IMG/VR virus record: IMGVR_UViG_3300026097_000017
Coordinates: 16,074-80,073 of that record
Reading direction: 5' to 3' (one strand)
From: a virus
DNA: 64,000 bases
Shown here: one piece after another, positions 1-64,000 of the stretch
Layout: each line of letters begins with the position of its first letter
How positions within the stretch are numbered: the first letter of the stretch is position 1
Position numbers and translations under genes: made by a program
The notes under the pieces: generated by a model
Databases searched by the model: none
Told to the model about the DNA's origin: nothing
Seen by the model: the letters and a program-made list of their open reading frames with translations, nothing else

Positions 1-9
1 CAAGCGTTT

Positions 10-396
10 TTATGAAAAAAATTCTAATAATTTTAGTCCGACTGCAGTAGCAGTGACAGCAGATCCTATCATAATTGCCTTATCGTTCCAGAGACCACCA
101 ACATATACCCAGCCAATTGCTGAAATGAAATAAGAGATAGTCCCGTAAAGTGCAAAAGAACTGCTCATCAAGAATATGCCCATGACACCAGTAATTACTG
201 ACATCCATTTTACTATCCAAGAAATATCATCTCTGGGGGTAGCTGGAGTCAGAGCATCATTTTCAGCCTGTAAAGCAGTCAGCTCTTCATTCAATCGCTT
301 TTTTTCTTTACTCAGCTCCATTGCGAGCTGAGCAGCTTTACTCATGACTGCTGGTGAATCCTCTTTAGGAGTTTCTTGATGAGCAGATTTTTCCAT
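10..396 (-). CDS. hypothetical membrane protein (N-terminal coiled coil, ~3 TM helices)
   Basis: 128-aa ORF abutting the next gene; hydrophobic C-terminal half. Confidence 0.7.
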   Translation of the reverse strand: MEKSAHQETPKEDSPAVMSKAAQLAMELSKEKKRLNEELTALQAENDALTPATPRDDISWIVKWMSVITGVMGIFLMSSSFALYGTISYFISAIGWVYVGGLWNDKAIMIGSAVTATAVGLKLLEFFS

Positions 397-666
397 TTAT
401 GTAATCAATCCTGATGTTGCTTGCCGATATGCCTTGACGACATCATCATTAGTGGCAGTATAGAACACATAATTTTGAATGGTGATCTCATCAGGATTGT
501 CTTCGCCTGTCATACAGACTCCGCGAGCAAACCCCATGTTTCCACCTTCACCGTAAACTAACATGCGTGGGTCATCTAGAGTGATGGCTCCACCGCCTGT
601 GTTATTTAACTTACCTACAAACTCACCTGCCATTGTGACGACAGAAACTACTTGACCTTTATTCAT
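397..666 (-). CDS. small beta-rich hypothetical protein (possibly Sm-like fold)
   Basis: 89 aa, 'VVSVVTMAGEFVGKL...TLDDPR' pattern; fold call is an impression only. Confidence 0.6.
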   Translation of the reverse strand: MNKGQVVSVVTMAGEFVGKLNNTGGGAITLDDPRMLVYGEGGNMGFARGVCMTGEDNPDEITIQNYVFYTATNDDVVKAYRQATSGLIT

Positions 667-671
667 CTTCT

Positions 672-1205
672 TTACCTTTTTAGCATTACTCTCAATTCAT
701 TGTGTCCATTCTTCAAAGTGTGAACGGCATGATCATCTATTTTACATCTATCAAGATGTTTAGTCAACTTTTCTAACCACCACTGTGGCTCTTTTATAAT
801 TATATGAGTGTTACGTCCATCAGGAAGTTTCTTTTGTGCTGGGTAACACGCAATGACCATATAAGCATGGCGATCGATCAGTTTATCCATACCTTGAACA
901 ATCTCAGCAAGATACTCAAATTCTAGATGTTCCATTACATCAAGACAGAACATCATATCATAAGATTGTGTTGGATATTGGTGATACTTTTCTACTGCTG
1001 GATCATATCCATCAACTTGGATATCAGGAAAATCTTCTTTAAGTTTATTAACAAGATTTCCATGAGCGCAACCATAATCTAGAATAGATTTGGGATTATG
1101 CTTGGTAACAAAGTTGAATGCATCTTCATATTCATTTAAACGTCCAGCAAACATATTACGCTGATGCATCGATGATAACTGCACTTTATAGTTTTCTGAA
1201 ATCAT
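672..1205 (-). CDS. class I SAM-dependent methyltransferase
   Basis: Motif I 'ILDYGCAHG', 'GYDP', 'DVMEHL'; start moved to ATG 1205 (AGGA upstream) because the longer ORF runs through a structured RNA. Confidence 0.85.
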   Translation of the reverse strand: MISENYKVQLSSMHQRNMFAGRLNEYEDAFNFVTKHNPKSILDYGCAHGNLVNKLKEDFPDIQVDGYDPAVEKYHQYPTQSYDMMFCLDVMEHLEFEYLAEIVQGMDKLIDRHAYMVIACYPAQKKLPDGRNTHIIIKEPQWWLEKLTKHLDRCKIDDHAVHTLKNGHNELRVMLKR

Positions 1206-1220
1206 TACATAATTTCCTAG

Positions 1221-1249
1221 TGGAGCCAAGGACAGGAATCGAACATTCC
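1221..1249 (-). pseudogene. tRNA 3'-half remnant (T-loop, acceptor 3' strand, CCA)
   Basis: Minus strand GGAATGTTCGATTCCTGTCCTTGGCTCCA; no matching 5' half nearby. Confidence 0.55.
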
Positions 1250-1258
1250 AAAAATAAA

Positions 1259-1416
1259 TGGCGGAACGGGGGGAATCGGGTAACCCCCAAGGAGGTACTA
1301 TCTGATGTACCTTTCCGAATGGACCTCCTACAACTCGCAACCTCGCTAAAGGTATGGACGCTATCCCTTTGAGTTTACCTTATCCCCCATCAGCGAGAGA
1401 TATTCGGTCACGTTCC
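1259..1416 (-). ncRNA. tRNA-like structured ncRNA ending in CCA (158 nt)
   Basis: 5' GGAACG pairs with 3' CGTTCC-GCCA; GGGGG/CCCCC T-arm-like stem; internal stems CTCGCTGA/TTAGCGAG, AAGGTA/TACCTT, AGGAGGT/ACCTCCT; lies in the tRNA cluster. Confidence 0.7.
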
Positions 1417-1475
1417 TATCGGTGTTGCAATCACCGAACTCGGTTTGTCTAATGATTATTTCATTAGACTGAAAA

Positions 1476-1551
1476 TGGCTGGGATAGTAGGGCTCGAACC
1501 TACGACCGAAGGATTAACAGTCCTTTGCTCTACCAACTGAGCTATATCCCA
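1476..1551 (-). tRNA. tRNA-Asn (GTT)
   Basis: TGGGATATAGCTCAGTTGGTAGAGCAAAGGACTGTTAATCCTTCGGTCGTAGGTTCGAGCCCTACTATCCCAGCCA; full cloverleaf, encoded CCA. Confidence 0.96.
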
Positions 1552-1557
1552 ATAAAT

Positions 1558-1634
1558 TGGCGTCCCCTGCAGGATTCGAACCTGCGACCCACAGCTTAGA
1601 AGGCTGTTGCTCTATCCAGCTGAGCTAAGGGGAC
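1558..1634 (-). tRNA. tRNA-Arg (TCT)
   Basis: GTCCCCTTAGCTCAGCTGGATAGAGCAACAGCCTTCTAAGCTGTGGGTCGCAGGTTCGAATCCTGCAGGGGACGCCA; full cloverleaf. Confidence 0.96.
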
Positions 1635-1640
1635 AAAACT

Positions 1641-1739
1641 TTAAAACTTACAATCACTCTTTGCAATTAAATAGATAGCTGCTACAACGAGAACGCCACC
1701 AAGAAGAATCACATCAAGATAGTTTTGGGTGTATTCCAT
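1641..1739 (-). CDS. 32-aa single-TM microprotein (not in ORF track)
   Basis: MEYTQNYLDVILLGGVLVVAAIYLIAKSDCKF; GAGG RBS; directly downstream of a sigma70-type promoter. Confidence 0.6.
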   Translation of the reverse strand: MEYTQNYLDVILLGGVLVVAAIYLIAKSDCKF

Positions 1740-1767
1740 AAAAACCTCATAACAAATCAACTATTCA

Positions 1768-1796
1768 ATTATAAGAGATACTCGCACAAAAAGCAA
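1768..1796 (-). promoter_or_regulatory. sigma70-type promoter for the tRNA region
   Basis: TTGCTT-N17-TATAAT. Confidence 0.8.
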
Positions 1797-1807
1797 GCAT
1801 TTTTTTT

Positions 1808-1840
1808 AAAAAAGATGGGGGGATTTAACCCCCACCCATC
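1808..1840 (-). terminator. intrinsic terminator
   Basis: GATGGGTGGGGG...CCCCCCATC stem followed by a T run, overlapping the stop of 1839-2786. Confidence 0.75.
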
Positions 1841-2786
1841 AAGCTGCCTCAGCGAAATCAATCGCTGTTTCAAGAGCCTTCAACTTAGTCCGCTGGTTAG
1901 CACCGAACCAAGCAGAAGTCAGACGAGTATCAGTACTGCGTCCCAACTCATGGTCAGTCAGATAAGTCACAGCATTAAATGCCTGCCACCAAGAACCTTC
2001 CGCAAACTCAGCTCCTGGTTGAGTATGTAGCACTTCCTTCGCACGCAGAGCATTACGTGACACTTCCTTCTTACCAGAAGTTGGCCAAATCACATTGAAA
2101 TAGTCATCAATGCTTTGATTGGTGAAACGCTTATTACCAAGGAAGAAAGCCATATCCTTGTACTGCTCCATCTTCTCATGCGAGATACCCAGAGTTTCTT
2201 TCACCATGTCAGCATTAAATGCACGACGGTGATTCACTGAAATCGCATTCAAAGAGTTACTGTTCAGAGAAGCAGTCAACGTATTGTTGCAGACTACACG
2301 GATCGGTGTGAACCGAATATTGATCCCTGAACCAAACTCATGAGGATTAGAGAACAGAAGATATCCTTCCATCTTATCGCCATTGAATAACTCAAATCCT
2401 TCATCCTTGAGTTTAGCGAGAACCCATACTAACTTACCCTCACGCAGAGAACCAGCCGTATGCATCTCCATAGAACCTTCATCTACAAACTCACGGAAGA
2501 ACTCGAATGCTTCGCGGTTTTGTACAGGGTTCCAAGCATCAGAGATCTGAGACAAGAACTTGCCATCAGAATCACGAACCAATGCTTTCTTACCTGTTTT
2601 GACCATCTCGCCACCCAACTCATAAAAAGTATCGGTAGCATACACATTCCAGTCAAGACCAGATTTCACGAGCATGTCATCTACAGAGATGTCATTATTC
2701 ACAGCTGTACCCAAGCCATGCCAAGGAGTTTCACCAGCATAAGCCATTTGGGCTTTCCCATTCACAAATTCTAAATTATGAGCCAT
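1839..2786 (-). CDS. DUF932/DUF945 (TIGR03299-type) phage/plasmid protein
   Basis: 'MAY.GETPWHGLG', 'VQNREAFEFF', 'TPIRVVCNNTL', 'GSWWQAFNAVT' are typical of this family. Confidence 0.88.
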   Translation of the reverse strand: MAHNLEFVNGKAQMAYAGETPWHGLGTAVNNDISVDDMLVKSGLDWNVYATDTFYELGGEMVKTGKKALVRDSDGKFLSQISDAWNPVQNREAFEFFREFVDEGSMEMHTAGSLREGKLVWVLAKLKDEGFELFNGDKMEGYLLFSNPHEFGSGINIRFTPIRVVCNNTLTASLNSNSLNAISVNHRRAFNADMVKETLGISHEKMEQYKDMAFFLGNKRFTNQSIDDYFNVIWPTSGKKEVSRNALRAKEVLHTQPGAEFAEGSWWQAFNAVTYLTDHELGRSTDTRLTSAWFGANQRTKLKALETAIDFAEAA

Positions 2787-2817
2787 AATAAAATTTCCTT
2801 TTCACAATTGAACATAC

Positions 2818-2846
2818 ATTCTAATTTATTCTGACAAAAAAGTCAA
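2818..2846 (-). promoter_or_regulatory. sigma70-type early promoter
   Basis: TTGACT-N17-TAGAAT. Confidence 0.8.
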
Positions 2847-3043
2847 GCATTTGGCAAAACTTTTTTTGTAATATTTTCAAATTTTCTACGAGACCGACTG
2901 AATGACAGCGGTTTATTGAAGAAGAATGGTGCGCTTTCACCCTCACGCTTGAAGGCAACCAGTTTCCCACCCTCATTAAGATAATAAGTGTGTGGGTACA
3001 AACCTTCAGTCGTTTCTACTAGCACTTTGCAGTAGTCACTCAT
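2843..3043 (-). CDS. hypothetical early protein
   Basis: 66 aa, ATGA overlap with the upstream gene. Confidence 0.7.
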   Translation of the reverse strand: MSDYCKVLVETTEGLYPHTYYLNEGGKLVAFKREGESAPFFFNKPLSFSRSRRKFENITKKVLPNA

Positions 3044-3438
3044 ACTGTCACCTCCAAGTCAGCATACTCTTCGTATGGAAGAGGCTCGCAATCATCAGGC
3101 AAACCTTTCTTCCACTCGGCAGCAAGAGCCTCAGCTTCTTGCTCTTGCTCAAACTGAAGACGGAGCTGGTAACAGATATTCTCGTAGGTCTGTTCCAGAT
3201 CCTCAATATCCATTTCGTCCCAAGCAAGACGCATGCGGCAACCATAGAGGTCTTTCGACGCATCACTGATGCCATTGATCAGCTCATTACGCTTGAAGTC
3301 CTCTACAGTGTAGACACCCATCTCAGCCCAATGACTCAAGTCATCAGTGTACTTAGACATCCACAGTCCAGGTTCCTGCTCCATCATCAGATCAGCTTTA
3401 GCATTCAAGGACTCAATGTATTGAAGTAAACCAGACAT
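3040..3438 (-). CDS. acidic hypothetical early protein
   Basis: Start at MSGLLQY (3438) with GAGG RBS, downstream of a promoter. Confidence 0.75.
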   Translation of the reverse strand: MSGLLQYIESLNAKADLMMEQEPGLWMSKYTDDLSHWAEMGVYTVEDFKRNELINGISDASKDLYGCRMRLAWDEMDIEDLEQTYENICYQLRLQFEQEQEAEALAAEWKKGLPDDCEPLPYEEYADLEVTV

Positions 3439-3469
3439 AATAAAACCTCTTTTTCTCAACAACAAATAT

Positions 3470-3498
3470 AGTATGCATCATTGTGAGAAAAAAAGCAA
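3470..3498 (-). promoter_or_regulatory. sigma70-type early promoter with AT-rich upstream element
   Basis: TTGCTT-N17-CATACT; upstream 23 bp identical to window positions 1-23. Confidence 0.75.
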
Positions 3499-3523
3499 GC
3501 GTTTTTATGAAAAAAATTTAATT

Positions 3524-4327
3524 TTATTCTATGCCCATTTCTTTACGGATTTTAGTGGCACTGATTTGCTCAATGTCTTCACCTAAATGTTCCTGTTCAA
3601 TCTTATAGCCGACATCTCTACCATAGGTGATGTTGACGATATTAGGAACTACCATGATTTTGTATCTACCCTTATAATCCATGTCTAGTGCACGTGTGAT
3701 CCTTTCTTTTACGAAATTGGGATCAAAGGGATTGCTGTCATTCCAGCCCTGACAATCACGAATCATGATGACGACTTGCCCATGTTTTGCGAGTGCCTTC
3801 TCAAATAGAGTCTGATGTCCTAAATGCCATGGCTGCCAGCGTCCAAGCATCTGTACAGTTTCTTTGCGATTATCCCACTCATATGGCTGAGTTTTTCCAT
3901 TGATACGATCAGCAATTATCTCCGCATACTTATCTGCATTTTCTTCAGTCATCTCATATGAAAGTCTGAAATCATAGTTGTCAGGGTTTTTGAACTTTTT
4001 ATTAGTGTCCTCAAACCTACCCTCATCAATCGTATCCATCCAAATAATCCAGTCTGGGTTAAACTCAGCTCTCAACAAATGCGTTGGGCAAACAAAATCA
4101 GCAATCGCATATTTTGTTGCTGATGTCTCACACAACTTACGCATTCTAGTTGCTTGACGCAGTCTTCCCAAATCAGAAAAGTCCCAGTCATCATACTTCT
4201 CGCGGACTTTGTCAGCATTAAACCACTCAGCATCGCCCAATATTTTCTGTAGCTTTTCAGCGAAATATGTTTTTCCTGATCCAGGCAAGCCCATGATGAG
4301 AATTTTGATTGGTTCAGCTTTGTTCAT
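3524..4327 (-). CDS. adenylyl-sulfate (APS) kinase-like P-loop domain fused to a HIGH-family nucleotidyltransferase domain
   Basis: 'GLPGSGKT', 'NADKVR', 'ADFVCP', then 'GRWQPWHLGH' and 'ISATKIR'. Confidence 0.8.
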   Translation of the reverse strand: MNKAEPIKILIMGLPGSGKTYFAEKLQKILGDAEWFNADKVREKYDDWDFSDLGRLRQATRMRKLCETSATKYAIADFVCPTHLLRAEFNPDWIIWMDTIDEGRFEDTNKKFKNPDNYDFRLSYEMTEENADKYAEIIADRINGKTQPYEWDNRKETVQMLGRWQPWHLGHQTLFEKALAKHGQVVIMIRDCQGWNDSNPFDPNFVKERITRALDMDYKGRYKIMVVPNIVNITYGRDVGYKIEQEHLGEDIEQISATKIRKEMGIE

Positions 4328-4526
4328 GTTTACCCCATTTAATTTTAGCCCAACCACGTTCGTGGTAGTAATACAGAATTATTTTAGTTATGAACTCCAA
4401 GGAAGCGATACCTGTTGCTGCCGCAGGGTTCCCAGTGATCCACCAACTAATTAAGAATGTGCTAGCAGTTGCTATGAATCTCCAACTAGCAGTCTTAGCT
4501 ATAGATCTTAGTTTGCTTTCCTTCAT
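4314..4526 (-). CDS. DUF2061 small membrane protein
   Basis: 'RSIAKTASWR...YYYHERGW..I.WG' signature. Confidence 0.85.
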   Translation of the reverse strand: MKESKLRSIAKTASWRFIATASTFLISWWITGNPAAATGIASLEFITKIILYYYHERGWAKIKWGKHEQS

Positions 4527-5340
4527 GAAAATCGCATATGTCCTGATAAATTTCTTCTGGATGAATTGAATTCATCGCATCCTTACAATGCGAGCAATTG
4601 ATTTGCTTTCCGCAAGGTGTTTCTGGGTGATCATACACATAATATGTTTGATTACGATTACGATAACCTGTAATATTGGGAGTAATTACACCACCACAAA
4701 TTACAAAGGCACGTTTATTTCTCGCTGCAGCAAAGTGATGCATTCCACCCTCTGTTGTTACGATTGCCTTTGACCATTCAGCGATAGCGAATGCATCACG
4801 AATATTATCAACCTCAATATTGTATGCACCCTCAAGTTCTGGCTCATCGTATTCAACACGTCCTGACACATCAGTGTAGTTTCTAGAGGGAACTAATCTA
4901 ACCACGTGGTATTTTCTACGAACTAGATCACACAGTCGCTGCCACTTATCAAACCCCCAAACCTTATTGTCAGCGAGAGTTGTTCTTTTAGCATCAGGAT
5001 TTAAAATGACAAATGGTTTATTATCTTGAATGATTCTGTTCAAAGTCACTATTGACCATAAACTTTCTTCATCAGAGATTGAATATGGTGCTGGGATTGG
5101 TTCATAAGGTTGATAGTGAATACAACCATTACCCCAACCTTTTATATACCAACGATTGCCGTTGGGCTTTTCAGGAACATAAATCTTTTCACAATCAGTA
5201 ACAGCGTCATGGTCGACAACCCAATTCAGATCATCCCAAATGATTGATTTTTTTCGGTTAGCATGCACGACAGAGGTTGGGTTCTTTTCCCAAACTTTCC
5301 TTGCCTCACCCAACCACATCAAGTCATCACCCCAACCCAT
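4495..5340 (-). CDS. GT9 (heptosyltransferase-like) glycosyltransferase
   Basis: 'MGWGDDLM', 'NKVWGFDKWQ', 'TTEGGMHHFAAA'. Confidence 0.75.
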   Translation of the reverse strand: MGWGDDLMWLGEARKVWEKNPTSVVHANRKKSIIWDDLNWVVDHDAVTDCEKIYVPEKPNGNRWYIKGWGNGCIHYQPYEPIPAPYSISDEESLWSIVTLNRIIQDNKPFVILNPDAKRTTLADNKVWGFDKWQRLCDLVRRKYHVVRLVPSRNYTDVSGRVEYDEPELEGAYNIEVDNIRDAFAIAEWSKAIVTTEGGMHHFAAARNKRAFVICGGVITPNITGYRNRNQTYYVYDHPETPCGKQINCSHCKDAMNSIHPEEIYQDICDFHEGKQTKIYS

Positions 5341-6272
5341 TATACACCTCTCAAGTGTTCCCAGACTTTGCCGTTTTTAAGTTCTTTTTGATGCCATTGC
5401 GCATAAGACAAATCATACAACCACTGCATACGCTCTTGTTCATTGACCATCTTAGGATCTAACAATGCATCGACGCTAGTGCTACTTATATCATAAGCAA
5501 AACTTCCAGGATCACAAGCGATGACAGGAACACCATTGACTACAGCATCAACTGCATAACCAGAAGAATACGTGAATGCAACCCAGCAATCTTTAAATGA
5601 ATCCAGCAAGTTTTCCTTTGTTCCAACTTCAAATTCGCAACCAAGTTCAATCATACCATCTATGTAACTCTGATCAAATTCACGCTGTAACTGTGGAGTT
5701 CTGACCACGATACGTCTTTCTAGTCCTAGTGTTAATAATATTTCTTTTACATCTTTGGCAGTTTCATATGCCCACTTAGAAATATTAGCACCTCTCAATG
5801 AGGCATCTCCTGGAAGTTGTAGAGCGATAGTGATTCTATTACCTTCAGTTCGCCATGGCTTGACATCAATCTCCAAGTCTTTTTGTATTTTAGTCCAACG
5901 ATCACTAGGACTGTTTACATTATTGAAGTTGCCAGTGTCTGCTAGGAATCCATTGACGCCAATACGATGATACACGTCAGACATAACGTTCTCAACTTTT
6001 TTTCTGCCGAGCAATGGTGTCTCAATACAAATAAACTTTGCATTTTCACGTTTACAAAATCTAACTACTTCATTTTTAACTCTATGGTGTTCATCATCTC
6101 TTGACTTCCATGATCCCCAAATAACATGATAATCTGCATAATCAGGAAATATGCTTCCATCAAAATGTAAATCTGCTACATCACCAAACTTATTGATGCT
6201 CTTAGCAAAGTCCCAAAGAATATCACGCTCAGCTTTATTTGGGGTAGAAAGCATATGAACTGCAACTTGCAT
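5340..6272 (-). CDS. GT-B-fold, capsule-biosynthesis-like protein
   Basis: 'LQLPGDASL', 'TYSSGYAVDAVVNGVPV', 'WLYDLSYAQW'. Confidence 0.6.
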   Translation of the reverse strand: MQVAVHMLSTPNKAERDILWDFAKSINKFGDVADLHFDGSIFPDYADYHVIWGSWKSRDDEHHRVKNEVVRFCKRENAKFICIETPLLGRKKVENVMSDVYHRIGVNGFLADTGNFNNVNSPSDRWTKIQKDLEIDVKPWRTEGNRITIALQLPGDASLRGANISKWAYETAKDVKEILLTLGLERRIVVRTPQLQREFDQSYIDGMIELGCEFEVGTKENLLDSFKDCWVAFTYSSGYAVDAVVNGVPVIACDPGSFAYDISSTSVDALLDPKMVNEQERMQWLYDLSYAQWHQKELKNGKVWEHLRGV

Positions 6273-6273
6273 T

Positions 6274-7011
6274 TTAACGTCCTATAATATTGTAGTCACC
6301 AAACTTTTCGTCAGGAATGCGTTTGGTATGATCATAACCATTTTCTTCAGCTTCTTTTAGTGTGTCCCAGAACAAGTCTACAACATCTTGACGCGAATGC
6401 TGTTCTGGTGTTCCTGTAAACCAAGCAGGTTGCCATGGTTGGGTAGACATCTTAGTATAATGTAATTGAAAGATACTGTCAAGCGTATAATTTTCACCGT
6501 CTAGACAGTTCCACTTAGGATCTAGATCTAAAACATATTCGGAACTTCCTGAGAACCGATTGATATTTCTATGGTGTGAATCTTCATTTCGTTTCATTCG
6601 TCGGACTGGTTGTAATAATTCACCTGCTTTCTCACAATCAATTAACATCACACAAAACTCATGCCCACCAAATCTTTGCCCTCTACGTGCAGCGAATGGT
6701 TTGCCTTCCATGTCTATGTCAAATAAATGAGCAAAGTCAGTAATGTTAATCATATCACAATCAGTATAGATTGCTCTACCTTTAAATTCACAGGCTTCAG
6801 GAATAGCCCAACGGAATCCTGAAAATGGAGTAGACCATCTCCTAGTATCCCAACCACCCCAAATACTATTCTCATTTTGTGTTTGTTTCATCCAATGAAT
6901 TTCTACTTCACGACTAGCATTCTTACGAATAGAATATTCATATGCTGTTTCAATTTTAGCGTCTTCACCATTAGCTGAAGTGCCAATAAAAATACGAATA
7001 GGATCACTCAT
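6274..7011 (-). CDS. GT-A (GT8-like) glycosyltransferase
   Basis: 'RIFIG', 'TPFSGFRWAIP', DxD 'YTDCDM', 'KWNCLD', 'LHYT...QPW'. Confidence 0.8.
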   Translation of the reverse strand: MSDPIRIFIGTSANGEDAKIETAYEYSIRKNASREVEIHWMKQTQNENSIWGGWDTRRWSTPFSGFRWAIPEACEFKGRAIYTDCDMINITDFAHLFDIDMEGKPFAARRGQRFGGHEFCVMLIDCEKAGELLQPVRRMKRNEDSHHRNINRFSGSSEYVLDLDPKWNCLDGENYTLDSIFQLHYTKMSTQPWQPAWFTGTPEQHSRQDVVDLFWDTLKEAEENGYDHTKRIPDEKFGDYNIIGR

Positions 7012-7556
7012 AGCAAATTTTCCTTAACAAATACCATACCTGTCTTTTCTAGCCAAGATTCCTTTCCTCGCTTTTTATCCATAGTAGAGTTCTCTAAAAC
7101 TTCATCCAATATTTTTTGCGAGAACACGAAACCATATTCTTTAAACTTCTCAATCCAATAATCACGCTCTTTGCAATTTACATGCAATGGACCAGGATCC
7201 ATGTTACAAGTGCAGATTACATAATTACATTTATCAAATATCTTCATATAATTATGCATATGCTCTTCAGGGACATGTTCTAGGAACTCTACTGACCAAG
7301 CCAAATCAAACGTCTTATCAGTTTCCCAAGTGCCAACAGTGAAGTCAAGTAAAACATCAGGATTTACCGTGTGATCACCATCAATACCGACTGCTTCTAA
7401 ACCGATTCTCTTGGCGTGACTGACTTGCCCTCCTGGACCACAACCAACATCCACCATAGATTTCACACCATAGTTTTTCATCATCCATTTCAAAGAACCA
7501 CGATCAAACCATGTCTTGTTACTGTGCCCACCTAAATGTGCTGCTAATTCACTCAT
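7008..7556 (-). CDS. class I SAM-dependent methyltransferase
   Basis: 'VDVGCGPG', 'DLAWSVEFLEHV', 'HVN...YW'. Confidence 0.85.
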   Translation of the reverse strand: MSELAAHLGGHSNKTWFDRGSLKWMMKNYGVKSMVDVGCGPGGQVSHAKRIGLEAVGIDGDHTVNPDVLLDFTVGTWETDKTFDLAWSVEFLEHVPEEHMHNYMKIFDKCNYVICTCNMDPGPLHVNCKERDYWIEKFKEYGFVFSQKILDEVLENSTMDKKRGKESWLEKTGMVFVKENLL

Positions 7557-8581
7557 TAAAACTTACTCCAAAAATCGTCACTGTTTCTGGGAACATTAAT
7601 TGCTGTTGCTGACGGATAAGGATTGCTGCTAGAATAATCATTAATTAATATTCGTTCGCCATGAGGAACATCTAGCATCACATTAAAATTGACGAAACCG
7701 TTGTCGATCAAAAAGTCACGAACCTTCTCTTCAGTATATCCAGGTCTGCTAGATACAAACATAAAGTAAGCACCATCATCATGCATCTGCTTTAGTTTCT
7801 TAACCGCATTCGGAATACCAACTATATCTTCCTCAATACTGGGATAAAAATACTCTGACTGATGATTGATTAGCGTTCCATCTAAATCACAAAACACTAC
7901 TGGATATTTTCTTTTGAGATCGTGCCACTCTTTTGCCGTTCCCACATCAACGTAGTCATCAACCTCTACTGAAACAAATACTTCTGTTTCTAACAGTTTC
8001 TTGACAACATGCGAAACGAATCTTTCGTCATCCTGATTCAAAGACTCAAACGCATCACAGTATTCACCAGCGTTGTTGAAGCAGTAACCCCCTACAACAA
8101 TATGATTACTCACCACTGACTTCTCTACAATATTGGTGATGATATTTTGTTCGTTGGTGATTACGAAACTCTTTGCTGCAACATTCTGAACTTGTAAATT
8201 ATTTCTTAGATCTACAGTGCAAATATAGTTTGCTGCATTAACTCGATCAAACTTGAAATGTGCATCGCAATCTTGAATAAACAATGGTTCCTGATCATTA
8301 ATATTGATCGCTATCTGATAAACAGTATCGGCTGGACCTGTTGTTTCATGATCCAAGATAACTACCTGTACAGCGTCACCAAATGCTTTGTTCAGTGCGT
8401 GCTCAGCATTATAGTATTTTGCATGCTCTCTCAGTATCGGGATGAATATAGTATCCTCACCCAACCACTGTTCTGCTGCGTGCTCAATCATCATTCTACC
8501 GTCTGGCATACTGAGTAGATATTTTGGTCTAGTTCCTGGAAACCTTGAGGATTTTCCAGCGCATGGAATTATTACAGCCAT
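7556..8581 (-). CDS. sugar-phosphate nucleotidyltransferase fused to a HAD-like phosphatase
   Basis: 'IPCAGKSSRF...PKYL' NTP-transferase motif, 'DVGT', then HAD 'FCDLDGTL'. Confidence 0.8.
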   Translation of the reverse strand: MAVIIPCAGKSSRFPGTRPKYLLSMPDGRMMIEHAAEQWLGEDTIFIPILREHAKYYNAEHALNKAFGDAVQVVILDHETTGPADTVYQIAININDQEPLFIQDCDAHFKFDRVNAANYICTVDLRNNLQVQNVAAKSFVITNEQNIITNIVEKSVVSNHIVVGGYCFNNAGEYCDAFESLNQDDERFVSHVVKKLLETEVFVSVEVDDYVDVGTAKEWHDLKRKYPVVFCDLDGTLINHQSEYFYPSIEEDIVGIPNAVKKLKQMHDDGAYFMFVSSRPGYTEEKVRDFLIDNGFVNFNVMLDVPHGERILINDYSSSNPYPSATAINVPRNSDDFWSKF

Positions 8582-9381
8582 ACTTTAGTCAACTCCCTGT
8601 TAATCAGAGCTTTATTCTCTTTTTCAATACAATATGCTCTTACTCTTAAAAGCATAAAACAATACAATGCCTGATTATTCATTTCACCATATTCTTCTTT
8701 CAATGATTTAGAAATTTTATCACAAACAATTTTATGATTGACAGTATTAGTTTTCTTTCTTAAGAACCAGTGTCCGTCTAAATCTTGTCTTAGCTTTGCT
8801 GCATCAAAAACCCAACTGTTAAATTCTGTTGGGTTAGGATCTATTAGATAAAACTTACCTTTCTTGTAAATGATATTTTCTAGCGTAAAATCACCATGGA
8901 TCGGTCCATATGGTAACACTTTGGGTAATCGCTCAATTAAATCAGCAGCCAACAATGGAGTCGGATCATCTTCATCAAACGCATTGAATAATCTGCGAAT
9001 CTTTTCTTCATACAGTTCACTGAAATCAAATGTCTCAGTTGCGTTTTCTTTAAAAGTATCTAACGACTTTTTCAAAAAAGCAATCAGCTTATCTAATTCT
9101 TCTATAGAAGCATACTCTATATAAGTGTACATGTCAATACCATCAATATGTTCCATGGTATAACAATCGTTAGAAACTTCATATATTTCAGGAGTATTAA
9201 ATCCTAGATGACGTAAATGATTTTGAAGTGCCGCAGCATCTTTTAATTTGTTGCTTCCGCATTTTTCAACAGCATATCTGCCGTCAGGATATTGTATTAG
9301 TTTCACGACGCACCCCGAGTGTCCAGTAAAATGCTTAAGAGTGTTGTAAAAGTTTGAGGACAGTTTCCGCAGTTTTGGCAT
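8572..9381 (-). CDS. APH/choline-kinase-like phosphotransferase
   Basis: 'GHSG' loop, 'HGDFTLENI', 'LIDP', 'DAAKLRQD'. Confidence 0.8.
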   Translation of the reverse strand: MPKLRKLSSNFYNTLKHFTGHSGCVVKLIQYPDGRYAVEKCGSNKLKDAAALQNHLRHLGFNTPEIYEVSNDCYTMEHIDGIDMYTYIEYASIEELDKLIAFLKKSLDTFKENATETFDFSELYEEKIRRLFNAFDEDDPTPLLAADLIERLPKVLPYGPIHGDFTLENIIYKKGKFYLIDPNPTEFNSWVFDAAKLRQDLDGHWFLRKKTNTVNHKIVCDKISKSLKEEYGEMNNQALYCFMLLRVRAYCIEKENKALINRELTKVWL

Positions 9382-10435
9382 TTACAATCATGTTTCCATT
9401 TTTTGATTTAGGTCTTTCGCTCGATGGTGGTAAACTCTTTTCTGCCGCAATGGTATGCCAAGTAGCATTATTAACATCACCCAAGTTATTCCAACCACAC
9501 TCCTCATTCACTTCAAATGCATGATTGAAGTCAATCACGTTAGGACTATTCGCAAACAACAGATGCGTAAATCCTGCACCAGTCGGACCAACAATATTCT
9601 CTGCTCCTGCGAATAAACTGATTTTTTCACACAATGTAAGACTTGTTAAATTATAACTCTTAAAGTCATATTTTTCAAGCACTTTCATGAGATCATTTTC
9701 ATTTTCTATATGACGAGCATTAGCATCAGCTCTAGAAATGTAAATATTTTTAATACTGTACGCATACTCATCAGAAATCATATTCTGCTTCAGATATCTT
9801 GCTGCCCACTTAGCTGACTTTCCACGATTAGATATTGAAGGATGAGTGAACACGTGTATTTCAGGAGAACGAAATGAACAAGGGATTTCAATTTCAATCA
9901 TTCGCTCAAGTATGTCAGGGAAAAACTCAAGTGCCTCTTTCTGCCATGACTTTAGAGGATTGACTATGATCGGATAACTATTTTCTCTAAGTGCACGGAT
10001 GGTAGGGAGGTCTTCACAAAAGTAATGCCAATAGTGTCCAGTTGTGGTAAACCACTGATTCACAGGCTCATTGAAAATATGCTGCCGATAATCTTCTATT
10101 TTGATATTGAATGATCTAGAATAATTATCCCACATAGCTTGATTCGTTCGAAAGGCATTCGCCTGTTTACCAAATCCGCTGTTGTAAATTTTATCACCTT
10201 GAATTACTGACTGTAACCCACACTCATCAAATCCTGAAGTACCTGATACACCAATAGCATCTTCAAACTTGATGTCGACTAGAGGTGGAGTGGTGTATTC
10301 AAAAACCTGTTCAATACACTCATTATCTTTCCAAATATTTGCTGTGTATTTTCTATGTTCACTTGGTTCAATTACTTTTATTTTGTCTTGATTATGATTG
10401 ACGTAACCTTCGGTGTCACGCTCTCTGACTTCCAT
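9335..10435 (-). CDS. GT61-family glycosyltransferase
   Basis: 'YWHYFCEDLP', 'IYISR...R.I.NE', 'IVGPTGAGFTH'. Confidence 0.75.
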   Translation of the reverse strand: MEVRERDTEGYVNHNQDKIKVIEPSEHRKYTANIWKDNECIEQVFEYTTPPLVDIKFEDAIGVSGTSGFDECGLQSVIQGDKIYNSGFGKQANAFRTNQAMWDNYSRSFNIKIEDYRQHIFNEPVNQWFTTTGHYWHYFCEDLPTIRALRENSYPIIVNPLKSWQKEALEFFPDILERMIEIEIPCSFRSPEIHVFTHPSISNRGKSAKWAARYLKQNMISDEYAYSIKNIYISRADANARHIENENDLMKVLEKYDFKSYNLTSLTLCEKISLFAGAENIVGPTGAGFTHLLFANSPNVIDFNHAFEVNEECGWNNLGDVNNATWHTIAAEKSLPPSSERPKSKNGNMIVNAKTAETVLKLLQHS

Positions 10436-10988
10436 TTTCTAATTCCACTCCAGCTTTACAAATGTAAAACGCATCAATAATATCACCAGACGGATTCCAA
10501 CTATTTTCTGTCTGCCCTAATAACTCTTTTAAATTTAATCCAGTTTCCTGAATAAATGTTTCTTGCATCAAGTTTTTGTCAGCATTACCTTTGCCAGTTG
10601 CTATTTTCTTGACAGCGGTAGGAGCTACGGAATCGTGATCGATACCCTTTTGCCAAAGGCGATCTTTGAGAATAGCTGTATTTTCAGCGATGTGAAATAC
10701 CCTACCCTTTGAGCCCATACTATATCCTTCAATGTATACCTTTTCTGCATTGAACATGTGCAGAACATACATCATAACCCAGTCAGCTATATTACTATAT
10801 CTTTGCTGCTCTGTAAAGTATTCTTGGTGTTGAACACCTAAAATATTTTTATATTTCCCTTCAAACTTTTTCTTATCTGTCAGGAAATAAAATTTACAAT
10901 TGTCAAATGTAATGTTTTCTTTATCTAAACATATACAAATTGCTGGTGATGTTAAAGAATAATCAACACCTGCTACGACTCGCCCCAT
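10416..10988 (-). CDS. RuvC-like Holliday junction resolvase
   Basis: 'GVDYS', 'IEGYS', 'P.AVKK.ATGKGNADK', 'DIIDA' acidic catalytic pattern. Confidence 0.8.
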   Translation of the reverse strand: MGRVVAGVDYSLTSPAICICLDKENITFDNCKFYFLTDKKKFEGKYKNILGVQHQEYFTEQQRYSNIADWVMMYVLHMFNAEKVYIEGYSMGSKGRVFHIAENTAILKDRLWQKGIDHDSVAPTAVKKIATGKGNADKNLMQETFIQETGLNLKELLGQTENSWNPSGDIIDAFYICKAGVELENGSQRA

Positions 10989-11182
10989 TTGTAATCACCA
11001 TCTGTCTCACCATATTCGTCTACTTCTATGTAGTCATCCTCAGTGAGCTCGGCTGAGCAGAAGGGGCATGCCACTAGGGACATGCCTCCTTCGTCAGTAT
11101 CGGTGAACTTTACAAAAAACCCAGTATTACATTCTTCGCAAGTAACGTCAACGACACGAGTATCAGGCTGCATATGCTTCAT
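10973..11182 (-). CDS. small Zn-ribbon protein
   Basis: CEEC...CPFC followed by an acidic tail. Confidence 0.7.
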   Translation of the reverse strand: MKHMQPDTRVVDVTCEECNTGFFVKFTDTDEGGMSLVACPFCSAELTEDDYIEVDEYGETDGDYKWGES

Positions 11183-12404
11183 CCCATGAACCAGTCAATC
11201 CTGCAACTTCATACTCCGTCACTCTATTTTCAAAGAAGTTGGTGTGATCAGCACCACTCAACACCCACTCCAACCATGGTAAAGGATTTTCCTTAACCTT
11301 GAAGTTTGGCTTCAAGCCAAGCTGAAGCAGACGTCTGTCAGTGATGTAACGAATATACTGCTTGACTTCTGCAGCATCAAGTCCCTCAATCGTTCCTATC
11401 TTGTAAGCCAGATCAATGAACTTATCTTCTAAGTCAACTGCCAGTCTTGACATTTCATAGATCTCTTTCTTAAATTCTTCATCTACGATTCTAGGATGCT
11501 CTGAACAGTATGATCTGAACAGCTTTGAGTTTCCTTCAACATGCATAGATTCATCACGGATTGACCACTCAACAACCTTGCCCATGCCTTTCATCTTACC
11601 GAAACGCTGGAAGTTTAACAACATAACGAATGATGCAAACAGAGCAACACCCTCATTCATCACAGACTTAGCAAGAGCTAGTCCCAGTCCGCGAACAGTA
11701 GAAGGATCGGCATCAGTCATAAACTCAACTTTGTCCACCATTTCAGTGTATTCAAGGAATGCGTGATATTCTGACGCTGGTAATCCCAAGGTCTCATTGA
11801 GAAGCGCATATGCCCGCTGATGGATTCCTTCACGTGCAGCAAAAGAGCCAAGCATATTACGCACCTCATTATTTTTAAACTTCGGAATGAACTGATCGTA
11901 ATAGTTTTGCCCAACTGCAACATCTGATTGTGTGAATAATCTCAATATGTTAGTGATGTACTCTTTCTCAACAACACTCATTTTACCTGACTTCCAGTCA
12001 GAAACATCTTCTGACAAATCAACCTCATCTTCAATCCAATGTGCTTTTTCATGCCGAGTAGTAATCTCGACAGCCCACGGATAATGGAATGGTTTGAATG
12101 TAGTAGAGAACTGCGTGAGTCCACCAGACTTCTTCTTTAAGATATCTTCAGCTTTACGCATCAACTGATCATAGCCTCCGATATGCTTACCCTCAATAAA
12201 GATTTGCGGAACTGAGTTCACTGCTCTAAACTCAGGACTTTCACCGATAGTATCTTGAATGCCATTAATTTTCTGATAAAATGCTAGACGCTGTTCTTCA
12301 TCATCCAGCTTAACTTCGGTGTAATTAAATCCATGTTGTGTCAACCAATCTTTAGCTTTAACGCAGAATGGACAGTTAGACTTTGAATATACTTGAATTT
12401 CCAT
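11163..12404 (-). CDS. nrdB: class I ribonucleotide reductase beta subunit with N-terminal glutaredoxin fusion
   Basis: Grx 'CPFC...VPQIF...IGGY'; diiron ligands 'REGIH' and 'RDESMH'; 'HTNFFE'. Confidence 0.93.
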   Translation of the reverse strand: MEIQVYSKSNCPFCVKAKDWLTQHGFNYTEVKLDDEEQRLAFYQKINGIQDTIGESPEFRAVNSVPQIFIEGKHIGGYDQLMRKAEDILKKKSGGLTQFSTTFKPFHYPWAVEITTRHEKAHWIEDEVDLSEDVSDWKSGKMSVVEKEYITNILRLFTQSDVAVGQNYYDQFIPKFKNNEVRNMLGSFAAREGIHQRAYALLNETLGLPASEYHAFLEYTEMVDKVEFMTDADPSTVRGLGLALAKSVMNEGVALFASFVMLLNFQRFGKMKGMGKVVEWSIRDESMHVEGNSKLFRSYCSEHPRIVDEEFKKEIYEMSRLAVDLEDKFIDLAYKIGTIEGLDAAEVKQYIRYITDRRLLQLGLKPNFKVKENPLPWLEWVLSGADHTNFFENRVTEYEVAGLTGSWDEAYAA

Positions 12405-12412
12405 TTATTTCC

Positions 12413-14182
12413 CTACCCTTGACATGCAACGCATTCATCTTGCGACTCATTAGTTTCATTGAACTCTACCAATCTATCACGTTCAATTTTCTGAGCCACG
12501 TTTTCTGCTCTATTTGAAGTCTCAGTTCTTAAATAATACAAACCTTTACAACCATACTTCCAAGCATTATAGTGTGCTGTGTGCACATATGACTTTGGTG
12601 CACCTGCTGGGAAGAATAGATTTAATGATTGCCCTTGGCACAAATACTTCTGCCGAGTACCGCCAAGATAAACAACCCAATCCTGATTAATCTCAATCGC
12701 AGTTTTGAATACTGCCTTTTGTTCATCAGTCAAAAATGCAAGATGCTGCACAGAACCACCATTGGTGATGATTGAACTCCATACATCTTGCGTGCTCTTA
12801 TCTAGCGATTCTAATAATTGCTCTAGATACTTATTCTTGACGAGATGTGAACCTGCTCTTGTTCGGTGCGTGTAAGCATTAGCTTTGATGGGCTCGATAC
12901 TCGCACTAGTTCCACCAATGATAGAGCTGTTAGCATTCGGAGCAATCGCAAGTAAGTGTGCGTTGCGTCGACCAGTACCTACCATGTCTGGTGCTTCACC
13001 ACGTTCCTTACCCATTAACAACGTTTCTTCAATAGCTTCGCTCTGAATATGCTTGAAAATGCTTTCATTAACTTCACGTGCTTCTTCAGATTCAAAGGCG
13101 ACCATGTGCTTCTGCAAATATGAATGGAAGCCCATAGCTCCTAGTCCTAAAGATCTTTCTTGGCTTGCACTATAACGTGCACGTCCGATCTCTTCTCCTG
13201 CGTGATCAATGAAATACTGCAGGACGTTGTCAAGAAAGCGGATAAGATCACGAACAATAGTGGAATCCTTCCACTCATCAAATTTCTCCAAGTTTAATGA
13301 AGATAAACAACATACTGCCGTCCGATCTTCTGATGTTGGTAAATGAATTTCATTACATAAATTACTACCATGAATCTTCAATCCCTTTTTCTTCATGGTT
13401 TCTGGTAATGCATTATTAGCGGTGTCAATAAAATTCAAATATGGCTCACCTGTACGGAAACGTGTTTCTAAGATTTGTTCCCACAACTTTCGAGCTTTCG
13501 CTGTTTCTCTAACTGACTTATCGCTAGGATCAATCAAATCCCAGTCAGCATCATCTTTAACTGCTTGCATAAATGCATCAGTCAAATTAACAGCATGATG
13601 CAGATTCAAACACTTACGATTGACATCCCCTGTTGGGATACGCATGTTCAGATACTCAATAATATCTGGGTGATCAATGTCGATGTATGCGGCATATGAT
13701 CCTTTGCGTGTTTTGCCCTGACGATACGCTGTCATGTCAGCATCAACTGTGTGCAAAAATGGCATTGGTCCAGGAGCTTTATCTGACACTGAACGCACAT
13801 TGTTCCAGTGTCCTCCGACACCACCACCCTTTACTGAAAGCCAACGCAGTTCGCTCGAGTGCTCAATCAACCCCTCTAGTGAATCTGGAACATATGCCAA
13901 AAAGCAAGAGATGGGGAGAGCTTTAACCTTCTGTCCAGGCAAAACAGCATTCGATAAAATGGGTGATGAGAACATGAACCAACCCTTTGAGGCTCCGTCG
14001 TAGATCCTCTGAGCTAACTTCGTGTCACCATAGGAATACGCTACTGCTGCTCTAGCATAAGCCTCCTGAGGAGAGTCTTCCCCATCAATCATGTAATAGT
14101 CTTGTAATAGTTTAAGTGCTTGATCTGTAAGAACTTTGTCTCTCGTTAGATCAATGGTAATACCAAGATGCTCTTTCTGCAT
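12413..14182 (-). CDS. nrdA: class I ribonucleotide reductase alpha subunit (no ATP cone)
   Basis: 'PISCF', 'SNLCNEI', 'AIAPNANSS', 'LYYLR', C-terminal CVAC. Confidence 0.95.
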   Translation of the reverse strand: MQKEHLGITIDLTRDKVLTDQALKLLQDYYMIDGEDSPQEAYARAAVAYSYGDTKLAQRIYDGASKGWFMFSSPILSNAVLPGQKVKALPISCFLAYVPDSLEGLIEHSSELRWLSVKGGGVGGHWNNVRSVSDKAPGPMPFLHTVDADMTAYRQGKTRKGSYAAYIDIDHPDIIEYLNMRIPTGDVNRKCLNLHHAVNLTDAFMQAVKDDADWDLIDPSDKSVRETAKARKLWEQILETRFRTGEPYLNFIDTANNALPETMKKKGLKIHGSNLCNEIHLPTSEDRTAVCCLSSLNLEKFDEWKDSTIVRDLIRFLDNVLQYFIDHAGEEIGRARYSASQERSLGLGAMGFHSYLQKHMVAFESEEAREVNESIFKHIQSEAIEETLLMGKERGEAPDMVGTGRRNAHLLAIAPNANSSIIGGTSASIEPIKANAYTHRTRAGSHLVKNKYLEQLLESLDKSTQDVWSSIITNGGSVQHLAFLTDEQKAVFKTAIEINQDWVVYLGGTRQKYLCQGQSLNLFFPAGAPKSYVHTAHYNAWKYGCKGLYYLRTETSNRAENVAQKIERDRLVEFNETNESQDECVACQG

Positions 14183-14187
14183 TCTTA

Positions 14188-15186
14188 TTAACACCTTTTC
14201 CAGACATTCAAAGCCAGCAATGCTGCCATCCCTGAATGTGTGTTTTTATCAATTAAAGACTGGATATCTGACGTACTGAAACCTGCCATTATCATATCGT
14301 TTATATCTTTAAACGGCATGTAATCTGGCCAAATACAAACTGAGTAGCCTGATTCGATAGTTTTTTCGATACGTTTAATGATTTCAGAGTTTCTTTTCTC
14401 ATTGTCAAATACAAATACAGTCTTTCCCTTGTTTAAGTATGAAAGATTTATGTCGGCTCCTGCCATGGCTATGGCGTTGTACAAGAACATTGAATCGATT
14501 GGACCCTCTACAACATAGACAGTCTTATTGATATTCAATGTATCCAAACCAAATACTTTTGGAGCTTCCTCATCGAGCATTATCGTAATGTATTTTGCAT
14601 CACTTTTTGCTAGAGCCCTTCCTTGAAACCCGATGAGTTTTTGCCGTTCATCAAAAAACGGTATGATTAATCTCGGCTCTTCTCTTTTTATATTTTTAAA
14701 TTTTTCAGGGACGACGCTATTGACCCACTCGAAAAATTTAGGTGCATAAAAAAGTTTCGCATGATACTTGTTAGGTATCTTGCGGTGTAGTATATATTTC
14801 TTTAGTGGATGCTCGTGGCTTAACTGAGAGACTTTCTGTATATTTTTTAAAGCCCCATGAACTTCATACTGCTTCCTTTTCGGAATCAGTTTATCTTCCT
14901 TCCGAGTTCTTCCCTCAGTAAATTTTTCTAGACTGTACTGGCGATAAAGCTCAGGATCAATGCGCTCAAGTAACTTTGAGAAACTCATGCTCTCATAACA
15001 ATTGTGACACTTGAACACCAGTCGATCTTTGAATCGAAATAGGTATCCTCGTGTTTTGCTTTTGTTTTTCTGGGAGTCGCCGCAGATGGGGCAACGGAAG
15101 TTATAGAGATCGTTATCTTTTCTGCTGAACTTCTCTAGTTTAGGCGATAGAAATCCGATGAACTTATGATCAACCCACAACGACAT
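14188..15186 (-). CDS. 61: DNA primase (T4 gp61-like)
   Basis: 'NFRCPICGDS', 'KCHNC', TOPRIM 'EGPIDS', 'DNE', 'KDINDM'. Confidence 0.95.
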   Translation of the reverse strand: MSLWVDHKFIGFLSPKLEKFSRKDNDLYNFRCPICGDSQKNKSKTRGYLFRFKDRLVFKCHNCYESMSFSKLLERIDPELYRQYSLEKFTEGRTRKEDKLIPKRKQYEVHGALKNIQKVSQLSHEHPLKKYILHRKIPNKYHAKLFYAPKFFEWVNSVVPEKFKNIKREEPRLIIPFFDERQKLIGFQGRALAKSDAKYITIMLDEEAPKVFGLDTLNINKTVYVVEGPIDSMFLYNAIAMAGADINLSYLNKGKTVFVFDNEKRNSEIIKRIEKTIESGYSVCIWPDYMPFKDINDMIMAGFSTSDIQSLIDKNTHSGMAALLALNVWKRC

Positions 15187-15213
15187 AATATACTCCAATA
15201 ATTTAAGGGATCA

Positions 15214-15242
15214 AGTATATACTAAACTAATCAAGAAAGCAA
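15214..15242 (-). promoter_or_regulatory. sigma70-type promoter for the primase/RNR operon
   Basis: TTGCTT-N17-TATACT. Confidence 0.75.
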
Positions 15243-15545
15243 GGACTGAACTGCAGGAAGCTGGGCTATGACAAACCCAGCTGCAGTTGCGATACCGATT
15301 ACAAACCACTTCCACTTTTCAAGTTCGTTGAGTCTTTTATCCATCTTTTCGTGATGAGTCTTAGACTCTTCTTTCATCTCTTTGATCTCTTTCATGATCT
15401 CTTTATGAGATGAGGCAACTTCTTCGTAAAGTTCGTCTCTCAAGGAACCAATCCTTTTGTGTAATGTTTCGTACTGTTCTTGCGCTTCCACGCGACGAGA
15501 CTCCAGTAATCGTAGTATGTAATCCTGTTCCATATTTACCATCAC
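15231..15545 (-). CDS. coiled-coil protein with C-terminal TM (holin/XhlA-like candidate)
   Basis: Heptad-rich body and 'LEKWKWFVIGIATAAGFVI'; adjacent to spanins. Confidence 0.55.
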   Translation of the reverse strand: MMVNMEQDYILRLLESRRVEAQEQYETLHKRIGSLRDELYEEVASSHKEIMKEIKEMKEESKTHHEKMDKRLNELEKWKWFVIGIATAAGFVIAQLPAVQSLLS

Positions 15546-15898
15546 TTTTCGCTAGAAGATTTATTCTTACCTTTTTGCGCAATAGCATCCGCTCCAAAAA
15601 ATGCTGATACTAATACAGCAATAGATGCAAAGTATGTTGGAGCAATGTCTGCGATTAATTGAGCAGCAGTATCTAAACCAAAAGCTGAGGTTAGGAATAT
15701 GCCAATAGGATATAGTAAAAGTCCAAATAAAGCAAACCATGCCATCTTACGAATAGCATCACGTTGAGCATCTTGATCTTCTAGTTCTTTGCGCTTAAAT
15801 TCCAAGTGCATATCCATCTCTTCTTTAGAGATGTGCCCATCACCGTTAGTGTCAATACCTTCGACGCATGATGCATCAATTGTTTTAGTGTCAGCCAT
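15542..15898 (-). CDS. membrane protein with an EF-hand-like loop and 2 TMs (holin candidate)
   Basis: 'DTNGDGHISKEE' then two hydrophobic helices. Confidence 0.6.
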   Translation of the reverse strand: MADTKTIDASCVEGIDTNGDGHISKEEMDMHLEFKRKELEDQDAQRDAIRKMAWFALFGLLLYPIGIFLTSAFGLDTAAQLIADIAPTYFASIAVLVSAFFGADAIAQKGKNKSSSEK

Positions 15899-15962
15899 TA
15901 GATTTTCCTTCTTATTATAGATTCAATCAGTTCCTATAACAAAGCATAATCTAACTAACTTC

Positions 15963-15969
15963 TATTTAT
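15963..15969 (-). promoter_or_regulatory. T4-type late promoter
   Basis: ATAAATA upstream of 15898. Confidence 0.55.
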
Positions 15970-16388
15970 TGCAATTTAGTTTCGCTGACAGTAACATCAT
16001 CAGCATTCGGATTTACCGCATCCTCATAGTAAACAATTATCTGTGTTTGTTGATTAATATACCTTCTCAGCTCACCAACGTTTAACGCCAAGTTTTCATA
16101 ATCTCTGATAGATAATGCGACAAAAGCCAAATCACCATTTAGCTCTTGAAATTCTAAAATGAACTCTTCCAAGTTTTCTTTATTGACAACATGGATTCGA
16201 GTATCAACCAGCTGGACTGGCTTCGGTCTCTCCACTATCGGGACTTGCGTCTTCTCGATTTTGGTCACTACCTGTACTTTCGGTTCTGGCGTCGGGCTGA
16301 ACAGGCTGCAACCAGTCAGGAAGAGCAGAGTCGCCATCGCCACCAGTGTCTTGTTCGATATCACGCCACAATTTTGCCGTTGCACCAT
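15966..16388 (-). CDS. o-spanin (Rz1-like lipoprotein)
   Basis: Lipobox LTGC, Pro-rich segment; overlaps the i-spanin 3' end; true start probably GTG 16364 or ATG 16337. Confidence 0.75.
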   Translation of the reverse strand: MVQRQNCGVISNKTLVAMATLLFLTGCSLFSPTPEPKVQVVTKIEKTQVPIVERPKPVQLVDTRIHVVNKENLEEFILEFQELNGDLAFVALSIRDYENLALNVGELRRYINQQTQIIVYYEDAVNPNADDVTVSETKLQ

Positions 16389-16710
16389 TCATCTTACCTT
16401 CTAATAATTCTGGCTTAGTCTTAGCCAATTCAGTTAAATTATGTCTTCTCAATTTATTTCTAAGTTCATCACCGTATGCCTCAGCCTTTTGAAGCTCACC
16501 CTGAAGTTTTCTATTAGATTCAGCAAATCGTTCCATGTCATTCTGAAGCGATTTAATGCTATCTTCACTAATAGCGATAGCAGTTTCTAACTTAGCGTTA
16601 TTTTCTCTGAGTACACCGATACGTTCTTGTGTGTCATTATAATACCAATAAAACGCACCACCCATAGCAAACATCAATACAGCCATTACAGCCGCAAGTT
16701 TCAATCCCAT
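16204..16710 (-). CDS. i-spanin (Rz-like)
   Basis: N-terminal TM followed by a long coiled coil, overlapping a lipoprotein gene. Confidence 0.75.
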   Translation of the reverse strand: MGLKLAAVMAVLMFAMGGAFYWYYNDTQERIGVLRENNAKLETAIAISEDSIKSLQNDMERFAESNRKLQGELQKAEAYGDELRNKLRRHNLTELAKTKPELLEGKMNGATAKLWRDIEQDTGGDGDSALPDWLQPVQPDARTESTGSDQNREDASPDSGETEASPAG

Positions 16711-16811
16711 TACTTTTTAAACCTTTTCACAAAATCAATAATGCCATCAAGTTTCCAGCGAATAACCCATCCTGCGGCAAACCCTACGATAAATCCTAGT
16801 GTCATAAACAT
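16710..16811 (-). CDS. 33-aa single-TM microprotein (not in ORF track)
   Basis: MFMTLGFIVGFAAGWVIRWKLDGIIDFVKRFKK; GAGGAG RBS; TAATG coupling to the i-spanin. Confidence 0.75.
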   Translation of the reverse strand: MFMTLGFIVGFAAGWVIRWKLDGIIDFVKRFKK

Positions 16812-16821
16812 ATTTAACTCC

Positions 16822-17715
16822 TCAAATTTTTAATACTTGATTGGGCGTTTTGAAATCCTTTTTTCTCATCACTGTCTTAGCGACCAAATCAATTTCCTGA
16901 TTATCTGAATCCCAGTTTAAAACGAAAGGAAGATTCACATCAGTTTGCATATCTTTAATTACTGCCTGCGCATCTGGACCAAGCTGTGCAATCTTTTTAC
17001 CATACTTCCGATACGTTTGCTTAAACAAACGAACGAGTTCGGCTGGAGTAATATCTTTAAAGTTGCGAGCGTCATTAACACGGTCAATGAAATGGCGAGT
17101 AAATTCAACATCAATACCAACAGCTCTGAATAATTTGTCAGCATATTGTTCAACCTTCTTTAGATCACCAAGAGTAACCTTTTCCACCAAGTCTGCTTTT
17201 TTCTTTCTTCTTAGAATGCTAGAACCATCAACGGGACTGCGGAATCTTTTACGATTTCCTTTCATACCCACTTGATATTTTGGTGATCTCCAGTGAACAG
17301 GATCATCACCTGTTCCTGCTACTGCAGCACCAGTAGACATAGTCGGTGCATCTTCTTTTACGCTCTCTGATAAAGTCTGCATATCCTGTTGATCTGCAAA
17401 CTTCCAAAAATCTTCTTCAAGTGTTTTTAGAGATGTGTTCTTACCCTCTTTCAGCAAAAACAATGCAGCTGTGTAGCGACCAAGCATCGTTCTACCAAAA
17501 GGAACTTTGGCTAGCATCTTTTTTAGATTGTTAACTAGAAGATCCATGTGAGTGAATGCTTCTTTTTCTTCACGTGTCTTCAGTTCTCTTCTTTTTCTGA
17601 GAACCTTTCCATCAGCATCAATGATTCCAAGCTGATATGCCTCTGTTTCCTCGAACGGAGTAGACAGTTTCTTGAGGAACTGATACGTGTAGAATGTTTC
17701 AAGCGGACTTTTCAT
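16822..17715 (-). CDS. conserved T4-like multidomain protein, probably virion-internal
   Basis: N-terminal 'AYQLGIIDADGKVL'; E-rich linkers; C-terminal 'FTRHFIDRVND...KTVMRK' domain. Confidence 0.7.
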   Translation of the reverse strand: MKSPLETFYTYQFLKKLSTPFEETEAYQLGIIDADGKVLRKRRELKTREEKEAFTHMDLLVNNLKKMLAKVPFGRTMLGRYTAALFLLKEGKNTSLKTLEEDFWKFADQQDMQTLSESVKEDAPTMSTGAAVAGTGDDPVHWRSPKYQVGMKGNRKRFRSPVDGSSILRRKKKADLVEKVTLGDLKKVEQYADKLFRAVGIDVEFTRHFIDRVNDARNFKDITPAELVRLFKQTYRKYGKKIAQLGPDAQAVIKDMQTDVNLPFVLNWDSDNQEIDLVAKTVMRKKDFKTPNQVLKI

Positions 17716-18112
17716 AGCTCTGTTCCAATAACTCTCTTACTGTTTCGTCTTCTTCGATGTCACGCAAATAAATATCATCAGCATTCACGCCAATACCTTC
17801 TATTATGTTGACATCAATCCCCAAGAACACTAAAAATGCTTTCAAATAACCATGATGTAAAGGATCAATTTTCAAAAACAACATTCTAGTTGCAGGATAA
17901 TCACCAAAAAGATTGCGTAAAATTGTCATATGAGTTATAATCAGTCTTGACTGTAACTCACCCTTATTCATAAAACGATTGAAGAGTCTTCTCAAATACT
18001 TGATTCTCTTCAAGTCATCCTGAAACTCCAACACACTTACACAATCAGGATTCTCATAATGTTTGGCAGCATATAGTTCAAAGTTCAAATCATCTAATCT
18101 TTCAAAACTCAT
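17699..18112 (-). CDS. conserved T4-like hypothetical protein
   Basis: 'NFELYAAKHYENP.C....EF.DDLKRIKY' pattern common in T4-like phages. Confidence 0.75.
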   Translation of the reverse strand: MSFERLDDLNFELYAAKHYENPDCVSVLEFQDDLKRIKYLRRLFNRFMNKGELQSRLIITHMTILRNLFGDYPATRMLFLKIDPLHHGYLKAFLVFLGIDVNIIEGIGVNADDIYLRDIEEDETVRELLEQSYEKSA

Positions 18113-18120
18113 TATAATAG

Positions 18121-18384
18121 TTATTCTGTCGGCATTTCATCTTCAGGTTCATCTTCTTGGGGATACAAAAGATAATCCCTAGCAGATGAAATTGACTCCT
18201 TCGCTCTGCTAATCTTGTTCATCCACCAACTGGGGAGAACATGATCTTCAGCAGGAATAGACTCTAACTCTTCTAAAATTTCTTCAGCTTCATCTCCGAT
18301 GATTTCAACCATACGTTTGGCAGAAGCCAAGTCCATATGCCCGCTTTCGGAAATGGTAGTCAAAAAGTCTTCAAACTTCTTCAT
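18121..18384 (-). CDS. small acidic protein with capsid-targeting-like N-terminus
   Basis: MKKFEDFLTTISE. Confidence 0.65.
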   Translation of the reverse strand: MKKFEDFLTTISESGHMDLASAKRMVEIIGDEAEEILEELESIPAEDHVLPSWWMNKISRAKESISSARDYLLYPQEDEPEDEMPTE

Positions 18385-18385
18385 A

Positions 18386-18787
18386 TTAGAATACCTCTAA
18401 TGCAACTCTTTTGATTACAGTATTAGATACTGCAACATATAGATAGTTTTCATCCCAGAACAACTTGCCATCATGAGCAGCAACTGGTGAACCAAAAACT
18501 GTTGTAGCATTATTTGAGGCAGGTGTCTTGGCTGTATTGATCTGTACATGATCATTATTAGCAATCAACACACCAGTTACAGTTGTGTTTGCCTTAAAGA
18601 AGGACTTCGCTTCAATAATCGTATTCGCAGTAGTTCTCAACGTCCCTACTGCGATCGGATCAAAGAAGTTTTGTACAGTAACCTTCTTATTGGCTGGTGT
18701 TCCGCTTGGGTCATTGACCACATGTACCAAGTCATCGCTCGATACTGCGGTCAACTCATCAAGCTGAGTGATCTTTTTATCAGCCAT
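18386..18787 (-). CDS. probable virion structural protein
   Basis: 'MADKKITQL' start and C-terminal 'WDENYLYVAV...KRVAL' seen in phage fibre proteins. Confidence 0.65.
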   Translation of the reverse strand: MADKKITQLDELTAVSSDDLVHVVNDPSGTPANKKVTVQNFFDPIAVGTLRTTANTIIEAKSFFKANTTVTGVLIANNDHVQINTAKTPASNNATTVFGSPVAAHDGKLFWDENYLYVAVSNTVIKRVALEVF

Positions 18788-18797
18788 CAGTTAATCC

Positions 18798-19772
18798 TTA
18801 TGAATCAGGGAGTTCTACATCACCACTGTCATCATCACCGTCGCCAGTGATTGTCGACATAGCAACGAGTACTTCTGCTTTCTGACGTGTATTACCATTA
18901 GAATCAGTATATTGATCAGTGTAATGCACCCATCCAGCGTGAGAAGAACGCTCAGAATCTCTTGCTTCTACAGTAGCAGTAGCAGTTGAACCTGAACCAC
19001 CAGCTCCACCGAATGTTACAGCAGGTGCTGAAGTGTAGCCATATCCCGCTTCAGTGATTGTGATAGTAGAACCAACTCCGATTGTCAAATCCACAGTCAA
19101 AGCGTCATCGCCCGAACCATCAATCTTAGTTGTGGTTGCTTCATCAAGAGTAGGCAATACAGTATAAGAACCGCCATCTACGATAGTTAATGCTGTCACA
19201 ACACCTGACGCATCAGTAGTGACTGTCGCGTTTGCTGATGTACCAGTTCCACCATCAACTTCAATCGAATCACCGTTAGCGTATCCAGATCCACCAGCAT
19301 CACCAACTGCCATTGTGATTACAGTACCTACCGCTGTAGCAGTAGCAGTTGTTCCACTAGTTGGTGCAGCAAGTGTTACAGTTGGACGAGCAGTGTATCC
19401 TGTACCTGCAGCAGTCAAAGTGATTGCAGTAACCTTGCCTTCATTTACACCCATTTCCGCTACAGAAACGCCATAAACTTGGTCACCATCAATTGACGTG
19501 TCGCCATCAATAACATATGCAGGCTTTTCACTTACAGTGTATGCCTTACCAGTCAATGTACCAGTAGTCAGTTCAGTGTTTGATACTAAAGTCATTGATG
19601 TTGCATTAGTGATTGCAGAAATCACTGCTTCCCCGCCAGCGTCAGCAATAGCGATGACATCACCTGCTGCATAGTTGTTAGCAAAAAATGTATCTGTTCC
19701 AGTAACAGTCAATCCGCTCAAAGCAACTGTTCCTGGTGACGCAATATCGTCTTTATTTCCCCAGAGTGACAT
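18798..19772 (-). CDS. Thr/Gly/Ala-rich virion structural (decoration/fibre-like) protein
   Basis: 'MSLWG', repeated 'G.GYT..P.VT' beta motifs, 'HAGWV...E.LVAM'; late promoter upstream. Confidence 0.75.
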   Translation of the reverse strand: MSLWGNKDDIASPGTVALSGLTVTGTDTFFANNYAAGDVIAIADAGGEAVISAITNATSMTLVSNTELTTGTLTGKAYTVSEKPAYVIDGDTSIDGDQVYGVSVAEMGVNEGKVTAITLTAAGTGYTARPTVTLAAPTSGTTATATAVGTVITMAVGDAGGSGYANGDSIEVDGGTGTSANATVTTDASGVVTALTIVDGGSYTVLPTLDEATTTKIDGSGDDALTVDLTIGVGSTITITEAGYGYTSAPAVTFGGAGGSGSTATATVEARDSERSSHAGWVHYTDQYTDSNGNTRQKAEVLVAMSTITGDGDDDSGDVELPDS

Positions 19773-19798
19773 GTTTAGTCTCCTTTAATTAGTATTAT

Positions 19799-19805
19799 TA
19801 TTTAT
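19799..19805 (-). promoter_or_regulatory. T4-type late promoter
   Basis: ATAAATA followed by AGGAG RBS. Confidence 0.65.
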
Positions 19806-20434
19806 TTCTTTTCTTTAGCAAGCATATCAGCAACTTTCTTATATGTTGCAATATCTTTCTTGCTGAGACCATAATCATTTGCTTTTCTTTCCAGATCAGC
19901 TATTCCTGGACCTTTGCCTTCGGAATGCGTACCACAAGAACCTTCGTGCACTTTACCACATTTTTCGCACATAGCTTCCATAGTTTCCCCAAACATAGAC
20001 TTACGCAATTGATCTAGTTTCTTTGGAGAAACACCAAACTTAGCAATCGCATCTTTCTTAGACATGCCATCAAGCATTGCCTTCATTGCCGCAACTGCTT
20101 TTTTATCTTGCACACCTTCGTCTATTTCTACTTCAGGATTGACTTCTACTTTGTCTTCCTTTTTCTTTTCACTATCTTTGCCCATTGCTTCAGTCACTTT
20201 GTCTGGGTCCAGCTTGATTGTTACAGGAAACGTTTTTCCGCCAAACTCAAACTCTTTTTTCCCAGCCTTTTTGGCAGCTGCAGCCTTTACGATAAAGTCC
20301 TGAGCTGATTCAGTAGAAATTTCTTTTGGGATCTCTACTTTGATGCCATTTTTCTCAAAAACTTTCGTGCCAGTCATGACATTTTTAACAGCTTCTAGCA
20401 TACCGCTAGAATAACTAAATTTAGAACCGTACAT
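19802..20434 (-). CDS. Lys/Glu-rich modular protein, probably prohead-core or internal
   Basis: 'AAAAKKAGKKEFEFGGKTFPV' module and several hydrophobic-x-E sites. Confidence 0.65.
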   Translation of the reverse strand: MYGSKFSYSSGMLEAVKNVMTGTKVFEKNGIKVEIPKEISTESAQDFIVKAAAAKKAGKKEFEFGGKTFPVTIKLDPDKVTEAMGKDSEKKKEDKVEVNPEVEIDEGVQDKKAVAAMKAMLDGMSKKDAIAKFGVSPKKLDQLRKSMFGETMEAMCEKCGKVHEGSCGTHSEGKGPGIADLERKANDYGLSKKDIATYKKVADMLAKEKK

Positions 20435-20729
20435 ATTTTTCTCCTATGAAATCCCGTTCTGTTATCTTTACGATTAAATTCGTAGTACCTTTAATAACCC
20501 GATGAAAGTCGTATGCCTTCACCAAAATAGTCATACCCTCTTCTAACTCAAAGGGAACTTTATTGTCATACTGAAACTTCCATCCTGCACCACCCATAAT
20601 TTCAATAATACGATCTTTTTTATCACGGTGCCAAATAAATTCGCTGTTAGACAAATTTACTGAAAATTCTCTCAAGAAGGATTTACTACCTTCTTCTCTC
20701 CAATCTTTGTATGGTATAGATTCACTCAT
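20421..20729 (-). CDS. small cupin-like protein
   Basis: 'WHRD...WKFQYDN..P......HRVIKG'. Confidence 0.6.
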   Translation of the reverse strand: MSESIPYKDWREEGSKSFLREFSVNLSNSEFIWHRDKKDRIIEIMGGAGWKFQYDNKVPFELEEGMTILVKAYDFHRVIKGTTNLIVKITERDFIGEKYVRF

Positions 20730-20743
20730 TGCATTCTCCAGTA

Positions 20744-21508
20744 TCACCAAAAAAAGCTACCACCGCCTTCTAATCCCAACTCTTTAGCATAGTAAGGAAG
20801 ACGACATGCCCAATATCCAGGCTTGGTATTATCTTTCTTTTGATCGCACTTATGTCGAGCATTGAAAGATTTCCTAGCAGCAGGATCATTGAGTTTGACC
20901 TTCAATCCAGAAGTATCACCAAACTGCACTTTAATGACATTACCCTTGTCATTTTTAACATACACATAGAACTTCTTGTCACCACCACGTTTGGGGCTGT
21001 TTAGTTCTACATCTCTTCCTTTATATTCAGCCTCAATTAACGGAATATCTAACGGAACTTCTTCACCTTCATAAATGCCGAGTTCTCCCGCATTTGATTC
21101 TAACAACATGCGATCAAAAGCATCATCGGTTTCTAACTTTCCTTCCTTCCACAATCTGCGACACTCTCTAAAAAACTCATAGTATGCCTCACTATGTGGA
21201 CGGAATATATTTTCTTTAATTGACAAATTATATTCAGTATGGTAATCGATGGCTTCAGAAATACTGTCATACCCTTCCACCATTGATGCTAGATCACGTG
21301 CATCCACACCTTGAAACTGTTTAGCAATCTGCGCAGCATAATACTCGATACTATGTTGCAGTTTACCTTCTTTGCGCTTTTTGTTAACTACTTGTTGTAA
21401 AATATCTTTAGCAACTTTATATGTGCGAGGCTTGGTCACATAGCGTCTCATCAGCTTTGTGAACCAATCCTCCTCAAGTTGTTTATCAAATTGCTTAAAA
21501 CTTAGCAT
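20744..21508 (-). CDS. multidomain protein with capsid-targeting-like N-terminus
   Basis: MLSFKQFDKQLEE; C-terminal 'AEYKG..V.LN.P.RG..KKFYVYV...ARKSF.ARHKC...GYWAC' module. Confidence 0.75.
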   Translation of the reverse strand: MLSFKQFDKQLEEDWFTKLMRRYVTKPRTYKVAKDILQQVVNKKRKEGKLQHSIEYYAAQIAKQFQGVDARDLASMVEGYDSISEAIDYHTEYNLSIKENIFRPHSEAYYEFFRECRRLWKEGKLETDDAFDRMLLESNAGELGIYEGEEVPLDIPLIEAEYKGRDVELNSPKRGGDKKFYVYVKNDKGNVIKVQFGDTSGLKVKLNDPAARKSFNARHKCDQKKDNTKPGYWACRLPYYAKELGLEGGGSFFW

Positions 21509-24500
21509 TACTTACCTGTCGCCAATTTAAGTGCATTCATAAAGTCTTTCTTGCTTCTACCCATCATCTGCTGAAGAGCTTGCTTCTGAATTGGCTTAGC
21601 AAGTGCTTGGTGAAGATTCATCAGTAATTTTGCATCTTTCGGGTCAATCTTCATGGTAGAACCATCAGCAAATTGTACTGGCTTCATACCTCTTAGATCA
21701 ACAACTTTACGCAGCTGCATTACGATATTTTCTTCTTCCTCTTCCTTTGGCTTACGACCTTCTTCAATATCTGACTTGACCATGTCTTTGACAGTATTCA
21801 AGTGTCCTTGATGATAGTCGTGCCCCATTAAGCCTGCTTCTTTGATCTTGGCTTTGGCAATTTCAATACGACGAGTAATTTCATCAACATCACCTTGAGT
21901 AGCAAACCCACGATCTATCGCTTTACCTTCAATCTCAAGATACTGGTCAACAGCTTTCATTGCAGTTCTAACTTTAGGAACGTCGCCAACCTTTTCTAAG
22001 TCTTTCTTAAACTGCTCAACAGCAGCAGGACATAAATCCATGTATTCATATGTTTGCCCAGCTATTTCTACTTCTTCATTCATATTTTTCATGATATCAT
22101 GTTGAGTTGCTGGCTTGATACCATAATCATTAAATGCTTTCTTGATGTCAGCATCAGAAAACTTTTTGTCGTTACCACTCTTGAAGTTGAACTTTTTAGC
22201 TAGATCAGAAATGAACTTTGGATTGCCACGCATCCAGTTAGCTTTGGTCAATGCCTTGTTGACATCATTCCAAGAATACTTTTCATCAAGTTCAAAGATT
22301 TCTTCTTCTGTCACTTCATCAAAAGATGCTACTCGCTTCTCTTCCATCAAACCATTTTTCTTAAGAATACGGAATACAACTTCACGAACATCAGTATCCA
22401 TATCCATTACGATTTTATTGAGTTGATTCAGTAAGTCGCCTGAGTTGATCAGAGAAACCTTACCGAGCCGATCTAGGATAATAGCCAGCTTCTTCAGATT
22501 CGCACCCTCAATCGGATCCTTCACTGAACGGAGTTCTTTAGATGCTCTTGAATATGCCTTAGAATCTTTTGATTCTTTCATCTTTATGCCACGCTTCGCA
22601 AGTTGTCTTGCTCTAGACATCCCTGAAGTCTTCGTTCCATCACTATTTCTTGGCGTCTTTTTAGGTTTGGGATCAGGATCGAAAGGTGGTTTTCCTTTAG
22701 CAGATTCCATCAAACCAGCCTTCTTTAATGCTTTATCAAGTTCATCTTTAATATCTTTATTTTTAGCGAGGAGACCATAATCTTTATTCACACTAGCAAT
22801 AAATCCACTAGCTTGTAAAATGTTAGGACTCTTCGCAAGAGCTTCCATGTTTCTAATCATGTCATTAAAGGTCGCTTTCATATCTTTGGAAATCTGTAGA
22901 CGGGAAACTTGCTTGACTCCTTCAGCACCTTTCTTCCAGTTGGCAGAAATTTTTGCTGCCTCATCCAGTTCAACTTCTTCACGAATATCTGATACCATAT
23001 GCAACTTATTATACATATCAACTTCCACATTAGTGCCGTCTTTCGCTGTACCGAACAGAACAGCGTTGGCAACTTTATCGACAGTATATTGCTTGCCTTG
23101 ATACTTGAACGTGTTACCTTTCCTGAATGGCTCTCTGATCTTTATTTCTTCTAGATCAGCTTCTTCATTCTTTGGCTTTTCACCTTTCTCTTTCTTGGCA
23201 ATGGCAATCGCTGCCTGTTGAGCAGGACTTACTGCTTCTTTCTTGTCAGGAAGCCCCTTATGCTTCGTGCTAGCAAAATCTTCTAAATCCTTTTCTGACA
23301 TAGAACCTGCCAGTTCTTTAACTTCATCTGATACTTCATCATCACTCAGCTCACCACGCTTATATTGAAGCGCAAGTGCCATCAACTTTTGTTGAGCTAC
23401 TGAAGTTGCCTTCTCTTCTAGTTCTATGAACTCTTCAAAAATTCTGTCTAAAGATTCCACTGTAAATTCCTCTTTCTTAGCTTTTTTGGCCTTCGCCCAT
23501 AAGTCTGCGTCAGCAGTTGTTCTAGTCTTTCCACCGACAATGAATGAATTGACGCGAGCAAATGCCCACTGATGTTGTGTTGCTCCAGGACGATGTCCTG
23601 TCTTCCAAGCTGCCATCCCTCTATCGTACACTTTTTTCAGAATACCATAAGGAATGCCTGATTTTTTGGATTTTTTCTTCAGCCCTTCGATTTGTTTCTC
23701 AGTTACCAACTCAATCTCTTCGTTGAATGCTTTCTCTTGCCACTCATAAGATCTATCATCTTTGGTGATTGGACCACCAGATGCCCAAGTGTCGCACGAA
23801 CGCTTAGAATGACACTTGAAGTGATGCATCCAGCAATAGCCCAACTCACCTGCACCCTCTGATACTTCTCCTGGCATACAATCTTTCATTCTTGGTGAAA
23901 TATCAAATGCTACGCAACTTCCACAATTAGATTTTTTAGCAGCATCAACAGTGGTGTTCCACTTATCTGCCAGTTTATTCCAGTAATCTCCTGGCTCGCT
24001 CACATTGAGAGGTCCATACATATGATTTCTGCGAGTTAAATTACGGTTTTTAGTATTAACATCTACATTTTGAGTTGCTGTAGGGCATGCAACTTCTTGC
24101 TCAACCATAGGTATTAATTGTATTTTTTCTTTGACGCAATTGGGCACAGGTTTTCCTCCCTTACCTTTCTTCATACCAACCTGCTTGTATCCATCCCAGC
24201 AAGGATCTTCATCTTCGCCATACATTTGCTTGTACTTCTTTGTATACTTACTTGGTTTAGTTTCTGCGTCAGCATCTCCAGGAGCAGGCTTATATGACTT
24301 AGGATCGTCATCAGGCAACTTGGCTCCACGCTTGAACTGTTGCGCTCTACTTTTGGCAGTCTTTTTCTTCATACCTTTATAGTATTGAGCAGGCTGATCG
24401 CCTTTTACATCAGGCATTACATCTTCAGTCAGACGCATACCTTTACGGACTTTCATAAAAACCTCTTCTGCTCTTTTCTGGAGTGCTTTAGGTAATCCTA

Positions 24501-24966
24501 GTGTGAAACTTTTTAAATCACCATTCGCAGCAAGTTCTCTCATCTTTGAAGCTGACATACCTGACACGTCTTCAGCATCAGGATCTCTTGCTCCTGCCGA
24601 AACAACTTCAATACTGTCAAAAGTATACTCTTTTTGATTGTAGTTGTTAAGCAGTTTATCAAATTTTTGCACACGATCTGAACCAACAACCATAATTACG
24701 TTGTCATATTCTTTATCGAGTTCTTTTAAAACTTCAATGACAGTGCGTGCTTTAGACACCTTGACAATTGGACCGAACGCAACTTTAGCGTAACGAACTT
24801 TGTCAAGATATGGGAGAGGATTCTTTTTAGGATCCTGCGACTGCGACAAATAAATTGCTACATCAGCACGTTTACGCAACGCAGTTTTTTTGAGTTTACT
24901 GACCAATAATTCATGACCAGTGGTTGGTGGATTGAGCCTACCAAATGTAAATACAATAGTTTTCAT
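21508..24966 (-). CDS. HIGH-family (cytidyltransferase-like) nucleotidyltransferase fused to a long string of small modules (1152 aa)
   Basis: N-terminal 'FGRLNPPTTGH' and 'MSASKMR'; downstream Cys-rich, DUF3008-like and other modules separated by E-rich linkers. Confidence 0.85.
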   Translation of the reverse strand: MKTIVFTFGRLNPPTTGHELLVSKLKKTALRKRADVAIYLSQSQDPKKNPLPYLDKVRYAKVAFGPIVKVSKARTVIEVLKELDKEYDNVIMVVGSDRVQKFDKLLNNYNQKEYTFDSIEVVSAGARDPDAEDVSGMSASKMRELAANGDLKSFTLGLPKALQKRAEEVFMKVRKGMRLTEDVMPDVKGDQPAQYYKGMKKKTAKSRAQQFKRGAKLPDDDPKSYKPAPGDADAETKPSKYTKKYKQMYGEDEDPCWDGYKQVGMKKGKGGKPVPNCVKEKIQLIPMVEQEVACPTATQNVDVNTKNRNLTRRNHMYGPLNVSEPGDYWNKLADKWNTTVDAAKKSNCGSCVAFDISPRMKDCMPGEVSEGAGELGYCWMHHFKCHSKRSCDTWASGGPITKDDRSYEWQEKAFNEEIELVTEKQIEGLKKKSKKSGIPYGILKKVYDRGMAAWKTGHRPGATQHQWAFARVNSFIVGGKTRTTADADLWAKAKKAKKEEFTVESLDRIFEEFIELEEKATSVAQQKLMALALQYKRGELSDDEVSDEVKELAGSMSEKDLEDFASTKHKGLPDKKEAVSPAQQAAIAIAKKEKGEKPKNEEADLEEIKIREPFRKGNTFKYQGKQYTVDKVANAVLFGTAKDGTNVEVDMYNKLHMVSDIREEVELDEAAKISANWKKGAEGVKQVSRLQISKDMKATFNDMIRNMEALAKSPNILQASGFIASVNKDYGLLAKNKDIKDELDKALKKAGLMESAKGKPPFDPDPKPKKTPRNSDGTKTSGMSRARQLAKRGIKMKESKDSKAYSRASKELRSVKDPIEGANLKKLAIILDRLGKVSLINSGDLLNQLNKIVMDMDTDVREVVFRILKKNGLMEEKRVASFDEVTEEEIFELDEKYSWNDVNKALTKANWMRGNPKFISDLAKKFNFKSGNDKKFSDADIKKAFNDYGIKPATQHDIMKNMNEEVEIAGQTYEYMDLCPAAVEQFKKDLEKVGDVPKVRTAMKAVDQYLEIEGKAIDRGFATQGDVDEITRRIEIAKAKIKEAGLMGHDYHQGHLNTVKDMVKSDIEEGRKPKEEEEENIVMQLRKVVDLRGMKPVQFADGSTMKIDPKDAKLLMNLHQALAKPIQKQALQQMMGRSKKDFMNALKLATGK

Positions 24967-25008
24967 CCAGGTTTCCCGAAGTGCTAACTGGTTAATTAAT
25001 TATGAATA

Positions 25009-25015
25009 TATTTAG
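25009..25015 (-). promoter_or_regulatory. T4-type late promoter
   Basis: CTAAATA upstream of the 1152-aa ORF. Confidence 0.6.
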
Positions 25016-25018
25016 TAA

Positions 25019-25744
25019 TTAGGATCTTTGACCTGTTCCTTCGTCATCTATCAATATACCTTCCCCAAATACACCATATTCCTGCGTGCCTGCGCTGGCT
25101 TTGCCCTGAAACTGAATATCTGTTTTTTCGCTATATGCAAAGGGATAATATCTTTGAATATTCATCTGTTCTAGGAATGAAGTTTCTGCAACATTAAACT
25201 CTACTCCCGCTGGCGTGACAGCTCTATTTCTGAAAAATAATATACGATTGTTTAATGCTGCAGTAGCACTAAATGCGTCAATACGATTTAAATGGAAACT
25301 ATGTCCAGCAGGAACTGTGAAAATTGAGGCTTGATTTCTACCAACTCTTGGATTTATTTGGCCATAGACTGTACTACCACCAGTTAATGTGATAGTGCCA
25401 TTGGCTGTATTACCAGCAATAGTAATTAAATCATTGATTCTAAAAAACTCATTGGATAGAACGGTATTCGCTGTACCATCTACAGTGACATTTTCTGAAA
25501 TGATTTCATAGTTAGAATCTAAACCAACCACTCTAACTGTACAGCTATCAGTCCCATCATCACTAGTCATTCCCATAGCTGTATTCGCAGTGGGATAAGT
25601 GTATACAGTGTTATTTTCCCAAAGAGGAATATAGCTGGCACCTAGTGATGAATTGAAACCAAAAATGTTTCTGACACTAGCATTACGAACAAGTCCTCTA
25701 GCAACTGAAAGTCTTTCTTCATCTAAATATCTTAAATACGGCAT
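25019..25744 (-). CDS. beta-rich hypothetical protein (probably structural)
   Basis: 'VRVVGLD.NY..ISE.V', 'FFRIN', 'FTVPAG'; start at ATG 25744 coupled to the upstream stop. Confidence 0.65.
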   Translation of the reverse strand: MPYLRYLDEERLSVARGLVRNASVRNIFGFNSSLGASYIPLWENNTVYTYPTANTAMGMTSDDGTDSCTVRVVGLDSNYEIISENVTVDGTANTVLSNEFFRINDLITIAGNTANGTITLTGGSTVYGQINPRVGRNQASIFTVPAGHSFHLNRIDAFSATAALNNRILFFRNRAVTPAGVEFNVAETSFLEQMNIQRYYPFAYSEKTDIQFQGKASAGTQEYGVFGEGILIDDEGTGQRS

Positions 25745-26973
25745 TATCGTTGCCAACCTTTCTTAATATTCGGAGAGAAGTTATTGTAAGAAAACTCCAT
25801 CCGATCAACGAGTTTCACTGCATCACCCTTTAGTTTGTCAATGGCGACGAAGCCTTCCTGTCCTGTCACTTTGTACCCATCATCAGTCAATACGAAAGTG
25901 CTCAGGCTCTTTACCTTATTTAGTTTTCCAATTAAAACCTGTTTAGCATCGACAAGGAGGTTCTGAAGTTCGAAGATCTTTTCAAGATTTTTCTTGTTGG
26001 TGTTCGAGAAAAAGCGCATGACCTGAGCTTTCTTGGCTCTGGGACCTGCCTTTCCTCTTTCGGTTTTTCGTTTTGATTCTTCTGCACCGTAGTACTCCAA
26101 TATGTAATCGATTAATTCGTTGACATGACGTTTCACATTCTTAACACGCTCGCCACTTCTCACCTTAGTATTATTGAACGTCTTTACTCGGAGTAATAAC
26201 TCATCATCTGCAGATATGCCGTTGAGCGTCTTAGGATCTAGAGATTGAAATATTTTTCCAGCCTGTGACAATATCTTATTGACTTCAGTTGTTTCTGCCT
26301 TAGTCATTGTCGCTGCACCTGAGACATCTTTGTACTCAGCATCAGTAGAAAATACAGCAGAACTATCTCTCAGAGTATCAGCAATATTCTTACCGAATGA
26401 TGCTCTCATATTCTCAAATGACTCACCGTCATAGTTCGTGTGCCAAACAACTCCAATTTTAGATGACAGTATCTGCCGAGCAAGTTTAGACTTCGCAGGA
26501 ACTGCGTAGACAATCGTGTTTGGATGGAACGTAATATATTCCTCACCATCAATCGTTGTTTTATCTACTGTATCATTAGAGAACAAAAAATCACCCTGAA
26601 TCACGTTGGTAATTCCAAGATCAGGGAAATGCTTCAATGCCAAAATTAATTTATTTTGGAGATCTCCTGAAGTATCTGCTTTAACTTCTGCTTCTGTCTT
26701 GTAGATCTTAGGCTCTTTATTGAAAATTCCTTTCTTGGCAACAAAAAACTTGCCGTCACGAGGATCGATACCAGCAAAAACGGCAGGAGCACCGTCCCAC
26801 TTGACGGAAATATTAACTTTTGAATCACTAGTACCAGCAAGCATGTCACGTACAGCTCTAAGAAAATTAATAGCTTCCCTAGCCCCTGCAACTCCTCCAT
26901 TTAGGACGAGATCTTCCACATGTTCCATATGAAGATTTTTAGATTCTTCGAGATATGATTCAAAATTCTTCAA
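25744..26973 (-). CDS. DUF6267-like protein, covalent nucleotidyltransferase (RNA-ligase-like) fold
   Basis: KWDG (motif I), QGDFLF, EGFVA, KLV; TTG start; N-terminus MKNFESYLEE. Confidence 0.75.
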   Translation of the reverse strand: MKNFESYLEESKNLHMEHVEDLVLNGGVAGAREAINFLRAVRDMLAGTSDSKVNISVKWDGAPAVFAGIDPRDGKFFVAKKGIFNKEPKIYKTEAEVKADTSGDLQNKLILALKHFPDLGITNVIQGDFLFSNDTVDKTTIDGEEYITFHPNTIVYAVPAKSKLARQILSSKIGVVWHTNYDGESFENMRASFGKNIADTLRDSSAVFSTDAEYKDVSGAATMTKAETTEVNKILSQAGKIFQSLDPKTLNGISADDELLLRVKTFNNTKVRSGERVKNVKRHVNELIDYILEYYGAEESKRKTERGKAGPRAKKAQVMRFFSNTNKKNLEKIFELQNLLVDAKQVLIGKLNKVKSLSTFVLTDDGYKVTGQEGFVAIDKLKGDAVKLVDRMEFSYNNFSPNIKKGWQR

Positions 26974-28181
26974 GGTTGTAATCCTACTTTATCCGATGCC
27001 CGATTGGTTGAGTTTTTACTACGGAATACTACTTTCTTCACGCTGTCCTGTAACTCTGACATAATAACTGAAAAGTCACCAATCGGATTTGAATTGCCAA
27101 TACTGTATTTAACGTATATCACCAGTCCTGAAGTTGCATCCTTAAAAATATTTGTAGGATTCGCATCTTTGTTTGCTTTAGCAATAATATACTTTTCAGT
27201 GTAATAAAAGATTTCGCCGATCTTTGGCTGTCCCTTTAAGTTTGGGATGTTGATTAAGTCAATTAGATCAGCGAACAATTCGTAATCATAGTTTGTTTTT
27301 TGAAAATCAGAAAACTTTATTTTACTTGCTGCCTGCAATGCTTTATTTGATAAAACATTCTTTCCTTCTATAGCATTGATTGCCTGAAAAGGAAACTGTA
27401 CTGTAGAGTATTGAGTGATCATCTCAAGAATCTTTTTGACTGTAGAAGTATTGTATTTTCTCAAAAGATTTTTCTGCTCAAGTAATGTGATCACGTCAGC
27501 AGGTTTTAGTGTATTCGTAGTTGAACCACTCTTAGCTGAAATACTGTAACGAACCTTAGAACTGTCTTGGATATAGTAGTCAACGATCGGCTCATTACCT
27601 CTGAGCGGAAAGACCAGTGTTGGGTTGGTAGATAACTTAATTTGAGGAGAAAGTATTTTGTGCTTCACACAAGCGATTGCTCCTAGCATCTCACCATAGT
27701 CTTTCTGTATTTCATTGACACCACGGAAGTCGCCGAATGTTTTACGAACATCTGCCGCAGTTGTATTGTCAATCTTAGCCCAATATTTGGTCAATGCGAT
27801 TAAGTATGTTTTCAGATCGGCTTCTAAGTCTTGCCGTTCTTCAATCTCATCAATTAACCCTTTAGCAAGTTCATCTGCTTTAAGTGATTCTTTTTTGAGA
27901 AGTTTAAAATCTTGTGGTTTTAATTTGATACCAGAAACCAGTTTACTCTTTGGCTTCTGGACATTATTGAATGTGACGTAGTATTTTTTGTCGCGATACT
28001 GAATCGGGCATTTTTCATTGTAGGTATCGGTTGCCAGGAAAACGATTGGGGAACCAGCTTCAATATTACCAACGTTGCGCAATTGCTCATCAAGCAAAGG
28101 CGACTTCTTCTTCATTACGGTTTCAATGTCACCTTTGCCTTTGAAGTGTTTTTCCCAAGCGTCTTTACCTGTCGATGCCAT
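26970..28181 (-). CDS. putative PD-(D/E)xK restriction-endonuclease-like protein
   Basis: 'DYGEMLG...FP..GNEPIVDY.......ISAK' pattern. Confidence 0.55.
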   Translation of the reverse strand: MASTGKDAWEKHFKGKGDIETVMKKKSPLLDEQLRNVGNIEAGSPIVFLATDTYNEKCPIQYRDKKYYVTFNNVQKPKSKLVSGIKLKPQDFKLLKKESLKADELAKGLIDEIEERQDLEADLKTYLIALTKYWAKIDNTTAADVRKTFGDFRGVNEIQKDYGEMLGAIACVKHKILSPQIKLSTNPTLVFPLRGNEPIVDYYIQDSSKVRYSISAKSGSTTNTLKPADVITLLEQKNLLRKYNTSTVKKILEMITQYSTVQFPFQAINAIEGKNVLSNKALQAASKIKFSDFQKTNYDYELFADLIDLINIPNLKGQPKIGEIFYYTEKYIIAKANKDANPTNIFKDATSGLVIYVKYSIGNSNPIGDFSVIMSELQDSVKKVVFRSKNSTNRASDKVGLQP

Positions 28182-28378
28182 TATTCGTTATCTGTTTGAC
28201 CTTCTTCGTCTGCTTCAATGTTTTTATCAGCATCAAATAATGATGACGCAATCTCAGCTCGTTTGGTATCCATTGCCAAACTAATACGCTGTAAGACTTC
28301 GTCCTCAAATGCTGATTTGAACGCAGATGCTTGTTTGTTTTGGGCTGCATCAACCATTTTATTTAAATTCTCTGACAT
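28181..28378 (-). CDS. small prohead core protein (gp67-like)
   Basis: 'ASAFKSAF...RISLAMDTKRAEIASSLF' plus acidic tail resembles the ORF that normally follows the portal gene. Confidence 0.6.
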   Translation of the reverse strand: MSENLNKMVDAAQNKQASAFKSAFEDEVLQRISLAMDTKRAEIASSLFDADKNIEADEEGQTDNE

Positions 28379-28403
28379 AGTATATCCTCCTCATAGATAG
28401 AAA

Positions 28404-28410
28404 TATTTAG
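28404..28410 (-). promoter_or_regulatory. T4-type late promoter heading the 15-28 kb late block
   Basis: CTAAATA then GAGGAGG RBS. Confidence 0.7.
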
Positions 28411-28796
28411 GCACACACCGTAGCGAGTTCTTTCTCTTTAGAGTATGCCTCTTTCTCCCAAGGAAGTTCGTAGTATGGTACATTGTATTCCTTACCGTAC
28501 CAGAGACGACCGTCCTCACTCAACTCTTGTTTAATGTACTGTTTAGCGTGGACTAGTTCGTGAGCCAAATGACAACGTAATTCCGCATCAGTGAAATCTT
28601 CTTTAGCGATTTCAATAATGATGTCGTCGTAATCAGTATCTGTACCACAGAAACCACCCATCTCACCGTCGACTGATTTGCTACCAATAATAGTAACTTC
28701 GCCTTCAGTTACGTCTAACGCAGAAAGAACTCGGTAAGCAAAGTCACCGAGTTCTGCGTTTTTCTTTCTACCGAAACCTTTTACTTCAACAAACAT
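28407..28796 (-). CDS. HExxH zinc metallopeptidase-like early protein
   Basis: 'LAHELVHAKQY...LPWEKEAY'. Confidence 0.75.
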   Translation of the reverse strand: MFVEVKGFGRKKNAELGDFAYRVLSALDVTEGEVTIIGSKSVDGEMGGFCGTDTDYDDIIIEIAKEDFTDAELRCHLAHELVHAKQYIKQELSEDGRLWYGKEYNVPYYELPWEKEAYSKEKELATVCA

Positions 28797-28822
28797 TAAC
28801 TTCTCTCTCAACCTATACATAT

Positions 28823-28851
28823 ATTGTAGTTTATTTCTGAGAAAAAGTCAA
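28823..28851 (-). promoter_or_regulatory. sigma70-type early promoter
   Basis: TTGACT-N17-TACAAT. Confidence 0.8.
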
Positions 28852-28854
28852 GCA

Positions 28855-29235
28855 TTATTTTTCACTTGGTTTCAACTTTGTTGTTGTTGCACCATAAGTG
28901 TCACTGAGATTGATCGTCAAAGCATCAGTATCTGAATCACCAATACCACTGATAGTGTATTCAAATGGATCGATGTCTGCATGATAACTTCCACCAGCAC
29001 CATCAAAAACGAAATCTACTTCGCTAGAATCATATGAATTGATTTCATTCAAGGTGATCGGATCATCATACTGATCATCTCTAACTAAATCAAAATATTC
29101 TTCTTGATCAATAACGAACCCTGATGCCAACATGAATGTGCGGAACTCACTCACAATGTCCACCATGCTCTCAGCTTCAAATGTGATACTTGTACTTCTA
29201 TCTTCATTGTACACAGAAAATGTATAACTAGCCAT
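28855..29235 (-). CDS. acidic hypothetical protein
   Basis: 126-aa ORF with AAGGA RBS. Confidence 0.7.
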   Translation of the reverse strand: MASYTFSVYNEDRSTSITFEAESMVDIVSEFRTFMLASGFVIDQEEYFDLVRDDQYDDPITLNEINSYDSSEVDFVFDGAGGSYHADIDPFEYTISGIGDSDTDALTINLSDTYGATTTKLKPSEK

Positions 29236-29244
29236 ATTAAATCC

Positions 29245-30642
29245 TTATGTAATCCATCCAGAAAAATCTTTAACCGTATTCTTTACACTCTTCCCAAAGT
29301 CAGAGTTATCAAATACAGGCACATCTTGACCGCTGTCAATGATATCATCTTGAGCGGTTTGCTCTACATCATACAAGCGCATCTTAGAACGATCAATGCC
29401 AACTACGAAACGTTTGTTCATCGTTGGATCATTATAACGATTCTTCAACTGCTTGATCATGATTTGGTTTAAACTCTCCATCTCTTCAGTGGAGATCATT
29501 GCAAACATAAAGTCAGCTGTCGCTGGCAGACCGAATGATTCAGATGTATCTTCAAGTCCGATATCGCTCGACACATATCCTGAGCGAGTCGTCTGAGTAG
29601 CTGATACAACGGGAAGATTAAACTCTACCGCTAGTCCACGCAGTTCCTCAGCGATTGACTTGATGAGTGTGTAGGAGTTTACTGATCCACCCATCCGAAT
29701 CCTTGAGGAAGAACAAATATTCAGATAATCAATATAAATGATATCAGGAACAAAGTTCCGCTTCAAGTTCAGCTCATTCAATAAATGACGGAAGTGATTC
29801 ACTGATGCTGACGCAGTAGGATATTCCTTCACGATCAGCTTTCCGCTTGTTTGCTTGTTAATTTTATCAATCTTGCTTTGATAAAGTTGCTCAGGCAAGT
29901 TGTACAAATCATTCAAAGAAACGTTCATCAAGTTTGCGTCAATACGTTCAGCAATCTTTTCTTCAGCCATCTCCATCGTAATGTACAAAACATTGCGTCC
30001 CAACATTAAATTATTAGCAGCACAATGACACATGAACAACGATTTACCGACACCTGTACCTGCCAGCGCAATATTCAATGATTTGCGGGACAACCCACCT
30101 TTAGTGATAGTATTCAGAAGTTCTATATCAAACGGAATCTTATCTTCCTTCGTATGATAGAAAGCATATCGTTCAGCAGAATCTTCAATGAAATCGTGAC
30201 CAACGTTTGTATCAAAGGCAACTGCCAAAGCATCCTGCAGAAGTTTAGGAATATGCCCCTTGTCATGGTTTTTGTCACGCCCATCAAGAATTTGAATTGA
30301 ATCCATCACAGCATTGTAGACTGCTTTTTCTTGACAGTATTTTTCAGTTGAATCAATCAACCACTGATGATTAGGTTCATCCTCTACTGAACTAACTTCA
30401 CCAAGCAGATCATTAATTTGTTTAAACTCTTCTTCACGGAGATTGCTTAGATTATCAATCTCGATCTGTAGAGCTTCTTTAGTTGGAAGATTGTTATATT
30501 TTTCTACAAACGACTGTATTTCTTCAAACAGTATTTTCTCAGCCCGACTATTAAAATAATCAGGCTGAATGAATGGTAGAACTTTTCTAGTGTATTCCTC
30601 ATCAAACAGTAGATGACGAAGAATTACTGTTTCAATCCTCAA
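29245..30642 (-). CDS. 41: replicative DNA helicase (T4 gp41)
   Basis: Walker A 'AGTGVGKS', 'IDYLN', 'SATQTTR', 'TSESFGLPATAD'; likely TTG start at 30642. Confidence 0.95.
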   Translation of the reverse strand: MRIETVILRHLLFDEEYTRKVLPFIQPDYFNSRAEKILFEEIQSFVEKYNNLPTKEALQIEIDNLSNLREEEFKQINDLLGEVSSVEDEPNHQWLIDSTEKYCQEKAVYNAVMDSIQILDGRDKNHDKGHIPKLLQDALAVAFDTNVGHDFIEDSAERYAFYHTKEDKIPFDIELLNTITKGGLSRKSLNIALAGTGVGKSLFMCHCAANNLMLGRNVLYITMEMAEEKIAERIDANLMNVSLNDLYNLPEQLYQSKIDKINKQTSGKLIVKEYPTASASVNHFRHLLNELNLKRNFVPDIIYIDYLNICSSSRIRMGGSVNSYTLIKSIAEELRGLAVEFNLPVVSATQTTRSGYVSSDIGLEDTSESFGLPATADFMFAMISTEEMESLNQIMIKQLKNRYNDPTMNKRFVVGIDRSKMRLYDVEQTAQDDIIDSGQDVPVFDNSDFGKSVKNTVKDFSGWIT

Positions 30643-30970
30643 CCTTATCTCCTTCAGCAACGACAGTTTCTGCATACGATGTAACAATATCTACCAGAAT
30701 ATCGCCCATATTATTTCTCAGTTCCGAGAATGGTTCTGGAGGAATATTGTCAACATCATACTCAAAGTCATCAGGAACTTCATGAATTTGATAACTGAAT
30801 TTCAAATCACAAGAACCATCTTCATGCTCATCGCCGACTGAGATTTCACCATAAGAATATTTCAAACCCTTAAAGTTTCCATCTATAATTTCTACTATCG
30901 CTGTATTAGAAGTTTCTGAAATCACATCAGAAACTTTGTACAGTTTACCCTCAAGTTCATACATCTTCAT
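30632..30970 (-). CDS. gp40-position protein (head vertex assembly chaperone-like)
   Basis: Between uvsX and gp41 as in T4; 'YSYGEIS...LKFSY...GDILVDI'. Confidence 0.55.
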   Translation of the reverse strand: MKMYELEGKLYKVSDVISETSNTAIVEIIDGNFKGLKYSYGEISVGDEHEDGSCDLKFSYQIHEVPDDFEYDVDNIPPEPFSELRNNMGDILVDIVTSYAETVVAEGDKVED

Positions 30971-31109
30971 TTTCCTTAGATTCTTTGGACCATGAATAGG
31001 TTTCTGTCAAAACTAAAACCGTTCCTGCTATTAGTAGCCAAACATTATTATAAAAGAAACCTGACAAAAAAGCAAGGTGTCCGATAAAAACACCGAGTCT
31101 ATGACTCAT
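30957..31109 (-). CDS. 50-aa membrane microprotein (not in ORF track)
   Basis: MSHRLGVFIGHLAFLSGFFYNNVWLLIAGTVLVLTETYSWSKESKENEDV; fills the gap and overlaps both neighbours. Confidence 0.55.
   Translation of the reverse strand: MSHRLGVFIGHLAFLSGFFYNNVWLLIAGTVLVLTETYSWSKESKENEDV
31047..31075 (-). promoter_or_regulatory. sigma70-type promoter upstream of gp40/gp41
   Basis: TTGCTT-N17-TATAAT. Confidence 0.7.
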
Positions 31110-32151
31110 CTTCAACTACCTCAGGCTCAACTTCCTCATTACCATAAGTGAACTCAGCTTGAGCAGCTAGATCTAGTTGATGCAGTAAGTCTTCAGTAAA
31201 GTATTTTTCAGGATTCTTATAGATCTCTTTACCAAACACTTTCGTACCATCAGGCATTTCATATCGAGTAGAAACCTTCTTGATGATATCATATTTCTCA
31301 GCAAGTTCAAGTAACCCATAATACCGATCAAGTCCATTCGCATAAGACAGGCGAACCTCTACCTGACTATTTTCCTTTGTTAAACGCGACTTATGGAGTT
31401 TAGCTTTGATGATATTGCCTACGATATCTGTACCTTCTTTGTCCTTTTTCTTAGAAAGATAAACGATTGTAGAAGCAGTATATTTTAACCCTGAACCACC
31501 AGACATTTCTTTCATAGGAATATACGAACCGACCACATCATAAACATGGTTGGTTACAAGCAATGGTACTTGAATCTTAGCCAATGCTAGGTTAAGTACA
31601 CGGAACGTTGCCTTGAGTACCTGAGACTTGGTCATGTCTCTAGTTTCTTTACCGTCTGCAGTATCTTCAATCTCTTTAGTCGAAGATAACTGACCCAGAG
31701 AATCTAGCACCATCATCATTGGTTTGCGTGAATCTTCAGGCTGGTTTTTATACGTCTCGATGATTTTTAGCGCAGTATGACGAAACTTCTGAATTGTATC
31801 TGGTTCTGACACCGCAACTCTTGTAGTATCAATACCACGCGACTCCATCATTTCTTTAGTGACTGCAGCCTCAGTATCAAAATAAATGACACCCCCTTCA
31901 GGATTATCCTTTAGAAACTGTTGCATCACGCCAAGAACAAAGAATGTTTTACCAGTCGCTGATTCACCAGCAAATGTTGTAACTTTATTATTAGGAACAC
32001 CACCATAGATTGTTCCTGACAACGCAGCATTTAGGATATATGAACCTGTATCAATATACCCACTAAACTCACCAGACGATTTGCCATCTGCTGCAATATT
32101 AGTATCTTCATCTTTAATTTGTGTGACAATATCACGGAAAAAATCTGACAT
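31099..32151 (-). CDS. uvsX: UvsX RecA-like recombinase
   Basis: 'AGESATGKTF', 'FDTE', 'LDSLG', 'GGSGLKY'. Confidence 0.95.
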   Translation of the reverse strand: MSDFFRDIVTQIKDEDTNIAADGKSSGEFSGYIDTGSYILNAALSGTIYGGVPNNKVTTFAGESATGKTFFVLGVMQQFLKDNPEGGVIYFDTEAAVTKEMMESRGIDTTRVAVSEPDTIQKFRHTALKIIETYKNQPEDSRKPMMMVLDSLGQLSSTKEIEDTADGKETRDMTKSQVLKATFRVLNLALAKIQVPLLVTNHVYDVVGSYIPMKEMSGGSGLKYTASTIVYLSKKKDKEGTDIVGNIIKAKLHKSRLTKENSQVEVRLSYANGLDRYYGLLELAEKYDIIKKVSTRYEMPDGTKVFGKEIYKNPEKYFTEDLLHQLDLAAQAEFTYGNEEVEPEVVEDES

Positions 32152-32939
32152 TAAAAAAATCCTTCAAGTGTTGCTGTTTCTTCCTGACGACGATCTTTGA
32201 GCCGCAGTTCCGCATGCCCTGTAGTTTCTCTAATATACATCGTACAAAGTTCAGGAAACATTTTGGCGATCCTACTGATTGAGTCATACACATACTCTTT
32301 GGTACGCACCTCTTGAAGACCACCTTCTTCTTTGTAATAATTACTTTTCACAGTATAGTTATCTAATCGGCAAAGCACGTCATTCTTGACATACTGACGG
32401 AGACTGTACTCATAGTCCTCACCATGATTTGTCACTCTTGCCAAATAATCATCATGCTCTACGATCACACCGAACATCGATGCAATCACATAGCAGAGTT
32501 TAGTGTAAACACGATCTTTCATAAAGAACGCATTTGAAGCTGCATAGATGCCGAACGTTTTAGCACCAACCTGCTCAGCTTCAGTGAACCCTCTTATTAT
32601 AATCTCTTTTTCCAAATTGTCAATAGGTTCCAGCTTTTTATCATTCTTTCTTTGAACTTCTTGAACGTCATCATCAAACATCATCAAATATGTGCCTTCT
32701 GGATAATACCGTTCAATCCAGTTTCTTTGGGCTCCGATTGTAGGAACACCCTTTACAATATTTTGCCCATAAGGATTATCTTTTAGCGCATTTGAATATG
32801 TTTCAAACTCTTTATCATCAGCCACAAATACAGTGACACGCTCTGGATCAATATTATGGTGTTCAAATACTTTGAACGTCTTTTCTTGAATTGTTTTCGT
32901 ACGCTTATAGGATGGCACTGCAATTTTATAATCAATCAT
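32151..32939 (-). CDS. TET-associated (TAGT/GREB1-like) GT-A glycosyltransferase
   Basis: 'IAVPSYKR', 'QRNWI', 'FDDD', 'GEDYE', 'GGLQ'; adjacent to the TET/JBP gene. Confidence 0.8.
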   Translation of the reverse strand: MIDYKIAVPSYKRTKTIQEKTFKVFEHHNIDPERVTVFVADDKEFETYSNALKDNPYGQNIVKGVPTIGAQRNWIERYYPEGTYLMMFDDDVQEVQRKNDKKLEPIDNLEKEIIIRGFTEAEQVGAKTFGIYAASNAFFMKDRVYTKLCYVIASMFGVIVEHDDYLARVTNHGEDYEYSLRQYVKNDVLCRLDNYTVKSNYYKEEGGLQEVRTKEYVYDSISRIAKMFPELCTMYIRETTGHAELRLKDRRQEETATLEGFF

Positions 32940-34369
32940 TAAAAAAATCCTTCTAGACTCGCTTTTTCTTCAACTGCTTCAGGATGATATTTTGCTAGTG
33001 TATCACGTCCACCGTGATGCTCTAGATATTGATACCATTCTTTAGAATCCCACATTCCTGGACTCACACCGTTCCAGTATGGACGCCATAGTACATGGTG
33101 CTCATTCAAACGACGATCATCAACAAACTGTCTTCGCAGTTTTTCATAATCATAAGAACCAAGCTGTAACATATCCTCGCGGAAATAAAACACCAAAGAC
33201 ATACGGAGGAAATCATCTTCACCTGAATCAGGTGCTTCAATCGGAGTGTTCGCATGAATCACTCGCATATTATCAATCAGCAACAAATCCCCTGGACGAA
33301 CATTGATTGCCGCACGAACTTCAGGAGCAACCAAATAACCACCTTTCCAACTCTTGCCTTCTTTAGTGACAACAGTCAGATTAGAGTATCCCTCATTCAA
33401 AGAACCTGCATCACGATGACTTGCCATTCGTGCATTACGATCTTTAGTTGTAGTATTTACAGTAATTGTAGTCAGCGTAGTATCTTCGCCTATCAGGAAT
33501 TTGTTGTCAATCGAGTCGGCACATTTTTTCTGCAACGCATAACGTTCAGGGAGCATCCGAGCAAACTCTTTATCAAGTTTCCTAGCAAATGGATAGCACT
33601 TTTCAAACTTCTCTAAGTTGTGTTCAGTGTAAGAAGTTGCTCGCCCATAAGGAATCCGAGGATATCTACCATAATACCCAGCGATACCTGACCAAATGGG
33701 AGTCGCATAAGAGGTTGCCGAGATCATAGTCTTAGCAATTTTCAAAGCATACTTAGCTGCGTCATCTACTGACATTTCAGCGAGTCGTTTCATCGCCTCA
33801 TCGAAAAAGCCTGTGTAGTTTTCAAACTCGGCTTCTACCTTCGTACGCAACCAAACACCGCCACGTGTTTCATACTTTTCAGTTTTATGACGCTCTACAA
33901 TTTCTTCTATCGGATCAGAGCCATCGATATTTTGAGGTGAGCCATCAATGTAATAATCAAGAATATCTTGTTGAAAAGGTGTCACCCAATCACGATTACC
34001 TGACTGCTCTGATCTTGGTCCAGCGGCAAGTCCTCGGTTATTAGATTCAACTGCTGCATCAAACAATCCTTCATACGCACCTTTCTGTTCTTCTTCGGTG
34101 AATACGTTTTTACGGAACTTGAATGCAATTTGCTGTTCACCTAGACAACCAATACATTGCCCATTACAATCTGTAGATTTGACTAAATCACAATCAGGTG
34201 GAAGATAAAAATCTGCATCATTGTCGATTAGAATATCGTAATCATTCTCGTCTACATATTTACCGAGAAGATCTTCTTTGTTGTCAGCGAACAAGGCAAT
34301 ATAAACGTCTTGACCTTCGTCACCTTTATACTTCTGCCAAGATCTGCCGCCAATGGTTACTGTTTCCAT
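32939..34369 (-). CDS. TET/JBP-family 2OG-Fe(II) dioxygenase
   Basis: 'TTITVN...HRDAG', 'GGYL..PE', 'PGDLLL', 'IHANTP', 'RMSLVFYFRE' (HxD...H...R). Confidence 0.85.
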   Translation of the reverse strand: METVTIGGRSWQKYKGDEGQDVYIALFADNKEDLLGKYVDENDYDILIDNDADFYLPPDCDLVKSTDCNGQCIGCLGEQQIAFKFRKNVFTEEEQKGAYEGLFDAAVESNNRGLAAGPRSEQSGNRDWVTPFQQDILDYYIDGSPQNIDGSDPIEEIVERHKTEKYETRGGVWLRTKVEAEFENYTGFFDEAMKRLAEMSVDDAAKYALKIAKTMISATSYATPIWSGIAGYYGRYPRIPYGRATSYTEHNLEKFEKCYPFARKLDKEFARMLPERYALQKKCADSIDNKFLIGEDTTLTTITVNTTTKDRNARMASHRDAGSLNEGYSNLTVVTKEGKSWKGGYLVAPEVRAAINVRPGDLLLIDNMRVIHANTPIEAPDSGEDDFLRMSLVFYFREDMLQLGSYDYEKLRRQFVDDRRLNEHHVLWRPYWNGVSPGMWDSKEWYQYLEHHGGRDTLAKYHPEAVEEKASLEGFF

Positions 34370-34392
34370 ATAAGTTCTCCATGTATGCAATC

Positions 34393-34421
34393 ATTATAAC
34401 TTATTTACACAAACTTATCAA
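34393..34421 (-). promoter_or_regulatory. sigma70-type promoter for TET-GT-uvsX
   Basis: TTGATA-N17-TATAAT. Confidence 0.75.
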
Positions 34422-35241
34422 GCAGTTTTTTCTTTTCTACTTTAGGTGGACGTCCACGCTTTTTAGGTTTGTGTTGTTCAATCAACTGTTGAGTTCTCAC
34501 TTTTTTACGCTGTTCCTTCAGCGATATACTAGCAGCTATCACAAGCAGCACTGCTAATGGATCAAATACAAAAATAATAATCAGAATGACAAATCGTACT
34601 GCCTTCTCTAAAACTTGCTGATCAGGATTGTCACCAAATATCAATTCTGCAATGAACGCAAGAGGACCGACTTCCGCTTTAAAAGCTGACACTTGAAGCT
34701 GAATCTGTGCCAACTCGTCTTGAAGCGAGATGATCTTATTGGACGCTTGATTGATGGATTCCTGGATTTTCTCACGTTCCTCAGTCTGACTTTCTCTTGC
34801 CTCAAGTCCCTTAGAAACTGCCCCAAGCTCGATATATCTTTGTAATGCATCATCAAGCTGTTCCAGAATGGCTTCATTCCGCTCGATTTCCCGATTCTCT
34901 CTCTGAATTCTGGTTTCAATCTGTGTCGCTTTGATGGTAGACTCATTTAAACCTGCTCCCTGATCAATATGTGCTTTCGATAAAAATCCAAAGATACCCA
35001 TTGATGTGATAAACATCAACAGCACAACTGCACCAGTGAGATAATATTTCAATGCTCTAGGTGCAACTTCCCAGTTTTGATGCAGCCATGCCGCAGTCAA
35101 AAGTTTACCTGCTTCCAACACGATACCCATGATCACAATCGCAGTAAAACTCGCAGCGAATATAGCTGTCAATCCAATGATTGAGTAATACGCAGCTACA
35201 GTAGCAATAGCAATCGCTGTAATTAAAGTTGCTATAACCAT
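34405..35241 (-). CDS. membrane protein with 4 TMs and a long coiled coil
   Basis: 'AAYYSIIGL', 'LEAGKL', 'TSMGIFGFLSKAH', 'FVFDPLAVLL'; conserved type in aquatic myoviruses. Confidence 0.75.
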   Translation of the reverse strand: MVIATLITAIAIATVAAYYSIIGLTAIFAASFTAIVIMGIVLEAGKLLTAAWLHQNWEVAPRALKYYLTGAVVLLMFITSMGIFGFLSKAHIDQGAGLNESTIKATQIETRIQRENREIERNEAILEQLDDALQRYIELGAVSKGLEARESQTEEREKIQESINQASNKIISLQDELAQIQLQVSAFKAEVGPLAFIAELIFGDNPDQQVLEKAVRFVILIIIFVFDPLAVLLVIAASISLKEQRKKVRTQQLIEQHKPKKRGRPPKVEKKKLLDKFV

Positions 35242-35543
35242 TAACTTTCGCTTCTTGTGATTGCTAAGATATCCTCGATCTTCTCTTCAATAATTTGTTT
35301 ACGTCCTGGCCAATAAATGTATTCTTTGTCAGATGTGTTTAGCAGATTGACTAACAAAGGCATTATCATTTGTTCAACCATTTGTAGTTTTTCGGCAGCA
35401 GATCTTTCTAAAGTATTGCGAACGCTGTCAACAACTTCTTCAATCTTGGTGTCAGTAGCAGCATTGTATTCTGCTTCACTAACTGCACTAAAACCAAAAT
35501 CGTTATCATTTGACAAATATTCCTGTGGTATTTTAATAGCCAT
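35241..35543 (-). CDS. conserved hypothetical protein
   Basis: 'DFGFSAV...PLL.NL....KEYIYWP.R'; start coupled to the gp43 stop. Confidence 0.75.
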   Translation of the reverse strand: MAIKIPQEYLSNDNDFGFSAVSEAEYNAATDTKIEEVVDSVRNTLERSAAEKLQMVEQMIMPLLVNLLNTSDKEYIYWPGRKQIIEEKIEDILAITRSES

Positions 35544-38017
35544 TAGAAAAAGCTCTCCAGTGTACTTTGTTTCTCTACATCCCAACCAATCTTAGAGGTG
35601 ATCACCTTTAGTGGTTCTAGGAATGACTTTTCGAATTGTGTATCATAATCAATATACTTATTTAAGTCAAGCTCTTCTGGCATGTTAGACAGAATAGAGA
35701 TGACATTTTCACCGATACTATTTGGCGTTTTCAAATAACAGAATTTAATTTTCTCGCCTTCTTGGATCGGCTGATATTTTTTAGTCAATCCTTTTTTGTC
35801 AAGAAGATGATTAAACAGCAACGCACCTCTAACATGAATCGGTGTTCCTGATGAGTAGATATCTGAAGAATCAGCATACTTTGCTAATCCTTTAACTCCT
35901 CTCGGGAAAGCCACATCTTCAAACGGCATCTTTTTAAACTTCTCACGGCTATCGGTAACAAACTGATGAAGTAATGATTCGTCGCCCTCCATAATAAGTT
36001 GCAGTGCTTCTTTAATCATTTCACGGCAAGCATATGGAGTTGAAGATTTTACAGCCTCAATACCCATCATCTTGAGTTTCGGTTCATTATACCTCACACC
36101 CTCAGAATCATGAACATTCAGAATGTATCTTTTCTTAGCAGTCCAGATACCTTTATCAGCAATAACTTCTCGAGCCATCACCATCTTGTTCTGATAGGCT
36201 CCCATATAATTCGCAAGCTCTTCATAGGACTCAGTAATAAATTTCTCAAATCTTTCTTCACAAACAGTATTCAAAAAATCGACTGGACTTTTAGGATTGA
36301 ACTTTTTGACCAACTCATCCATGCGGACATAGATAGAATCAGTATCAATCGCAATCACATAATCTTCATCAGTGCCCAGCAACTTGTTCATGTACTGGTT
36401 TACTTTCTTTTCAATCCATCTGATTGAGAGTTGTCCTGAGATGGTGATTGCTTCTCCGAGTTTGACGTCGAAGAATCTGAAGTATTTGTTTCCGATTGCT
36501 CCATAGGCTGAGTTGAGGGAGATTTTTTTTGCCATCTGGATGTTATGGTATTTAGATATTGAGTTGCGTAGGCGAATCTTCTCCTTCTCATCAGCTGTAC
36601 CTTTCTTGCTTTCCAGTTCCTTCTGCGCATTGATCATTTCCTTCTTATAGAAAACACGATCATTGTACATCTTCTGCATCAATTCAGGCAAGAACCCTTG
36701 GAAGTCCTTGCGGAAATAGTGACCATTTGCCGCCAAGCAGTATTCAGTTTCATTAGGATATTGTTCAGTCAAAAGTTTATTAACAGAGGTGTCAATATGT
36801 TTGCCTTCTACCAAAGTATCAGGCGAAATATTATACTGCATCATTAAGTGAGGATACAGACTATTTAGGTCAAAGGAGACAACCCAGTCGTGCATTCCGA
36901 CTTGCGGTTCTTTTACATAAGCACCTTCAATCTGACCATCTTTATCCCGATCCTCCATTTGAGGAACAACAACATTTTTAGAAAGTAGATGGTTATGAAT
37001 GATTGTGTCCCACATCCGAACCTGTGTCATCACATCATTTAAATTCACCTTTGCGTCATACGCAAGAGCAAGCGCAAGTTCAATCAGCTTCAGCTTATCG
37101 TCTAGTTTCTGAACCAACTCAACGTCTTTGATGTTGTATTCAATAAACTTCTGATAGTCTTCTTTGTATAACTGGTGAAGAGAGTTGTATTCAGAATAAT
37201 CAATCTTCTTTTCACCGAGCTCTACGAAAGCGATATTATCCAACCGATATGATTCTTGCTGAGTATAAGTAAACTTCTTATACATTTCAAGATAATCCAA
37301 ACTAACGATGCCGCAAAGAACATACGCATAGTTCTGCCTGTTCATCAGTCTCACGATGCGCTCTTCAACCTGCCCCCAAGGAGAAAGTTTTTTAGCCATG
37401 CGTTCATCAAACTTCTTTTCAATGCGACGATACAGATAAGGAATATCAAAGAACTGAGTGTTCCAGCCTGTGATGATATCGACATCCATTTTCTGCCACA
37501 TATCAAGGAATTTGAGTAACAGATCATTCTCATTATTACAACGAATGTAACGGACATCTTCCCTATGCTGCTTGTATTCGCCTATACCGAGAACCCAATA
37601 AACTCCTTTAAAGTATATCGTGATTGCAGTGATCGGCTCAGCAACGTCCGCAGGATCAGGGAAACCAGACTCAGAGCCAACCTCAATATCAATATTGGCG
37701 ACTCTAATTAAGTTTACATCGTAATCAACTTTAGGATATTGTTCATTGATAAAACAATATTCATATTTGTTAGACCCATAGATTTCAAAGTTTTGTATAT
37801 CACCATATTTGGCAATAAATTCTTTGGCATCTGAAATGGTGCCTTGTTTGACAGGTTCAACAGGAATACCTTTAACTGTTTTGAAGTTAGAAGGTTTGTT
37901 GGTCGGGATGTAGAGTGTTGGTGAGTAAGGAACACGTTCGTGGAACCGCTTTCCGTTGCGATAACCACGAACGTAGATTTTATCACCTCTACGAAGAAAG
38001 TTCGTATAAAATTCCAT
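35543..38017 (-). CDS. 43: family B DNA polymerase (T4 gp43)
   Basis: Exo 'DIEV', 'SFDLNSLYP', 'KISLNSAYG', 'DTDS', 'KKRY'; C-terminal STLESFF. Confidence 0.97.
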   Translation of the reverse strand: MEFYTNFLRRGDKIYVRGYRNGKRFHERVPYSPTLYIPTNKPSNFKTVKGIPVEPVKQGTISDAKEFIAKYGDIQNFEIYGSNKYEYCFINEQYPKVDYDVNLIRVANIDIEVGSESGFPDPADVAEPITAITIYFKGVYWVLGIGEYKQHREDVRYIRCNNENDLLLKFLDMWQKMDVDIITGWNTQFFDIPYLYRRIEKKFDERMAKKLSPWGQVEERIVRLMNRQNYAYVLCGIVSLDYLEMYKKFTYTQQESYRLDNIAFVELGEKKIDYSEYNSLHQLYKEDYQKFIEYNIKDVELVQKLDDKLKLIELALALAYDAKVNLNDVMTQVRMWDTIIHNHLLSKNVVVPQMEDRDKDGQIEGAYVKEPQVGMHDWVVSFDLNSLYPHLMMQYNISPDTLVEGKHIDTSVNKLLTEQYPNETEYCLAANGHYFRKDFQGFLPELMQKMYNDRVFYKKEMINAQKELESKKGTADEKEKIRLRNSISKYHNIQMAKKISLNSAYGAIGNKYFRFFDVKLGEAITISGQLSIRWIEKKVNQYMNKLLGTDEDYVIAIDTDSIYVRMDELVKKFNPKSPVDFLNTVCEERFEKFITESYEELANYMGAYQNKMVMAREVIADKGIWTAKKRYILNVHDSEGVRYNEPKLKMMGIEAVKSSTPYACREMIKEALQLIMEGDESLLHQFVTDSREKFKKMPFEDVAFPRGVKGLAKYADSSDIYSSGTPIHVRGALLFNHLLDKKGLTKKYQPIQEGEKIKFCYLKTPNSIGENVISILSNMPEELDLNKYIDYDTQFEKSFLEPLKVITSKIGWDVEKQSTLESFF

Positions 38018-38024
38018 GATGTAA

Positions 38025-38053
38025 ATTATAACTCAGTTGAAGAATGAAAGCAA
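38025..38053 (-). promoter_or_regulatory. sigma70-type promoter of gp43 (likely leaderless transcript)
   Basis: TTGCTT-N17-TATAAT, 7 nt before the ATG. Confidence 0.75.
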
Positions 38054-38058
38054 GGACT

Positions 38059-38493
38059 TTAACTATTTTCTTCCCTGTATGCATCCAAAGTCTTCTTGAA
38101 TTTATTTGCGTGAGATCTTTCTGCTTTTGCTAGAGTCTCAAACCAATCAGCAATTTCATCATAACCTTCATCACGAGCAGTCTTAGCCATTCCTGGATAC
38201 ATGTCTGTATACTCATGAGTTTCACCTGCAATAGCAGACTCAAGAGCCTCTTCAACAGTTTTAGCTGGCAATCCAGTTTCAGGATCTCCTGCTCCACCGT
38301 CGATGAGATATTCCATATGTCCATGCGCATGACCAGTTTCGCCTTCCGCAGTATTACGGAAAACGTTCGCTACATCTGGTGCACCTTGTACGTCAGCTTC
38401 ATTAGCAAAGTACAGGTAGCGACGGTTGGCTTTAGACTCACCTGCGAATGCATCTTTCAATGCTTGTTCAGTTTTAGTACCTTTCAAACTCAT
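38059..38493 (-). CDS. rubrerythrin (short, no rubredoxin domain)
   Basis: 'AFAGESKANRRY', 'GETGHA', 'GETHEYTDMYP', 'AERSH' diiron ExxH pairs. Confidence 0.92.
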   Translation of the reverse strand: MSLKGTKTEQALKDAFAGESKANRRYLYFANEADVQGAPDVANVFRNTAEGETGHAHGHMEYLIDGGAGDPETGLPAKTVEEALESAIAGETHEYTDMYPGMAKTARDEGYDEIADWFETLAKAERSHANKFKKTLDAYREENS

Positions 38494-38518
38494 AATATTT
38501 CCTTATGTTAAAGTAGAA

Positions 38519-38983
38519 TTAAGCGTTAATCCCTTCACTATATTGCGTCTTTCCGTCTACGCGAGAGGCTGTGAGAATAGACTTTCGATTATCCCCATCA
38601 GCTTTATACGATACATGTACCCAACCACTATCAGGGATACCAGGAGTATAAAACTCGAGAATGAGCTGATCAAAGTCAAGATTATCTCTAATCCACTCAG
38701 CAAGCTCCGCATTAGGAGTCCCTGGGACTTCAATATCTGCCGCTTCACCCTTGCAATGCTGAGATCGAGAAGATCCCCCCACAGCATCATTAAGGTCGGG
38801 AGAGCGATAACCACTATTAATAACAGTTGGACCAAAATGGTCACGAACTTTTTGAACGACGTTTTCAAATAATGCAACAGCTGCATCCATGTGTTCTCCT
38901 TGTGGAGTATTATCAATACCTTTGCGCTCAGCAGTTTGAGACTTAGTAAATTCAGCGAGTGAAAAATTTTCAGAAAGTTTCAT
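38519..38983 (-). CDS. peptidase M15A (putative endolysin)
   Basis: 'SGYRS..LN.AVGGS..SQHCKGEAADI...WVHVS'. Confidence 0.9.
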   Translation of the reverse strand: MKLSENFSLAEFTKSQTAERKGIDNTPQGEHMDAAVALFENVVQKVRDHFGPTVINSGYRSPDLNDAVGGSSRSQHCKGEAADIEVPGTPNAELAEWIRDNLDFDQLILEFYTPGIPDSGWVHVSYKADGDNRKSILTASRVDGKTQYSEGINA

Positions 38984-38995
38984 ATCTTCTCCTGT

Positions 38996-39020
38996 AAATG
39001 GGAGTCCCGAAGGACTCCCT
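38996..39020 (-). terminator. UUCG-capped hairpin terminator after hsp20
   Basis: GGGAGTCC-TTCG-GGACTCCC-ATTT. Confidence 0.75.
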
Positions 39021-39036
39021 ATTAGTTAACCAAAAA

Positions 39037-39468
39037 CTATTTGATTTCTACAGTTTTGGGTTTCTTAGCTTCTGGAATAATACGCTCCAAAGCAATCTTT
39101 AGCATGCCGTTGAGCATTTCCGCATTTTGAACCTCGACAGCATCGTTCAAATTGAACGTGCGAGTAAATGGACGGAAAGCCAGACCTTGATATAAAAATT
39201 CGTTTTTGTCATCCTGCGCAGCATTACCTTTGACAGTTAGCTTATCGCCTGCTACATTGATTTCAATATCAGTCTTTCCGAAACCAGCAACAGCCATTTC
39301 AATGACATATGTGTTTTCATCAGTTTTCTTGATATTGTATGGTGGATAGTTGGGAATGTTTTTAGACATGTTGTCATGAAACTCATTGAGTTTGTTAAAA
39401 ACATCGTCATAACCAATTAGAAACTTATCAAGATCTTTATGCGTAAATGTTGGAAGTAATGTTGTCAT
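39037..39468 (-). CDS. small heat shock protein (Hsp20/IbpA-like)
   Basis: 'NYPPYNI', 'IEMAVAGF', 'NGMLKI.LERIIPE'. Confidence 0.95.
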   Translation of the reverse strand: MTTLLPTFTHKDLDKFLIGYDDVFNKLNEFHDNMSKNIPNYPPYNIKKTDENTYVIEMAVAGFGKTDIEINVAGDKLTVKGNAAQDDKNEFLYQGLAFRPFTRTFNLNDAVEVQNAEMLNGMLKIALERIIPEAKKPKTVEIK

Positions 39469-39527
39469 ACTCTTCTCCTTTTCAGCGAGTTAACAATTAA
39501 GAGTCCCATTAGGCGACTCAATTTTAT

Positions 39528-39758
39528 TTAGGCTGCTTTAGCCAATTCAACCTGTTGTTCAACTTTATCGTCATTAACAGGTGTTTTGTCTAACCATACA
39601 GGATGTTCCTCATCCATAATGGCTTGGACTAGTTCGCTGTAAGACCAGTGCTTAAAATCACTATTATATGCCTTTAAATGTTCAGCGAGTCTAAATGCGG
39701 CTTGTAATTTGCGCGCATGAATTATGGAATCATAGATTCCACGAAAAAAGTTCAGCAT
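39528..39758 (-). CDS. hypothetical protein
   Basis: Start at MLNFFRG (39758) with AGGAG RBS. Confidence 0.65.
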   Translation of the reverse strand: MLNFFRGIYDSIIHARKLQAAFRLAEHLKAYNSDFKHWSYSELVQAIMDEEHPVWLDKTPVNDDKVEQQVELAKAA

Positions 39759-39771
39759 TGTGTGCTCCTGT

Positions 39772-40176
39772 TTACTTTTTCTTGCCAATATTGTACTTGG
39801 CAACTAAATTCCACTCTTCACGTTCCTTGTAAGGAAGGATTTTAATTTGTGAGAGTGGGCTCGTTGGTGTAGCCGTTTTTGACGGATCCACCAAATCAAT
39901 CAACTCCCATTCGGCGAGAAGATTGATTACAGTATTCCGTCTGGCCATGTCATCTTCATTTGGCCAGTTAGTTGGTTTACCATCGAGAGCAAACAGTTCT
40001 TTAAAATGAACTATAAAATATCTGCCTTGCTTGTGTAGAATATGACAAGATTGAAATAATGTCTTATCTTTCTTTGAAGCAATGCCGATGCGAGTCAAAG
40101 TCTCTCGCACTTTCAAAAAGTCATCCTGTTCTTTTAATTTTATCTCAATCATTGAAGACATATCAAAGATTGTCAT
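39772..40176 (-). CDS. regA: RegA translational repressor
   Basis: 'DFLKVRETLTRIGIAS...QSCHILHKQG.YFIVHFKELF.LDG'. Confidence 0.96.
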   Translation of the reverse strand: MTIFDMSSMIEIKLKEQDDFLKVRETLTRIGIASKKDKTLFQSCHILHKQGRYFIVHFKELFALDGKPTNWPNEDDMARRNTVINLLAEWELIDLVDPSKTATPTSPLSQIKILPYKEREEWNLVAKYNIGKKK

Positions 40177-40547
40177 TTCATTCCACCTTTATCAAGTTTT
40201 GTTTTTATTAATTTTATTTGTTCTTTGGTGAGAACTTTCTCAGCGTCACATGCCTTAGTGTAAGAATAATTATAATATTCCATAAGCATTTCTACTGTGG
40301 CAGACTTACTTTTTTTATGCCATCCGAAACGTTTTCTTTTACGAACAGTATTTAGTAAAAACTCATATTGTAATTTATTGTCAATATGGTGGTAGAAATT
40401 CATCTCATTGCCATGATGCACAGTATCAATATGCATTGACATGGCACGATTAACAAGGAAGGAAGAATATTCTTTCTCCGCTTGCTTGTCAGTCATCAAA
40501 TCCTTTTTACTTTCATTGATAGAATTTACAAAATCAAATGGATTCAT
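40173..40547 (-). CDS. 62: clamp loader small subunit (gp62)
   Basis: 'PFDFVNSIN', 'Y..FLVNRAMS', 'RKRKRF'; synteny. Confidence 0.88.
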   Translation of the reverse strand: MNPFDFVNSINESKKDLMTDKQAEKEYSSFLVNRAMSMHIDTVHHGNEMNFYHHIDNKLQYEFLLNTVRKRKRFGWHKKSKSATVEMLMEYYNYSYTKACDAEKVLTKEQIKLIKTKLDKGGMK

Positions 40548-40714
40548 AATCCCAATAATCCCCAACCGTGATTGGCTACAGCATTTAGGATAATAAAAAT
40601 CCCAACAAAAAGCTCGAACACCACAATAATAGTACGAACGATTGCAACTCTGTCAGCTTTACTGTCATCATCATATGCCTTAGATCCTAATGCTTTAGCC
40701 CAAATATTCCACAT
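40544..40714 (-). CDS. small membrane protein
   Basis: 'MWNIWAKALGSKA...AD.VA..RT' followed by a TM. Confidence 0.7.
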   Translation of the reverse strand: MWNIWAKALGSKAYDDDSKADRVAIVRTIIVVFELFVGIFIILNAVANHGWGLLGL

Positions 40715-41652
40715 TATTGAAACGCACATTCTGACATAATTTCAGTCAGACATGCTACGAGATTAACTTCTTGATCCGCAACGAATGCAGACTTGTAAGA
40801 ATACTCAGCGACTATCAAGACCAAAGATGGTACTGATTCAGGTTTCATGTAATCAGTTGCGGAGTCATATAGTTTACGATACATCATGACAGGATCATTG
40901 TCAATATTTTCCACAACCCATTTACGAACTTCTTTGAAGTTCCTTTCTTTCATGTGTTGTATTAGACTTTTGATAGATACATCTACTAAATTTACTAGAA
41001 TACCTGTGTCTATCTTTCCTGACACTGAATACCGCTGTAATTCATTCAGCACCCGACGGAAGTCAGGGAAGTGCTTCATGATTACCTGAGCAACAACCTT
41101 TTCTTCATACTCAATATGTTCTTGAGAAAGAATCCCATGAATACGCTTCATCAGCTGAGCTGCTAATTTTGGCTTTTCATTGTTAGGAATCTTGAACTCT
41201 ATTACTGAGCACCTTGAATGGAGAGGAGATATAATGCGGTTAGCAAAATTACAAGTAAGTATAAACCCACAATTATTACTAAACTCCTCCATAAAGTTGC
41301 GAAGAGCAGGCTGAGTAGATTGGGGATTGAGATAATCAGCCTCATCAAGGATGACATACTTACGACCACCATCAAAACTGACAGTGCTAGCAAAATTACG
41401 AATGTCATTCCGAAGAGTATCGATGTTTCCATTCATTGAACCATTGATAATAATATAATCACAACCGAGTTCTTCTAGCATGGCGCGAGCAACTGTAGTT
41501 TTGCCCATACCTGCTCCACCTGTGAGAAGAAGGTTAGGAACGTTTCCCTGTTTAATGAACTCTTTAAACGTTTCCTTCATCTCAGGTGAGAGAATCGTAT
41601 CATCCACTGTGCGTGGGCGATACTTCTCTACCCATAAAAAATCATCTCTCAT
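40714..41652 (-). CDS. 44: clamp loader large subunit (gp44)
   Basis: 'LWVEKYRP', 'GMGKTT', 'LDEADY', 'SRC'. Confidence 0.96.
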   Translation of the reverse strand: MRDDFLWVEKYRPRTVDDTILSPEMKETFKEFIKQGNVPNLLLTGGAGMGKTTVARAMLEELGCDYIIINGSMNGNIDTLRNDIRNFASTVSFDGGRKYVILDEADYLNPQSTQPALRNFMEEFSNNCGFILTCNFANRIISPLHSRCSVIEFKIPNNEKPKLAAQLMKRIHGILSQEHIEYEEKVVAQVIMKHFPDFRRVLNELQRYSVSGKIDTGILVNLVDVSIKSLIQHMKERNFKEVRKWVVENIDNDPVMMYRKLYDSATDYMKPESVPSLVLIVAEYSYKSAFVADQEVNLVACLTEIMSECAFQ

Positions 41653-41669
41653 AATATAGACCTCAAAAA

Positions 41670-42341
41670 TTAAGAATTATACTGGGAATTAGATTCTAAA
41701 GCAATCCAGTATTCTAAATTTGCATCAACTGATTTAAAATGCGAGATACCCTTTGAAGAGATCTGTACATTATAATCACCGTTGATCAGTTTGAGGTTTT
41801 CAGTTTTAAAGATCATGCGGAACTCAGCATCAGTTTCACCAACTGTCATGGAGAATGTGTCACTTGAGTCATTCTTAACATCAAGAGCAGTCAACTTGAT
41901 AGTTTCACCATCACCCACTACAGCGATTTCAGGCAAACTCATCACACCACAAGCACGTTGTACTTTCTGCAAAATATCATGACTCAGCTGGAACTGAATC
42001 TCTGCCTCAGGGAAGTTGGGACTCTTCTCTGGTGGCTTAGTGATGATAGATTCATCAGCATAACCATAGCGAGTCTTTTGCCCATTGTTATCTACAATCT
42101 CTAGACTAGTGTCATTCACATTCACTTCTGGCTCTTCGAACAAGTCAAGAACAGAAATGAAACGATTTAGTTCGTAGATACCAAAGTTGCGTTCAAAGTT
42201 CTCATCAACCTGCGCTTTGGCTAGAATATTTTTTCTAGGAGAAACTGTTGCCAGCGTATTTCCTTCTTTGAACATCATACTAGAATTAATAGTAGAAAAG
42301 TTCTTCAGGATGTTAATTGTATTTTCACTAATTTTCATCAT
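41670..42341 (-). CDS. 45: sliding clamp (gp45)
   Basis: 'LKNFSTINS', 'FGIYEL..F', 'YWIALE'; synteny. Confidence 0.93.
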   Translation of the reverse strand: MMKISENTINILKNFSTINSSMMFKEGNTLATVSPRKNILAKAQVDENFERNFGIYELNRFISVLDLFEEPEVNVNDTSLEIVDNNGQKTRYGYADESIITKPPEKSPNFPEAEIQFQLSHDILQKVQRACGVMSLPEIAVVGDGETIKLTALDVKNDSSDTFSMTVGETDAEFRMIFKTENLKLINGDYNVQISSKGISHFKSVDANLEYWIALESNSQYNS

Positions 42342-42345
42342 TACC

Positions 42346-43203
42346 TCACTTCTTCATTTTTTCAATCATATTTTGATCAGCTGTAGGAGATGCCCCAACA
42401 GCAGCCAATGCTTGTAGTGTTCCACCAAAAATGTACATACCTACATGCTTCAGTTCCATCCAAGGCAGATACCAAACTTTGGAATCTGATTCCCTCGCAT
42501 ATTGACAGAACATGTAATCTTCAGAAAGATAACGTTTAGTTTTGTCATCAATCAATGCTTGGAAGTACATCATGATTTCACGAGAGCCATCAAAGTTTTT
42601 CGTACGAACATGGTCAGGTTTGTATGAATAGTCTGGCCATTTTTCAGCAAACCGATTAAACACCTTCTTCTTAATCATCATGAATCCTGTACCACCCTCA
42701 AGCACTTCGACAGGTTCATTCAGTTTAATTTCAGTAGTTCCTGGAACTGGGTTGAAAACATAATCCCCAACAAAAGCATCTAGTGCTGAGGGATTGTCAT
42801 CAGCATACCCCTTATCGACAGCTTTAGCAACCTTTTCCCATGCGATAGTTTTCTTAGGATATGGACCACAGAGAACATCATATTCATTATTCTCATCTTC
42901 ATCATCCATCATTGCTGCCATGGTTAGGATATAGTTCGGATCAAATCCGATGTCACTATCAATAAACATGAGATGAGTACAGTCAGAACGAATGAACTCA
43001 TCAACCAAATAGTTGCGAGCACGTGTAATCAGTGACTCATTAAACAAGTAGAAAAACCGCACATCAATACCATACTTGGCTGCCAACGTAGCAAGTTCTG
43101 TACACGATTTAGTGTAAACCCCAGCACATTGTCCACCATACATTGGTGTCGCAACGAAGATTTTTTTCTTTCTCAACTCATCAACAGAAATTTCAACTTC
43201 CAT
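42346..43203 (-). CDS. GT-A-fold glycosyltransferase-like protein
   Basis: 'VATPMYGG', 'ESLITRARN', 'FIDSDI', 'GTGFM', 'LSEDY.FC'. Confidence 0.75.
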   Translation of the reverse strand: MEVEISVDELRKKKIFVATPMYGGQCAGVYTKSCTELATLAAKYGIDVRFFYLFNESLITRARNYLVDEFIRSDCTHLMFIDSDIGFDPNYILTMAAMMDDEDENNEYDVLCGPYPKKTIAWEKVAKAVDKGYADDNPSALDAFVGDYVFNPVPGTTEIKLNEPVEVLEGGTGFMMIKKKVFNRFAEKWPDYSYKPDHVRTKNFDGSREIMMYFQALIDDKTKRYLSEDYMFCQYARESDSKVWYLPWMELKHVGMYIFGGTLQALAAVGASPTADQNMIEKMKK

Positions 43204-43204
43204 A

Positions 43205-43708
43205 CTATTTCCTTTTCAATTTTTTAGCTTGACGTACAGCTCTATCTAAATGAATTTTATTGGCTCTTTGTTTAAACACGATTCCATCTAAATGATCATA
43301 CTCGTGCTGAAAGATTCTAGCAGTCAAGCCAGAGAACTTTTCTGTATGTGTCTCACCATTCGCATCTCGGAAACGCACACGGATTCCCAAAGGTCTTTTA
43401 ATTTTAACCCATAATTGTTTAAAAGTCAAGCATCCTTCTTCATAATAATCAGTTTCTTCGCTGAAGTCGACTATCCTAGGATTAAACACTGGAATTATGG
43501 ATTCAGGTTGGTCAGGATTACCTATGATAAACACTCTAAGTGGAATCCCTGCTTGAATAGCAGATAGACCAATACCTTTGTTTGCACACATAGTATCAGT
43601 TAAGTTCTGAATTAACTCTTTAGGATCTGTTTGTGGATTATCAAAATCAAACATTTCAGAAACAGATTTTATTTTAGGATCTGTATCTGGTATCAAATCA
43701 AGTATCAT
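43205..43708 (-). CDS. def: peptide deformylase
   Basis: Three PDF motifs: GIGLSAIQ, EGCLT, QHEYDHLDG. Confidence 0.95.
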   Translation of the reverse strand: MILDLIPDTDPKIKSVSEMFDFDNPQTDPKELIQNLTDTMCANKGIGLSAIQAGIPLRVFIIGNPDQPESIIPVFNPRIVDFSEETDYYEEGCLTFKQLWVKIKRPLGIRVRFRDANGETHTEKFSGLTARIFQHEYDHLDGIVFKQRANKIHLDRAVRQAKKLKRK

Positions 43709-45426
43709 TATGCCACCATCTTACTATAATTACCTTTCTTCTCAAATCGAATCACATCATTGAACCGATCCTGAAGAACATCACCTTTATGACTGATCAC
43801 GAAGACATTAGTTTCTTCACCAAACGCACGAAGAATCTTCATGAAATCTTCAGTACCATTCCCATCCAAACTACTGTCAAAGACTTCGTCTAGAATTAGT
43901 AGATTTGTACTCACTGAGTTTTTGAGCTTTGCGACGGATCTCCAAGTAAATAGGAGAGATAGATCAATCCGCATTTTTTCACCTTCTGAGAAGGAAGCAT
44001 AACTAAACTCATTCCGATATCGACTGTTAATTGTTTCACTGAAGTTCTCATCAAGTTCAAAGTTGATATAGAAGTCCATTGAAGCCAAGTATTTATTCAC
44101 CAACTTGTTAATAATAGGCACATACTGCTTAATAATTTTAGTTTTAATTCCTGAGTCTTTCAACATCATAGCAGCGAGATTCATCACTTCCCTTTCTTCT
44201 GACAAAACTGACTTGGTTCTCATCAGTCCTGTACCTTCTTCTACTAGAGCTTGCAATTTATCTTGCTCAGGTTGTACACCAGTATCATCATTCGTTGATA
44301 GAGATTGTATCTGTTTTTGAACCTGCCCGATGAAATGATTTTTCGAAGATATTTCAACATTATACTCCGAAATATTTTTTTGTAAAGTATTAATTTCATC
44401 AAGTATCTTTTGACGTTCATCTAGTTTCTCCGCAAGTTCAGTGATTTTTTTCTGTAACTCTTTATCAGCTTTATCCAACTCAGATATTTTATTTTCGTTG
44501 GTCTCGATAATTTCTTGCTTAAACTCAGATTGAATCTCTTGCTTACAACTTGGACAGTTATCATTTTCAGCATAGAACTTTTTCTCTTTCTTAGCTTGTT
44601 TGATTTTCTGCTTCAGATCAAAATCTATTTCATTAGCTTTGCCTAGTCTGGTTTCCACTTCTCGAAAGTTGTCGGTACTTTTCCCAAGTTTCTCAATTTG
44701 TTGTTGAACCTTATTCGTTTTGCCCTCAAGAGCACTAATTTCTTTTTCAGTGTCTGATATGACTTTCTCATACTCTTTTTTCTTTTTCTCGTTATCATTC
44801 TTTAGAGTTTTGATATAGTCCTTTTGTAGCTTCACCTTCTCTTCAGTCAATGCGATTGCATTTTCATTTTGAGTTGTTCGCTCTTTTAGATCGGCAACTT
44901 TTTGCTTCAGAACTACATTCATCCTTGAAAAGATTTCAATATCAAGTAGATCTTCAATCACTTCACGACGATGCCCTGCTGGCAACTGCATGAATGGTAC
45001 GAATGCTGATGAACCAAGTATTACAATCTGAGTAAATGTTTTGAAGTTTAACTTCAGTATGTTTTTCTCAAGATATTCCTGCTGATCTCTCATAGCAGCT
45101 TGTTGATTCAATAATTCACCATTGATATAAATCTCAAAGATGACAGGCTTCAAACCACGTATGACTTTGTAATCACGATTACCGATACGAAACTCAATTT
45201 CAGTAACCATGTCTCGATTGTTTGATGTATTCATCAACTGTGGTTTGTTAATCTTTCGGAATGGCTTACCAAACAAACTGAATGTCAAAGCATCCAGCAT
45301 AGTTGATTTACCAGCACCATTTTGCCCCACAACTAAACAGCTTGGTTTATCGTCTAATTGTAGTTCCGTGAATGTATTTCCTGTTGAAAGAAAGTTCTTC
45401 CATCTAATCGTCTTGAAGTGTATCAC
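43708..45426 (-). CDS. 46: recombination ATPase gp46 (Rad50/SbcC-like)
   Basis: 'GQNGAGKST', CPSC hook, 'FSEGEK', 'LDEVFD'. Confidence 0.96.
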   Translation of the reverse strand: MIHFKTIRWKNFLSTGNTFTELQLDDKPSCLVVGQNGAGKSTMLDALTFSLFGKPFRKINKPQLMNTSNNRDMVTEIEFRIGNRDYKVIRGLKPVIFEIYINGELLNQQAAMRDQQEYLEKNILKLNFKTFTQIVILGSSAFVPFMQLPAGHRREVIEDLLDIEIFSRMNVVLKQKVADLKERTTQNENAIALTEEKVKLQKDYIKTLKNDNEKKKKEYEKVISDTEKEISALEGKTNKVQQQIEKLGKSTDNFREVETRLGKANEIDFDLKQKIKQAKKEKKFYAENDNCPSCKQEIQSEFKQEIIETNENKISELDKADKELQKKITELAEKLDERQKILDEINTLQKNISEYNVEISSKNHFIGQVQKQIQSLSTNDDTGVQPEQDKLQALVEEGTGLMRTKSVLSEEREVMNLAAMMLKDSGIKTKIIKQYVPIINKLVNKYLASMDFYINFELDENFSETINSRYRNEFSYASFSEGEKMRIDLSLLFTWRSVAKLKNSVSTNLLILDEVFDSSLDGNGTEDFMKILRAFGEETNVFVISHKGDVLQDRFNDVIRFEKKGNYSKMVA

Positions 45427-46469
45427 TCGAGATCTAGTGCCTCATGGTATAAGTTTATCAATAATCCTTCTAACTTTTTCTGATTAGAAGTTTGCACACC
45501 GCTGACATATTTCTTCAAAATAGTCATCGTATCTTCAGCTTCATTTACCAAATCATCATCATTGGTCTGATCAATATTCATATGGTCGTCCACCACTGCA
45601 ACATCATAAACTCCACTACGATATAACTTATCAAGGAAAATGTCAAACGCTGTGGGATCTTTTTTTGTTCGGACGATAACTTTCACAAAACACCCTTCAT
45701 ACAAATCGTATTCATGCTTTTGTGGTTTGCTGTCATCATAAATGATTTTGTAGAATAACCGATGAGGATTACGAACTTCCACCAAGTCTCCTGTATCAGT
45801 GTCAAAAATATGAAACCCACGCCAGTCATTATAGTCTGACCATGTCATTTCATAAGGAGAGCCAAGATAAGTGAGATTGTCTCGAGACGATTTGTGATGA
45901 AAATGACCAGAAAATACTCTGTCGAATTTACTGAATACATTAGTTTGTAGTCCATGATGATTTACCGATCCTCTATACATTTCAAACCCTTGCACTTCTA
46001 AATGACCAAATGCATACTTAGCATCAGTCTTGTTCAAAAGCTCAAAAGTTTCTTCTTCATTTTCAGGGCAGATCCAAGGAATCATCATCAATTTAGTATT
46101 GTCAATCGTGACTTCCTGTGGATCCATTACTAGATTAAAACCATACTCAGATTTAGAATACAGTTCACGCAAAGCATTTACATGTATCGTGTTCTTGTAA
46201 TATGAGTCATGATTTCCCACAATAAAATGCGCTTCGATACCACGTTCATGGATCGGAAGCATCATATCATCTTCTAAATTTCTGGCAGTAACATAATTGA
46301 TTTGTTTTCTTTTGTCAACTAGATCACCAAGATGAATTAAATGTTTAATATTATGCTTGTCAAGATATGGGAAAAAGAACTCATGGTAGAACTTCTTCAT
46401 ATGATTCGCAAACACAATATTATCATTGCGCACACCAAAGTGTGTATCAGTAATTAAAGCAACTTTCAC
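45423..46469 (-). CDS. 47: recombination nuclease gp47 (Mre11/SbcD-like)
   Basis: 'DTHFG', 'GD', 'GNHD', 'SGHFH'. Confidence 0.95.
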   Translation of the reverse strand: MKVALITDTHFGVRNDNIVFANHMKKFYHEFFFPYLDKHNIKHLIHLGDLVDKRKQINYVTARNLEDDMMLPIHERGIEAHFIVGNHDSYYKNTIHVNALRELYSKSEYGFNLVMDPQEVTIDNTKLMMIPWICPENEEETFELLNKTDAKYAFGHLEVQGFEMYRGSVNHHGLQTNVFSKFDRVFSGHFHHKSSRDNLTYLGSPYEMTWSDYNDWRGFHIFDTDTGDLVEVRNPHRLFYKIIYDDSKPQKHEYDLYEGCFVKVIVRTKKDPTAFDIFLDKLYRSGVYDVAVVDDHMNIDQTNDDDLVNEAEDTMTILKKYVSGVQTSNQKKLEGLLINLYHEALDLE

Positions 46470-47020
46470 TCTGCGTCATCCTCGATGAAGTTTTCTATTC
46501 CTACTTTCTTTTTCGCCTTTTTACGCTTTTCAAGATTAGACTCAAATGTTACCATAAAGTCATCCATATATTCCTGAGCATAATCATTATGAAATGGGCG
46601 ATTCATTTCTGGAGTTGCTTCTTCAGCCTGAACCATCTCCATAATTGTAATATTCTTAGTGGAACTGTATTTGACGTAGAGCTGTTTCTTTTCTTTTTGA
46701 ATCCTGCGTAAAAATGCATAATAGATTATCTGCGTGAAATACGCAAAAGGATTACTACTTTTGTCAGGATTAAAATTATTGATGTATTGAACACAGTTCT
46801 CCACACCATCAGAGATCATATCTTCTCTAAATTGATAGCTTATGAAGTTTGGCTTGGTGGATAATCTTCGAGCGATCATCAAAAAACATTCACCCACATA
46901 ATTGGGAATGATTGGTTTTTCCTTGCCTTCTTTTTCAGCCTGTTTTACTTTTTCTCGATACTCGATGAGTGAGTTGAGAAACTCTTTGTTGTTGATATAA
47001 TGAGTTGATTTTCGTGCCAC
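46466..47020 (-). CDS. 55: late sigma factor gp55
   Basis: 'HYINNKEF', 'NFNPDKSSNPFAYFTQI.YYAFLRRIQKEKKQ'. Confidence 0.95.
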   Translation of the reverse strand: MARKSTHYINNKEFLNSLIEYREKVKQAEKEGKEKPIIPNYVGECFLMIARRLSTKPNFISYQFREDMISDGVENCVQYINNFNPDKSSNPFAYFTQIIYYAFLRRIQKEKKQLYVKYSSTKNITIMEMVQAEEATPEMNRPFHNDYAQEYMDDFMVTFESNLEKRKKAKKKVGIENFIEDDAE

Positions 47021-47032
47021 TTAAAAAACCTC

Positions 47033-47061
47033 TTGACTTTTTAGTTAATAGTCGGTATAAT
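47033..47061 (+). promoter_or_regulatory. plus-strand (antisense) sigma70-type promoter
   Basis: TTGACT-N17-TATAAT on the + strand, opposite to all local genes. Confidence 0.65.
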
Positions 47062-47087
47062 TCTATATGCGGTTTTTAATAATAATA

Positions 47088-47504
47088 TTAATGCATAAAG
47101 TTATCGTTATTTCCAGAAGGTTGCCATGCTTCTAACAACTTCTTATAAGATTCCTCATTCATTTTAGGGTGTTTCATAAGTTTGGTATTGGTTGCAAGGC
47201 TTTCCTCTTTCGAACTATTATACTCCTCATTACTCAAAATGTCAAACTCTTCAACGCATTCATTGTACAGTTCTTCTAGTTCTGAACTTATTCCACTTAC
47301 TGTAATTAATTGACTATTGAATATTGGATGAAAAGACCAAGTGCTTCGGGGCAGCCATGGGGTGAGCGAAAGAATTTTCTCACCATCTTCGAAATAAGAT
47401 AAGACCTGCATGGGATCACTAACAAACATAAAACCACTTTCTTCAGTATCTACAATTTTAGCAACAATGTCTTCACCATTCGACAATTTCAAATATCTGA
47501 TCAT
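47088..47504 (-). CDS. conserved hypothetical protein between uvsW and gp55
   Basis: 'LKLSNGEDIVAK...P...PW' pattern. Confidence 0.75.
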   Translation of the reverse strand: MIRYLKLSNGEDIVAKIVDTEESGFMFVSDPMQVLSYFEDGEKILSLTPWLPRSTWSFHPIFNSQLITVSGISSELEELYNECVEEFDILSNEEYNSSKEESLATNTKLMKHPKMNEESYKKLLEAWQPSGNNDNFMH

Positions 47505-48970
47505 TGTTGTTCTCCCATCTTGATATTATATATTCTGTACACAAACTTCTCTTGATTGTATATTTTCATTCGCTCAATAAAATGATTCAGTGTATAGTTA
47601 TGGTTATCTCTATAACTCAAATCATCAACAATGTCATATAAAGTTGCAACTTCTTTATTCTCACCCAACCGCAAAGCTCGACCAATCGATTGTAAAACTC
47701 TAACTTTAGATTTAGATGGGCTAGCAAAAATTATGTTGTGTAGATTGCGTATGTTAATCCCAGTAGAAAAAGTACCAAAGGAAGCAATAATAATGCCATC
47801 CGCTTCCTTCTCTGTGAACGATCTAACTTCTTCGCGATCTGAAGAAGCGACTCCTCCGTGAATAAAGCTAACGGATCTTGATCCTGCTCGATTTTTGATG
47901 TCTTCATATAAGACTGCCCCATGACGATCTACATACTGATACAATATTAAAGTGTTTCCCTCAAGAGATAATGCTAGATTTCGTATGAATGCATTCCTCT
48001 TTTCATTGGATACTAAAAAGTCAATCTCATCATTATACTTATAATTCTGTGCGAGACGTCTCATTCCTTCTGGATATTCTAACACGAGTGCTTTGATTCT
48101 GAAATCGGCAAGTTGTTTTCTTTCCATCAGCTTACTGGTTTCAGTGACTTTATACACTGGTCCAAATAAACCTTCTAGTACAAGCTGATGTGTTTCAGTT
48201 CCATCAAGTGTTCCAGTCAAACCAACACGATATTTCGTATTTTCTAAATTGGTCATGATTTTACTCAATGACTTTGACTTATACAGGTGAGCTTCGTCAC
48301 CAATTACAGCATCAAACTGTTTAAAGTAATCTGCTGGTAATTTGTAGATAGACTGCCAAGTTGAAATTACCACTCGCTCATCAGTAATCTTTTCTGCACC
48401 TGCCATGATTTCATGTACAGTTCCTTCATATCCATAGTCTCGGAAGTCTTTCTGCATCTGTGAAACCAGTGATACAGTTGGAACTAGAATTAATACTCTA
48501 CCTTGAATAAACCGTGTTAGCAAGTAAATAATTAATGACTTACCTGATGCAGTCGGTGATAATAACAAACATCTTCTATATCTCGCAGCATGAACAAAGG
48601 CAGTTAGCTGATAATCTCTTGGCTCAAATGGTAGGTTGAGTGATTGCGCAAACTCTTTGGCTTCATATAATGAGAACTCATCAACCAAGTCCATCTTCTC
48701 ATTAATTTTTATGGTAGCATTATTCTCTTTGGCAAATTTTCTGAGATAAGGCAGTAATCCAATATACAAAGTCTTGGCTCGGATATTGAACAAGCGAATC
48801 TTACCATCCCACACCTTTCTCCGATATGCAGGCATAAATTCATGTCCTGGAACCATAAACGTGAAATAGTCACTCAAACTCTGAGCTAATGATTCTTCAC
48901 AATCCACCCGAACGAACACTTCGTTCATCTTAGTAATATTCATCACATCCCAATTATAAGTCTTTTCCAT
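47501..48970 (-). CDS. uvsW: UvsW SF2 helicase
   Basis: 'PTASGKS', 'DEAH', 'TGT', 'QSIGR.LR'; start may be ~48943. Confidence 0.95.
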   Translation of the reverse strand: MEKTYNWDVMNITKMNEVFVRVDCEESLAQSLSDYFTFMVPGHEFMPAYRRKVWDGKIRLFNIRAKTLYIGLLPYLRKFAKENNATIKINEKMDLVDEFSLYEAKEFAQSLNLPFEPRDYQLTAFVHAARYRRCLLLSPTASGKSLIIYLLTRFIQGRVLILVPTVSLVSQMQKDFRDYGYEGTVHEIMAGAEKITDERVVISTWQSIYKLPADYFKQFDAVIGDEAHLYKSKSLSKIMTNLENTKYRVGLTGTLDGTETHQLVLEGLFGPVYKVTETSKLMERKQLADFRIKALVLEYPEGMRRLAQNYKYNDEIDFLVSNEKRNAFIRNLALSLEGNTLILYQYVDRHGAVLYEDIKNRAGSRSVSFIHGGVASSDREEVRSFTEKEADGIIIASFGTFSTGINIRNLHNIIFASPSKSKVRVLQSIGRALRLGENKEVATLYDIVDDLSYRDNHNYTLNHFIERMKIYNQEKFVYRIYNIKMGEQQ

Positions 48971-49398
48971 TCGATTACATTCTTTAGCTGAAAGGATCTA
49001 TTGTTAAGTTGCTTTATTATTTCTTCCAGAAAAGAGACTTTCTCATTCTGATACTCCAGCATAGTGTGCAGTTTCAGCATAGGTTTGTCTGCGTCGATAT
49101 AATATCTGATCTGGTCTTTTAAAACACGCTTCTCTTTATTGATAGGATCAAGACGTAGAGATTCAAACTCATCGTCATCCATTGGCATTCCTGCATAAAA
49201 CTTCCAAAGTAATGCTGAACGTTCTTTCATTTTCAGCTCGAGTCTCCGAGCTTCTAAACGTTCTTCTGATAAAATTTTAAAGTATTTGGCATGCAGTTTT
49301 GGGGTATCTGCACTTGCTTGTGATACGCTGTTGATATTATCAGAAATATCTAACGCTGAATCTTTCTCCCAAAGATCTTGTATCTTGCTGAGATCCAT
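48943..49398 (-). CDS. uvsY: UvsY recombination mediator
   Basis: 'W.KDS', 'PKLHAKY', 'RSFQLKNVIEW'; synteny. Confidence 0.88.
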   Translation of the reverse strand: MDLSKIQDLWEKDSALDISDNINSVSQASADTPKLHAKYFKILSEERLEARRLELKMKERSALLWKFYAGMPMDDDEFESLRLDPINKEKRVLKDQIRYYIDADKPMLKLHTMLEYQNEKVSFLEEIIKQLNNRSFQLKNVIEWKRLIIGM

Positions 49399-49418
49399 AA
49401 TAACTCCACTGTATCATA

Positions 49419-49943
49419 TTATCTAATTTCGTATGTTCTATATCTAAAGGTGACATCACTGGTCAAAAACTCAATATCACTTGAAGAATAATCAAAGTCT
49501 AAACTTGATAGAGCGACTGGGAACATGTCAAAAAACACAACCTGTATATTTGCGTTTTTAGCATTAGTCAGAATATTTAATGTGGCATCACTGTACAGCT
49601 CACCACTATCAGGATTCAACTTACTAGATTTGTTGCGTTCCCTTCTGTACTTTTCAAAGTCAGTATCACGTCCGATTGAAGTGATCCAGTTATACAGCTC
49701 TTTCCAGTTGTTCAAGTCTTCGTCAACTATAAACCTCAACGTAAACTCCTCATAAGTAATGTCATCTCCTGGGAAGAAGTTTGACGCAAAAGGAGTTGGT
49801 TGAATCGCTTGCCCTAATATCAATCCAGGAAGATTCGCAGCTTGCACAAAAAATTCTGTGTTTGGAATCTTCTTGAGCTGGAACTGAAACCCAGTCGGCG
49901 AAAGATAGTTTTTATTGGAAGGAGCTCTGCTTAGTGCTGACAT
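49419..49943 (-). CDS. 3: tail tube terminator / tail completion protein (gp3)
   Basis: 'NYLSPTGF.F', 'F.VDEDL.NW', 'SDATL.IL', 'FP..LS'; follows gp23. Confidence 0.85.
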   Translation of the reverse strand: MSALSRAPSNKNYLSPTGFQFQLKKIPNTEFFVQAANLPGLILGQAIQPTPFASNFFPGDDITYEEFTLRFIVDEDLNNWKELYNWITSIGRDTDFEKYRRERNKSSKLNPDSGELYSDATLNILTNAKNANIQVVFFDMFPVALSSLDFDYSSSDIEFLTSDVTFRYRTYEIR

Positions 49944-49967
49944 ATCATTTCCTAAACTCTACTTCTA

Positions 49968-49974
49968 TATTTAG
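49968..49974 (-). promoter_or_regulatory. T4-type late promoter for gp3
   Basis: CTAAATA directly after the gp23 terminator. Confidence 0.65.
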
Positions 49975-49978
49975 TCGT

Positions 49979-50004
49979 AAAAAAAGGGGAGCCGAAGCTC
50001 CCCC
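49979..50004 (-). terminator. intrinsic terminator after the major capsid gene
   Basis: GGGGAGC-TTCG-GCTCCCC-TTTTTTT. Confidence 0.92.
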
Positions 50005-50047
50005 AAAATAACTACTATTGTAGTCTTTTTTATTATTTTAAACTTTA

Positions 50048-51427
50048 TTACATCAAGTTAGAAACAGCTACAAATCTGTAGTAGATGTTCTTGTTAGCGA
50101 ATGCAATAGTTCCATCTGCAGCAGATGTAGCGAATGGGTTCGCGACCATGCCGTAGCGAGTCTTGAAACCAATCTTAGGCTGGAAGGTATCTTCACCAAC
50201 CGCACGAACCATCTGGAGTGGTACGTATGGGCAGTAGAACAAGCCAGCGTCGAACGCTGAAGAACCTTTGTAGCCGATGGTAACATACTGGTTACCAGCT
50301 GATGATGAGAAGTATGGGTCGATATAGACACGAATACGTCCGTTCAATACACCAGCAAACGTGTTACCAGTGTCATCTACCTGAAGGTTGTTGCTATCGA
50401 GAGCAGGAGTGTAGTCAAGTACACCAGCCATCTGAAGAGCAGAAGCTACATCAGAAGAACAGATCATGACGTTACCCTTACCACGACGAGTTGCCTTAGC
50501 AATTTCGTTCGCATCACGCTCAATTTGGAACATCAGACCTTTGAACTTCTCTACAGACCAACGTCCGTTAGAGTCAACATCAAGGTTGAATGTACCAGCA
50601 GATGCTACGTTGTTCTGAGCACCAGCAGTAGCAGTATAGTTGATAGTACGAACTACTTCGCGGTTGATTTCAGAAAGGATCTCAGCTGACAAGATGTTTG
50701 CCAACTCAGACTCAGCGTCAAGACCGTGAACAGCCTTGAGATCCTGAGCGAGTTCCATTGTGTACTCAGCCTTCAACGCACGAGAAACTGCTGTTACAGC
50801 AACCTTCTCGATTGAGAACGCCATTTCACGGAACTGCTCACCAGTCGCTCCACCCAATGCTTCCGCTTGAGCAGTAGTCATACCAGTTGCAACAGTGTAG
50901 CCGTTAGCAGATGCACGTGAAGTAGGATCAGAACCAGTCTGACCAACAACAGTACCAGCGTTAGACTCGTCGATGTTATTAGTTGACGCAGTGTTCGCAG
51001 CATAAGACTTCGAGAATGAAGTATCTGCTTCGTTGAACAGTGCCTCATCACCAGTCTGGCTGTTAAAGCGTGAACGCATCGCAAAGATAAGTCCTGTAGG
51101 ACCAGTCATTGGCTGAACACCAGCGATATCATATGCGATCAGATTAGGCATAGAACGACGGACCAGTGAAATAAGTACTGGATCGTATGTGTCGATAGCA
51201 CCATCTGATGCAGTAGATGACGATGCACCCATTGCGTTAGTTGGTGCAGCCTCTAAAAGTGAAGTTTGCTGTGCAAACCCACCAGAACGCCCCTCGCGAA
51301 GAGATGCTTCTTGGTTTTCTAATAGTTGAGCAGTAACAGCACGACGATGAGCATCGTTAATACCAGGAGCTTCTGGATGTTCAAGGACGGGCTGCCATTT
51401 ATTAATAAGTTGATCAACAGTATTCAT
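50048..51427 (-). CDS. 23: major capsid protein (gp23)
   Basis: 'GVQPMTGPTGLIFAMR', 'ELAQDLKAVHGLDAE', 'FQPKIGFKTRYG'. Confidence 0.98.
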   Translation of the reverse strand: MNTVDQLINKWQPVLEHPEAPGINDAHRRAVTAQLLENQEASLREGRSGGFAQQTSLLEAAPTNAMGASSSTASDGAIDTYDPVLISLVRRSMPNLIAYDIAGVQPMTGPTGLIFAMRSRFNSQTGDEALFNEADTSFSKSYAANTASTNNIDESNAGTVVGQTGSDPTSRASANGYTVATGMTTAQAEALGGATGEQFREMAFSIEKVAVTAVSRALKAEYTMELAQDLKAVHGLDAESELANILSAEILSEINREVVRTINYTATAGAQNNVASAGTFNLDVDSNGRWSVEKFKGLMFQIERDANEIAKATRRGKGNVMICSSDVASALQMAGVLDYTPALDSNNLQVDDTGNTFAGVLNGRIRVYIDPYFSSSAGNQYVTIGYKGSSAFDAGLFYCPYVPLQMVRAVGEDTFQPKIGFKTRYGMVANPFATSAADGTIAFANKNIYYRFVAVSNLM

Positions 51428-51446
51428 TGATTTTTCCCCTTTACCT

Positions 51447-51453
51447 TATTTAT
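51447..51453 (-). promoter_or_regulatory. T4-type late promoter for gp23
   Basis: ATAAATA upstream of the RBS. Confidence 0.6.
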
Positions 51454-52541
51454 TTTTTTGTTTTCAATTGAGACAAGTGAGTCATGTATCTTGCCATAGT
51501 GTCAGACATGCCGTTGGTATCAATCCCATCGGTTGATTCATCGATTTGCTCATCGTCACTGACAGTTGCTTCGGTTGGGAAATAGTTTTCCTTAACCATA
51601 GCGACTTTCTCACGGAATTGGTCATCATCTTCATACTCAATCCCTTCTGCCAAAGACTTCAGCTTCTCTACTTGAGTATCAGCTAATTCCTCTGACAATT
51701 CGTCGATGACAGCTGTTCTTTTCATTTCAGACAATTCCTTCTGAATTGAAATAGAATAATTAACAGCTTCATCCAAAGACTCTTCAAGTTCGTCTACTTT
51801 GTTAGCCAGATCTTCGACTACGTCGACTTTCTCTTCTGGCACATCAACGTAGTGCTCAACGAACAAAGACTTGAGACCTTGCAGGAATTCTTCTGCAATC
51901 TCAGCTCTCATACCACGCTCAATAGCGAGTTCGTTTTGCTCCATGAATTGCTCGACAACATATTCGAGATATTCATTTAACTTACCTGAAATTTCTTCTT
52001 TAATTGATTCGAGTTGTTCTTCAACAGCGTTATCAATATCTTCAGAAACAGTTGTAATATGCTCATTAACCTGAGCAACTACTGCTGCTTGGAAAAGTTC
52101 AGACGCTGTATTTTTAAATTCTTCTGAAAGAGATTCATCAGAACTAAAGATAGCTTCGATATCTGCAGAAATGTCAAGATCTTCTTTAGTCATCTTCTTA
52201 CCTTTGTAAGATGATTTGACCATTTTCTTCTTGGACTTCATTTCTTCCATATCGTCGTCATCGTCATCGTCATCGTCATTATCTTCGCCATCCATCGCTT
52301 TGAGCATTTTTTCGTAAACTGACTCAAGTTCAGCTTTCTTCATTTCGCCCATTTTTGACATCATAGCGTTGATCATACCCATCTTAGTTGATGGTGCTTT
52401 AGTATCAGATGAACCTTGCTTGACTGCTGTAGTCTCGCCACCCGTTTTATCGGCTGAACGCTTCGCAGCTTCGTCAAGTTCCAAGTCTTGATCTACTGTC
52501 TCATCGATCTCGACTTCGGTATCGTATTTCTGGTCAACCAT
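51450..52541 (-). CDS. 22: prohead core scaffold (gp22)
   Basis: Acidic coiled coil, 'LSEEFK.....F.AAV', 'YVDVPEEK', 'KENYF'. Confidence 0.92.
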   Translation of the reverse strand: MVDQKYDTEVEIDETVDQDLELDEAAKRSADKTGGETTAVKQGSSDTKAPSTKMGMINAMMSKMGEMKKAELESVYEKMLKAMDGEDNDDDDDDDDDMEEMKSKKKMVKSSYKGKKMTKEDLDISADIEAIFSSDESLSEEFKNTASELFQAAVVAQVNEHITTVSEDIDNAVEEQLESIKEEISGKLNEYLEYVVEQFMEQNELAIERGMRAEIAEEFLQGLKSLFVEHYVDVPEEKVDVVEDLANKVDELEESLDEAVNYSISIQKELSEMKRTAVIDELSEELADTQVEKLKSLAEGIEYEDDDQFREKVAMVKENYFPTEATVSDDEQIDESTDGIDTNGMSDTMARYMTHLSQLKTKK

Positions 52542-52565
52542 TGGTATTCCCCCTAGTGATTAATT

Positions 52566-52573
52566 TATTTATA
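52566..52573 (-). promoter_or_regulatory. T4 late promoter
   Basis: Exact TATAAATA. Confidence 0.8.
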
Positions 52574-53228
52574 ATTTTCTCAAATTTTCCATAAATCTAC
52601 GGAAAACACGCAACTTCACCTCGTCGAGATTCCGAGTTGTTGCTTCCTTTACTTCATCATGTAATTCGGAAATATCAACCTCTTTTATGAGACCGTTTTC
52701 CCAAATCCATTCCTTTCCTTCCATGATACCCTCTACGAAAGCATCTGGTGCTGAAGGATCGGCTACAATGTCAGCTGCAGTAGCAAGATAAAAATCACCT
52801 TGTACTTCGGCTGCACCACCTTTTGACTGTTTTAGTGTTCCCATACCTCTAGATGAAACACCAAGACCTGCACCTTCGTCAATGAAGTTTTTAACGATAT
52901 TCCCCATGGGAGTATCCATAATCTTAGCAGAACCGATAAAGTTATTTCCATCCTGCTTTAATTCTTTAATCATATGCGAAACTCTGTCTAAGTTTACAGT
53001 TGGACCTTGTGGGTGTCCAAGTTCGCCATATGCTCTGTTCTTAGCAATATATTCTTTATTGTATCTTTCGACTTCTTTCGCCAATACTTCTACAGGATAG
53101 ACTCGACCATTACGATTCTTGATTTCGCCTTGCATAAAGACACCGCGAATCATATAATCTTTCTTTCCGCTGTCGTCAGCTTCAGTCAGATACTGAACAT
53201 CTTCATTTAATTCTGTTATTAGTTTCAT
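52569..53228 (-). CDS. 21: prohead protease (gp21)
   Basis: 'MKLITE', 'NRNGRVY', 'GELGHP', 'GVSSRG', 'DIVADPSAP'. Confidence 0.96.
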   Translation of the reverse strand: MKLITELNEDVQYLTEADDSGKKDYMIRGVFMQGEIKNRNGRVYPVEVLAKEVERYNKEYIAKNRAYGELGHPQGPTVNLDRVSHMIKELKQDGNNFIGSAKIMDTPMGNIVKNFIDEGAGLGVSSRGMGTLKQSKGGAAEVQGDFYLATAADIVADPSAPDAFVEGIMEGKEWIWENGLIKEVDISELHDEVKEATTRNLDEVKLRVFRRFMENLRKL

Positions 53229-53229
53229 G

Positions 53230-53502
53230 TTACAGTCCTAACGTTTTTCTTTTTCTTAATGTCTTAGATCTCTTACGCAAAGTCTGAGACATTTTTCCCT
53301 TTCTCTTCTTAGCAGCCTTACGTTGAGCCATCTTTCTAGCTCTACGCTCAGCGGCAGACATTTTAACAAGTTTTCCGCCACGAACAGTGTAACCTGCTTT
53401 ACCCGCAACTTTTTTTCTTCTTTGAACTTGTCCGCCACGAACTCTATTCACTTTTTTAAAAGTGACTTCGTCCATATTGGCAAATTCAAAAAATGTCAGC
53501 AT
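53230..53502 (-). CDS. basic prohead core protein (gp68-like)
   Basis: Very Lys/Arg-rich, directly upstream of gp21; N-terminus MLTFFEFANMDE. Confidence 0.7.
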   Translation of the reverse strand: MLTFFEFANMDEVTFKKVNRVRGGQVQRRKKVAGKAGYTVRGGKLVKMSAAERRARKMAQRKAAKKRKGKMSQTLRKRSKTLRKRKTLGL

Positions 53503-53762
53503 TACGCTCTAAATCCGATTCTAACAGCTTTAACTTCTACATTTGATGAAAGATTATCTGTGTAATCCTTTTCTACAAACTCAATACCTTTAGAAGCCAT
53601 CGTGAAAGTGCCGATAGTATTAGATCCATCGTTGCTAGTATGAGTAATCAAAGCTGGTGTATCTTGATCGTTGTAAACACGAACCAACTTTGCATCAAAA
53701 ACTGTATTAGCAGTAGTCAATGCTATTTCGTTATCACCTTGAAGTTTAATGATACTGGGCAT
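53502..53762 (-). CDS. small virion-associated hypothetical protein
   Basis: 86 aa, beta-rich, in the head operon. Confidence 0.65.
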   Translation of the reverse strand: MPSIIKLQGDNEIALTTANTVFDAKLVRVYNDQDTPALITHTSNDGSNTIGTFTMASKGIEFVEKDYTDNLSSNVEVKAVRIGFRA

Positions 53763-54187
53763 TATCTTCTCGCCTGTTTAAATGCAAAGTCAACCATTTT
53801 CATGAAGGAAGAAACATCTTTGTTTAGCATTCTTTCCAACTTTTTTTGGTTTGACGGATTTACCGCATCATAAACTTTTGTGATAGCACTGGCTGTCATC
53901 AAGTCTACTGGCGTTTCATCTCCATCGTCAAACTTAATAGACTTTGTGCCTTTACGCTTGACGATATCTCTTAAATCTTTGAGGACATTCTTTTCAGCCA
54001 TCGTATTTGTTTCTTTGTCAGAAATACGTTTGGCTTGCCCTTTATCTGACTTGAACTGACCATCCGTAGCAACAGGGTAATCAGTAGCCTGCGTTCCGTG
54101 AACTGCAAAGAATGCTTTATCTTGCTCAGATCGAGGATTAATTACCTCATTCATTCTTTTTCTAAGTTCTTTGAATGGACGTGCCAT
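53762..54187 (-). CDS. head-operon protein, probably prohead core or internal
   Basis: MARPFKELRKRMNE start; C-terminal domain paralogous to the end of 21508-24966. Confidence 0.7.
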   Translation of the reverse strand: MARPFKELRKRMNEVINPRSEQDKAFFAVHGTQATDYPVATDGQFKSDKGQAKRISDKETNTMAEKNVLKDLRDIVKRKGTKSIKFDDGDETPVDLMTASAITKVYDAVNPSNQKKLERMLNKDVSSFMKMVDFAFKQARR

Positions 54188-54213
54188 TGTTCTCTCCTAT
54201 AATCCTTACAATA

Positions 54214-54221
54214 TATTTATA
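54214..54221 (-). promoter_or_regulatory. T4 late promoter
   Basis: Exact TATAAATA then AGGAG RBS. Confidence 0.8.
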
Positions 54222-54223
54222 AA

Positions 54224-55012
54224 TTATGCAAAATAAGGTATTTTGTAGTCTGTTCCATCAATTGTCACTGTCAAATATCCATCTGGATTAGCAACTACTC
54301 TATCGTTGTTAGTTAAATTTTTCAAGATTGAGGTGACTGGAGTATTGTCCCCTGTAGTTGTTAATTGACTAAATGAATTAGCAACTGTCAAGTAATTAGC
54401 AACTGTAGTATTCACATAGCTGTTGGCAGCGGCATAAGATAAATCCGCTTTCAGTGATAATTGATCATTGACATAAGTATTAGCAGCGAATGTTGCATTT
54501 ACATAAGTATTTGCTGCTTTCCCTGCATCTAATGTATTTACACTACTATTAATTGTAGTGACAAAATTAGCATCATCGCCTATCGCTGCAGCAAGTTCAT
54601 CTAATGTGTTTAATAGGTCTGGTGCACCATCAACTAATGTACTGAGCTGATTACTCACATATGATTGCATGAACGCATTACTTACTGCATCATCAATTAA
54701 TCCTGTAAGTCTTAATGTGACATTAGTAGAGTCAGGTCTGCTGAATACAATTGTATCGTTTGCGTCATACCATTCTACTGAAGAAATACCAATAGACTCA
54801 GCATTAGCTACAGTAATATAATTTTGTAATTGTGTATTAGAAGCGAGGTTTTCTATTTCGCTATATTTTGCTAATCTTGCTCCACCAACTGCTGTTCCAT
54901 CGTGTACAGCTAATGTGTTGATGTCTGTGATGACAGTGATCTCACCATTGGCGCCAGTGAAATTATTATGCTGGGCGAGCGTTCCTCTGCGTAATTGTAG
55001 AATCGTTGCCAT
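54224..55012 (-). CDS. fibre-like structural protein (Mtd-N-like N-terminus)
   Basis: 'LQLRRGT......F.GA.GE......TL.VHDG...GG' and 'LVDGAPDLLNTLDELAAAIGDDANF'. Confidence 0.75.
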   Translation of the reverse strand: MATILQLRRGTLAQHNNFTGANGEITVITDINTLAVHDGTAVGGARLAKYSEIENLASNTQLQNYITVANAESIGISSVEWYDANDTIVFSRPDSTNVTLRLTGLIDDAVSNAFMQSYVSNQLSTLVDGAPDLLNTLDELAAAIGDDANFVTTINSSVNTLDAGKAANTYVNATFAANTYVNDQLSLKADLSYAAANSYVNTTVANYLTVANSFSQLTTTGDNTPVTSILKNLTNNDRVVANPDGYLTVTIDGTDYKIPYFA

Positions 55013-55055
55013 TAGTGATCTATGTCTCTATAATCTGTCATACATTGTATTTATT

Positions 55056-56462
55056 TTACGCAGTTAGTAGTCCTAAATCTTGACCAATTAACTGCCCTGA
55101 AGGCTCCATTAAATCTGTGGCAAGTTGAGTAGGAACACCAAACGCATCAGTCGATCTTGCAGCAACTGTTCCTAAATCACCACCAACCTCTTCATCACCT
55201 GTGTTCGGGTTAATAACTGTATTGGCACTGATTAATGTTATTAAGTCAGATATTTTTCTATAAGTATTTTCTAAGTAGTTATTCGCAACAAGAGTATCGG
55301 TATCAGTAGAAATCAAGTCAGCATTATTAATTACAATTTTAGCTCTTGATGCATTAGTGGTGGATTCCCTCGCAGTAATTTCAGCAACACCAATCGTTAC
55401 TGTATTTGAGGAAACGTATAAATCTTTGTATCTTTTATCTGGCGTACCAAGACTATAAACATTGTTAGCATCGGGGATGATGCTTTTAGTGGTAATAGAT
55501 GTCGAGAAAACATTTTGTACTAATTGTGGATCATCATCAGCTTTCGGATACACTTTGAACTGGAACATTTCAGCGGAAGCATTCCAGACTGGAACATAGT
55601 TATTTTCCAGTGTTAGTGTATCTACATCATCCAAGTTCCGCATTCTAACTTCACCACCACCAGCTGTACCAGCCATGGTGAAGCGATTGCCTCCGACGGT
55701 GCTAGATACTTTAGCAGCAACGTCATTCTTTAATTTTGTGACATCATTAAAAACTTTAGATTGTAATTTTTCGAACCGATCTTCTAATGGTTTGAGATCT
55801 GGTGTTAGTCCTGGATCACCTTTTTCGCCTTGTGGTCCACGCTCACCTTGCTCTCCTTTTTGTCCTCTAGGTCCAGCTGGTCCAGCTTCACCACGAATCC
55901 CCTGCTCGCCCTTCGGTCCAGCCTCGCCTTTCTCTCCACGTGGACCCTGTATTCCCACGGCTCCATCCAGACCGCTAGGACCTCGTTCCCCTTGAATGCC
56001 TTGATCACCTTTGTCCCCTTTATCGCCCTTGTCGCCTTTCTCGCCTTGTTCGCCAGTATCGCCTTTTGGACCTTGTGGACCGATCTCTCCTTGATCTCCT
56101 TTATCCCCTTTTAGTCCTCTTGGACCTTGCTCTCCAGGATCACCTTGATCTCCTTTTTCACCCTTCTCACCAGTGTCGCCTTGTACACCTTGAACACCCT
56201 GTAGACCTTGGATGCCCTGATCACCTTTATCACCTTTATCGCCTGTGTCACCTTTTGGACCCTGTGGACCCATGTCTCCTTGTGGTCCAGGAACAGGCTC
56301 TTCGGTTAAAACTGTTGGGGGTGCGTATGAGTTGTCAAGTTCTTCAACCTGACTTTGTAAGGATTGTAATTGTTCAGTGAGCTTAGAAATCTCTTGCTTA
56401 GTATATTGTATACTGGCAGCAAGAGCTTTCGCAAGTTCTAGCTGATCATTCCTTTGACTCAT
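55056..56462 (-). CDS. collagen-like fibre protein
   Basis: N-terminal coiled coil, ~54 uninterrupted Gly-X-Y triplets, 'GGGEVRMRNLDDVD', 'YSLGTPDKRYKDLYVS'. Confidence 0.85.
   Translation of the reverse strand: MSQRNDQLELAKALAASIQYTKQEISKLTEQLQSLQSQVEELDNSYAPPTVLTEEPVPGPQGDMGPQGPKGDTGDKGDKGDQGIQGLQGVQGVQGDTGEKGEKGDQGDPGEQGPRGLKGDKGDQGEIGPQGPKGDTGEQGEKGDKGDKGDKGDQGIQGERGPSGLDGAVGIQGPRGEKGEAGPKGEQGIRGEAGPAGPRGQKGEQGERGPQGEKGDPGLTPDLKPLEDRFEKLQSKVFNDVTKLKNDVAAKVSSTVGGNRFTMAGTAGGGEVRMRNLDDVDTLTLENNYVPVWNASAEMFQFKVYPKADDDPQLVQNVFSTSITTKSIIPDANNVYSLGTPDKRYKDLYVSSNTVTIGVAEITARESTTNASRAKIVINNADLISTDTDTLVANNYLENTYRKISDLITLISANTVINPNTGDEEVGGDLGTVAARSTDAFGVPTQLATDLMEPSGQLIGQDLGLLTA
55803..56288 (-). 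repeat. collagen Gly-X-Y coding repeat (9-bp periodicity)
   Basis: GPQ/GDK/GEK/GDQ triplets. Confidence 0.9.
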
Positions 56463-58083
56463 TGATTTGTTCCTTGTCACTGTTCAAATCATTAAAAAAC
56501 TTAGTCATGGAACGAGTCAATTCTTTTTGATCCTCATCACTTTCACCAAACATTTGAGGAGAATTATTAGATATTTCTGGTTCTTCTACTTCTTCTTCCG
56601 CAGGTGGTGGTTCATCACCCTGAGCCATCTGCTTATCCATTAACTGCATTTCTTCTTCAGATTGTTGAAGAACCTGTTTACGCACATATTCAATAGAGAA
56701 ATACTTACCAACATAGTCATCAATATCACGCAATAATGATAACCGTTCTCTAATAAGTTCAGCATCTTTCAACTCAGTGAAATGCGAATCTCTATTGTAA
56801 TCATAGTTTATCTTTTCTTTAATCTCACTCCATTCAGCCTTGGTGATAACACCTTTCAAGACCAATTGAGTTTCTAAAATTCTATCAAAAAGATATGCGA
56901 AACGTGAACGTAATCTTGTAATGAATTTAGCAAACTTCAATTCATCACGTGTAATTTCTGATGCTCTGCCCATCCCGAATGCTTGATCTTGTTCAAGTCT
57001 AGTTGATGGTACATTAAGAGCTTTGTATAGTTTTCTTTGGAAATATTCTACGTCAGCCAACTCACCCAAATTTTGCCCTGCGGGTAGAGTAGTGATCTCA
57101 GTTCCTCTGCCGCCTTCACGACGAGGCAACCAATAATCCTCTAGCATAGTCTGATAACGTCTGTCATCGCGAATCTCGCCAGTCTGAGCATCATATACTA
57201 GTTTATTCTTATACTTCACCATGATGTCACGCAGATATTGCTCTGCTTTCATCTTAGGCAAGTTACCTACATCAATGTAGAAGATGCGACGCTCTGGTGC
57301 TCGAGAAATACGATAAATGACTGTAGCATCTTCCAGCATACGCAACTGATTCAATGGCTTCATAGCTTTATGTAAATGCGAAATAGTCATTTTGTTATCT
57401 TTGTCAGTAAGTCCTGACGTCACATAAGCTATTGAATCTGGTGAAATTTTAACACCTGTAGAATTAGTAGCACCACCATATTGAGAATTACTTTTGTTCA
57501 TATACAAGAAGTAATCTACGCTTTTGTGTGTGCCAACACCAATTCCTGTTGGGTCTTTTTCTCTAACCTTTTCTCTAACTTTTTTGATTTTTCTTGGATC
57601 AATAAAGCGTAATTCTTGAATGCCTCGACGAGGATTTTTTTCATCGATCATCATGTGGTAGTAAACTCTGCCATCAACATACCACTGTCGGAATGCCTCA
57701 TATCCCTGATTATTGAAATCAAGCATAGAAAGAACATTGTCGAACTCATCTCTGATTTTATCTTTAATAGTTTTGGGGAGCTTGGTGTTTTCCAGATTGA
57801 TTTTTACTGGACCACCGTTCTCATCATAAACGATTGCTTCGTTGACAATATCATCGATGGCTGACTCACATTCAGCAGTAGTAGCCATGTCGCGATATTT
57901 ATTAATGAGATCAGACTCATTTCTAGCCTGCCCCTCAATATCCATATAGGTGCCATAAACACCTGCAGATTGGATGGTTACCGCACCATCTTCATCGGGT
58001 GGAGGCGCAAATGAACGTACAGTATCACTCTGCGCTTCCTCTTCGTCACGGGAAATTTTAAAACCGAAAAGTTGGATTGCCAT
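56446..58083 (-). CDS. 20: portal vertex protein (gp20)
   Basis: 'WYVDGR', 'IYRISRAPERRIFYIDVGNLPK', 'EDYWLPRREGGRGTEITTL'. Confidence 0.97.
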   Translation of the reverse strand: MAIQLFGFKISRDEEEAQSDTVRSFAPPPDEDGAVTIQSAGVYGTYMDIEGQARNESDLINKYRDMATTAECESAIDDIVNEAIVYDENGGPVKINLENTKLPKTIKDKIRDEFDNVLSMLDFNNQGYEAFRQWYVDGRVYYHMMIDEKNPRRGIQELRFIDPRKIKKVREKVREKDPTGIGVGTHKSVDYFLYMNKSNSQYGGATNSTGVKISPDSIAYVTSGLTDKDNKMTISHLHKAMKPLNQLRMLEDATVIYRISRAPERRIFYIDVGNLPKMKAEQYLRDIMVKYKNKLVYDAQTGEIRDDRRYQTMLEDYWLPRREGGRGTEITTLPAGQNLGELADVEYFQRKLYKALNVPSTRLEQDQAFGMGRASEITRDELKFAKFITRLRSRFAYLFDRILETQLVLKGVITKAEWSEIKEKINYDYNRDSHFTELKDAELIRERLSLLRDIDDYVGKYFSIEYVRKQVLQQSEEEMQLMDKQMAQGDEPPPAEEEVEEPEISNNSPQMFGESDEDQKELTRSMTKFFNDLNSDKEQINESKE

Positions 58084-58101
58084 TTGTTACCTCAAAATAA
58101 A

Positions 58102-58139
58102 AGAGTGGAGCACCAGTTTAATATTTAGTACTCCACTCT
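58102..58139 (-). terminator. gp19 terminator hairpin containing the gp20 late promoter
   Basis: AGAGTGGAGTA-CTAAATA...GTGCTCCACTCT-TTTATTTT. Confidence 0.7.
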
Positions 58140-58147
58140 CAGTGGTT

Positions 58148-58696
58148 TTAGGTGGTAACGCCAGCGATATCGAACCAATCAAATTGATAAGTTACTGTAA
58201 ACTCTTCAATCGTATCTACTGTTTCCCACGCAAGATCAATTGCTGATACGTTGGTTGGGAATATGTTACGAATATTCACAGCTTGAATGATTCCACCATC
58301 TTTAGAATAATGGCGAACAACTGCATCACTAGTGTATGAAGTTGGATCTGAAGTTGCTCCACCAACACGCTGTGCAGCATTTTGCTGGTGTGAAGCGATT
58401 CTATCCATCCAACGCATATGAGCATCATACACGTTGAAGTCTTCATCGTTAATGACTGTTACTGTCCACTCAGCAAAGGTGCGGTCGCCCGCAACCTTTA
58501 CAGTTCTGCCGAAGTAAGGAACTTCAATAATGCCGATTGTTGACTCAGGTAACTGAGCAGCTTTACAAGAGAAGGTGAACTTATTGACGTTCAACCCAAT
58601 CCCTAAACCTGGATCAGTCACCTGCACTTCAAACAGGCTAGGACGAGCACCACCAAATTGTAGGTTGTCTCTAAAGTTTGCGACTGAAAATGCCAT
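58148..58696 (-). CDS. 19: tail tube protein (gp19)
   Basis: 'GGARPSLFEV', 'GR.VKVAGDRTFAEWTVTVINDEDF', 'IEEFTVT'. Confidence 0.96.
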   Translation of the reverse strand: MAFSVANFRDNLQFGGARPSLFEVQVTDPGLGIGLNVNKFTFSCKAAQLPESTIGIIEVPYFGRTVKVAGDRTFAEWTVTVINDEDFNVYDAHMRWMDRIASHQQNAAQRVGGATSDPTSYTSDAVVRHYSKDGGIIQAVNIRNIFPTNVSAIDLAWETVDTIEEFTVTYQFDWFDIAGVTT

Positions 58697-58709
58697 TTAG
58701 GTTTCTCCC

Positions 58710-60629
58710 TTAAAACTGTCCGACGATTTCGTTAAATTCAACACCAGATCTCACCGCAACGAAATTCAACTGAATGAAGTTGATAGAACGGTTCGGTTTG
58801 ATATAAATGTCGCCGACAAACTGATTACTGTCAATAATCTCAGCAGTATTGTTTGTTTCATCCGCAACTACACGGAAATCTACAATACCTCTACGAGCTT
58901 GTACAGTTCTCAAGTATGGTTCGATCAGATTAACAAACTGCTGTCTAGTAAACTCATCGTTGAACTCGAACAGTGAAGACTCAGCTGCAGCTGCGATTGC
59001 TTCTTCGATGGTAATAAACAGTCTACGAACGTTGATACGATCAAACGCAGAAGCACGTCCCAACAGAGTCTTATCGCCGAACAAGAGAGTTCCTTGATTG
59101 GGGAAAGTTACAATTGGGTTGACACCATTCTTGTAAAGAGTGTCACGTTCTGCTTTCCTAGGATTGAACGACAACTTACGCACATTCTTAATCCGTCCAC
59201 GATCAGTACCTGCTGGAGAGAACCAAGGATCTCTAACTTGATCAGTTCTGGCCATTACACCAGCCAGATCACCTGACATATTAGTGTAGCGATACACATC
59301 GTTATATTTGTCAAAGCGGTTTTTCCAAGCACTACCCATTATAGCGTATGAGCTTGATGGTAATGAGTTTCTATAAGTAACTACACTACTCGCTTCGCTA
59401 CCATTATTATCAACTACATCAGCACGTCTAGGTGAGAGCGTTACAAGAACGTCCTTACGCACTTCAGCAATATTGTTGATCATATGAGTAGCAATTGTTT
59501 GATCGCCTCGTGTTTCAATTAAGAAAGCAATATCCGCTTCATCTTCATTCTTGAAGTAATCAGAAGCTGTCACAACTTCAGAAGCAGTAGTATCAACACC
59601 ATCTGCCCCACCTGCCATTGAGCGAGTATGAGGAGCGAATGTATCAAACGTAGTAGCAGTAGAAAGTTCACTACCCCAGTTTGAAGAATCACCAGGATGA
59701 TCTAACCACCAAACATAACTTGAACGTCTGTTGACTACATCTTTGTAGTAATTTGATGCTCCAGTTTCATCTTTTGCATCAGAACCTTTAGAAACATTTT
59801 CAAATCTTTCTAGTACCTGATCCGCGACACCAGTCCAAAGTCCATCTTCATCAACAACAACTACGTGCAGCTCATCTACTGAAGAACCCTTTGTAGTTGC
59901 GTCAGGTGATGTTCCTGGAGCCCGATCTACTGAATCAAAGTATTCCCAACGTCTTGTTGGTGTACCACTATCAGAACTATTAATCACAATACCGTCTGTA
60001 TGAGCAGTAGCCAACGTCAATGACGTGTTACTGGTAATAGAGGAAACCTTAATTGTTTGTCCACCCAAAACAACCAGATCACCAACTACCAACTCTGATT
60101 CAAATATTGTGTTATTACCTGTCAATGTGGTACTGTTTGCAGTAACTGCAACATTACCAGTTAAGGTTGATTCAAAAGCGTCCGATCCTGAACACAAAGA
60201 AATTTTTAGTGAATTACCAAGCGCACCAGCATACTTGGCTGCAAAGACACCTGAGTTTCCAGATCCATCTTCGTAATTTTCTTCGTAATGAAGTTCATTT
60301 TTTACCAAAAGTCCTGTACCAGCTGTATTAGATCCAGTGGTGGCTTCTGATGTTGCGTTTAAAGCGTCTGATGCATAAGCACGAACTACATATAGCGCAC
60401 TTGCATAAGAAAGGAAATCAGCAGCAGCAAAAAAGTCCTGTGCATTATTAGCATTAGGTTTTTGAAAATTGCTTACTAATTCTTCTTCATTTGTTACAAG
60501 GACACGTTCTTCAACAGGTCCCCAACGAAACTGTCCAGCCAATCCTGCAGCGGAAGTTGCCACAGCTGGGACGATGGTGGTCAGATCAATTTCGCTAACA
60601 TTTACTCCTGGACTTACCTGCAGAGCCAT
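58710..60629 (-). CDS. 18: tail sheath protein (gp18)
   Basis: 'SPGVNVSEIDLT', 'WGP', 'PWFSPAG', 'FDRINVRRLF', 'IKPNRSINFI'. Confidence 0.97.
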   Translation of the reverse strand: MALQVSPGVNVSEIDLTTIVPAVATSAAGLAGQFRWGPVEERVLVTNEEELVSNFQKPNANNAQDFFAAADFLSYASALYVVRAYASDALNATSEATTGSNTAGTGLLVKNELHYEENYEDGSGNSGVFAAKYAGALGNSLKISLCSGSDAFESTLTGNVAVTANSTTLTGNNTIFESELVVGDLVVLGGQTIKVSSITSNTSLTLATAHTDGIVINSSDSGTPTRRWEYFDSVDRAPGTSPDATTKGSSVDELHVVVVDEDGLWTGVADQVLERFENVSKGSDAKDETGASNYYKDVVNRRSSYVWWLDHPGDSSNWGSELSTATTFDTFAPHTRSMAGGADGVDTTASEVVTASDYFKNEDEADIAFLIETRGDQTIATHMINNIAEVRKDVLVTLSPRRADVVDNNGSEASSVVTYRNSLPSSSYAIMGSAWKNRFDKYNDVYRYTNMSGDLAGVMARTDQVRDPWFSPAGTDRGRIKNVRKLSFNPRKAERDTLYKNGVNPIVTFPNQGTLLFGDKTLLGRASAFDRINVRRLFITIEEAIAAAAESSLFEFNDEFTRQQFVNLIEPYLRTVQARRGIVDFRVVADETNNTAEIIDSNQFVGDIYIKPNRSINFIQLNFVAVRSGVEFNEIVGQF

Positions 60630-60675
60630 CTTATTCTCCCTAAAGTTATTATTAGCAACTTATTTGTTGTTCAGT

Positions 60676-60683
60676 TATTTATA
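60676..60683 (-). promoter_or_regulatory. T4 late promoter
   Basis: Exact TATAAATA upstream of gp18. Confidence 0.8.
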
Positions 60684-60697
60684 AATTGCCGTATTTT

Positions 60698-62329
60698 TTA
60701 TCCAATAGGGTCGTGATAGGTGAACCACCTAGTTCCTGAAGTATCAACAATTGATTCATCATCATGACCATCATTGATAATTCCGAAGGGGAGCATTTCA
60801 TTTTCGTAATTGTCTTCATGTTCTTGAGCTAATTTTCTACGAACATCCAAATCAGTTAATTCTTTAAAGTATGTTTGCGATGACATCCATGCAAACAAAA
60901 CACAAGTCATTACCAAATCATCATGATGCCCTTGTTCTGCCTCATACGACCCACCACGTTGCGTAAAACTAGAAAGTTCAGCAACAGTATCAAAATCGTT
61001 AATAATCAGTTGATCATTTTCGATCAACGTCTTTAAGTTTGAACAACCAATTTTCTTTACAGATTTCGTTGTTCGAACACCTAATTGGGAGTTCTTTCCG
61101 AAGCCACCCCCTAACTGCTGTCCGCCTCTACCCATGGGTGTGGTTGACATCATGTTTTCGTATTCTAAGTCATTATATAGTGCATCAGCGACTTGCCCAC
61201 CAATATCGTTGATCTCTACTAAAATAAAAGCATCATTATACGCTTTTGCTATCTGGTGAATGACATTAGGAAACACCATCGGATTAATCATATTATTTTT
61301 GTACTTAGCAACTTGCCTGTATGGTATCTGAGAAATATCAAATACAGTGAACGCAGAGTAATCATTCCCAACACCACGAGCAACGTCAACTGTTATAGCA
61401 TAATTATGTCCAGCCGTAGGCTCTTCATAATAGTCGACTTCATTTTTTCTTACCTTTGGATCTCTATACGCAATTGATGAAATTTTCGATGCGTTAATGA
61501 GAGTGTGCGAAGAACCAATAAACTCACATTCAAATTCTTGACGGAACTGTTCTTCAGAGGTATTTTTGATTGTTTCCTCTCTCCACTTGTCATCCCTTCC
61601 TGGAACTTGTGACCAGTGAACGTCAATAGGAACGTATAAGGATCTTCGCTCAACAGCATCAGTCCACATTTTGTAAAAGTGATTCATTCCATTAGGAGTT
61701 GATACGATAATAACTTTTGATGTTTTACCTGAAGTCACCGTAGGATAAACTGAAGCAAAGAAGTCCTCAGCCATGTTTTGTGGTACGAACGCAAACTCAT
61801 CTAAGAAAATGAGGTTGAACGATCCGCCTCGAACAGCTGACGAAGAAGTTGCTGCTGCGAGTATTTTTGAACCATTCTCTAATTCAATGTTACCTTTGTT
61901 CCATACAACAACACCCTGTTGAAGCCACTTGGGTAAATGCTCATAAGCTATCTGGATTTTACCCAACAGTTCTCTTGCTAGTGAACCTTTGTTGGCTAAG
62001 ATGGCAATATTCTGTTGTTCGCTGAAAAGAATGACCCACAGCATATAAGCTGTTACAGTCGTAGACTTACCTGTCTGTCTAGGCAACTTATTAATGACGA
62101 AACGATTGTTCGCGAATGTTTCTACCATATCGCTTTGGTAGTCATACATTCTGAATTTAACCAAACCCTTGTCAATGTTTACAATCTTCACATATTTTTC
62201 AATAAAATAAACAGGATCTTTCATACATTTCATGTATTCCTCGATCTGCTTCTTAGTGAAGTCAACTGCTACATTGGATTTTTTTAGATTGGGGTTGCCA
62301 AGATAATTTTCACTCATCATCATCCTCAT
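60698..62329 (-). CDS. 17: terminase large subunit (gp17)
   Basis: 'YLGNPNLK', 'PRQTGKST', 'LDEFAF', 'STPNG', 'HDDLVM'. Confidence 0.97.
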   Translation of the reverse strand: MRMMMSENYLGNPNLKKSNVAVDFTKKQIEEYMKCMKDPVYFIEKYVKIVNIDKGLVKFRMYDYQSDMVETFANNRFVINKLPRQTGKSTTVTAYMLWVILFSEQQNIAILANKGSLARELLGKIQIAYEHLPKWLQQGVVVWNKGNIELENGSKILAAATSSSAVRGGSFNLIFLDEFAFVPQNMAEDFFASVYPTVTSGKTSKVIIVSTPNGMNHFYKMWTDAVERRSLYVPIDVHWSQVPGRDDKWREETIKNTSEEQFRQEFECEFIGSSHTLINASKISSIAYRDPKVRKNEVDYYEEPTAGHNYAITVDVARGVGNDYSAFTVFDISQIPYRQVAKYKNNMINPMVFPNVIHQIAKAYNDAFILVEINDIGGQVADALYNDLEYENMMSTTPMGRGGQQLGGGFGKNSQLGVRTTKSVKKIGCSNLKTLIENDQLIINDFDTVAELSSFTQRGGSYEAEQGHHDDLVMTCVLFAWMSSQTYFKELTDLDVRRKLAQEHEDNYENEMLPFGIINDGHDDESIVDTSGTRWFTYHDPIG

Positions 62330-62750
62330 CAGTCTTGCCTGAGATCAACCTATGTAAATCTGAAGTTGATCCGACAAATAACGAATTATGTGTTACATTG
62401 GTGTTATGTTCATTTTTAACTTCTTGATTGATGTCTTTATATTTTTTTGACAAATCAAGCAAGTCTTTGTTGGCAGAAGCAATAGTGTTGATTAGTTGAG
62501 CTATGACTTCATATGCTCTTGGTGATTCACCTTCACGTGCAATCATCATAATCCCATCAATGGCTTGCTGACCACGTTCGATTAATTCTCTGAGGTTTTG
62601 TCTAGCGTATTCAAAATCAGCATCAACTGATTGCTCACTATTTACAATTACTTCAGCTTTTTCTAATATTTCTTCCCCTTCCTCAATTACTTCATAAGCA
62701 GAGGCAGGGATATCAAAAACATTATTCAACTTCTCATCAACTGTAGCCAT
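62310..62750 (-). CDS. 16: terminase small subunit (gp16)
   Basis: 'DFEYARQNL', 'SPRAYEV', 'LFVGSTSDL'. Confidence 0.93.
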   Translation of the reverse strand: MATVDEKLNNVFDIPASAYEVIEEGEEILEKAEVIVNSEQSVDADFEYARQNLRELIERGQQAIDGIMMIAREGESPRAYEVIAQLINTIASANKDLLDLSKKYKDINQEVKNEHNTNVTHNSLFVGSTSDLHRLISGKTDEDDDE

Positions 62751-62753
62751 GTT

Positions 62754-63614
62754 TTAAATATTCTCAGTTATACTCGTACTAAATCCAAAATCATCATCTG
62801 CGTCAATTTGACTTATTGGGACGGATAGGGCAGCATTACTTGTAGGAGTACCATCAGATTTTAATGCTGGTCTGGTGAACACATTACCCAATGGTTCAGT
62901 ATTACTTATAACGTTGTTAGAGATACCTGTTGTGACAGTTTGATTGTCAAACTCTAAATTAGGAATATTCAAATTAATTGTTGAAGACTTAATCAGTCCA
63001 GAACGATCTCTAACTGGTGGGAAGATGTATCCTTTAACAGTGAAATCTAACTGCCAAGTCAACGCTCTACGCTCCTCAAAATTGCCGTCATAGACATCTT
63101 CCGATGACACTGAGGTTAATATAGTTGGAACATCCAGATTAAGATCCATTTCAGGAATTAATCTCATTGTACTCATGAACTCAGGAGTAAAGAATGGAAG
63201 GATTTGTTCTAAGATCTGAGTACCATCTTCAGCATTCTTCACCAGAATATAAACTGAGAACTCAATATCATAGGGAACAGGCGAATACATCGCTTTTAAT
63301 GCTTTACTATCAGTCGTGGATAGTTTATAATGATTCTGTAAGGAATTTAAACGTCTTTCTGATGCATAGTTCATTGACGTCATTTCAAAACCAATTCTTG
63401 GTAATGTTACAGCAAACTTCTGATCATTTAAATCTGGGAAAGCGGTGACTCGTGCTAACCATTTCTGTTTTGGTCCATACGCAATCGGTACAGCAATCGT
63501 CTGTACTATGTTTCCTGAACTGTCTGTTCTGGCGACTTCAATATCATTAAACATGTTACCAATCATGATAACATATTTTCTTAGTGTACTGTGATAAAAT
63601 TTATGGCCAAACAT
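62754..63614 (-). CDS. 15: tail sheath stabilizer (gp15)
   Basis: 'FYH...RKYV...G.MFNDI', 'VPIAYGPKQKW', 'LPRIGFE', 'QILEQILPFF.P'. Confidence 0.94.
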   Translation of the reverse strand: MFGHKFYHSTLRKYVIMIGNMFNDIEVARTDSSGNIVQTIAVPIAYGPKQKWLARVTAFPDLNDQKFAVTLPRIGFEMTSMNYASERRLNSLQNHYKLSTTDSKALKAMYSPVPYDIEFSVYILVKNAEDGTQILEQILPFFTPEFMSTMRLIPEMDLNLDVPTILTSVSSEDVYDGNFEERRALTWQLDFTVKGYIFPPVRDRSGLIKSSTINLNIPNLEFDNQTVTTGISNNVISNTEPLGNVFTRPALKSDGTPTSNAALSVPISQIDADDDFGFSTSITENI

Positions 63615-64000
63615 TTAGTATTCCTGTACTTCCGAGAATGGATTTCGCTCAGAGAAATCAATAATTGAAAGTGACTGTTGCCTGTAATAATCGTTTTGAG
63701 CAAGTCCATCAATACTTTCAACATCAACACCAATCTGTACATTATCAGAATCAATACTTGCAGACTCAAATACAATACTGTCGCCATCTTCGCTGAGTAA
63801 TTTATTGCCGTCTTCAAGTAGAACTTCTGATGCACGGAGATCTAAACTTTCATTCAGTGCCATAGTGTCAATAGAAGTGTTGCCTGTAGCAAAACGCTCA
63901 CTAGAGAACTGGAACAATTCACAGCGCAATTCATAAGTATACAATGTACCGTGTGGGTAGAATGTTTCTTCATCTTCAACGAACTTCACTTCAAATACAG
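63615..64000 (-). CDS. 14: neck protein gp14, C-terminal part (truncated by window edge)
   Basis: 'Y.LRCELF..S.E...TG...ID' and 'IDFSERNPF'; upstream of gp15. Confidence 0.88.
   Translation of the reverse strand, partial: VFEVKFVEDEETFYPHGTLYTYELRCELFQFSSERFATGNTSIDTMALNESLDLRASEVLLEDGNKLLSEDGDSIVFESASIDSDNVQIGVDVESIDGLAQNDYYRQQSLSIIDFSERNPFSEVQEY

Follow-up and report, generated by a model that had tools for sequence, protein, structure and literature searches.

A reduced relative of the manA RNA, probably a stand-alone RNA gene, in the tRNA arrays of marine T4-like phages

The manA RNA (Rfam RF01745), an orphan to this day, became a "riboswitch candidate" in 2010, when Weinberg et al. (PMC2864571) classed it as a probable riboswitch located in 5' UTRs and marked its structure with "pseudoknot?". 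A 2026 preprint (bioRxiv 10.64898/2026.07.01.735769) describes canonical manA RNAs that self-assemble in vitro through kissing loops and form RNA-only decamers and 60-mer cages, and gives three intermolecular kissing loops for manA pentamers, i.e., L3-L8', L5-L7', and L8-L9'. Two other kinds of RNA come close to the locus reported here, by position or by likeness to tRNA. In phage T4, the tRNA cluster ends with tRNA-Arg followed immediately by the genes of two non-tRNA stable RNAs, rnaC (species 1) and rnaD (species 2), of 119-139 nt. YrlA (RF02553), whose likeness was invoked in the original prediction for this locus, is a non-tRNA RNA with a tRNA-like module.

The RNA studied in this work is encoded in an 80-kb IMG/VR virus record with an estimated completeness of 44%, from which a stretch of 64,000 nt (the window) was analysed. 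A CCA-ending tRNA mimic with a large structured insert had been predicted at positions 1259-1416 of the minus strand, in line with two phage tRNA genes. The predicted stretch does encode a conserved, folded RNA, a reduced relative of manA as catalogued in Rfam. We propose, with a probability of roughly three in four, that positions 1256-1445 (minus strand) encode a stand-alone RNA of ~190 nt belonging to a reduced manA-related clade that is found in the tRNA arrays of marine T4-like phages.

Locus, carrier phage and homologues

The DNA polymerase of the carrier phage shows 53% identity to gp43 of T4-like Prochlorococcus and Synechococcus phages, and near-identical DNA was found mainly in marine-plankton and marine metagenomes, with partial matches from saltern metagenomes. 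The gene order on the minus strand, on which all features given below are located, is the end of a DUF932 gene, tRNA-Arg, tRNA-Asn, the manA-type RNA, and a methyltransferase gene. The upstream DUF932 gene is closed by a terminator-like hairpin with a T-run (1813-1837), detected in a terminator scan. A possible promoter of the RNA operon, TTGCTT-17 nt-TATAAT (1768-1796), was read by eye and is putative; it was not called in a consensus promoter scan, and its first hexamer matches at just three of six positions. The two tRNA genes, tRNA-Arg (TCT, 1558-1634) and tRNA-Asn (GTT, 1476-1551), were identified by ARAGORN and score 71.2 and 74.1 bits, respectively, against the Rfam tRNA model. The gap between the promoter-like site and tRNA-Arg holds a hydrophobic mini-ORF of 32 aa (MEYTQNYLDVILLGGVLVVAAIYLIAKSDCKF, 1641-1739), and a similar small hydrophobic ORF is present at this place in L002. 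Between tRNA-Asn and the manA-type RNA, and outside the RNA family, there is a spacer hairpin of 9 bp (1447-1469, GUCUAAUGA/UCAUUAGAC, direct reading) that may be a processing site; among related loci only L224 has one, with one wobble change. On the 3' side, a small hairpin (1235-1249) is followed by a gene for a SAM-dependent methyltransferase of 177 aa (672-1205; Pfam Methyltransf_23, E 4.2e-9; PHROG 24759), which is not a conserved neighbour of the manA-type RNA. Just 3' of the U-rich tail, L097, L202, and L224 have a second conserved element, GGAAUGACUGCGCC...AGACAGUCCC, and the window has the different small hairpin at 1235-1249 instead.

No match to the RNA was detected by blastn in 50,697 GenBank phage records, nor in 80 loci having the upstream DUF932 gene in common, and the nearest DUF932 relative (L002, 93% amino acid identity) has tRNA-Met, tRNA-Arg, and tRNA-Pro at the site and no manA-type RNA; the RNA is therefore not bound to the DUF932 neighbourhood. 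Viral contigs were then scanned with two patterns. The manA core pattern (GTGACYGAATA ... TAAGGT) yielded mainly canonical cyanophage-type manA RNAs, plus a few shorter variants, and a 21-mer from the long hairpin yielded 29 loci of the window type, which reduce to 24 distinct sequences. When a genome collection was scanned, the RNA was found on only two tiny MAG contigs, L233 (JALQTW010000061.1, 652 bp) and L234 (CALBDR010000389.1, 1730 bp), both carrying full-length copies (218-221 bits with R1, a covariance model built from window subfamily sequences alone). The two contigs are binned in Patescibacteria and Melainabacteria MAGs; they are probably mis-binned phage fragments, so that no host is assigned from them.

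An ORF of 141 aa at 3040-3465 (minus strand), with a weak YaeQ match, shows ~72-75% nucleotide identity to counterparts in the RNA carriers L209, L217, L218, L220, and L225, indicating that some of the carriers have this neighbourhood in common. At the equivalent site in relatives, ~1-3 kb downstream of the DUF932 gene, a phage-encoded tmRNA (ARAGORN tags ANDN...LAA) is found in L003, L004, L011, L016, L018, L023, L025, L028, L030, L036, L037, L045, L047, L050, and L053. L172 encodes a permuted tmRNA (3137-3435; RF04321, 88.6 bits) 1.5 kb from its own manA RNA. The site after the DUF932 gene looks like a hypervariable cassette site for stable RNAs.

Relationship to the manA family and conserved fold

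Positions 1259-1437 align end to end with the Rfam manA model (model positions 1-192) at 49.8 bits, with E-values of 8.5e-12 in a search of 601 nt and 2.7e-13 in a search of the 80-kb record; none of 14 control genomes matches the model. The core strands GUGACYGAAUA and UAAGGU are part of this alignment and are invariant in the 24 homologues. The score is 5.4 bits short of the Rfam gathering score of 55.2 bits, and at gathering thresholds only the two tRNAs, and no manA, are called in this region. The original prediction had stated that a strong match to a known Rfam family would mean that the RNA is not novel, and the full-length manA match is in essence such a match, though below the gathering score. 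Each of the 11 subfamily loci scored also falls below it (42.7-52 bits, all full-length). The intermediates L172, L192, L131, and L158 reach 59.5, 63.1, 65.1, and 84.3 bits, respectively, and canonical manA loci 120-181 bits. With R1, the order is reversed: 227 bits for the window RNA, 25-70 bits for the intermediates, and 18-35 bits for canonical manA. From these two sets of scores, the clade is a divergent manA branch that lies beyond the reach of the curated threshold, and annotation at the Rfam threshold consequently leaves the slim manA genes of marine phage genomes unannotated. The cmscan alignment skips one hairpin of the model (positions ~98-115), and none of the 24 subfamily sequences has it.

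The conserved module of ~190 nt (1256-1445) consists of a short leader, the 5' hairpin P1, the manA-type core, and the first bases of a U-rich tail; it is 96.8% identical over exactly these positions in L206, L221, and L229, whose flanks have no similarity to those of the window. P1 (1419-1437; UUCGGUG/CACCGAA with a 7-nt loop) corresponds to positions 1-20 of the Rfam manA model, and compensatory changes were found at 3 of 6 pairs in A1, the alignment of the 24 distinct subfamily homologues, and at 6 of 6 in alignment A2. The closing helix, GGAACG (1411-1416) with CGUUCC (1263-1268), is 100% paired, two of its pairs showing compensatory change. It is followed by the conserved core strands GUGACCGAAUA ... 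UAAGGU (1377-1410), whose columns are invariant or nearly so across the 24 homologues and carry the signature common to canonical manA. The core strands enclose the L3 hairpin, with a covarying stem (1395-1402 with 1381-1388) and the loop GCUGAU (1389-1394), in which the bases CUGAU (1389-1393) have a partner AUCAG at 1302-1306. The inner junction (1332-1375) is formed by a stem, AACU (1372-1375) with AGUU (1332-1335), to which C1371-G1336 adds a pair in the window, and by two mini-hairpins with UAGCG-type loops (1356-1367 and 1341-1352); 4 of 4 junction pairs and 5 of 7 mini-hairpin pairs are compensated. The long hairpin P8 (1291-1328; GGAGGU/ACCUCC, 3 of 6 pairs compensated) bears AUCAG in its loop, and the terminal hairpin P9 (1269-1288; GGGGG-UUACCCGAUU-CCCCC, 3 of 5 pairs compensated) has a 10-nt loop with conserved ACCC. 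The 3' segment (1249-1268) comprises the 3' strand of the closing helix, GCCA (1259-1262), and the U-rich tail, for which the consensus is GC[C/U/A]UUU(U)AUUU in most homologues; no terminator-like site was called 3' of the RNA in the terminator scan.

In A1, the 45 pairs of the nine-helix manA-type fold are 98.3% paired and 23 of them show compensatory changes, compared with 46-58% pairing and 2-6 compensated pairs in controls with partners slid by 1-3 columns; no shuffle of A1 attained the observed values. Among 48 family members, including intermediates and canonical sequences, 96.9% of the cells are paired, with compensation at 39 of 45 pairs, in an alignment that was fitted to the model. 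The single-sequence minimum free energy fold of the RNA is unremarkable (z -0.65), so that the case for more than chance is made by the homologues and the match to the covariance model, and folding energy does not contribute to it. A tenth contact, between CUGAU (1393-1389) of the L3 loop and AUCAG (1306-1302) of the long-hairpin loop, is 100% paired in A1 (18-40% with the partner slid), with two compensated pairs and the variants CCGAA/UUCGG and CUGAA/UUCAG. In four sequences, a G-to-U change next to this loop-loop helix extends it to 6 bp. Across the family, nine more complementary combinations were found in the two loops, among them GCCAG/UUGGC, CAGUG/UACUG, UCCAA/UUGGA, CGCAA/UUGCG, and CGUGA/UCACG in distant members, and canonical manA has GGCAU/AUGCC. 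A contact between the L3 loop and a UAGCG-type loop was considered and rejected: it is conserved, yet the G-to-U change of the four sequences is uncompensated there and lengthens the L3/long-hairpin helix instead.

The sequence letters quoted in the original prediction are correct (GGAACG at 1416-1411, CGTTCC at 1268-1263, GCCA at 1262-1259, and GGGGG/CCCCC at 1288-1284/1273-1269), and three of its stems, GGA/TCC, AGGAGGT/ACCTCCT, and the closing GGAACG/CGTTCC, are borne out by covariation in the 24 homologues. AACTC/GAGTT, which was read as a possible pseudoknot, does pair and covary in these homologues, but it is the inner junction stem. Three other proposed pairings (CTCGCTGA/TTAGCGAG, AAGGTA/TACCTT, and the alternative TGGGGGA/TTCCCCC) have 0-1 compensatory changes and are broken where columns vary. 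The unit 1259-1416 was drawn too narrowly, homology to relatives elsewhere spanning exactly 1256-1445, and the hairpin at 1419-1437, which had been set apart as an upstream element, is the covarying helix P1 of the same RNA.

The same homologues bear on the tRNA-mimic reading, in which an acceptor stem, a discriminator G, CCA, and a T arm would make the RNA either a decoy for anticodon nucleases or a target recognised by RNase P, EF-Tu, a synthetase, or CCA-adding enzyme. The 6-bp closing helix is placed directly on the 5-bp P9 with a continuous 3' strand, as in an acceptor/T minihelix, GCCA follows the closing helix in the window copy, the gene lies inside a tRNA array, and T4 rnaC, at the same position, has a canonical T arm. 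However, GCCA occurs in one of the 24 distinct homologues, i.e., in the window only, and the tail sequence is not conserved, the others continuing with GCU-, GCC-, or GCA- and then a U-rich tail, or with CAUCC / ACUUU; this single copy has its encoded CCA by coincidence. The loop of the presumed T arm is the 10-nt UUACCCKAWU and not a 7-nt T loop (UUCRANY-type), the "acceptor" helix is preceded by the conserved, covarying P1, and an equivalent of the anticodon arm is absent. ARAGORN reports the two true tRNAs of the region and no tRNA or tmRNA here, and the Rfam tRNA-clan models (CL00001; tRNA, tRNA-Sec, tmRNA) gave no match on 1259-1437 even at E<=10. The most conserved bases are those of the manA core strands, not tRNA identity elements. 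We consider tRNA mimicry highly improbable; the decoy, synthetase, and EF-Tu ideas found no support here, and the remaining likeness to tRNA is one of loose geometry, the stack of a 5-bp hairpin and a 6-bp helix. The more general part of the prediction is supported: the locus is a gene for a structured stable RNA that is not a tRNA, in a row with phage tRNA genes.

Genomic context, biogenesis and expression

Of the 29 subfamily loci, 21 have a tRNA on the same strand whose end is 31-65 nt away from GUGAC on its 5' side. Exactly 31 nt separate the two in 16 of these 21, behind Asn, Cys, or Arg tRNAs, which brings the tRNA CCA right up to the 3-nt leader of P1. Nine loci have a tRNA (Trp, Met, Gly, or Ser) on the 3' side; its start is 159-202 nt from GUGAC and ~10-55 nt from the closing helix. 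Six loci have no tRNA at all. Adjacent tRNAs are found in 14 of 119 other core-pattern matches. The first downstream ORFs of 31 loci fall into at least 15 unrelated clusters. A gap of 17-18 nt separates the RNA from the start of the next ORF in L206, L219, L221, and L229, and a spacing of 17-18 nt to an ORF is found in six loci without a nearby tRNA. The module is flanked by two protein genes, and by no tRNA, in L206 (8463-8652), L221 (5241-5430), and L229 (759-948). The RNA module appears to move among genomic contexts.

The published classification of manA suggests a cis-regulatory 5'-UTR element, i.e., a riboswitch candidate in which ligand sensing would regulate the gene that follows, in the window the methyltransferase gene at 672-1205. 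Such a role agrees with the stretch from the RNA to the methyltransferase gene, which is devoid of terminator-like sites, and with the 17-18-nt spacing to an ORF start in the four loci named above. It is difficult to reconcile with at least 15 unrelated clusters of downstream ORFs, with a tRNA as the next gene in 9 of 29 loci, and with a module that remains 96.8% identical amid wholly different flanks; in addition, no alternative pairing with the downstream ribosome-binding region is prominent (fold of 1205-1262, z -1.34). The tRNA distances, the ORF diversity, and the identity that stops at the flanks fit a self-contained cassette RNA gene matured with tRNAs, and fit a gene-specific switch poorly. 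Control of the downstream gene is therefore improbable as a general explanation, although it may play a 5'-UTR role in some contexts, given the 17-18-nt spacing to ORFs and the absence of a called terminator. The wiring into tRNA arrays and the ever-changing neighbour genes argue that at least this branch of manA consists of RNAs that stand free and are processed, rather than of gene switches.

The constant distance of 31 nt from the CCA of differing upstream tRNAs, together with the U-rich tail 3' of the closing helix, could also mean that the RNA has no function in trans and serves the tRNA operon passively, in processing or stability, as a structured cap or spacer at the 3' end that protects or punctuates the polycistronic transcript. 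We regard this as very unlikely, since a cap would need far less than ten covarying helices and invariant unpaired strands in a length of ~190 nt, the same RNA occurs without any tRNA in six loci, and the canonical relatives are mostly located away from tRNAs.

In the stand-alone RNA gene that we favour, the manA-type RNA of tRNA arrays is probably released as a free RNA. It would be co-transcribed with tRNA-Arg and tRNA-Asn from one upstream promoter and, judging from the gene order, might be freed by the tRNA-maturation nucleases of the host. The 5' end would be generated by a cut just past the CCA of the upstream tRNA, and the 3' end, where a tRNA follows, by RNase P cleavage at the 5' end of that tRNA. 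This scheme of processing enzymes is modelled on the tRNA operons of T4 and E. coli. The released RNA would work in trans and would not be a switch for the next gene.

Metatranscriptome contigs of 55-239 nt from four studies (two salt marsh, one marine, and one seawater) cover 1256-1445 at 90-100% identity. In four contigs, one per run, the fit stops at 1256 with other sequence beyond, two contigs reach 1445, and in one RNA-library contig the RNA is joined directly to tRNA-Arg, as in several IMG/VR loci. The divergence past the low-coordinate (3') end at 1256 indicates that the contigs come from relatives. The uncovered flanks at 1000-1237 and 1646-1950 were discarded as evidence because these relatives have other flanks. 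The contigs give a hint that the module is expressed as RNA, with the reservation that ends, strand, and level are not readable from them and that RNA libraries can contain DNA.

Possible assembly and comparison with known RNAs

On sequence grounds, the L3/long-hairpin contact could be intramolecular or intermolecular. With a tentative matching of the helix numbering, it would be the L3-L8 contact of the preprint and the "pseudoknot?" of Weinberg et al., and the hairpin missing from the present clade would be the L7 partner of L5-L7', in which case an assembly of the canonical style may not apply. More speculatively, by analogy to the kissing loops of canonical manA, the contact may form between copies of the slim manA RNA and give rise to oligomers. 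That the released RNA kisses its own copies to form a closed, RNA-only ring or cage in the infected cell, a scaffold or container built by the phage, is a tentative idea that we hold to be unlikely; if it were true, the tRNA-array setting would supply both the expression level and the exact ends. The family-wide covariation of the two loops shows that the contact is selected in nature and is more than a feature of in vitro assembly. With one hairpin fewer, the clade offers a minimal natural manA for probing which contacts are needed in folding or assembly.

Among the described RNAs, T4 rnaC and rnaD resemble the window RNA in position, a non-tRNA RNA in line downstream of phage tRNA genes, and the biogenesis by tRNA-processing enzymes that is established for T4 would be expected here as well. 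They differ in that rnaC has a canonical T arm (CCGGGUUCGAAUCCCGG) and the window RNA does not. Neither the Rfam manA model nor R1 matched the rnaC/rnaD region of T4 (70908-71171). R1 "matches" in T4 with E ~1e-3 are located on tRNA genes, came from a search with filters off and with roughly calibrated E-values, and were dismissed as noise. A YrlA match was likewise rejected: the sole match to RF02553, at 23.6 bits (cut-off 69 bits; E 0.012), is on the true tRNAs at 1525-1591.

Canonical manA loci such as L090, L095, L113, and L119 have a TATAAT/TATATT-like box ~10-15 nt before the 5' hairpin, and a T-run is often found 3' of canonical cyanophage-type manA RNAs; the canonical cyanophage-type manA, too, looks like a self-contained small-RNA gene and not a UTR.

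The closest described relative of the window RNA is manA itself. The two have in common the order of helices, the core strands GUGACYGAAUA/UAAGGU, a full-length alignment to the model, a closing helix followed directly by a terminal hairpin with a long AC-containing loop, a complementary pair of L3 and long-hairpin loops, and marine T4-like phages as carriers. The window RNA differs in being ~20 nt shorter and in lacking the hairpin at model positions ~98-115 (ACCA-type loop), and in its clade two mini-hairpins with UAGCG-type loops take the place of the GUGGUG loop. The genomic settings are also distinct: the window RNA is not in a 5'-UTR position before mannose/fructose, nucleotide-synthesis, ibpA, or photosynthesis genes, having a methyltransferase gene downstream, and its clade is found in tRNA arrays in 72% of loci, as against ~12% of the other matches.

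Follow-up and report, generated by a model that had tools for sequence, protein, structure and literature searches.

A conserved gene block of an ocean T4-like phage with T4-type leader peptides on candidate head-destined proteins

A gene block at positions 16822-28378 was analyzed in the window, a 64,000-nucleotide stretch of DNA from an ocean T4-like phage of Kyanoviridae type. The block is probably a late-transcribed, conserved module for head-destined proteins; three of its products carry T4-type leaders, and the head-destined proteins would be packed, undergo gp21-type cutting and exit with the DNA. In the proposed mechanism, the leader would dock the protein onto a gp22/gp67-type scaffolding core during prohead assembly. 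A gp21-type protease would cut after the Glu of (L/I)-x-E, removing the leader and leaving the mature protein inside the head. The 1152-aa and 210-aa proteins would probably be loaded as chains and cut at junctions with the same motif, and the head contents would exit together with the DNA when the phage infects. The leaders and the cut-motif junctions make it probable that the proteins bearing them are loaded into the head, cut there and injected alongside the DNA. They may then act early in infection, for example in supplying NAD or in repairing nucleic-acid ends. The counter-defence or host-takeover role proposed in an earlier sequence-only reading is speculative.

Block genes, head machinery and predicted enzymes

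The block lies on the minus strand and contains 13 ORFs, flanked by the genes for gp41 helicase and gp61 primase. This gene order (gp41-block-gp61) is common to pelagiphages, Methylophilales phages and cyanophages. The block had been described as an island, which was not borne out: it is a syntenic conserved module between gp41 and gp61 and is not mobile. The block features and the head genes were as follows.

28404..28410, minus strand: late-promoter-like CTAAATA, 25 nt upstream of the 65-aa ORF
28181..28378, minus strand: 65-aa acidic helical protein, gp67-like prohead core candidate, first gene of the block
26970..28181, minus strand: 403-aa basic protein, no leader
25744..26973, minus strand: DUF6267 protein, 409 aa (PF19782, E 1e-106)
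26944-26973, minus strand: CTS-like leader MKNFESYLEE, 10 residues, of the DUF6267 protein
25019..25756, minus strand: 245-aa acidic beta-rich protein, phrog_8198, no leader
25009..25015, minus strand: late-promoter-like CTAAATA, 42 nt upstream of the 1152-aa ORF
21508..24966, minus strand: 1152-aa modular protein
20744..21508, minus strand: 254-aa protein, leader MLSFKQFDKQLEE encoded at 21470-21508, C-terminal domain phrog_7595
20421..20750, minus strand: ~100-aa protein, WHRD motif, no leader
19802..20434, minus strand: 210-aa two-module protein, second-type leader MYGSKFSYSSGMLE/A, internal EVEIDE/G junction
19799..19805, minus strand: late-promoter-like ATAAATA, 26 nt upstream of the 324-aa ORF
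18798..19772, minus strand: 324-aa acidic Gly/Thr-rich virion structural protein ('S-layer domain' type; PHROG structural matches)
18386..18787, minus strand: 133-aa conserved protein, MADKKITxL type
18121..18384, minus strand: 87-aa acidic protein, leader MKKFEDFLTTISE encoded at 18346-18384
17699..18112, minus strand: DUF7207 protein, 137 aa, no leader (PF23837, E 2e-32)
16822..17715, minus strand: 297-aa basic protein
53762..54187, minus strand: 141-aa head-operon protein, outside the block
53230..53502, minus strand: 90-aa protein adjoining the prohead protease, leader MLTFFEFANMDE, outside the block (phrog_3503 'head scaffolding protein')
52569-53228, minus strand: gp21-type prohead protease (phrog_207, E 7e-81; BLASTP to T4 gp21, 1e-26)
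51450-52541, minus strand: gp22 scaffold containing LELDE/AAK (phrog_237, E 4e-76)
50048-51427, minus strand: gp23 capsid protein containing SLLE/AAP (phrog_138, E 4e-162)

The description of the block as capsid cargo held in part. The leaders, the head machinery, the late-promoter-like motif, the gp67-like first gene and the finding of NMNAT-like orthologues in purified virions of three cyanophages agree with it; however, only 3 of the 13 ORFs carry a T4-type leader (10 lack it), and the 324-aa ORF encodes an ordinary virion structural protein. A cargo signal is absent from about half of the block genes, and the 403-aa, 245-aa, DUF7207 and 133-aa ORFs showed none whatsoever. The 403-aa protein had no Pfam, PHROG or NCBIfam family, its atlas clusters are without a name, and it was 27% identical to S-SZBM1_142. 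The 245-aa protein corresponds to the C-terminal part of 608-642-aa proteins in some relatives. The 324-aa protein is the positional counterpart of S-SZBM1_136, with the N-terminus MSLWG/MSLYG in common and no BLASTP match. S-SZBM1_136 was detected in virions (PMC9146016).

The 65-aa ORF matched a profile of T4 gp67 with the Mosig, S-RIM8 and S-CAM7 proteins in hhalign (probability 83%, E 8.8e-6, 49 columns), and its pairwise E to Mosig_00043 was 6e-6. The claim of a gp67-like core gene has moderate support. Direct BLASTP to T4 gp67 gave only E 0.07. The gene stands outside the head operon in this phage. The gp23 site LLE/AAP, which had been named as a match to the protease motif, aligned column for column with the T4 gp23 cut LTE/AEI. 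The three late-promoter-like motifs reported upstream of block genes were all present. Overall, (C/A)TAAATA was not enriched, its total being below chance (20 vs 28.6 expected). However, 18 of the 20 were coding-strand sites, and in 12 of these 18 a start codon followed at a distance of 19-64 nt; among the 12 are the sites preceding the sheath, portal, scaffold and capsid genes and the three block ORFs. No RNA run was found to contain the stretch.

Two enzymes were predicted in the block. The body of the DUF6267 protein is probably a ligase-type nucleotidyltransferase. K58, D60 and G61 (motif I KxDG) were invariant in 62 DUF6267 sequences. The best fold match was RNA editing ligase 1xdn (Z 6.8 over 116 residues), other ligases gave Z 5-6, and the top Foldseek match was T4 Rnl1 (E 0.07); no sequence match was found in the PDB. 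The cytidylyltransferase module of the 1152-aa protein was predicted from family profiles (PF01467, 23.1 bits with a cut-off of 21; phrog_3041, E 1e-81). Its (T/H)xGH motif is PPTTGHE at residues 13-19.

The cargo might instead be packaged and cut to serve as core or internal structural proteins in head assembly and DNA condensation, with no injected early role. Consistent with this, the 90-aa leader protein beside the protease has a very basic body (pI 12), many modules of the 1152-aa polyprotein are small, basic and helical, and a gp67-like gene heads the block. However, two candidates are enzymes with intact motifs (cytidylyltransferase TTGH and DUF6267 KxDG), which would be pointless as packing material, and the T4 precedents Alt and IPI act after injection. 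A purely structural role is considered rather unlikely.

T4-type leader peptides and their conservation

All five N-termini quoted in the sequence-only reading were found, each on the minus strand: (TTG)KNFESYLEE at 26973, where the TTG start overlaps the TGA stop of the upstream ORF; MLSFKQFDKQLEE at 21508; MKKFEDFLTTISE at 18384; MLTFFEFANMDE at 53502; and MARPFKELRKRMNE at 54187. A strict pattern was modelled on T4 IPI-III, requiring aromatic residues at positions 4 and 7 followed by [LIVM]xE, with the T4 leader sequences taken directly from the T4 record. Four ORF starts of the 80-kb contig matched the strict pattern vs 0.37 expected, an enrichment of ~10-fold. The loci of five relatives gave 1, 5, 2, 2 and 0 matches vs 0.03-0.08 expected. 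Among 1214 ORFs of 80 related IMG/VR loci, 124 matched vs 2.4 expected (~50-fold), and these matches were spread across several unrelated families. A relaxed pattern was no better than chance (12 vs 7.4 expected). The head operon had been said to echo the leader twice; the start at 53502 fits the strict pattern, while that at 54187 fits only the relaxed one, not beyond chance.

In T4, capsid targeting is set by residues 4 and 7, and processing by residues 8 and 10, as numbered in IPIII (PMC9026906). The ORFs that start at 26973, 21508, 18384 and 53502 all have F4 and Y/F7, and their leader-end motifs are LEE at 8-10, LEE at 11-13, ISE at 11-13 and MDE at 10-12, respectively. In 105 close DUF6267 homologues, F4 was found in 91% (L in 9%), Y/F7 in 99%, and L/I8 and E10 in 100%. 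Positional counterparts of the 87-aa protein are also leadered (MKNFKNHIAE in Melnitz and MKSFKDFQNVNE in HTVC008M). The capsid-targeting-like character proposed for the leaders is supported: they match the experimentally defined T4 positions and are kept in hundreds of homologues and several unrelated families.

The leader is separable from the enzyme: it is missing in some orthologues, unstructured in AlphaFold and swapped for an [LIVMF]xE junction when the enzyme is fused. Among 137 diverse DUF6267 representatives, 20 had no leader, 94 had a leader, and 23 were fused behind other sequence. An [LIVMF]xE motif stood just before the conserved core in 87 of the 94 leadered representatives, vs 13% background, and at the junction in 20 of the 23 fused ones. 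The PF19782 model begins after the leader. Residues 1-16 of the DUF6267 protein had pLDDT below 50 and no secondary structure; low confidence in a terminal peptide counts as weak evidence. The 1152-aa protein has no leader and starts straight with the enzyme domain (MKTIVFTFGR), and the leader was absent from most of the 120 closest homologues of its cytidylyltransferase. The cytidylyltransferases of S-N03, P-SSM2 and S-RIM8 begin MK(G/S/K)FSxFL(I/T)E.

The leader might be real and serve cytoplasmic docking, autoinhibition or stability control, in which case the block would mix ordinary structural genes with late enzymes that stay in the cytoplasm, and nothing would be loaded into the head. 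In agreement with this, leaderless orthologues are common (20 of the 137 DUF6267 representatives and most close cytidylyltransferases), so the enzymes can do without the leader. NMNAT-like orthologues were detected in S-SZBM1, S-SCSM1 and S-CREM2 virions (PMC9146016, PMC9602691, PMC10665884). These detections comprise few peptides, possibly carry-over, and the authors warn of carry-over of abundant late proteins (PMC9146016, PMC9602691, PMC10665884). No report of DUF6267 from any virion proteome was found. However, the same peptide occurs on several unrelated families and fits the four determinant positions tested in T4. It always ends in the protease motif, and it also starts the basic protein encoded beside the prohead protease. 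Furthermore, the S-SZBM1 virion proteome lists an NMNAT-like enzyme that bears the leader, and the leaderless DUF6267 of S-SZBM1 did not appear in the parts of the virion protein table that were covered (PMC9146016). Such another job for the leader is improbable, and head targeting is the preferred reading.

Modular proteins and cut-motif junctions

The 1152-aa protein consists of an NMNAT-like enzyme and about ten small shuffled modules. The following were located in it, with further helical modules besides.

Residues 1-190: NMNAT-like cytidylyltransferase module
Residues 252-278: Cys module
Residues 416-500: DUF5824
Residues 519-577: DUF3008
Residues 577-609: AVSPAQQ module
Residues 1078-1150: C-terminal module
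Junction motifs: IELEE/K at 518, ELDE/A at 671, GLME/S at 753 and FELDE/K at 895

Modules of this and neighbouring proteins recur elsewhere. The C-terminal half of the 141-aa head-operon protein is a paralogue of its last module (BLASTP E 2e-7). Phage Melnitz has the 254-aa protein as a fused part of its cytidylyltransferase protein, and the C-domain of the 254-aa protein, where it stands alone in other loci, has its own leader. In the homologue P0184, the C-terminal end of the 210-aa protein is fused upstream of a polyprotein module. The C-terminal domain of the 297-aa protein (180-297) recurs in other phages as one of the modules that make up cytidylyltransferase polyproteins. The orthologue in the Stenotrophomonas phage DLP_6 ends in a ParB-like DGHHR domain.

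The 1152-aa protein contained 29 [LIVM]xE sites vs 19 expected, the motif being of low information. The cut motif was found at 32 of 104 polyprotein junctions, vs 14% background (p 1e-5), and directly before the DUF3008 module in 8 of 9 distinct contexts. The junction before the C-terminal module had the motif in 0 of 30 homologue contexts. In the 1152-aa protein, the hydrophobic-x-E linkers proposed between domains are present at some of the module junctions and lacking at others. The longest peptide common to the polyprotein and any other ORF was ELDEAAK, which stands at one of the polyprotein junctions and in the scaffold protein reads ELDE/AAK; this length was reached in only 6 of 2000 shuffles.

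A coincidence of composition, in which amphipathic helix starts and ordinary E-rich helical spacers mimic the signals and the 1152-aa protein is an uncut multidomain protein, would suit the relaxed leader count, the modest rise in polyprotein sites and the low promoter-motif total, but it is already disfavoured by the counts and very improbable, given the strict-pattern enrichment in the contig and the 80 loci, the invariant E10 in 105 homologues and the junction sites that persist in newly ordered fusions.

Comparison with known systems

The knowledge of the T4 CTS and gp21 is from Mullaney and Black 1996, as reviewed in PMC9026906 and PMC5694885. Like T4 IPI, IPII, IPIII and Alt, the leadered proteins have an N-terminal leader of 10-19 residues with aromatics at 4 and 7 and a final (L/I)-x-E. 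Their bodies are mutually unrelated and the leader is the sole common part, as in the T4 internal proteins. A gp21/gp22/gp23 head system is present, with a capsid cut site equivalent to that of T4, and expression appears late, judging from the promoter-like motifs. Unlike T4, a member of the Tevenvirinae, this phage is of marine Kyanoviridae type. Its cargo candidates include a 46-kDa ligase-like enzyme and, in relatives, also an NMNAT-like enzyme. Its genes form a cluster within a conserved module, whereas those of T4 are scattered in plastic regions. Some candidate cargo here is a long chain of shuffled modules.

Polyvalent proteins of phages and conjugative elements have been proposed to enter the new host with the DNA (Iyer et al. 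2017, PMC5512222). They likewise join unrelated domains in one polypeptide, reshuffled between relatives. However, their hallmark domains (MuF, ART, zincin peptidase and helicases) were not found in the 1152-aa protein, whose recognisable domains are a single enzyme domain, DUF5824 and DUF3008. Cutting of this protein would fall to the prohead protease and not to a peptidase of its own. Cyanophages and cytidylyltransferases are not mentioned in PMC5512222.

In the giant phages phiKZ, 201phi2-1 and SPN3US, the prohead protease matures ejection proteins by cutting at (S/A/G)-x-E, and their propeptides are thought to target proteins to the prohead (PMC5694885). As is proposed here, these are head-internal proteins, including enzymes, cut after Glu by a gp21-related protease. 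In contrast, P3 is L/I here and a small residue there, and the tag here has 10 residues instead of a long propeptide. The cargo proteins here and the giant-phage ejection proteins share no homology.

The virion NMNAT/cytidylyltransferase of the cyanomyoviruses S-SZBM1, S-SCSM1 and S-CREM2 belongs to the same family as residues 1-190 and occurs in the same gene neighbourhood. The cyanomyovirus papers (PMC9146016, PMC9602691, PMC10665884) report detection only, leave carry-over open and describe no leader, cleavage or modular chain. Compared with the cyanomyovirus NMNAT, the enzyme here is without a leader and continues, as a fusion, into about 960 more residues.

Occurrence of the N-terminal leader

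The five N-termini singled out by the sequence-only reading were found exactly as quoted. According to the T4 record, the corresponding N-termini are MKTYQEFIAE/A in IPII and IPIII, MKTFKEFTSTTTPVSTITE/A in IPI, and MELITELFDE/D in Alt (the slash follows the Glu of the motif). A strict pattern was taken from T4 proteins: any start residue, an aromatic residue at positions 4 and 7, and [LIVM]xE by residue 20. Expected values were its frequency at internal positions. ORF starts in the contig matched four times against 0.37 expected, in the 90-aa head-operon protein (53230-53502, minus strand), the DUF6267 protein, a 254-aa protein, and an 87-aa protein. The loci of five relatives gave 1, 5, 2, 2, and 0 matches (0.03-0.08 expected each). 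Among 1214 ORFs of 80 IMG/VR loci fetched through DUF6267, 124 matched against 2.4 expected; because these loci come from related phages, the counts cannot be treated as independent, and their weight rests on the spread over unrelated families. Hits fell on DUF6267, cytidylyltransferases, stand-alone DUF5824 proteins, proteins of 400 aa whose genes lie upstream of DUF6267, and the C-terminal domain of the 254-aa protein, among other families. The leader is a genuine feature and more frequent than chance would give. A relaxed pattern did not discriminate (12 against 7.4 expected). The N-terminus of the 141-aa head-operon protein (53762-54187, minus strand), MARPFKELRKRMNE, was rejected as a leader because it passes only this uninformative pattern.

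In the T4 tag, the main determinants are residues 4 and 7 for targeting and residues 8 and 10 for processing (PMC9026906, a review). All but one of 120 close homologues of DUF6267 had the leader. Where it was ten residues long (105 homologues), position 4 was F (91%) or L, position 7 was Y/F (99%), position 8 was L/I (100%), and position 10 was E (100%). As judged by sequence, the DUF6267 leader agrees with the T4 tag at the positions tested in T4. DUF6267 begins with a TTG codon that overlaps the TGA stop of the preceding gene (TTGA, 26970-26973, minus strand), and this start is supported by homologues with ATG starts, which align from residue 1. The overlap suggests that the 403-aa protein and DUF6267 are translationally coupled.

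The Pfam model of DUF6267 starts downstream of the leader. AlphaFold with 62 sequences gave a folded body (mean pLDDT 78), with residues 1-16 below 50 and lacking secondary structure. Some cyanophage orthologues, among them those of S-SZBM1 and S-RIM8, are leaderless, their first residues being the conserved K-N-x-H-L-E-H-L-E-D. Among 137 diverse representatives, 94 had a leader, 20 had none, and 23 had DUF6267 fused behind other sequence. [LIVMF]xE lay within the last 12 residues before the core in 87 of the 94 (background 13%), and the junction motif was found in 20 of the 23 fusions. The cut motif is thus kept at the N-terminal edge of DUF6267 regardless of the preceding sequence, as a processing site predicts. 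Alignments and model together indicate that the leader is a separable unit. The carrier differed by lineage: in the cyanophages S-RIM8 and S-SZBM1 it is the cytidylyltransferase, with DUF6267 leaderless; in the present phage it is DUF6267 (25744-26973), with the cytidylyltransferase protein leaderless.

DUF6267 is likely a ligase-type nucleotidyltransferase because its KxDG is invariant and its best fold matches are RNA ligases; the scores were modest, so the assignment is likely only. Foldseek against the PDB returned nothing at E <= 0.001, and PDB sequence searches returned nothing useful. Literature searches on DUF6267, DUF5824, DUF3008, DUF7207, and 'cytitidyltransferase' found no papers.

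Modular cytidylyltransferase chain and its junctions

The N-terminal part of the 1152-aa protein (21508-24966, minus strand) is an NMNAT-like cytidylyltransferase (phrog_3041, E 1e-81; PF01467). It is followed by a Cys module, DUF5824, DUF3008, and further, mostly helical modules. Unlike many orthologues, the protein has no N-terminal leader. In homologues the same modules were reordered, encoded as separate genes, or joined to other partners. The separate 254-aa protein of the window is part of the Melnitz enzyme protein, and in other phages such chains also contain the 297-aa protein's C-terminal domain and the terminal part of the 210-aa protein. AlphaFold on the single 1152-aa sequence gave a mean pLDDT of 43 and no usable domain map.

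Hydrophobic-x-E linkers had been claimed between the domains of the block proteins. This held for some junctions of the 1152-aa protein, with [LIM]-x-E before DUF3008 in 8 of 9 distinct contexts, and did not hold before the C-terminal module (0 of 30); the signal was module-specific. The motif occurred at 32 of 104 distinct junction contexts against 14% at random positions (p 1e-5). In one homologue, DUF3008 stands behind an N-terminal MKDFFELRE. The AVSPAQQ module is preceded either by an internal ...ELEE or by leaders at the N-terminus, MKSLKDLRE being one of them. The 1152-aa protein contains 29 [LIVM]xE sites against 19 expected. Its ELDE/AAK is identical to that in LELDE/AAK of the scaffold protein and is the longest peptide it has in common with any other contig ORF; 6 of 2000 shuffles gave one that long. 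The last module of the 1152-aa protein and the C-terminal half of the 141-aa head-operon protein are paralogues (E 2e-7).

The DLP_6 orthologue of the cytidylyltransferase (13724-15892 of locus L001) has 722 aa and starts with MKNIKDILE/A. At its C-terminus stands a ParB-like DGHHR segment, a type of domain that is characteristic of 'polyvalent' proteins. The polyvalent-protein paper (PMC5512222) mentions neither cyanophages nor the cytidylyltransferase. In the Melnitz, C48C1, and S-SZBM1 cytidylyltransferase proteins, a recurrent T-P-G-Q followed by a tag-like stretch was observed, internally or C-terminally (MTPGQNIVSFKEHL, DTPGQDDIFENW, and MTPGQSIKKFSDY).

Gene order and promoter-like sites

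The 80-kb metagenomic contig is from a T4-like myovirus, with every gene on the minus strand. PHROG searches identified the large terminase, sheath, portal, gp21-type prohead protease, gp22 scaffold, and gp23 capsid protein, together with UvsW, gp46/47, the clamp loader, gp43, UvsX, and gp41. By capsid protein, the nearest cultured relatives were pelagiphages, Methylophilales phages, Stenotrophomonas phage DLP_6, and cyanomyoviruses (64-67% identity). Near-identical DNA was found in marine plankton and saltern metagenomes. One run, labelled soil metagenome, contained all of window positions 18450-28420; other runs, from four further studies of marine plankton, marine, and saltern metagenomes, shared 0.64-0.71 of its words. 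No RNA runs were listed among those containing the stretch. The block and its flanks are as follows.

29245-30687, minus strand: gp41 helicase gene, one flank of the block
16822-28378, minus strand: the block, 13 ORFs
14188-16710, minus strand: spanin and primase genes, the other flank

The order was helicase, ~400-aa protein, DUF6267, cytidylyltransferase, small genes, 'virion structural protein', DUF7207, and primase. The helicase-to-primase order was common to C48C1, DLP_6, Melnitz, HTVC008M, and cyanophage S-SZBM1. The block had been called an island; since its base composition is flat and it is syntenic in relatives, a mobile island was dropped as a reading. Gene order indicates a conserved module of the phage family. 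Megablast of the block against phage records gave no match. The 403-aa, 245-aa, ~100-aa, 133-aa, and DUF7207 proteins had neither a leader nor an informative family; an NCBIfam search of nine block proteins found no family, and an atlas search with the 403-aa protein found unnamed clusters only.

The three (C/A)TAAATA sites reported as late promoters in the block are present. The whole window contains 20 such sites, below the 28.6 expected by chance, so only position relative to starts is informative. The coding strand carried 18 of the 20, and 12 of these 18 were located 19-64 nt upstream of a start codon. Among these 12 were the three block sites and the sites preceding the sheath, portal, fibre, scaffold, and capsid genes. 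Sigma-70 and terminator scans within the block showed no excess over shuffles.

The 65-aa opening ORF, labelled gp67-like beforehand, is moderately supported as such by its match (hhalign probability 83%, E 9e-6) to a profile built from T4 gp67 together with small acidic proteins whose genes directly follow the portal gene in Mosig, S-RIM8, and S-CAM7. Between the portal and prohead core genes (54224-56480, minus strand) lie two collagen-like/fibre-like genes of 474 and 262 aa. This is the position of the gp67-like gene in relatives; here that gene is 26 kb off, heading the block. Directly upstream of the block (28407-28820, minus strand), a 137-aa protein with an HExxH motif (HELVH) is preceded by a near-consensus sigma-70-type promoter (TTGACT-17 nt-TACAAT, 28851-28823). 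It matched unnamed PHROGs only and no Pfam family, and may be a small early zinc peptidase-like protein.

Head machinery and proposed capsid loading

SLLE/AAP of the capsid protein aligned with FLTE/AEI, the known cut of T4 gp23, in agreement with the site proposed earlier. The prohead protease (52569-53228, minus strand) starts with MKLITELNE, which is close to T4 Alt MELITELFDE, cut at ITE-6, and also parallels the LIE-9 site near the T4 gp21 N-terminus. The protease may remove its own N-terminus.

Orthologues of the NMNAT-like enzyme have been reported in three virion proteomes: S-SZBM1_140 with neighbours _139 and _136 (PMC9146016); S-CREM2 ORF154 with 155, 156, and 160 (PMC10665884); and S-SCSM1 ORF91 (PMC9602691). 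The S-SZBM1 enzyme starts with MRFRQFIIE/A; those of S-N03 (a relative of S-CREM2), P-SSM2, and S-RIM8 start with MKGFSNFLIE, MKSFSQFLTE, and MKKFSAFLTE. The leaderless DUF6267 of S-SZBM1 was absent from the examined parts of the virion protein table (PMC9146016). The authors could not exclude carry-over (PMC9146016, PMC10665884, PMC9602691). In gene order, the 324-aa block protein corresponds to S-SZBM1_136, which is abundant in the virion (PMC9146016). Their N-termini are alike (MSLWG/MSLYG), BLASTP between them gave no match, and the 324-aa protein looks structural.

We consider it fairly probable that the leaders dock proteins on the scaffolding core, that the prohead protease then cuts them off after Glu, and that cleavage extends to at least some of the junctions within the module chains. 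Alternatively, the role of these proteins inside the head could be purely structural or DNA-packing. The leader could also serve a different role, with no packaging. A coincidental resemblance is disfavoured by the counts. A counter-defence or host-takeover role may be argued only from analogy with T4 IPI and Alt and from the nature of the two enzymes.

Beyond core docking and cleavage, a wider reading is possible but doubtful. Ocean T4-like phages (cyanophages, pelagiphages, and methylotroph phages) might share a sequence-readable loading code, consisting of a T4-type ten-residue tag and protease-cut junctions. With it, they would load the capsid with interchangeable enzymes and chains of small modules, injected ready-made and acting before phage gene expression. 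Here, a ligase-type nucleotidyltransferase and an NMNAT-like enzyme would make up the cargo, for example restoring NAD+ or repairing cut RNA against host defence.

In the sea, these phage families rank with the most abundant viruses, and DUF6267 had more than 8000 close relatives in the searched protein collection. Should the tag function as it does in T4, the proteins that uncultured marine phages package and inject could be read from sequence, and the repeated finds of the NMNAT-like enzyme in purified cyanophage particles would be explained. Testable first-minute effectors would be NAD metabolism, nucleic-acid end repair, and small acidic/basic proteins. Within incomplete literature coverage, no paper was found that describes, for cyanophages or pelagiphages, either a leader for capsid targeting or cargo chains cut by a protease. 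The tag and protease rule is classical T4 biology, and the enzyme in cyanophage particles is already published. Here the T4 capsid-targeting principle would reach a distant family and take in enzymes and polyproteins as cargo, which would be useful for phage-based protein delivery.

Follow-up and report, generated by a model that had tools for sequence, protein, structure and literature searches.

A polymerase-like C-terminal tail on a TET/JBP dioxygenase and its partner glycosyltransferase suggests clamp-docked DNA hypermodification in a marine T4-like phage

A marine T4-like phage encodes a TET/JBP-type dioxygenase and a TET-associated glycosyltransferase (TAGT) that share a short C-terminal peptide with the DNA polymerase of the phage. 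Both genes lie in the window, the 64,000-nucleotide stretch analyzed here, which belongs to an 80-kb contig representing ~44% of the genome (Table 1). We favor, with moderate confidence, the interpretation that the two genes form a clamp-docked cassette for post-replicative hypermodification with thymine as its most likely target; both the binding to gp45 and the catalysis are inferred. The dioxygenase would most likely hydroxylate thymine of phage DNA to 5-hydroxymethyluracil, the GT-A glycosyltransferase would then add a sugar, whose identity is unknown, to that hydroxyl to give a base-J-like nucleobase, and a flexible [ST]-L-E-G-F-F tail would dock each enzyme in the hydrophobic pocket of the gp45 clamp, with efficient oxidation and glycosylation confined to clamp-loaded, i.e., replicating, phage DNA. 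Chemical masking of the phage DNA is, in short, probably done on the clamp and on freshly copied DNA, a statement for which there are no binding data.

Table 1. Features of the window referred to in the text (positions counted from its first nucleotide).
Feature	Position	Strand	Details
uvsX recombinase	31099-32151	minus	phrog_97 E=1e-83; downstream neighbor of glycosyltransferase only
TET-associated glycosyltransferase (TAGT)	32151-32939	minus	262 aa, GT-A fold
Glycosyltransferase tail EETATLEGFF	32154-32183	minus	putative gp45-binding peptide
TET/JBP dioxygenase	32939-34366	minus	475 aa; ~240 aa N-terminal part without Pfam match, then catalytic domain
Dioxygenase tail EEKASLEGFF	32942-32971	minus	putative gp45-binding peptide
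Sigma-70-like promoter match	34393-34421	minus	TTGATA-17-TATAAT, 11/12 consensus positions, just upstream of TET
Family B DNA polymerase, gp43 homolog	35543-38017	minus	824 aa; Pfam DNA_pol_B + DNA_pol_B_exo1
Polymerase tail EKQSTLESFF	35546-35575	minus	QxxLxxFF, PIP-box-like
gp62 clamp-loader homolog	40173-40565	minus	phrog_225 E=3e-39
gp44 clamp-loader homolog	40714-41652	minus	phrog_168 E=1e-122
gp45 sliding clamp homolog	41670-42341	minus	gp45-slide_C E=1.9e-14; phrog_223 E=3.9e-78; proposed docking platform
gp55 late sigma factor	46466-47020	minus	phrog_234 E=8e-59

The dioxygenase matches Pfam family PF12851 (Tet_JBP) with an E-value of 2e-14 and 53.6 bits, against a curated cut-off of 34.9, and phrog_24024 with an E-value of 7e-150. 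The iron triad HxD...H and the 2-oxoglutarate arginine (H317, D319, H371, and R388) are invariant in 49 aligned homologs, and the AlphaFold model (pLDDT 86) has the double-stranded beta-helix fold of the TET type, its best PDB matches being NgTET1, CcTet, TET2, and CMD1 (E 6e-9 to 1e-6). These data identify the protein as a TET/JBP-type (5mYOX) Fe(II)/2-oxoglutarate DNA dioxygenase with intact catalytic residues, from which oxidation of a 5-methylpyrimidine is inferred. The product of the adjoining gene matches PF20691 (TAGT; E=1e-16, 61.9 bits versus a cut-off of 27.5) and has an acidic DDD (D89, D90, and D91) that is invariant in the TAGT alignment and represents a DxD-type metal/nucleotide-sugar site; its model (pLDDT 88) found the GT-A proteins TarS, AvpGT, and RmlT. 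Membership of the T4 alpha-glucosyltransferase family (PF11440) was considered and rejected, as the Pfam scan of the window enzyme gave PF20691 only and the tail of the T4 protein is unrelated.

The three tails had been pointed out in an earlier note on this DNA, and all were confirmed in the sequence. When the contig was scanned for [ST]L[EDGQSNA]xF[FL] with up to two residues beyond, the motif was found on three of 480 ORFs, those of the dioxygenase, the glycosyltransferase, and the polymerase, compared with ~0.04 expected from amino-acid composition. The neighboring uvsX product lacks it, ending EVEPEVVEDES. A similar end had also been claimed for gp55, and the phrog_234 late sigma factor does have a hydrophobic-acidic tail (KKKVGIENFIEDDAE / VGIENFIEDDAE; compare SLDFLYEAND in T4 gp55). 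In the models both enzymes have well-folded cores followed by tails with pLDDT values of only 52-58, which we count as flexibility: in the dioxygenase the value drops to ~58 at the final residues, which make a short terminal helix, and in the glycosyltransferase it is 52-58 over residues 251-262.

Conservation of the motif in orthologs had been suggested as a check, and the outcome was favorable. With [ST]L[ED]xFF plus 0-2 further residues as the criterion, the tail is kept in ~115 of 120 TET homologs (66-92% identity) and in ~115 of 120 TAGT homologs, the linker ahead of it being variable in both, and distant full-length representatives (35-55% identity) have mostly kept it. In metagenome contigs of marine and saltern origin, 37 of 40 listed variants were synonymous and none of the 40 fell in either tail. 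The earlier note had also remarked that the DNA matches at the ends of the two genes, and 17 bases are indeed identical, including a GAAGGA eight bases ahead of the next ATG; both the TET/GT and the GT/uvsX junction, at each of which stop and start overlap as TAATG (for TET and GT, the coupling that the note had reported), are GAAGGATTTTTTTAATG. Such identity could mean that the constraint is on the DNA, GAAGGA-TTTTTTT-AATG being a Shine-Dalgarno sequence plus spacer or a cassette recombination joint and the peptide functionless. However, at 25 distinct TET gene ends all six leucine codons and both serine codon families occur, with GAA/GAG and TTT/TTC about equally used; that codons vary almost to saturation while the residues are kept argues for selection on the peptide and not on the DNA. 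The purine-rich element is, moreover, often missing (LESFF, LEDFF, LEAFF), the downstream genes and spacings differ among orthologs, and the polymerase has the motif on different DNA. A DNA-level constraint is therefore hardly credible, the codon variation at ortholog gene ends refuting it for practical purposes.

On sequence evidence, the tail is specific to the polymerase and to DNA-acting enzymes. In the complete relative C48C1 it is found only on the polymerase, TET, and a Dam-type N6A methyltransferase, and in the complete relative DLP6 only on the polymerase, TET, and TAGT. Across 45 related IMG/VR loci the motif ends 72 of 1676 ORFs, versus ~0.12 expected, and every one of the 72 encodes a TET, polymerase, TAGT, GT-B, GNAT, or HNH protein. 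Counted by protein, related loci have the tail on 47/50 TETs, 12/13 polymerases, 6/7 TAGTs, 4/4 GT-Bs, 3/3 HNH proteins, and, for GNAT proteins, 5/5 and 13/19, where the other six end SLEKF. An AADT cluster of 28 members, which also takes in a 364-aa protein of phrog_3271, has 16 matches to the motif; of the remaining tails shown, the majority end in GLE[EA]F variants. Within the related loci the tail is absent from all 27 GATases and from the sugar-nucleotide enzymes, uvsX, gp41, gp44, gp45, gp46, and gp47, and is present on a single P-loop kinase of 21. The TET homologs of P12024L, HTVC112P, and S-CBWM1 are without the tail, and these phages have no gp45. In Cr30 the TAGT tail (..DLSKLF) follows a divergent polymerase tail (..DLSSLFD); the TET of Cr30 ends ..GATLF, which fits the motif poorly and counts against the pattern.

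That these tails dock both enzymes on gp45 we consider quite likely, an inference made without binding data but favored by all the computational tests that could be applied; that a single clamp trimer carries both enzymes right behind the fork is conjecture going further. The tails of T4 gp43 and gp55 are interchangeable ligands of gp45 (PMC2988020), the RB69 peptide has been solved in complex with its clamp, as has the LDFLF loop of T4 ligase with gp45 (PMC6212786), and the function of the T4/RB69 polymerase tail is documented (PMC2988020, PMC6212786). The window polymerase tail, GWDVEKQSTLESFF, aligns with GMDYEEKASLDFLFG of T4 and sits where T4 gp43 carries its gp45-binding tail (T4 gp43 ends EEKASLDFLFG, T4 gp55 SPSLDFLYEAND), and the gp45 homolog matches the RB69/T4 gp45 structures 1B77/1B8H and 1CZD from end to end (E=1e-19). 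The hallmarks of a clamp ligand that sequences and models can show are present, namely a C-terminal hydrophobic-acidic motif, a variable flexible linker, the same motif on the cognate polymerase (as in C48C1, DLP6, and 12 of 13 related loci), and genes for gp45 and its loader. The epitopes of T4/RB69 gp43, gp55, and gp33 (PMC2988020, PMC6212786, PMC7892883) are likewise short hydrophobic-acidic peptides that close the protein after a variable, flexible linker, and there too one phage has them on its polymerase and on proteins with no other relationship to it; the T4 ligase loop is internal. The residues upstream of the core are nearly the same in T4 gp43 and the window TET (EEKASLDFLFG versus EEKASLEGFF), whereas the core itself is L-E-x-F-F, with PIP-box spacing, rather than L-D-F-L-F, and the carriers are DNA-modifying enzymes here and replication or transcription proteins in T4. 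Given the different motif and a clamp with only distant kinship to T4/RB69 gp45, the case for a common function is one of position and analogy. It also counts against a tether that the 5hmU DNA kinase, another DNA-acting enzyme, is without the tail in 20 of 21 cases.

It is feasible that the tail is real and selected but has a partner other than the clamp, being a protease degron or stability tag, or a dock for helicase, SSB, or a ParB-like protein. No binding measurement rules this out, hydrophobic C-termini can serve as degrons, and ParB, which activates other phage T-dioxygenases (PMC13229309), has relatives encoded beside some related cassettes, although no ParB gene adjoins the cassette in the window. 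The motif, however, ends the polymerase exactly where T4/RB69 gp43 binds gp45 (PMC2988020, PMC6212786), has the spacing of a PIP box (QxxLxxFF in the polymerase), and occurs only where a gp45 gene exists, and a single docking site accounts more economically than a degron for a tail found on both the replicative polymerase and eight enzyme families. We consequently regard a non-clamp partner as unlikely.

We found no paper describing such a clamp tether. The closest precedent is T4 alpha-glucosyltransferase, which co-purifies with gp45 (Sommer 2004, cited and re-tested in PMC13216743), an association with the T4-type clamp that suggests replication-coupled glycosylation. This enzyme, likewise a phage DNA glycosyltransferase, differs in belonging to PF11440, in ending ..FKEQFDIITK with no polymerase-like tail, and in acting on 5hmC incorporated before polymerization. 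Its contact with gp45 was found not to be what chiefly sets the extent of modification (PMC13216743), and tethering could accordingly be of minor consequence. Base J of kinetoplastids (JBP1/2 plus JGT) involves the same proposed chemistry, from thymine to 5hmU to the glycosylated base, but is eukaryotic and site-restricted, and JBP is targeted by a J-binding or SNF2 domain and not by a clamp motif. A clamp does bring a DNA-modifying enzyme to newly replicated DNA in the case of DNMT1, the PIP box of which binds PCNA; that system differs in being eukaryotic maintenance methylation, with an internal motif near the N-terminus and unrelated chemistry.

Thymine is the likely substrate, by inference. 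The earlier note had seen neither a C5-methyltransferase nor a hydroxymethylase in the window, and we found no PF00145 and no ThyA-like PF00303 protein on the contig (~44% of the genome), nor any PF00145 in the complete relatives C48C1, DLP6, and Cr30, all of which bear orthologs, or in two further records. Orthologous TETs (62-75% identity) adjoin genes for a P-loop nucleotide kinase3 (5hmU kinase), an amino acid:DNA transferase (AADT), a GATase, and a weakly ParB-like protein, and phage T-dioxygenases with these very partners have been published (PMC13229309). The absence of a C5-methyltransferase, together with this company of 5hmU-pathway genes, makes thymine likely and the product base-J-like, strengthening what had been a guess. 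In the window cassette itself the GT is the sole partner and there is no 5hmU-specific gene; the contig has a small ParB_N gene ~45 kb from the cassette. The published thymine dioxygenases, 5mYOX clades C1/C2 (PMC13229309, PMC8256090, bioRxiv 10.1101/2023.12.21.572611), are likewise GT-paired and post-replicative with no C5-methyltransferase nearby, and their partners, a GT, P-loop kinase, AADT, and ParB, resemble those of the window-TET orthologs. The window enzyme differs from them by its extra ~240-aa N-terminal region, and in those papers ParB is an activator or tether, clamp genes are mere neighbors, and no clamp-binding tail is described.

The tether could also hold with 5mC as the substrate, made by the host or by a methyltransferase whose gene lies in the half of the genome not sequenced, in which case the product would be glycosyl-5hmC, the one known from phage C5-MT/TET/GT pathways. 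Both T and 5mC can be substrates of phage 5mYOX enzymes (PMC8256090, PMC13229309): clade A and B phage TETs oxidize 5mC and their glycosyltransferases glycosylate 5hmC (PMC8256090), and some T-dioxygenases oxidize 5mC too (PMC13229309). The best structural matches of our dioxygenase are 5mC enzymes, although no JBP catalytic-domain structure was among the matches listed, and with a contig this incomplete a C5-methyltransferase elsewhere in the phage is not excluded. Published 5mC pathways, however, place the methyltransferase beside the TET gene, and a C5-methyltransferase co-occurs in only ~6% of mined 5mYOX pathways (PMC13229309), which, with the ortholog neighborhoods and the lack of PF00145 described above, makes 5mC an improbable substrate.

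A broader and more tentative possibility, which we think less probable than not, is that the [ST]LExFF tail is a portable label with which T4-like phages of one whole clade attach their DNA-writing enzymes to gp45, the clamp being an obligatory activator of these dioxygenases. The label would be borne by at least eight unrelated enzyme types (TET/JBP, GT-A, GT-B, AADT, two GNAT types, Dam methyltransferase, and HNH nuclease), and the clamp would play the part that a ParB-like activator has for other phage T-dioxygenases. Obligatory activation by the clamp would account for the lack of activity of many clade C 5mYOX enzymes expressed in E. coli alone and with C-terminal tags (PMC8256090, PMC13229309). 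If so, hypermodification would be restricted to replicating phage DNA and the host chromosome spared. Why a phage modifies its DNA after replication has been called a mystery (PMC13229309), and it raises the question of how the enzymes reach phage DNA fast enough to shield it from host nucleases; a clamp-docking tail would answer how the DNA is found, as clamps mark fresh phage DNA and tailed enzymes would be concentrated there. A practical rule for silent metagenomic 5mYOX, GT, and AADT enzymes would be to co-express the cognate clamp and loader and leave the C-terminus untagged, and the tail offers a one-line sequence signature for spotting new DNA-acting enzymes in T4-like phage genomes.

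The placement of the pair between gp43 and uvsX, as first described, stands in part: the genes are near gp43 and adjoin uvsX, but two small ORFs (34405-35241 and 35241-35585) separate the polymerase from TET. A promoter of their own, also proposed, would correspond to the sigma-70-like site upstream of TET, but this is a consensus match only, of a kind found 27 times in the region versus ~20 expected. The TET start is the ATG at 34366, which has GGAG ahead of it, the TTG at 34390 being only the start of the longest ORF.

The C-terminal tails that the earlier note had read were spelled correctly: EEKASLEGFF on the TET/JBP-type dioxygenase (TET), EETATLEGFF on the TET-associated glycosyltransferase (TAGT) and EKQSTLESFF on the gp43-like DNA polymerase. 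Both enzymes also belong to the families to which it had assigned them, as their Pfam matches are above the curated cut-offs. These three are the only proteins among the 480 ORFs of the contig to end in the motif, against ~0.04 expected from amino-acid composition. Conservation in orthologues, proposed in the note as a check, is extensive. Nearly all of the nearest 120 TET homologues (66-92% identity) end in [ST]L[ED]xFF, some with one or two further residues and with the preceding residues varying; ~115 of 120 TAGT homologues carry a tail of the same type, and most distant full-length TET representatives (35-55% identity) retain it. Four metagenome studies supplied a list of 40 natural variants, of which 37 were synonymous and none fell in the TET or TAGT tail.

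The identical DNA reported at the ends of the two genes is present, as an identity of 17 bases, but is no signal in its own right. A Shine-Dalgarno sequence with its spacer, or the joint of a cassette, could have caused such identity; both were ruled out by codon analysis. Across TET gene ends the motif is encoded by all six leucine codons, both serine families, both glutamate codons and both phenylalanine codons, and the genes downstream of tail-bearing TET orthologues differ. As the codons vary while the residues are kept, we infer from the sequences that selection acts on the tail peptide, and we interpret the 17-base identity as a by-product of the same peptide and the same TAATG overlap. 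That overlap, between the TET stop and the TAGT start, was confirmed, and TAGT is joined likewise to uvsX. AlphaFold models of TET and TAGT have well-folded cores followed by low-confidence tails (pLDDT 52-58) with a short terminal helix, a predicted arrangement that is as expected of a short linear docking motif.

Relatives were sought via their proteins because a megablast search of the region against cultured phages matched only 122 bases of polymerase. The closest cultured relatives by TET protein (41-66% identity) were C48C1 (Kyanoviridae), Stenotrophomonas phage DLP6 and Caulobacter phage Cr30. In the whole genome of DLP6 the motif occurs only on polymerase, TET and TAGT, and in that of C48C1 only on polymerase, TET and a Dam-type N6-adenine methyltransferase just downstream of polymerase, a candidate, judged by its tail, for a clamp-tethered methyltransferase. 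Across 45 related IMG/VR loci, the motif ends 72 of 1676 ORFs (~0.12 expected), all 72 of them recognisable genes. When the ORFs of related loci were clustered by family, the tail was found in 47/50 TET proteins, 12/13 polymerases, 6/7 TAGTs, 4/4 GT-B glycosyltransferases, 3/3 HNH endonucleases, 5/5 GNAT proteins of one type (a) and 13/19 of another (b), the remaining six of which end in SLEKF. The amino acid:DNA transferase (AADT) cluster, which includes the 364-aa phrog_3271 protein, fits the pattern in 16 of 28 members, and most of its other tails shown are GLE[EA]F variants. The tail was absent from all 27 glutamine amidotransferases (GATases) and from the sugar-nucleotide enzymes, uvsX, gp41, gp44, gp45, gp46 and gp47. 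From these counts, the tail is a mark of the polymerase and of those enzymes whose expected substrate is polymeric DNA. The P-loop kinase, unlike TET and TAGT, lacks it (present in 1/21), which we regard as a limit on the tethering account. A clamp-type tail on the HNH nuclease was unexpected; the role of this nuclease is unknown, and it might serve in homing or in modification-dependent cutting.

No such tail ends the TET homologues of Nonlabens phage P12024L, Pelagibacter phage HTVC112P and Synechococcus phage S-CBWM1, three phages whose genomes have no gp45. In Cr30, the polymerase has a divergent tail (..DLSSLFD) and TAGT ends in ..DLSKLF, a case which suggests that enzyme tails may track polymerase tails across clades. 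The Cr30 TET tail is a poor match, a limit on the account. From the window TAGT, no T-even TAGT homologue was reached at E<=1e-3. Other TET/JBP clades conserve different C-terminal tails: many homologues of ~300 aa end in R/K-x-G-D-P-L-Y (P0324, P0325, P0344, P0377, P0380 and others), and an S-CBWM1-like clade of ~450 aa ends in ..TN[YW][HS]G[TK] (P0329, P0338, P0375). The different tails might address different partners, such as ParB-like activators.

The gp45-binding clamp epitope is textbook T4 biology, and the tail probably has the sliding clamp as its partner, although we have no binding data. The C-terminal tails of T4 gp43, gp55 and gp33 are gp45-binding epitopes and mutually exchangeable (PMC2988020), and crystal structures exist of both the RB69 polymerase peptide and the LDFLF loop of T4 ligase bound in the gp45 hydrophobic pocket (PMC6212786). 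The polymerase tail of the window aligns with that of T4 gp43 (GWDVEKQSTLESFF in the window and GMDYEEKASLDFLFG in T4), with exact PIP-box spacing (QxxLxxFF), and EEKASL is common to the TET tail and the T4 gp43 tail, although the motif differs in detail from that of T4. The window gp45 can be aligned over its full length with those of RB69 and T4, and a clamp loader is also encoded in the window. We consider it quite probable that the TET and TAGT tails bind gp45. The interpretation offered in the earlier note is thus supported overall by tail conservation, the T4 match, specificity, controls and co-variation, with gp45 binding itself inferred. That both enzymes sit on one clamp trimer immediately after the fork is no more than an image; tethering could be provided just as well by clamps that stay on DNA once its copying is finished.

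TET/GT hypermodification chemistry is a published class (PMC8256090, PMC13229309, bioRxiv 10.1101/2023.12.21.572611). No clamp tether on TET/JBP, TAGT or AADT was found in the literature searched, where clamp genes are mentioned only as neighbours, and a polymerase-type C-terminal tail on TET/JBP, TAGT, GT-B, AADT, GNAT, Dam and HNH enzymes appears to be undescribed. A precedent exists in T4 alpha-GT, a DNA glycosyltransferase that associates with gp45, although this interaction was judged not to determine how much modification occurs (PMC13216743). Unlike the window TAGT, alpha-GT is from a different family and has no such tail.

With regard to substrate, the note had found no C5-cytosine methyltransferase in the window and had suggested thymine, or 5mC made elsewhere. 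We detected no PF00145 protein on the contig (estimated as ~44% of the genome), and none was found in the three complete relatives (C48C1, DLP6 and Cr30) or in two additional long records; such a methyltransferase is present in only ~6% of mined pathways of the TET/JBP dioxygenase class (5mYOX; PMC13229309). PF00303, a possible source of pre-replicative hydroxymethyl bases, was found only in Cr30, and ThyX in DLP6 and one IMG/VR record; these are probably ordinary thymidylate synthases. In many related loci, orthologous TET genes (62-75% identity) are flanked by a P-loop nucleotide kinase3, AADT, GATase and a weakly ParB-like protein, which are partners of 5-hydroxymethyluracil (5hmU) hypermodification, and a 2026 study characterised phage thymine dioxygenases that have partners of this kind (PMC13229309). 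On these three grounds, the absence of PF00145, the partner genes and the published enzymes, we take thymine to be the probable substrate. The product in this phage would be glycosylated 5hmU, analogous to base J, with the sugar unknown. The whole account, clamp-tethered hypermodification of thymine, we hold to be reasonably likely.

Larger TET islands have the order GATase, 291-aa unknown, GNAT, 425-aa weakly ParB-like protein, AADT, TET and P-loop kinase3, and their AADTs have tails of the GLEEFF type. These islands point to amino-acid or polyamine-type thymidine hypermodification in T4-like marine phages. ParB was rejected as a partner of the window TET, as the sole ParB_N protein of the contig (149 aa) is non-adjacent, ~45 kb away and outside the window; its neighbours are MazG-like genes and a GT8-like gene.

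The window comes from an 80-kb viral contig in IMG/VR that belongs to a T4-like phage. The minus-strand order is gp55 late sigma factor, gp47, gp46, peptide deformylase, a 285-aa GT-like gene, gp45 clamp, gp44 and gp62 clamp loader, regA, small genes, gp43 polymerase, two small ORFs, TET, TAGT, uvsX and gp41-like helicase.

Locations of the features discussed (window positions, or positions in related loci, L-numbers)
Feature	Location	Strand	Remarks
TAGT gene	32939 to 32151	minus	
Sigma-70 consensus TTGACA-16-TATAAT (12/12)	32596-32623	minus	inside TAGT coding sequence
TET/JBP gene	34366 to 32939	minus	ATG start with GGAG upstream; homologues share start position
ORF, 278 aa	34405-35241	minus	between polymerase and TET
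ORF, 114 aa	35241-35585	minus	between polymerase and TET
gp45 sliding clamp	41670-42341	minus	
285-aa protein	42346-43203	minus	between peptide deformylase gene and gp45; phrog_1574 E=8e-59
C48C1 Dam-type methyltransferase	L004:3995-4879		PF02086 E=1e-23; tail ..GESTLDAFFG (polymerase ..ATLEDFFG)
HNH endonuclease, 160 aa	L028:8887-9375, L029:4451-4939, L046:6544-7023		PF13392; two genes downstream of TET; tail ..STLEEFLA
Larger TET island	L016:5354-11979		similar: L012, L013, L018, L019, L025-L037
TET/JBP homologue of another clade, with a tail of its own	L078:520-1956		
ParB_N protein	L055:1318-1767		PF02195, E=7e-9

The 278-aa and 114-aa ORFs had no family match above threshold; read by eye, the former is hydrophobic in segments at its N- and C-termini, resembles a coiled coil in its middle and has a tail that is basic. 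The 285-aa protein has weak GT2/Anp1-like matches and nothing stronger in Pfam, lacks the clamp tail and recurs at the same site across many related loci; a second glycosyltransferase, target unknown, is one possibility. The promoter proposed upstream of TET corresponds to a near-consensus sigma-70-type pattern match. The perfect consensus within TAGT precedes the uvsX start by ~450 bases and might act as an internal uvsX promoter, though it too is only a pattern match. Metagenomes of marine, marine-plankton and saltern origin, produced by several studies, contain the stretch almost whole; no RNA dataset is among those listed as containing it, and the joints in the metagenome contigs have short sides of 26-36 letters.
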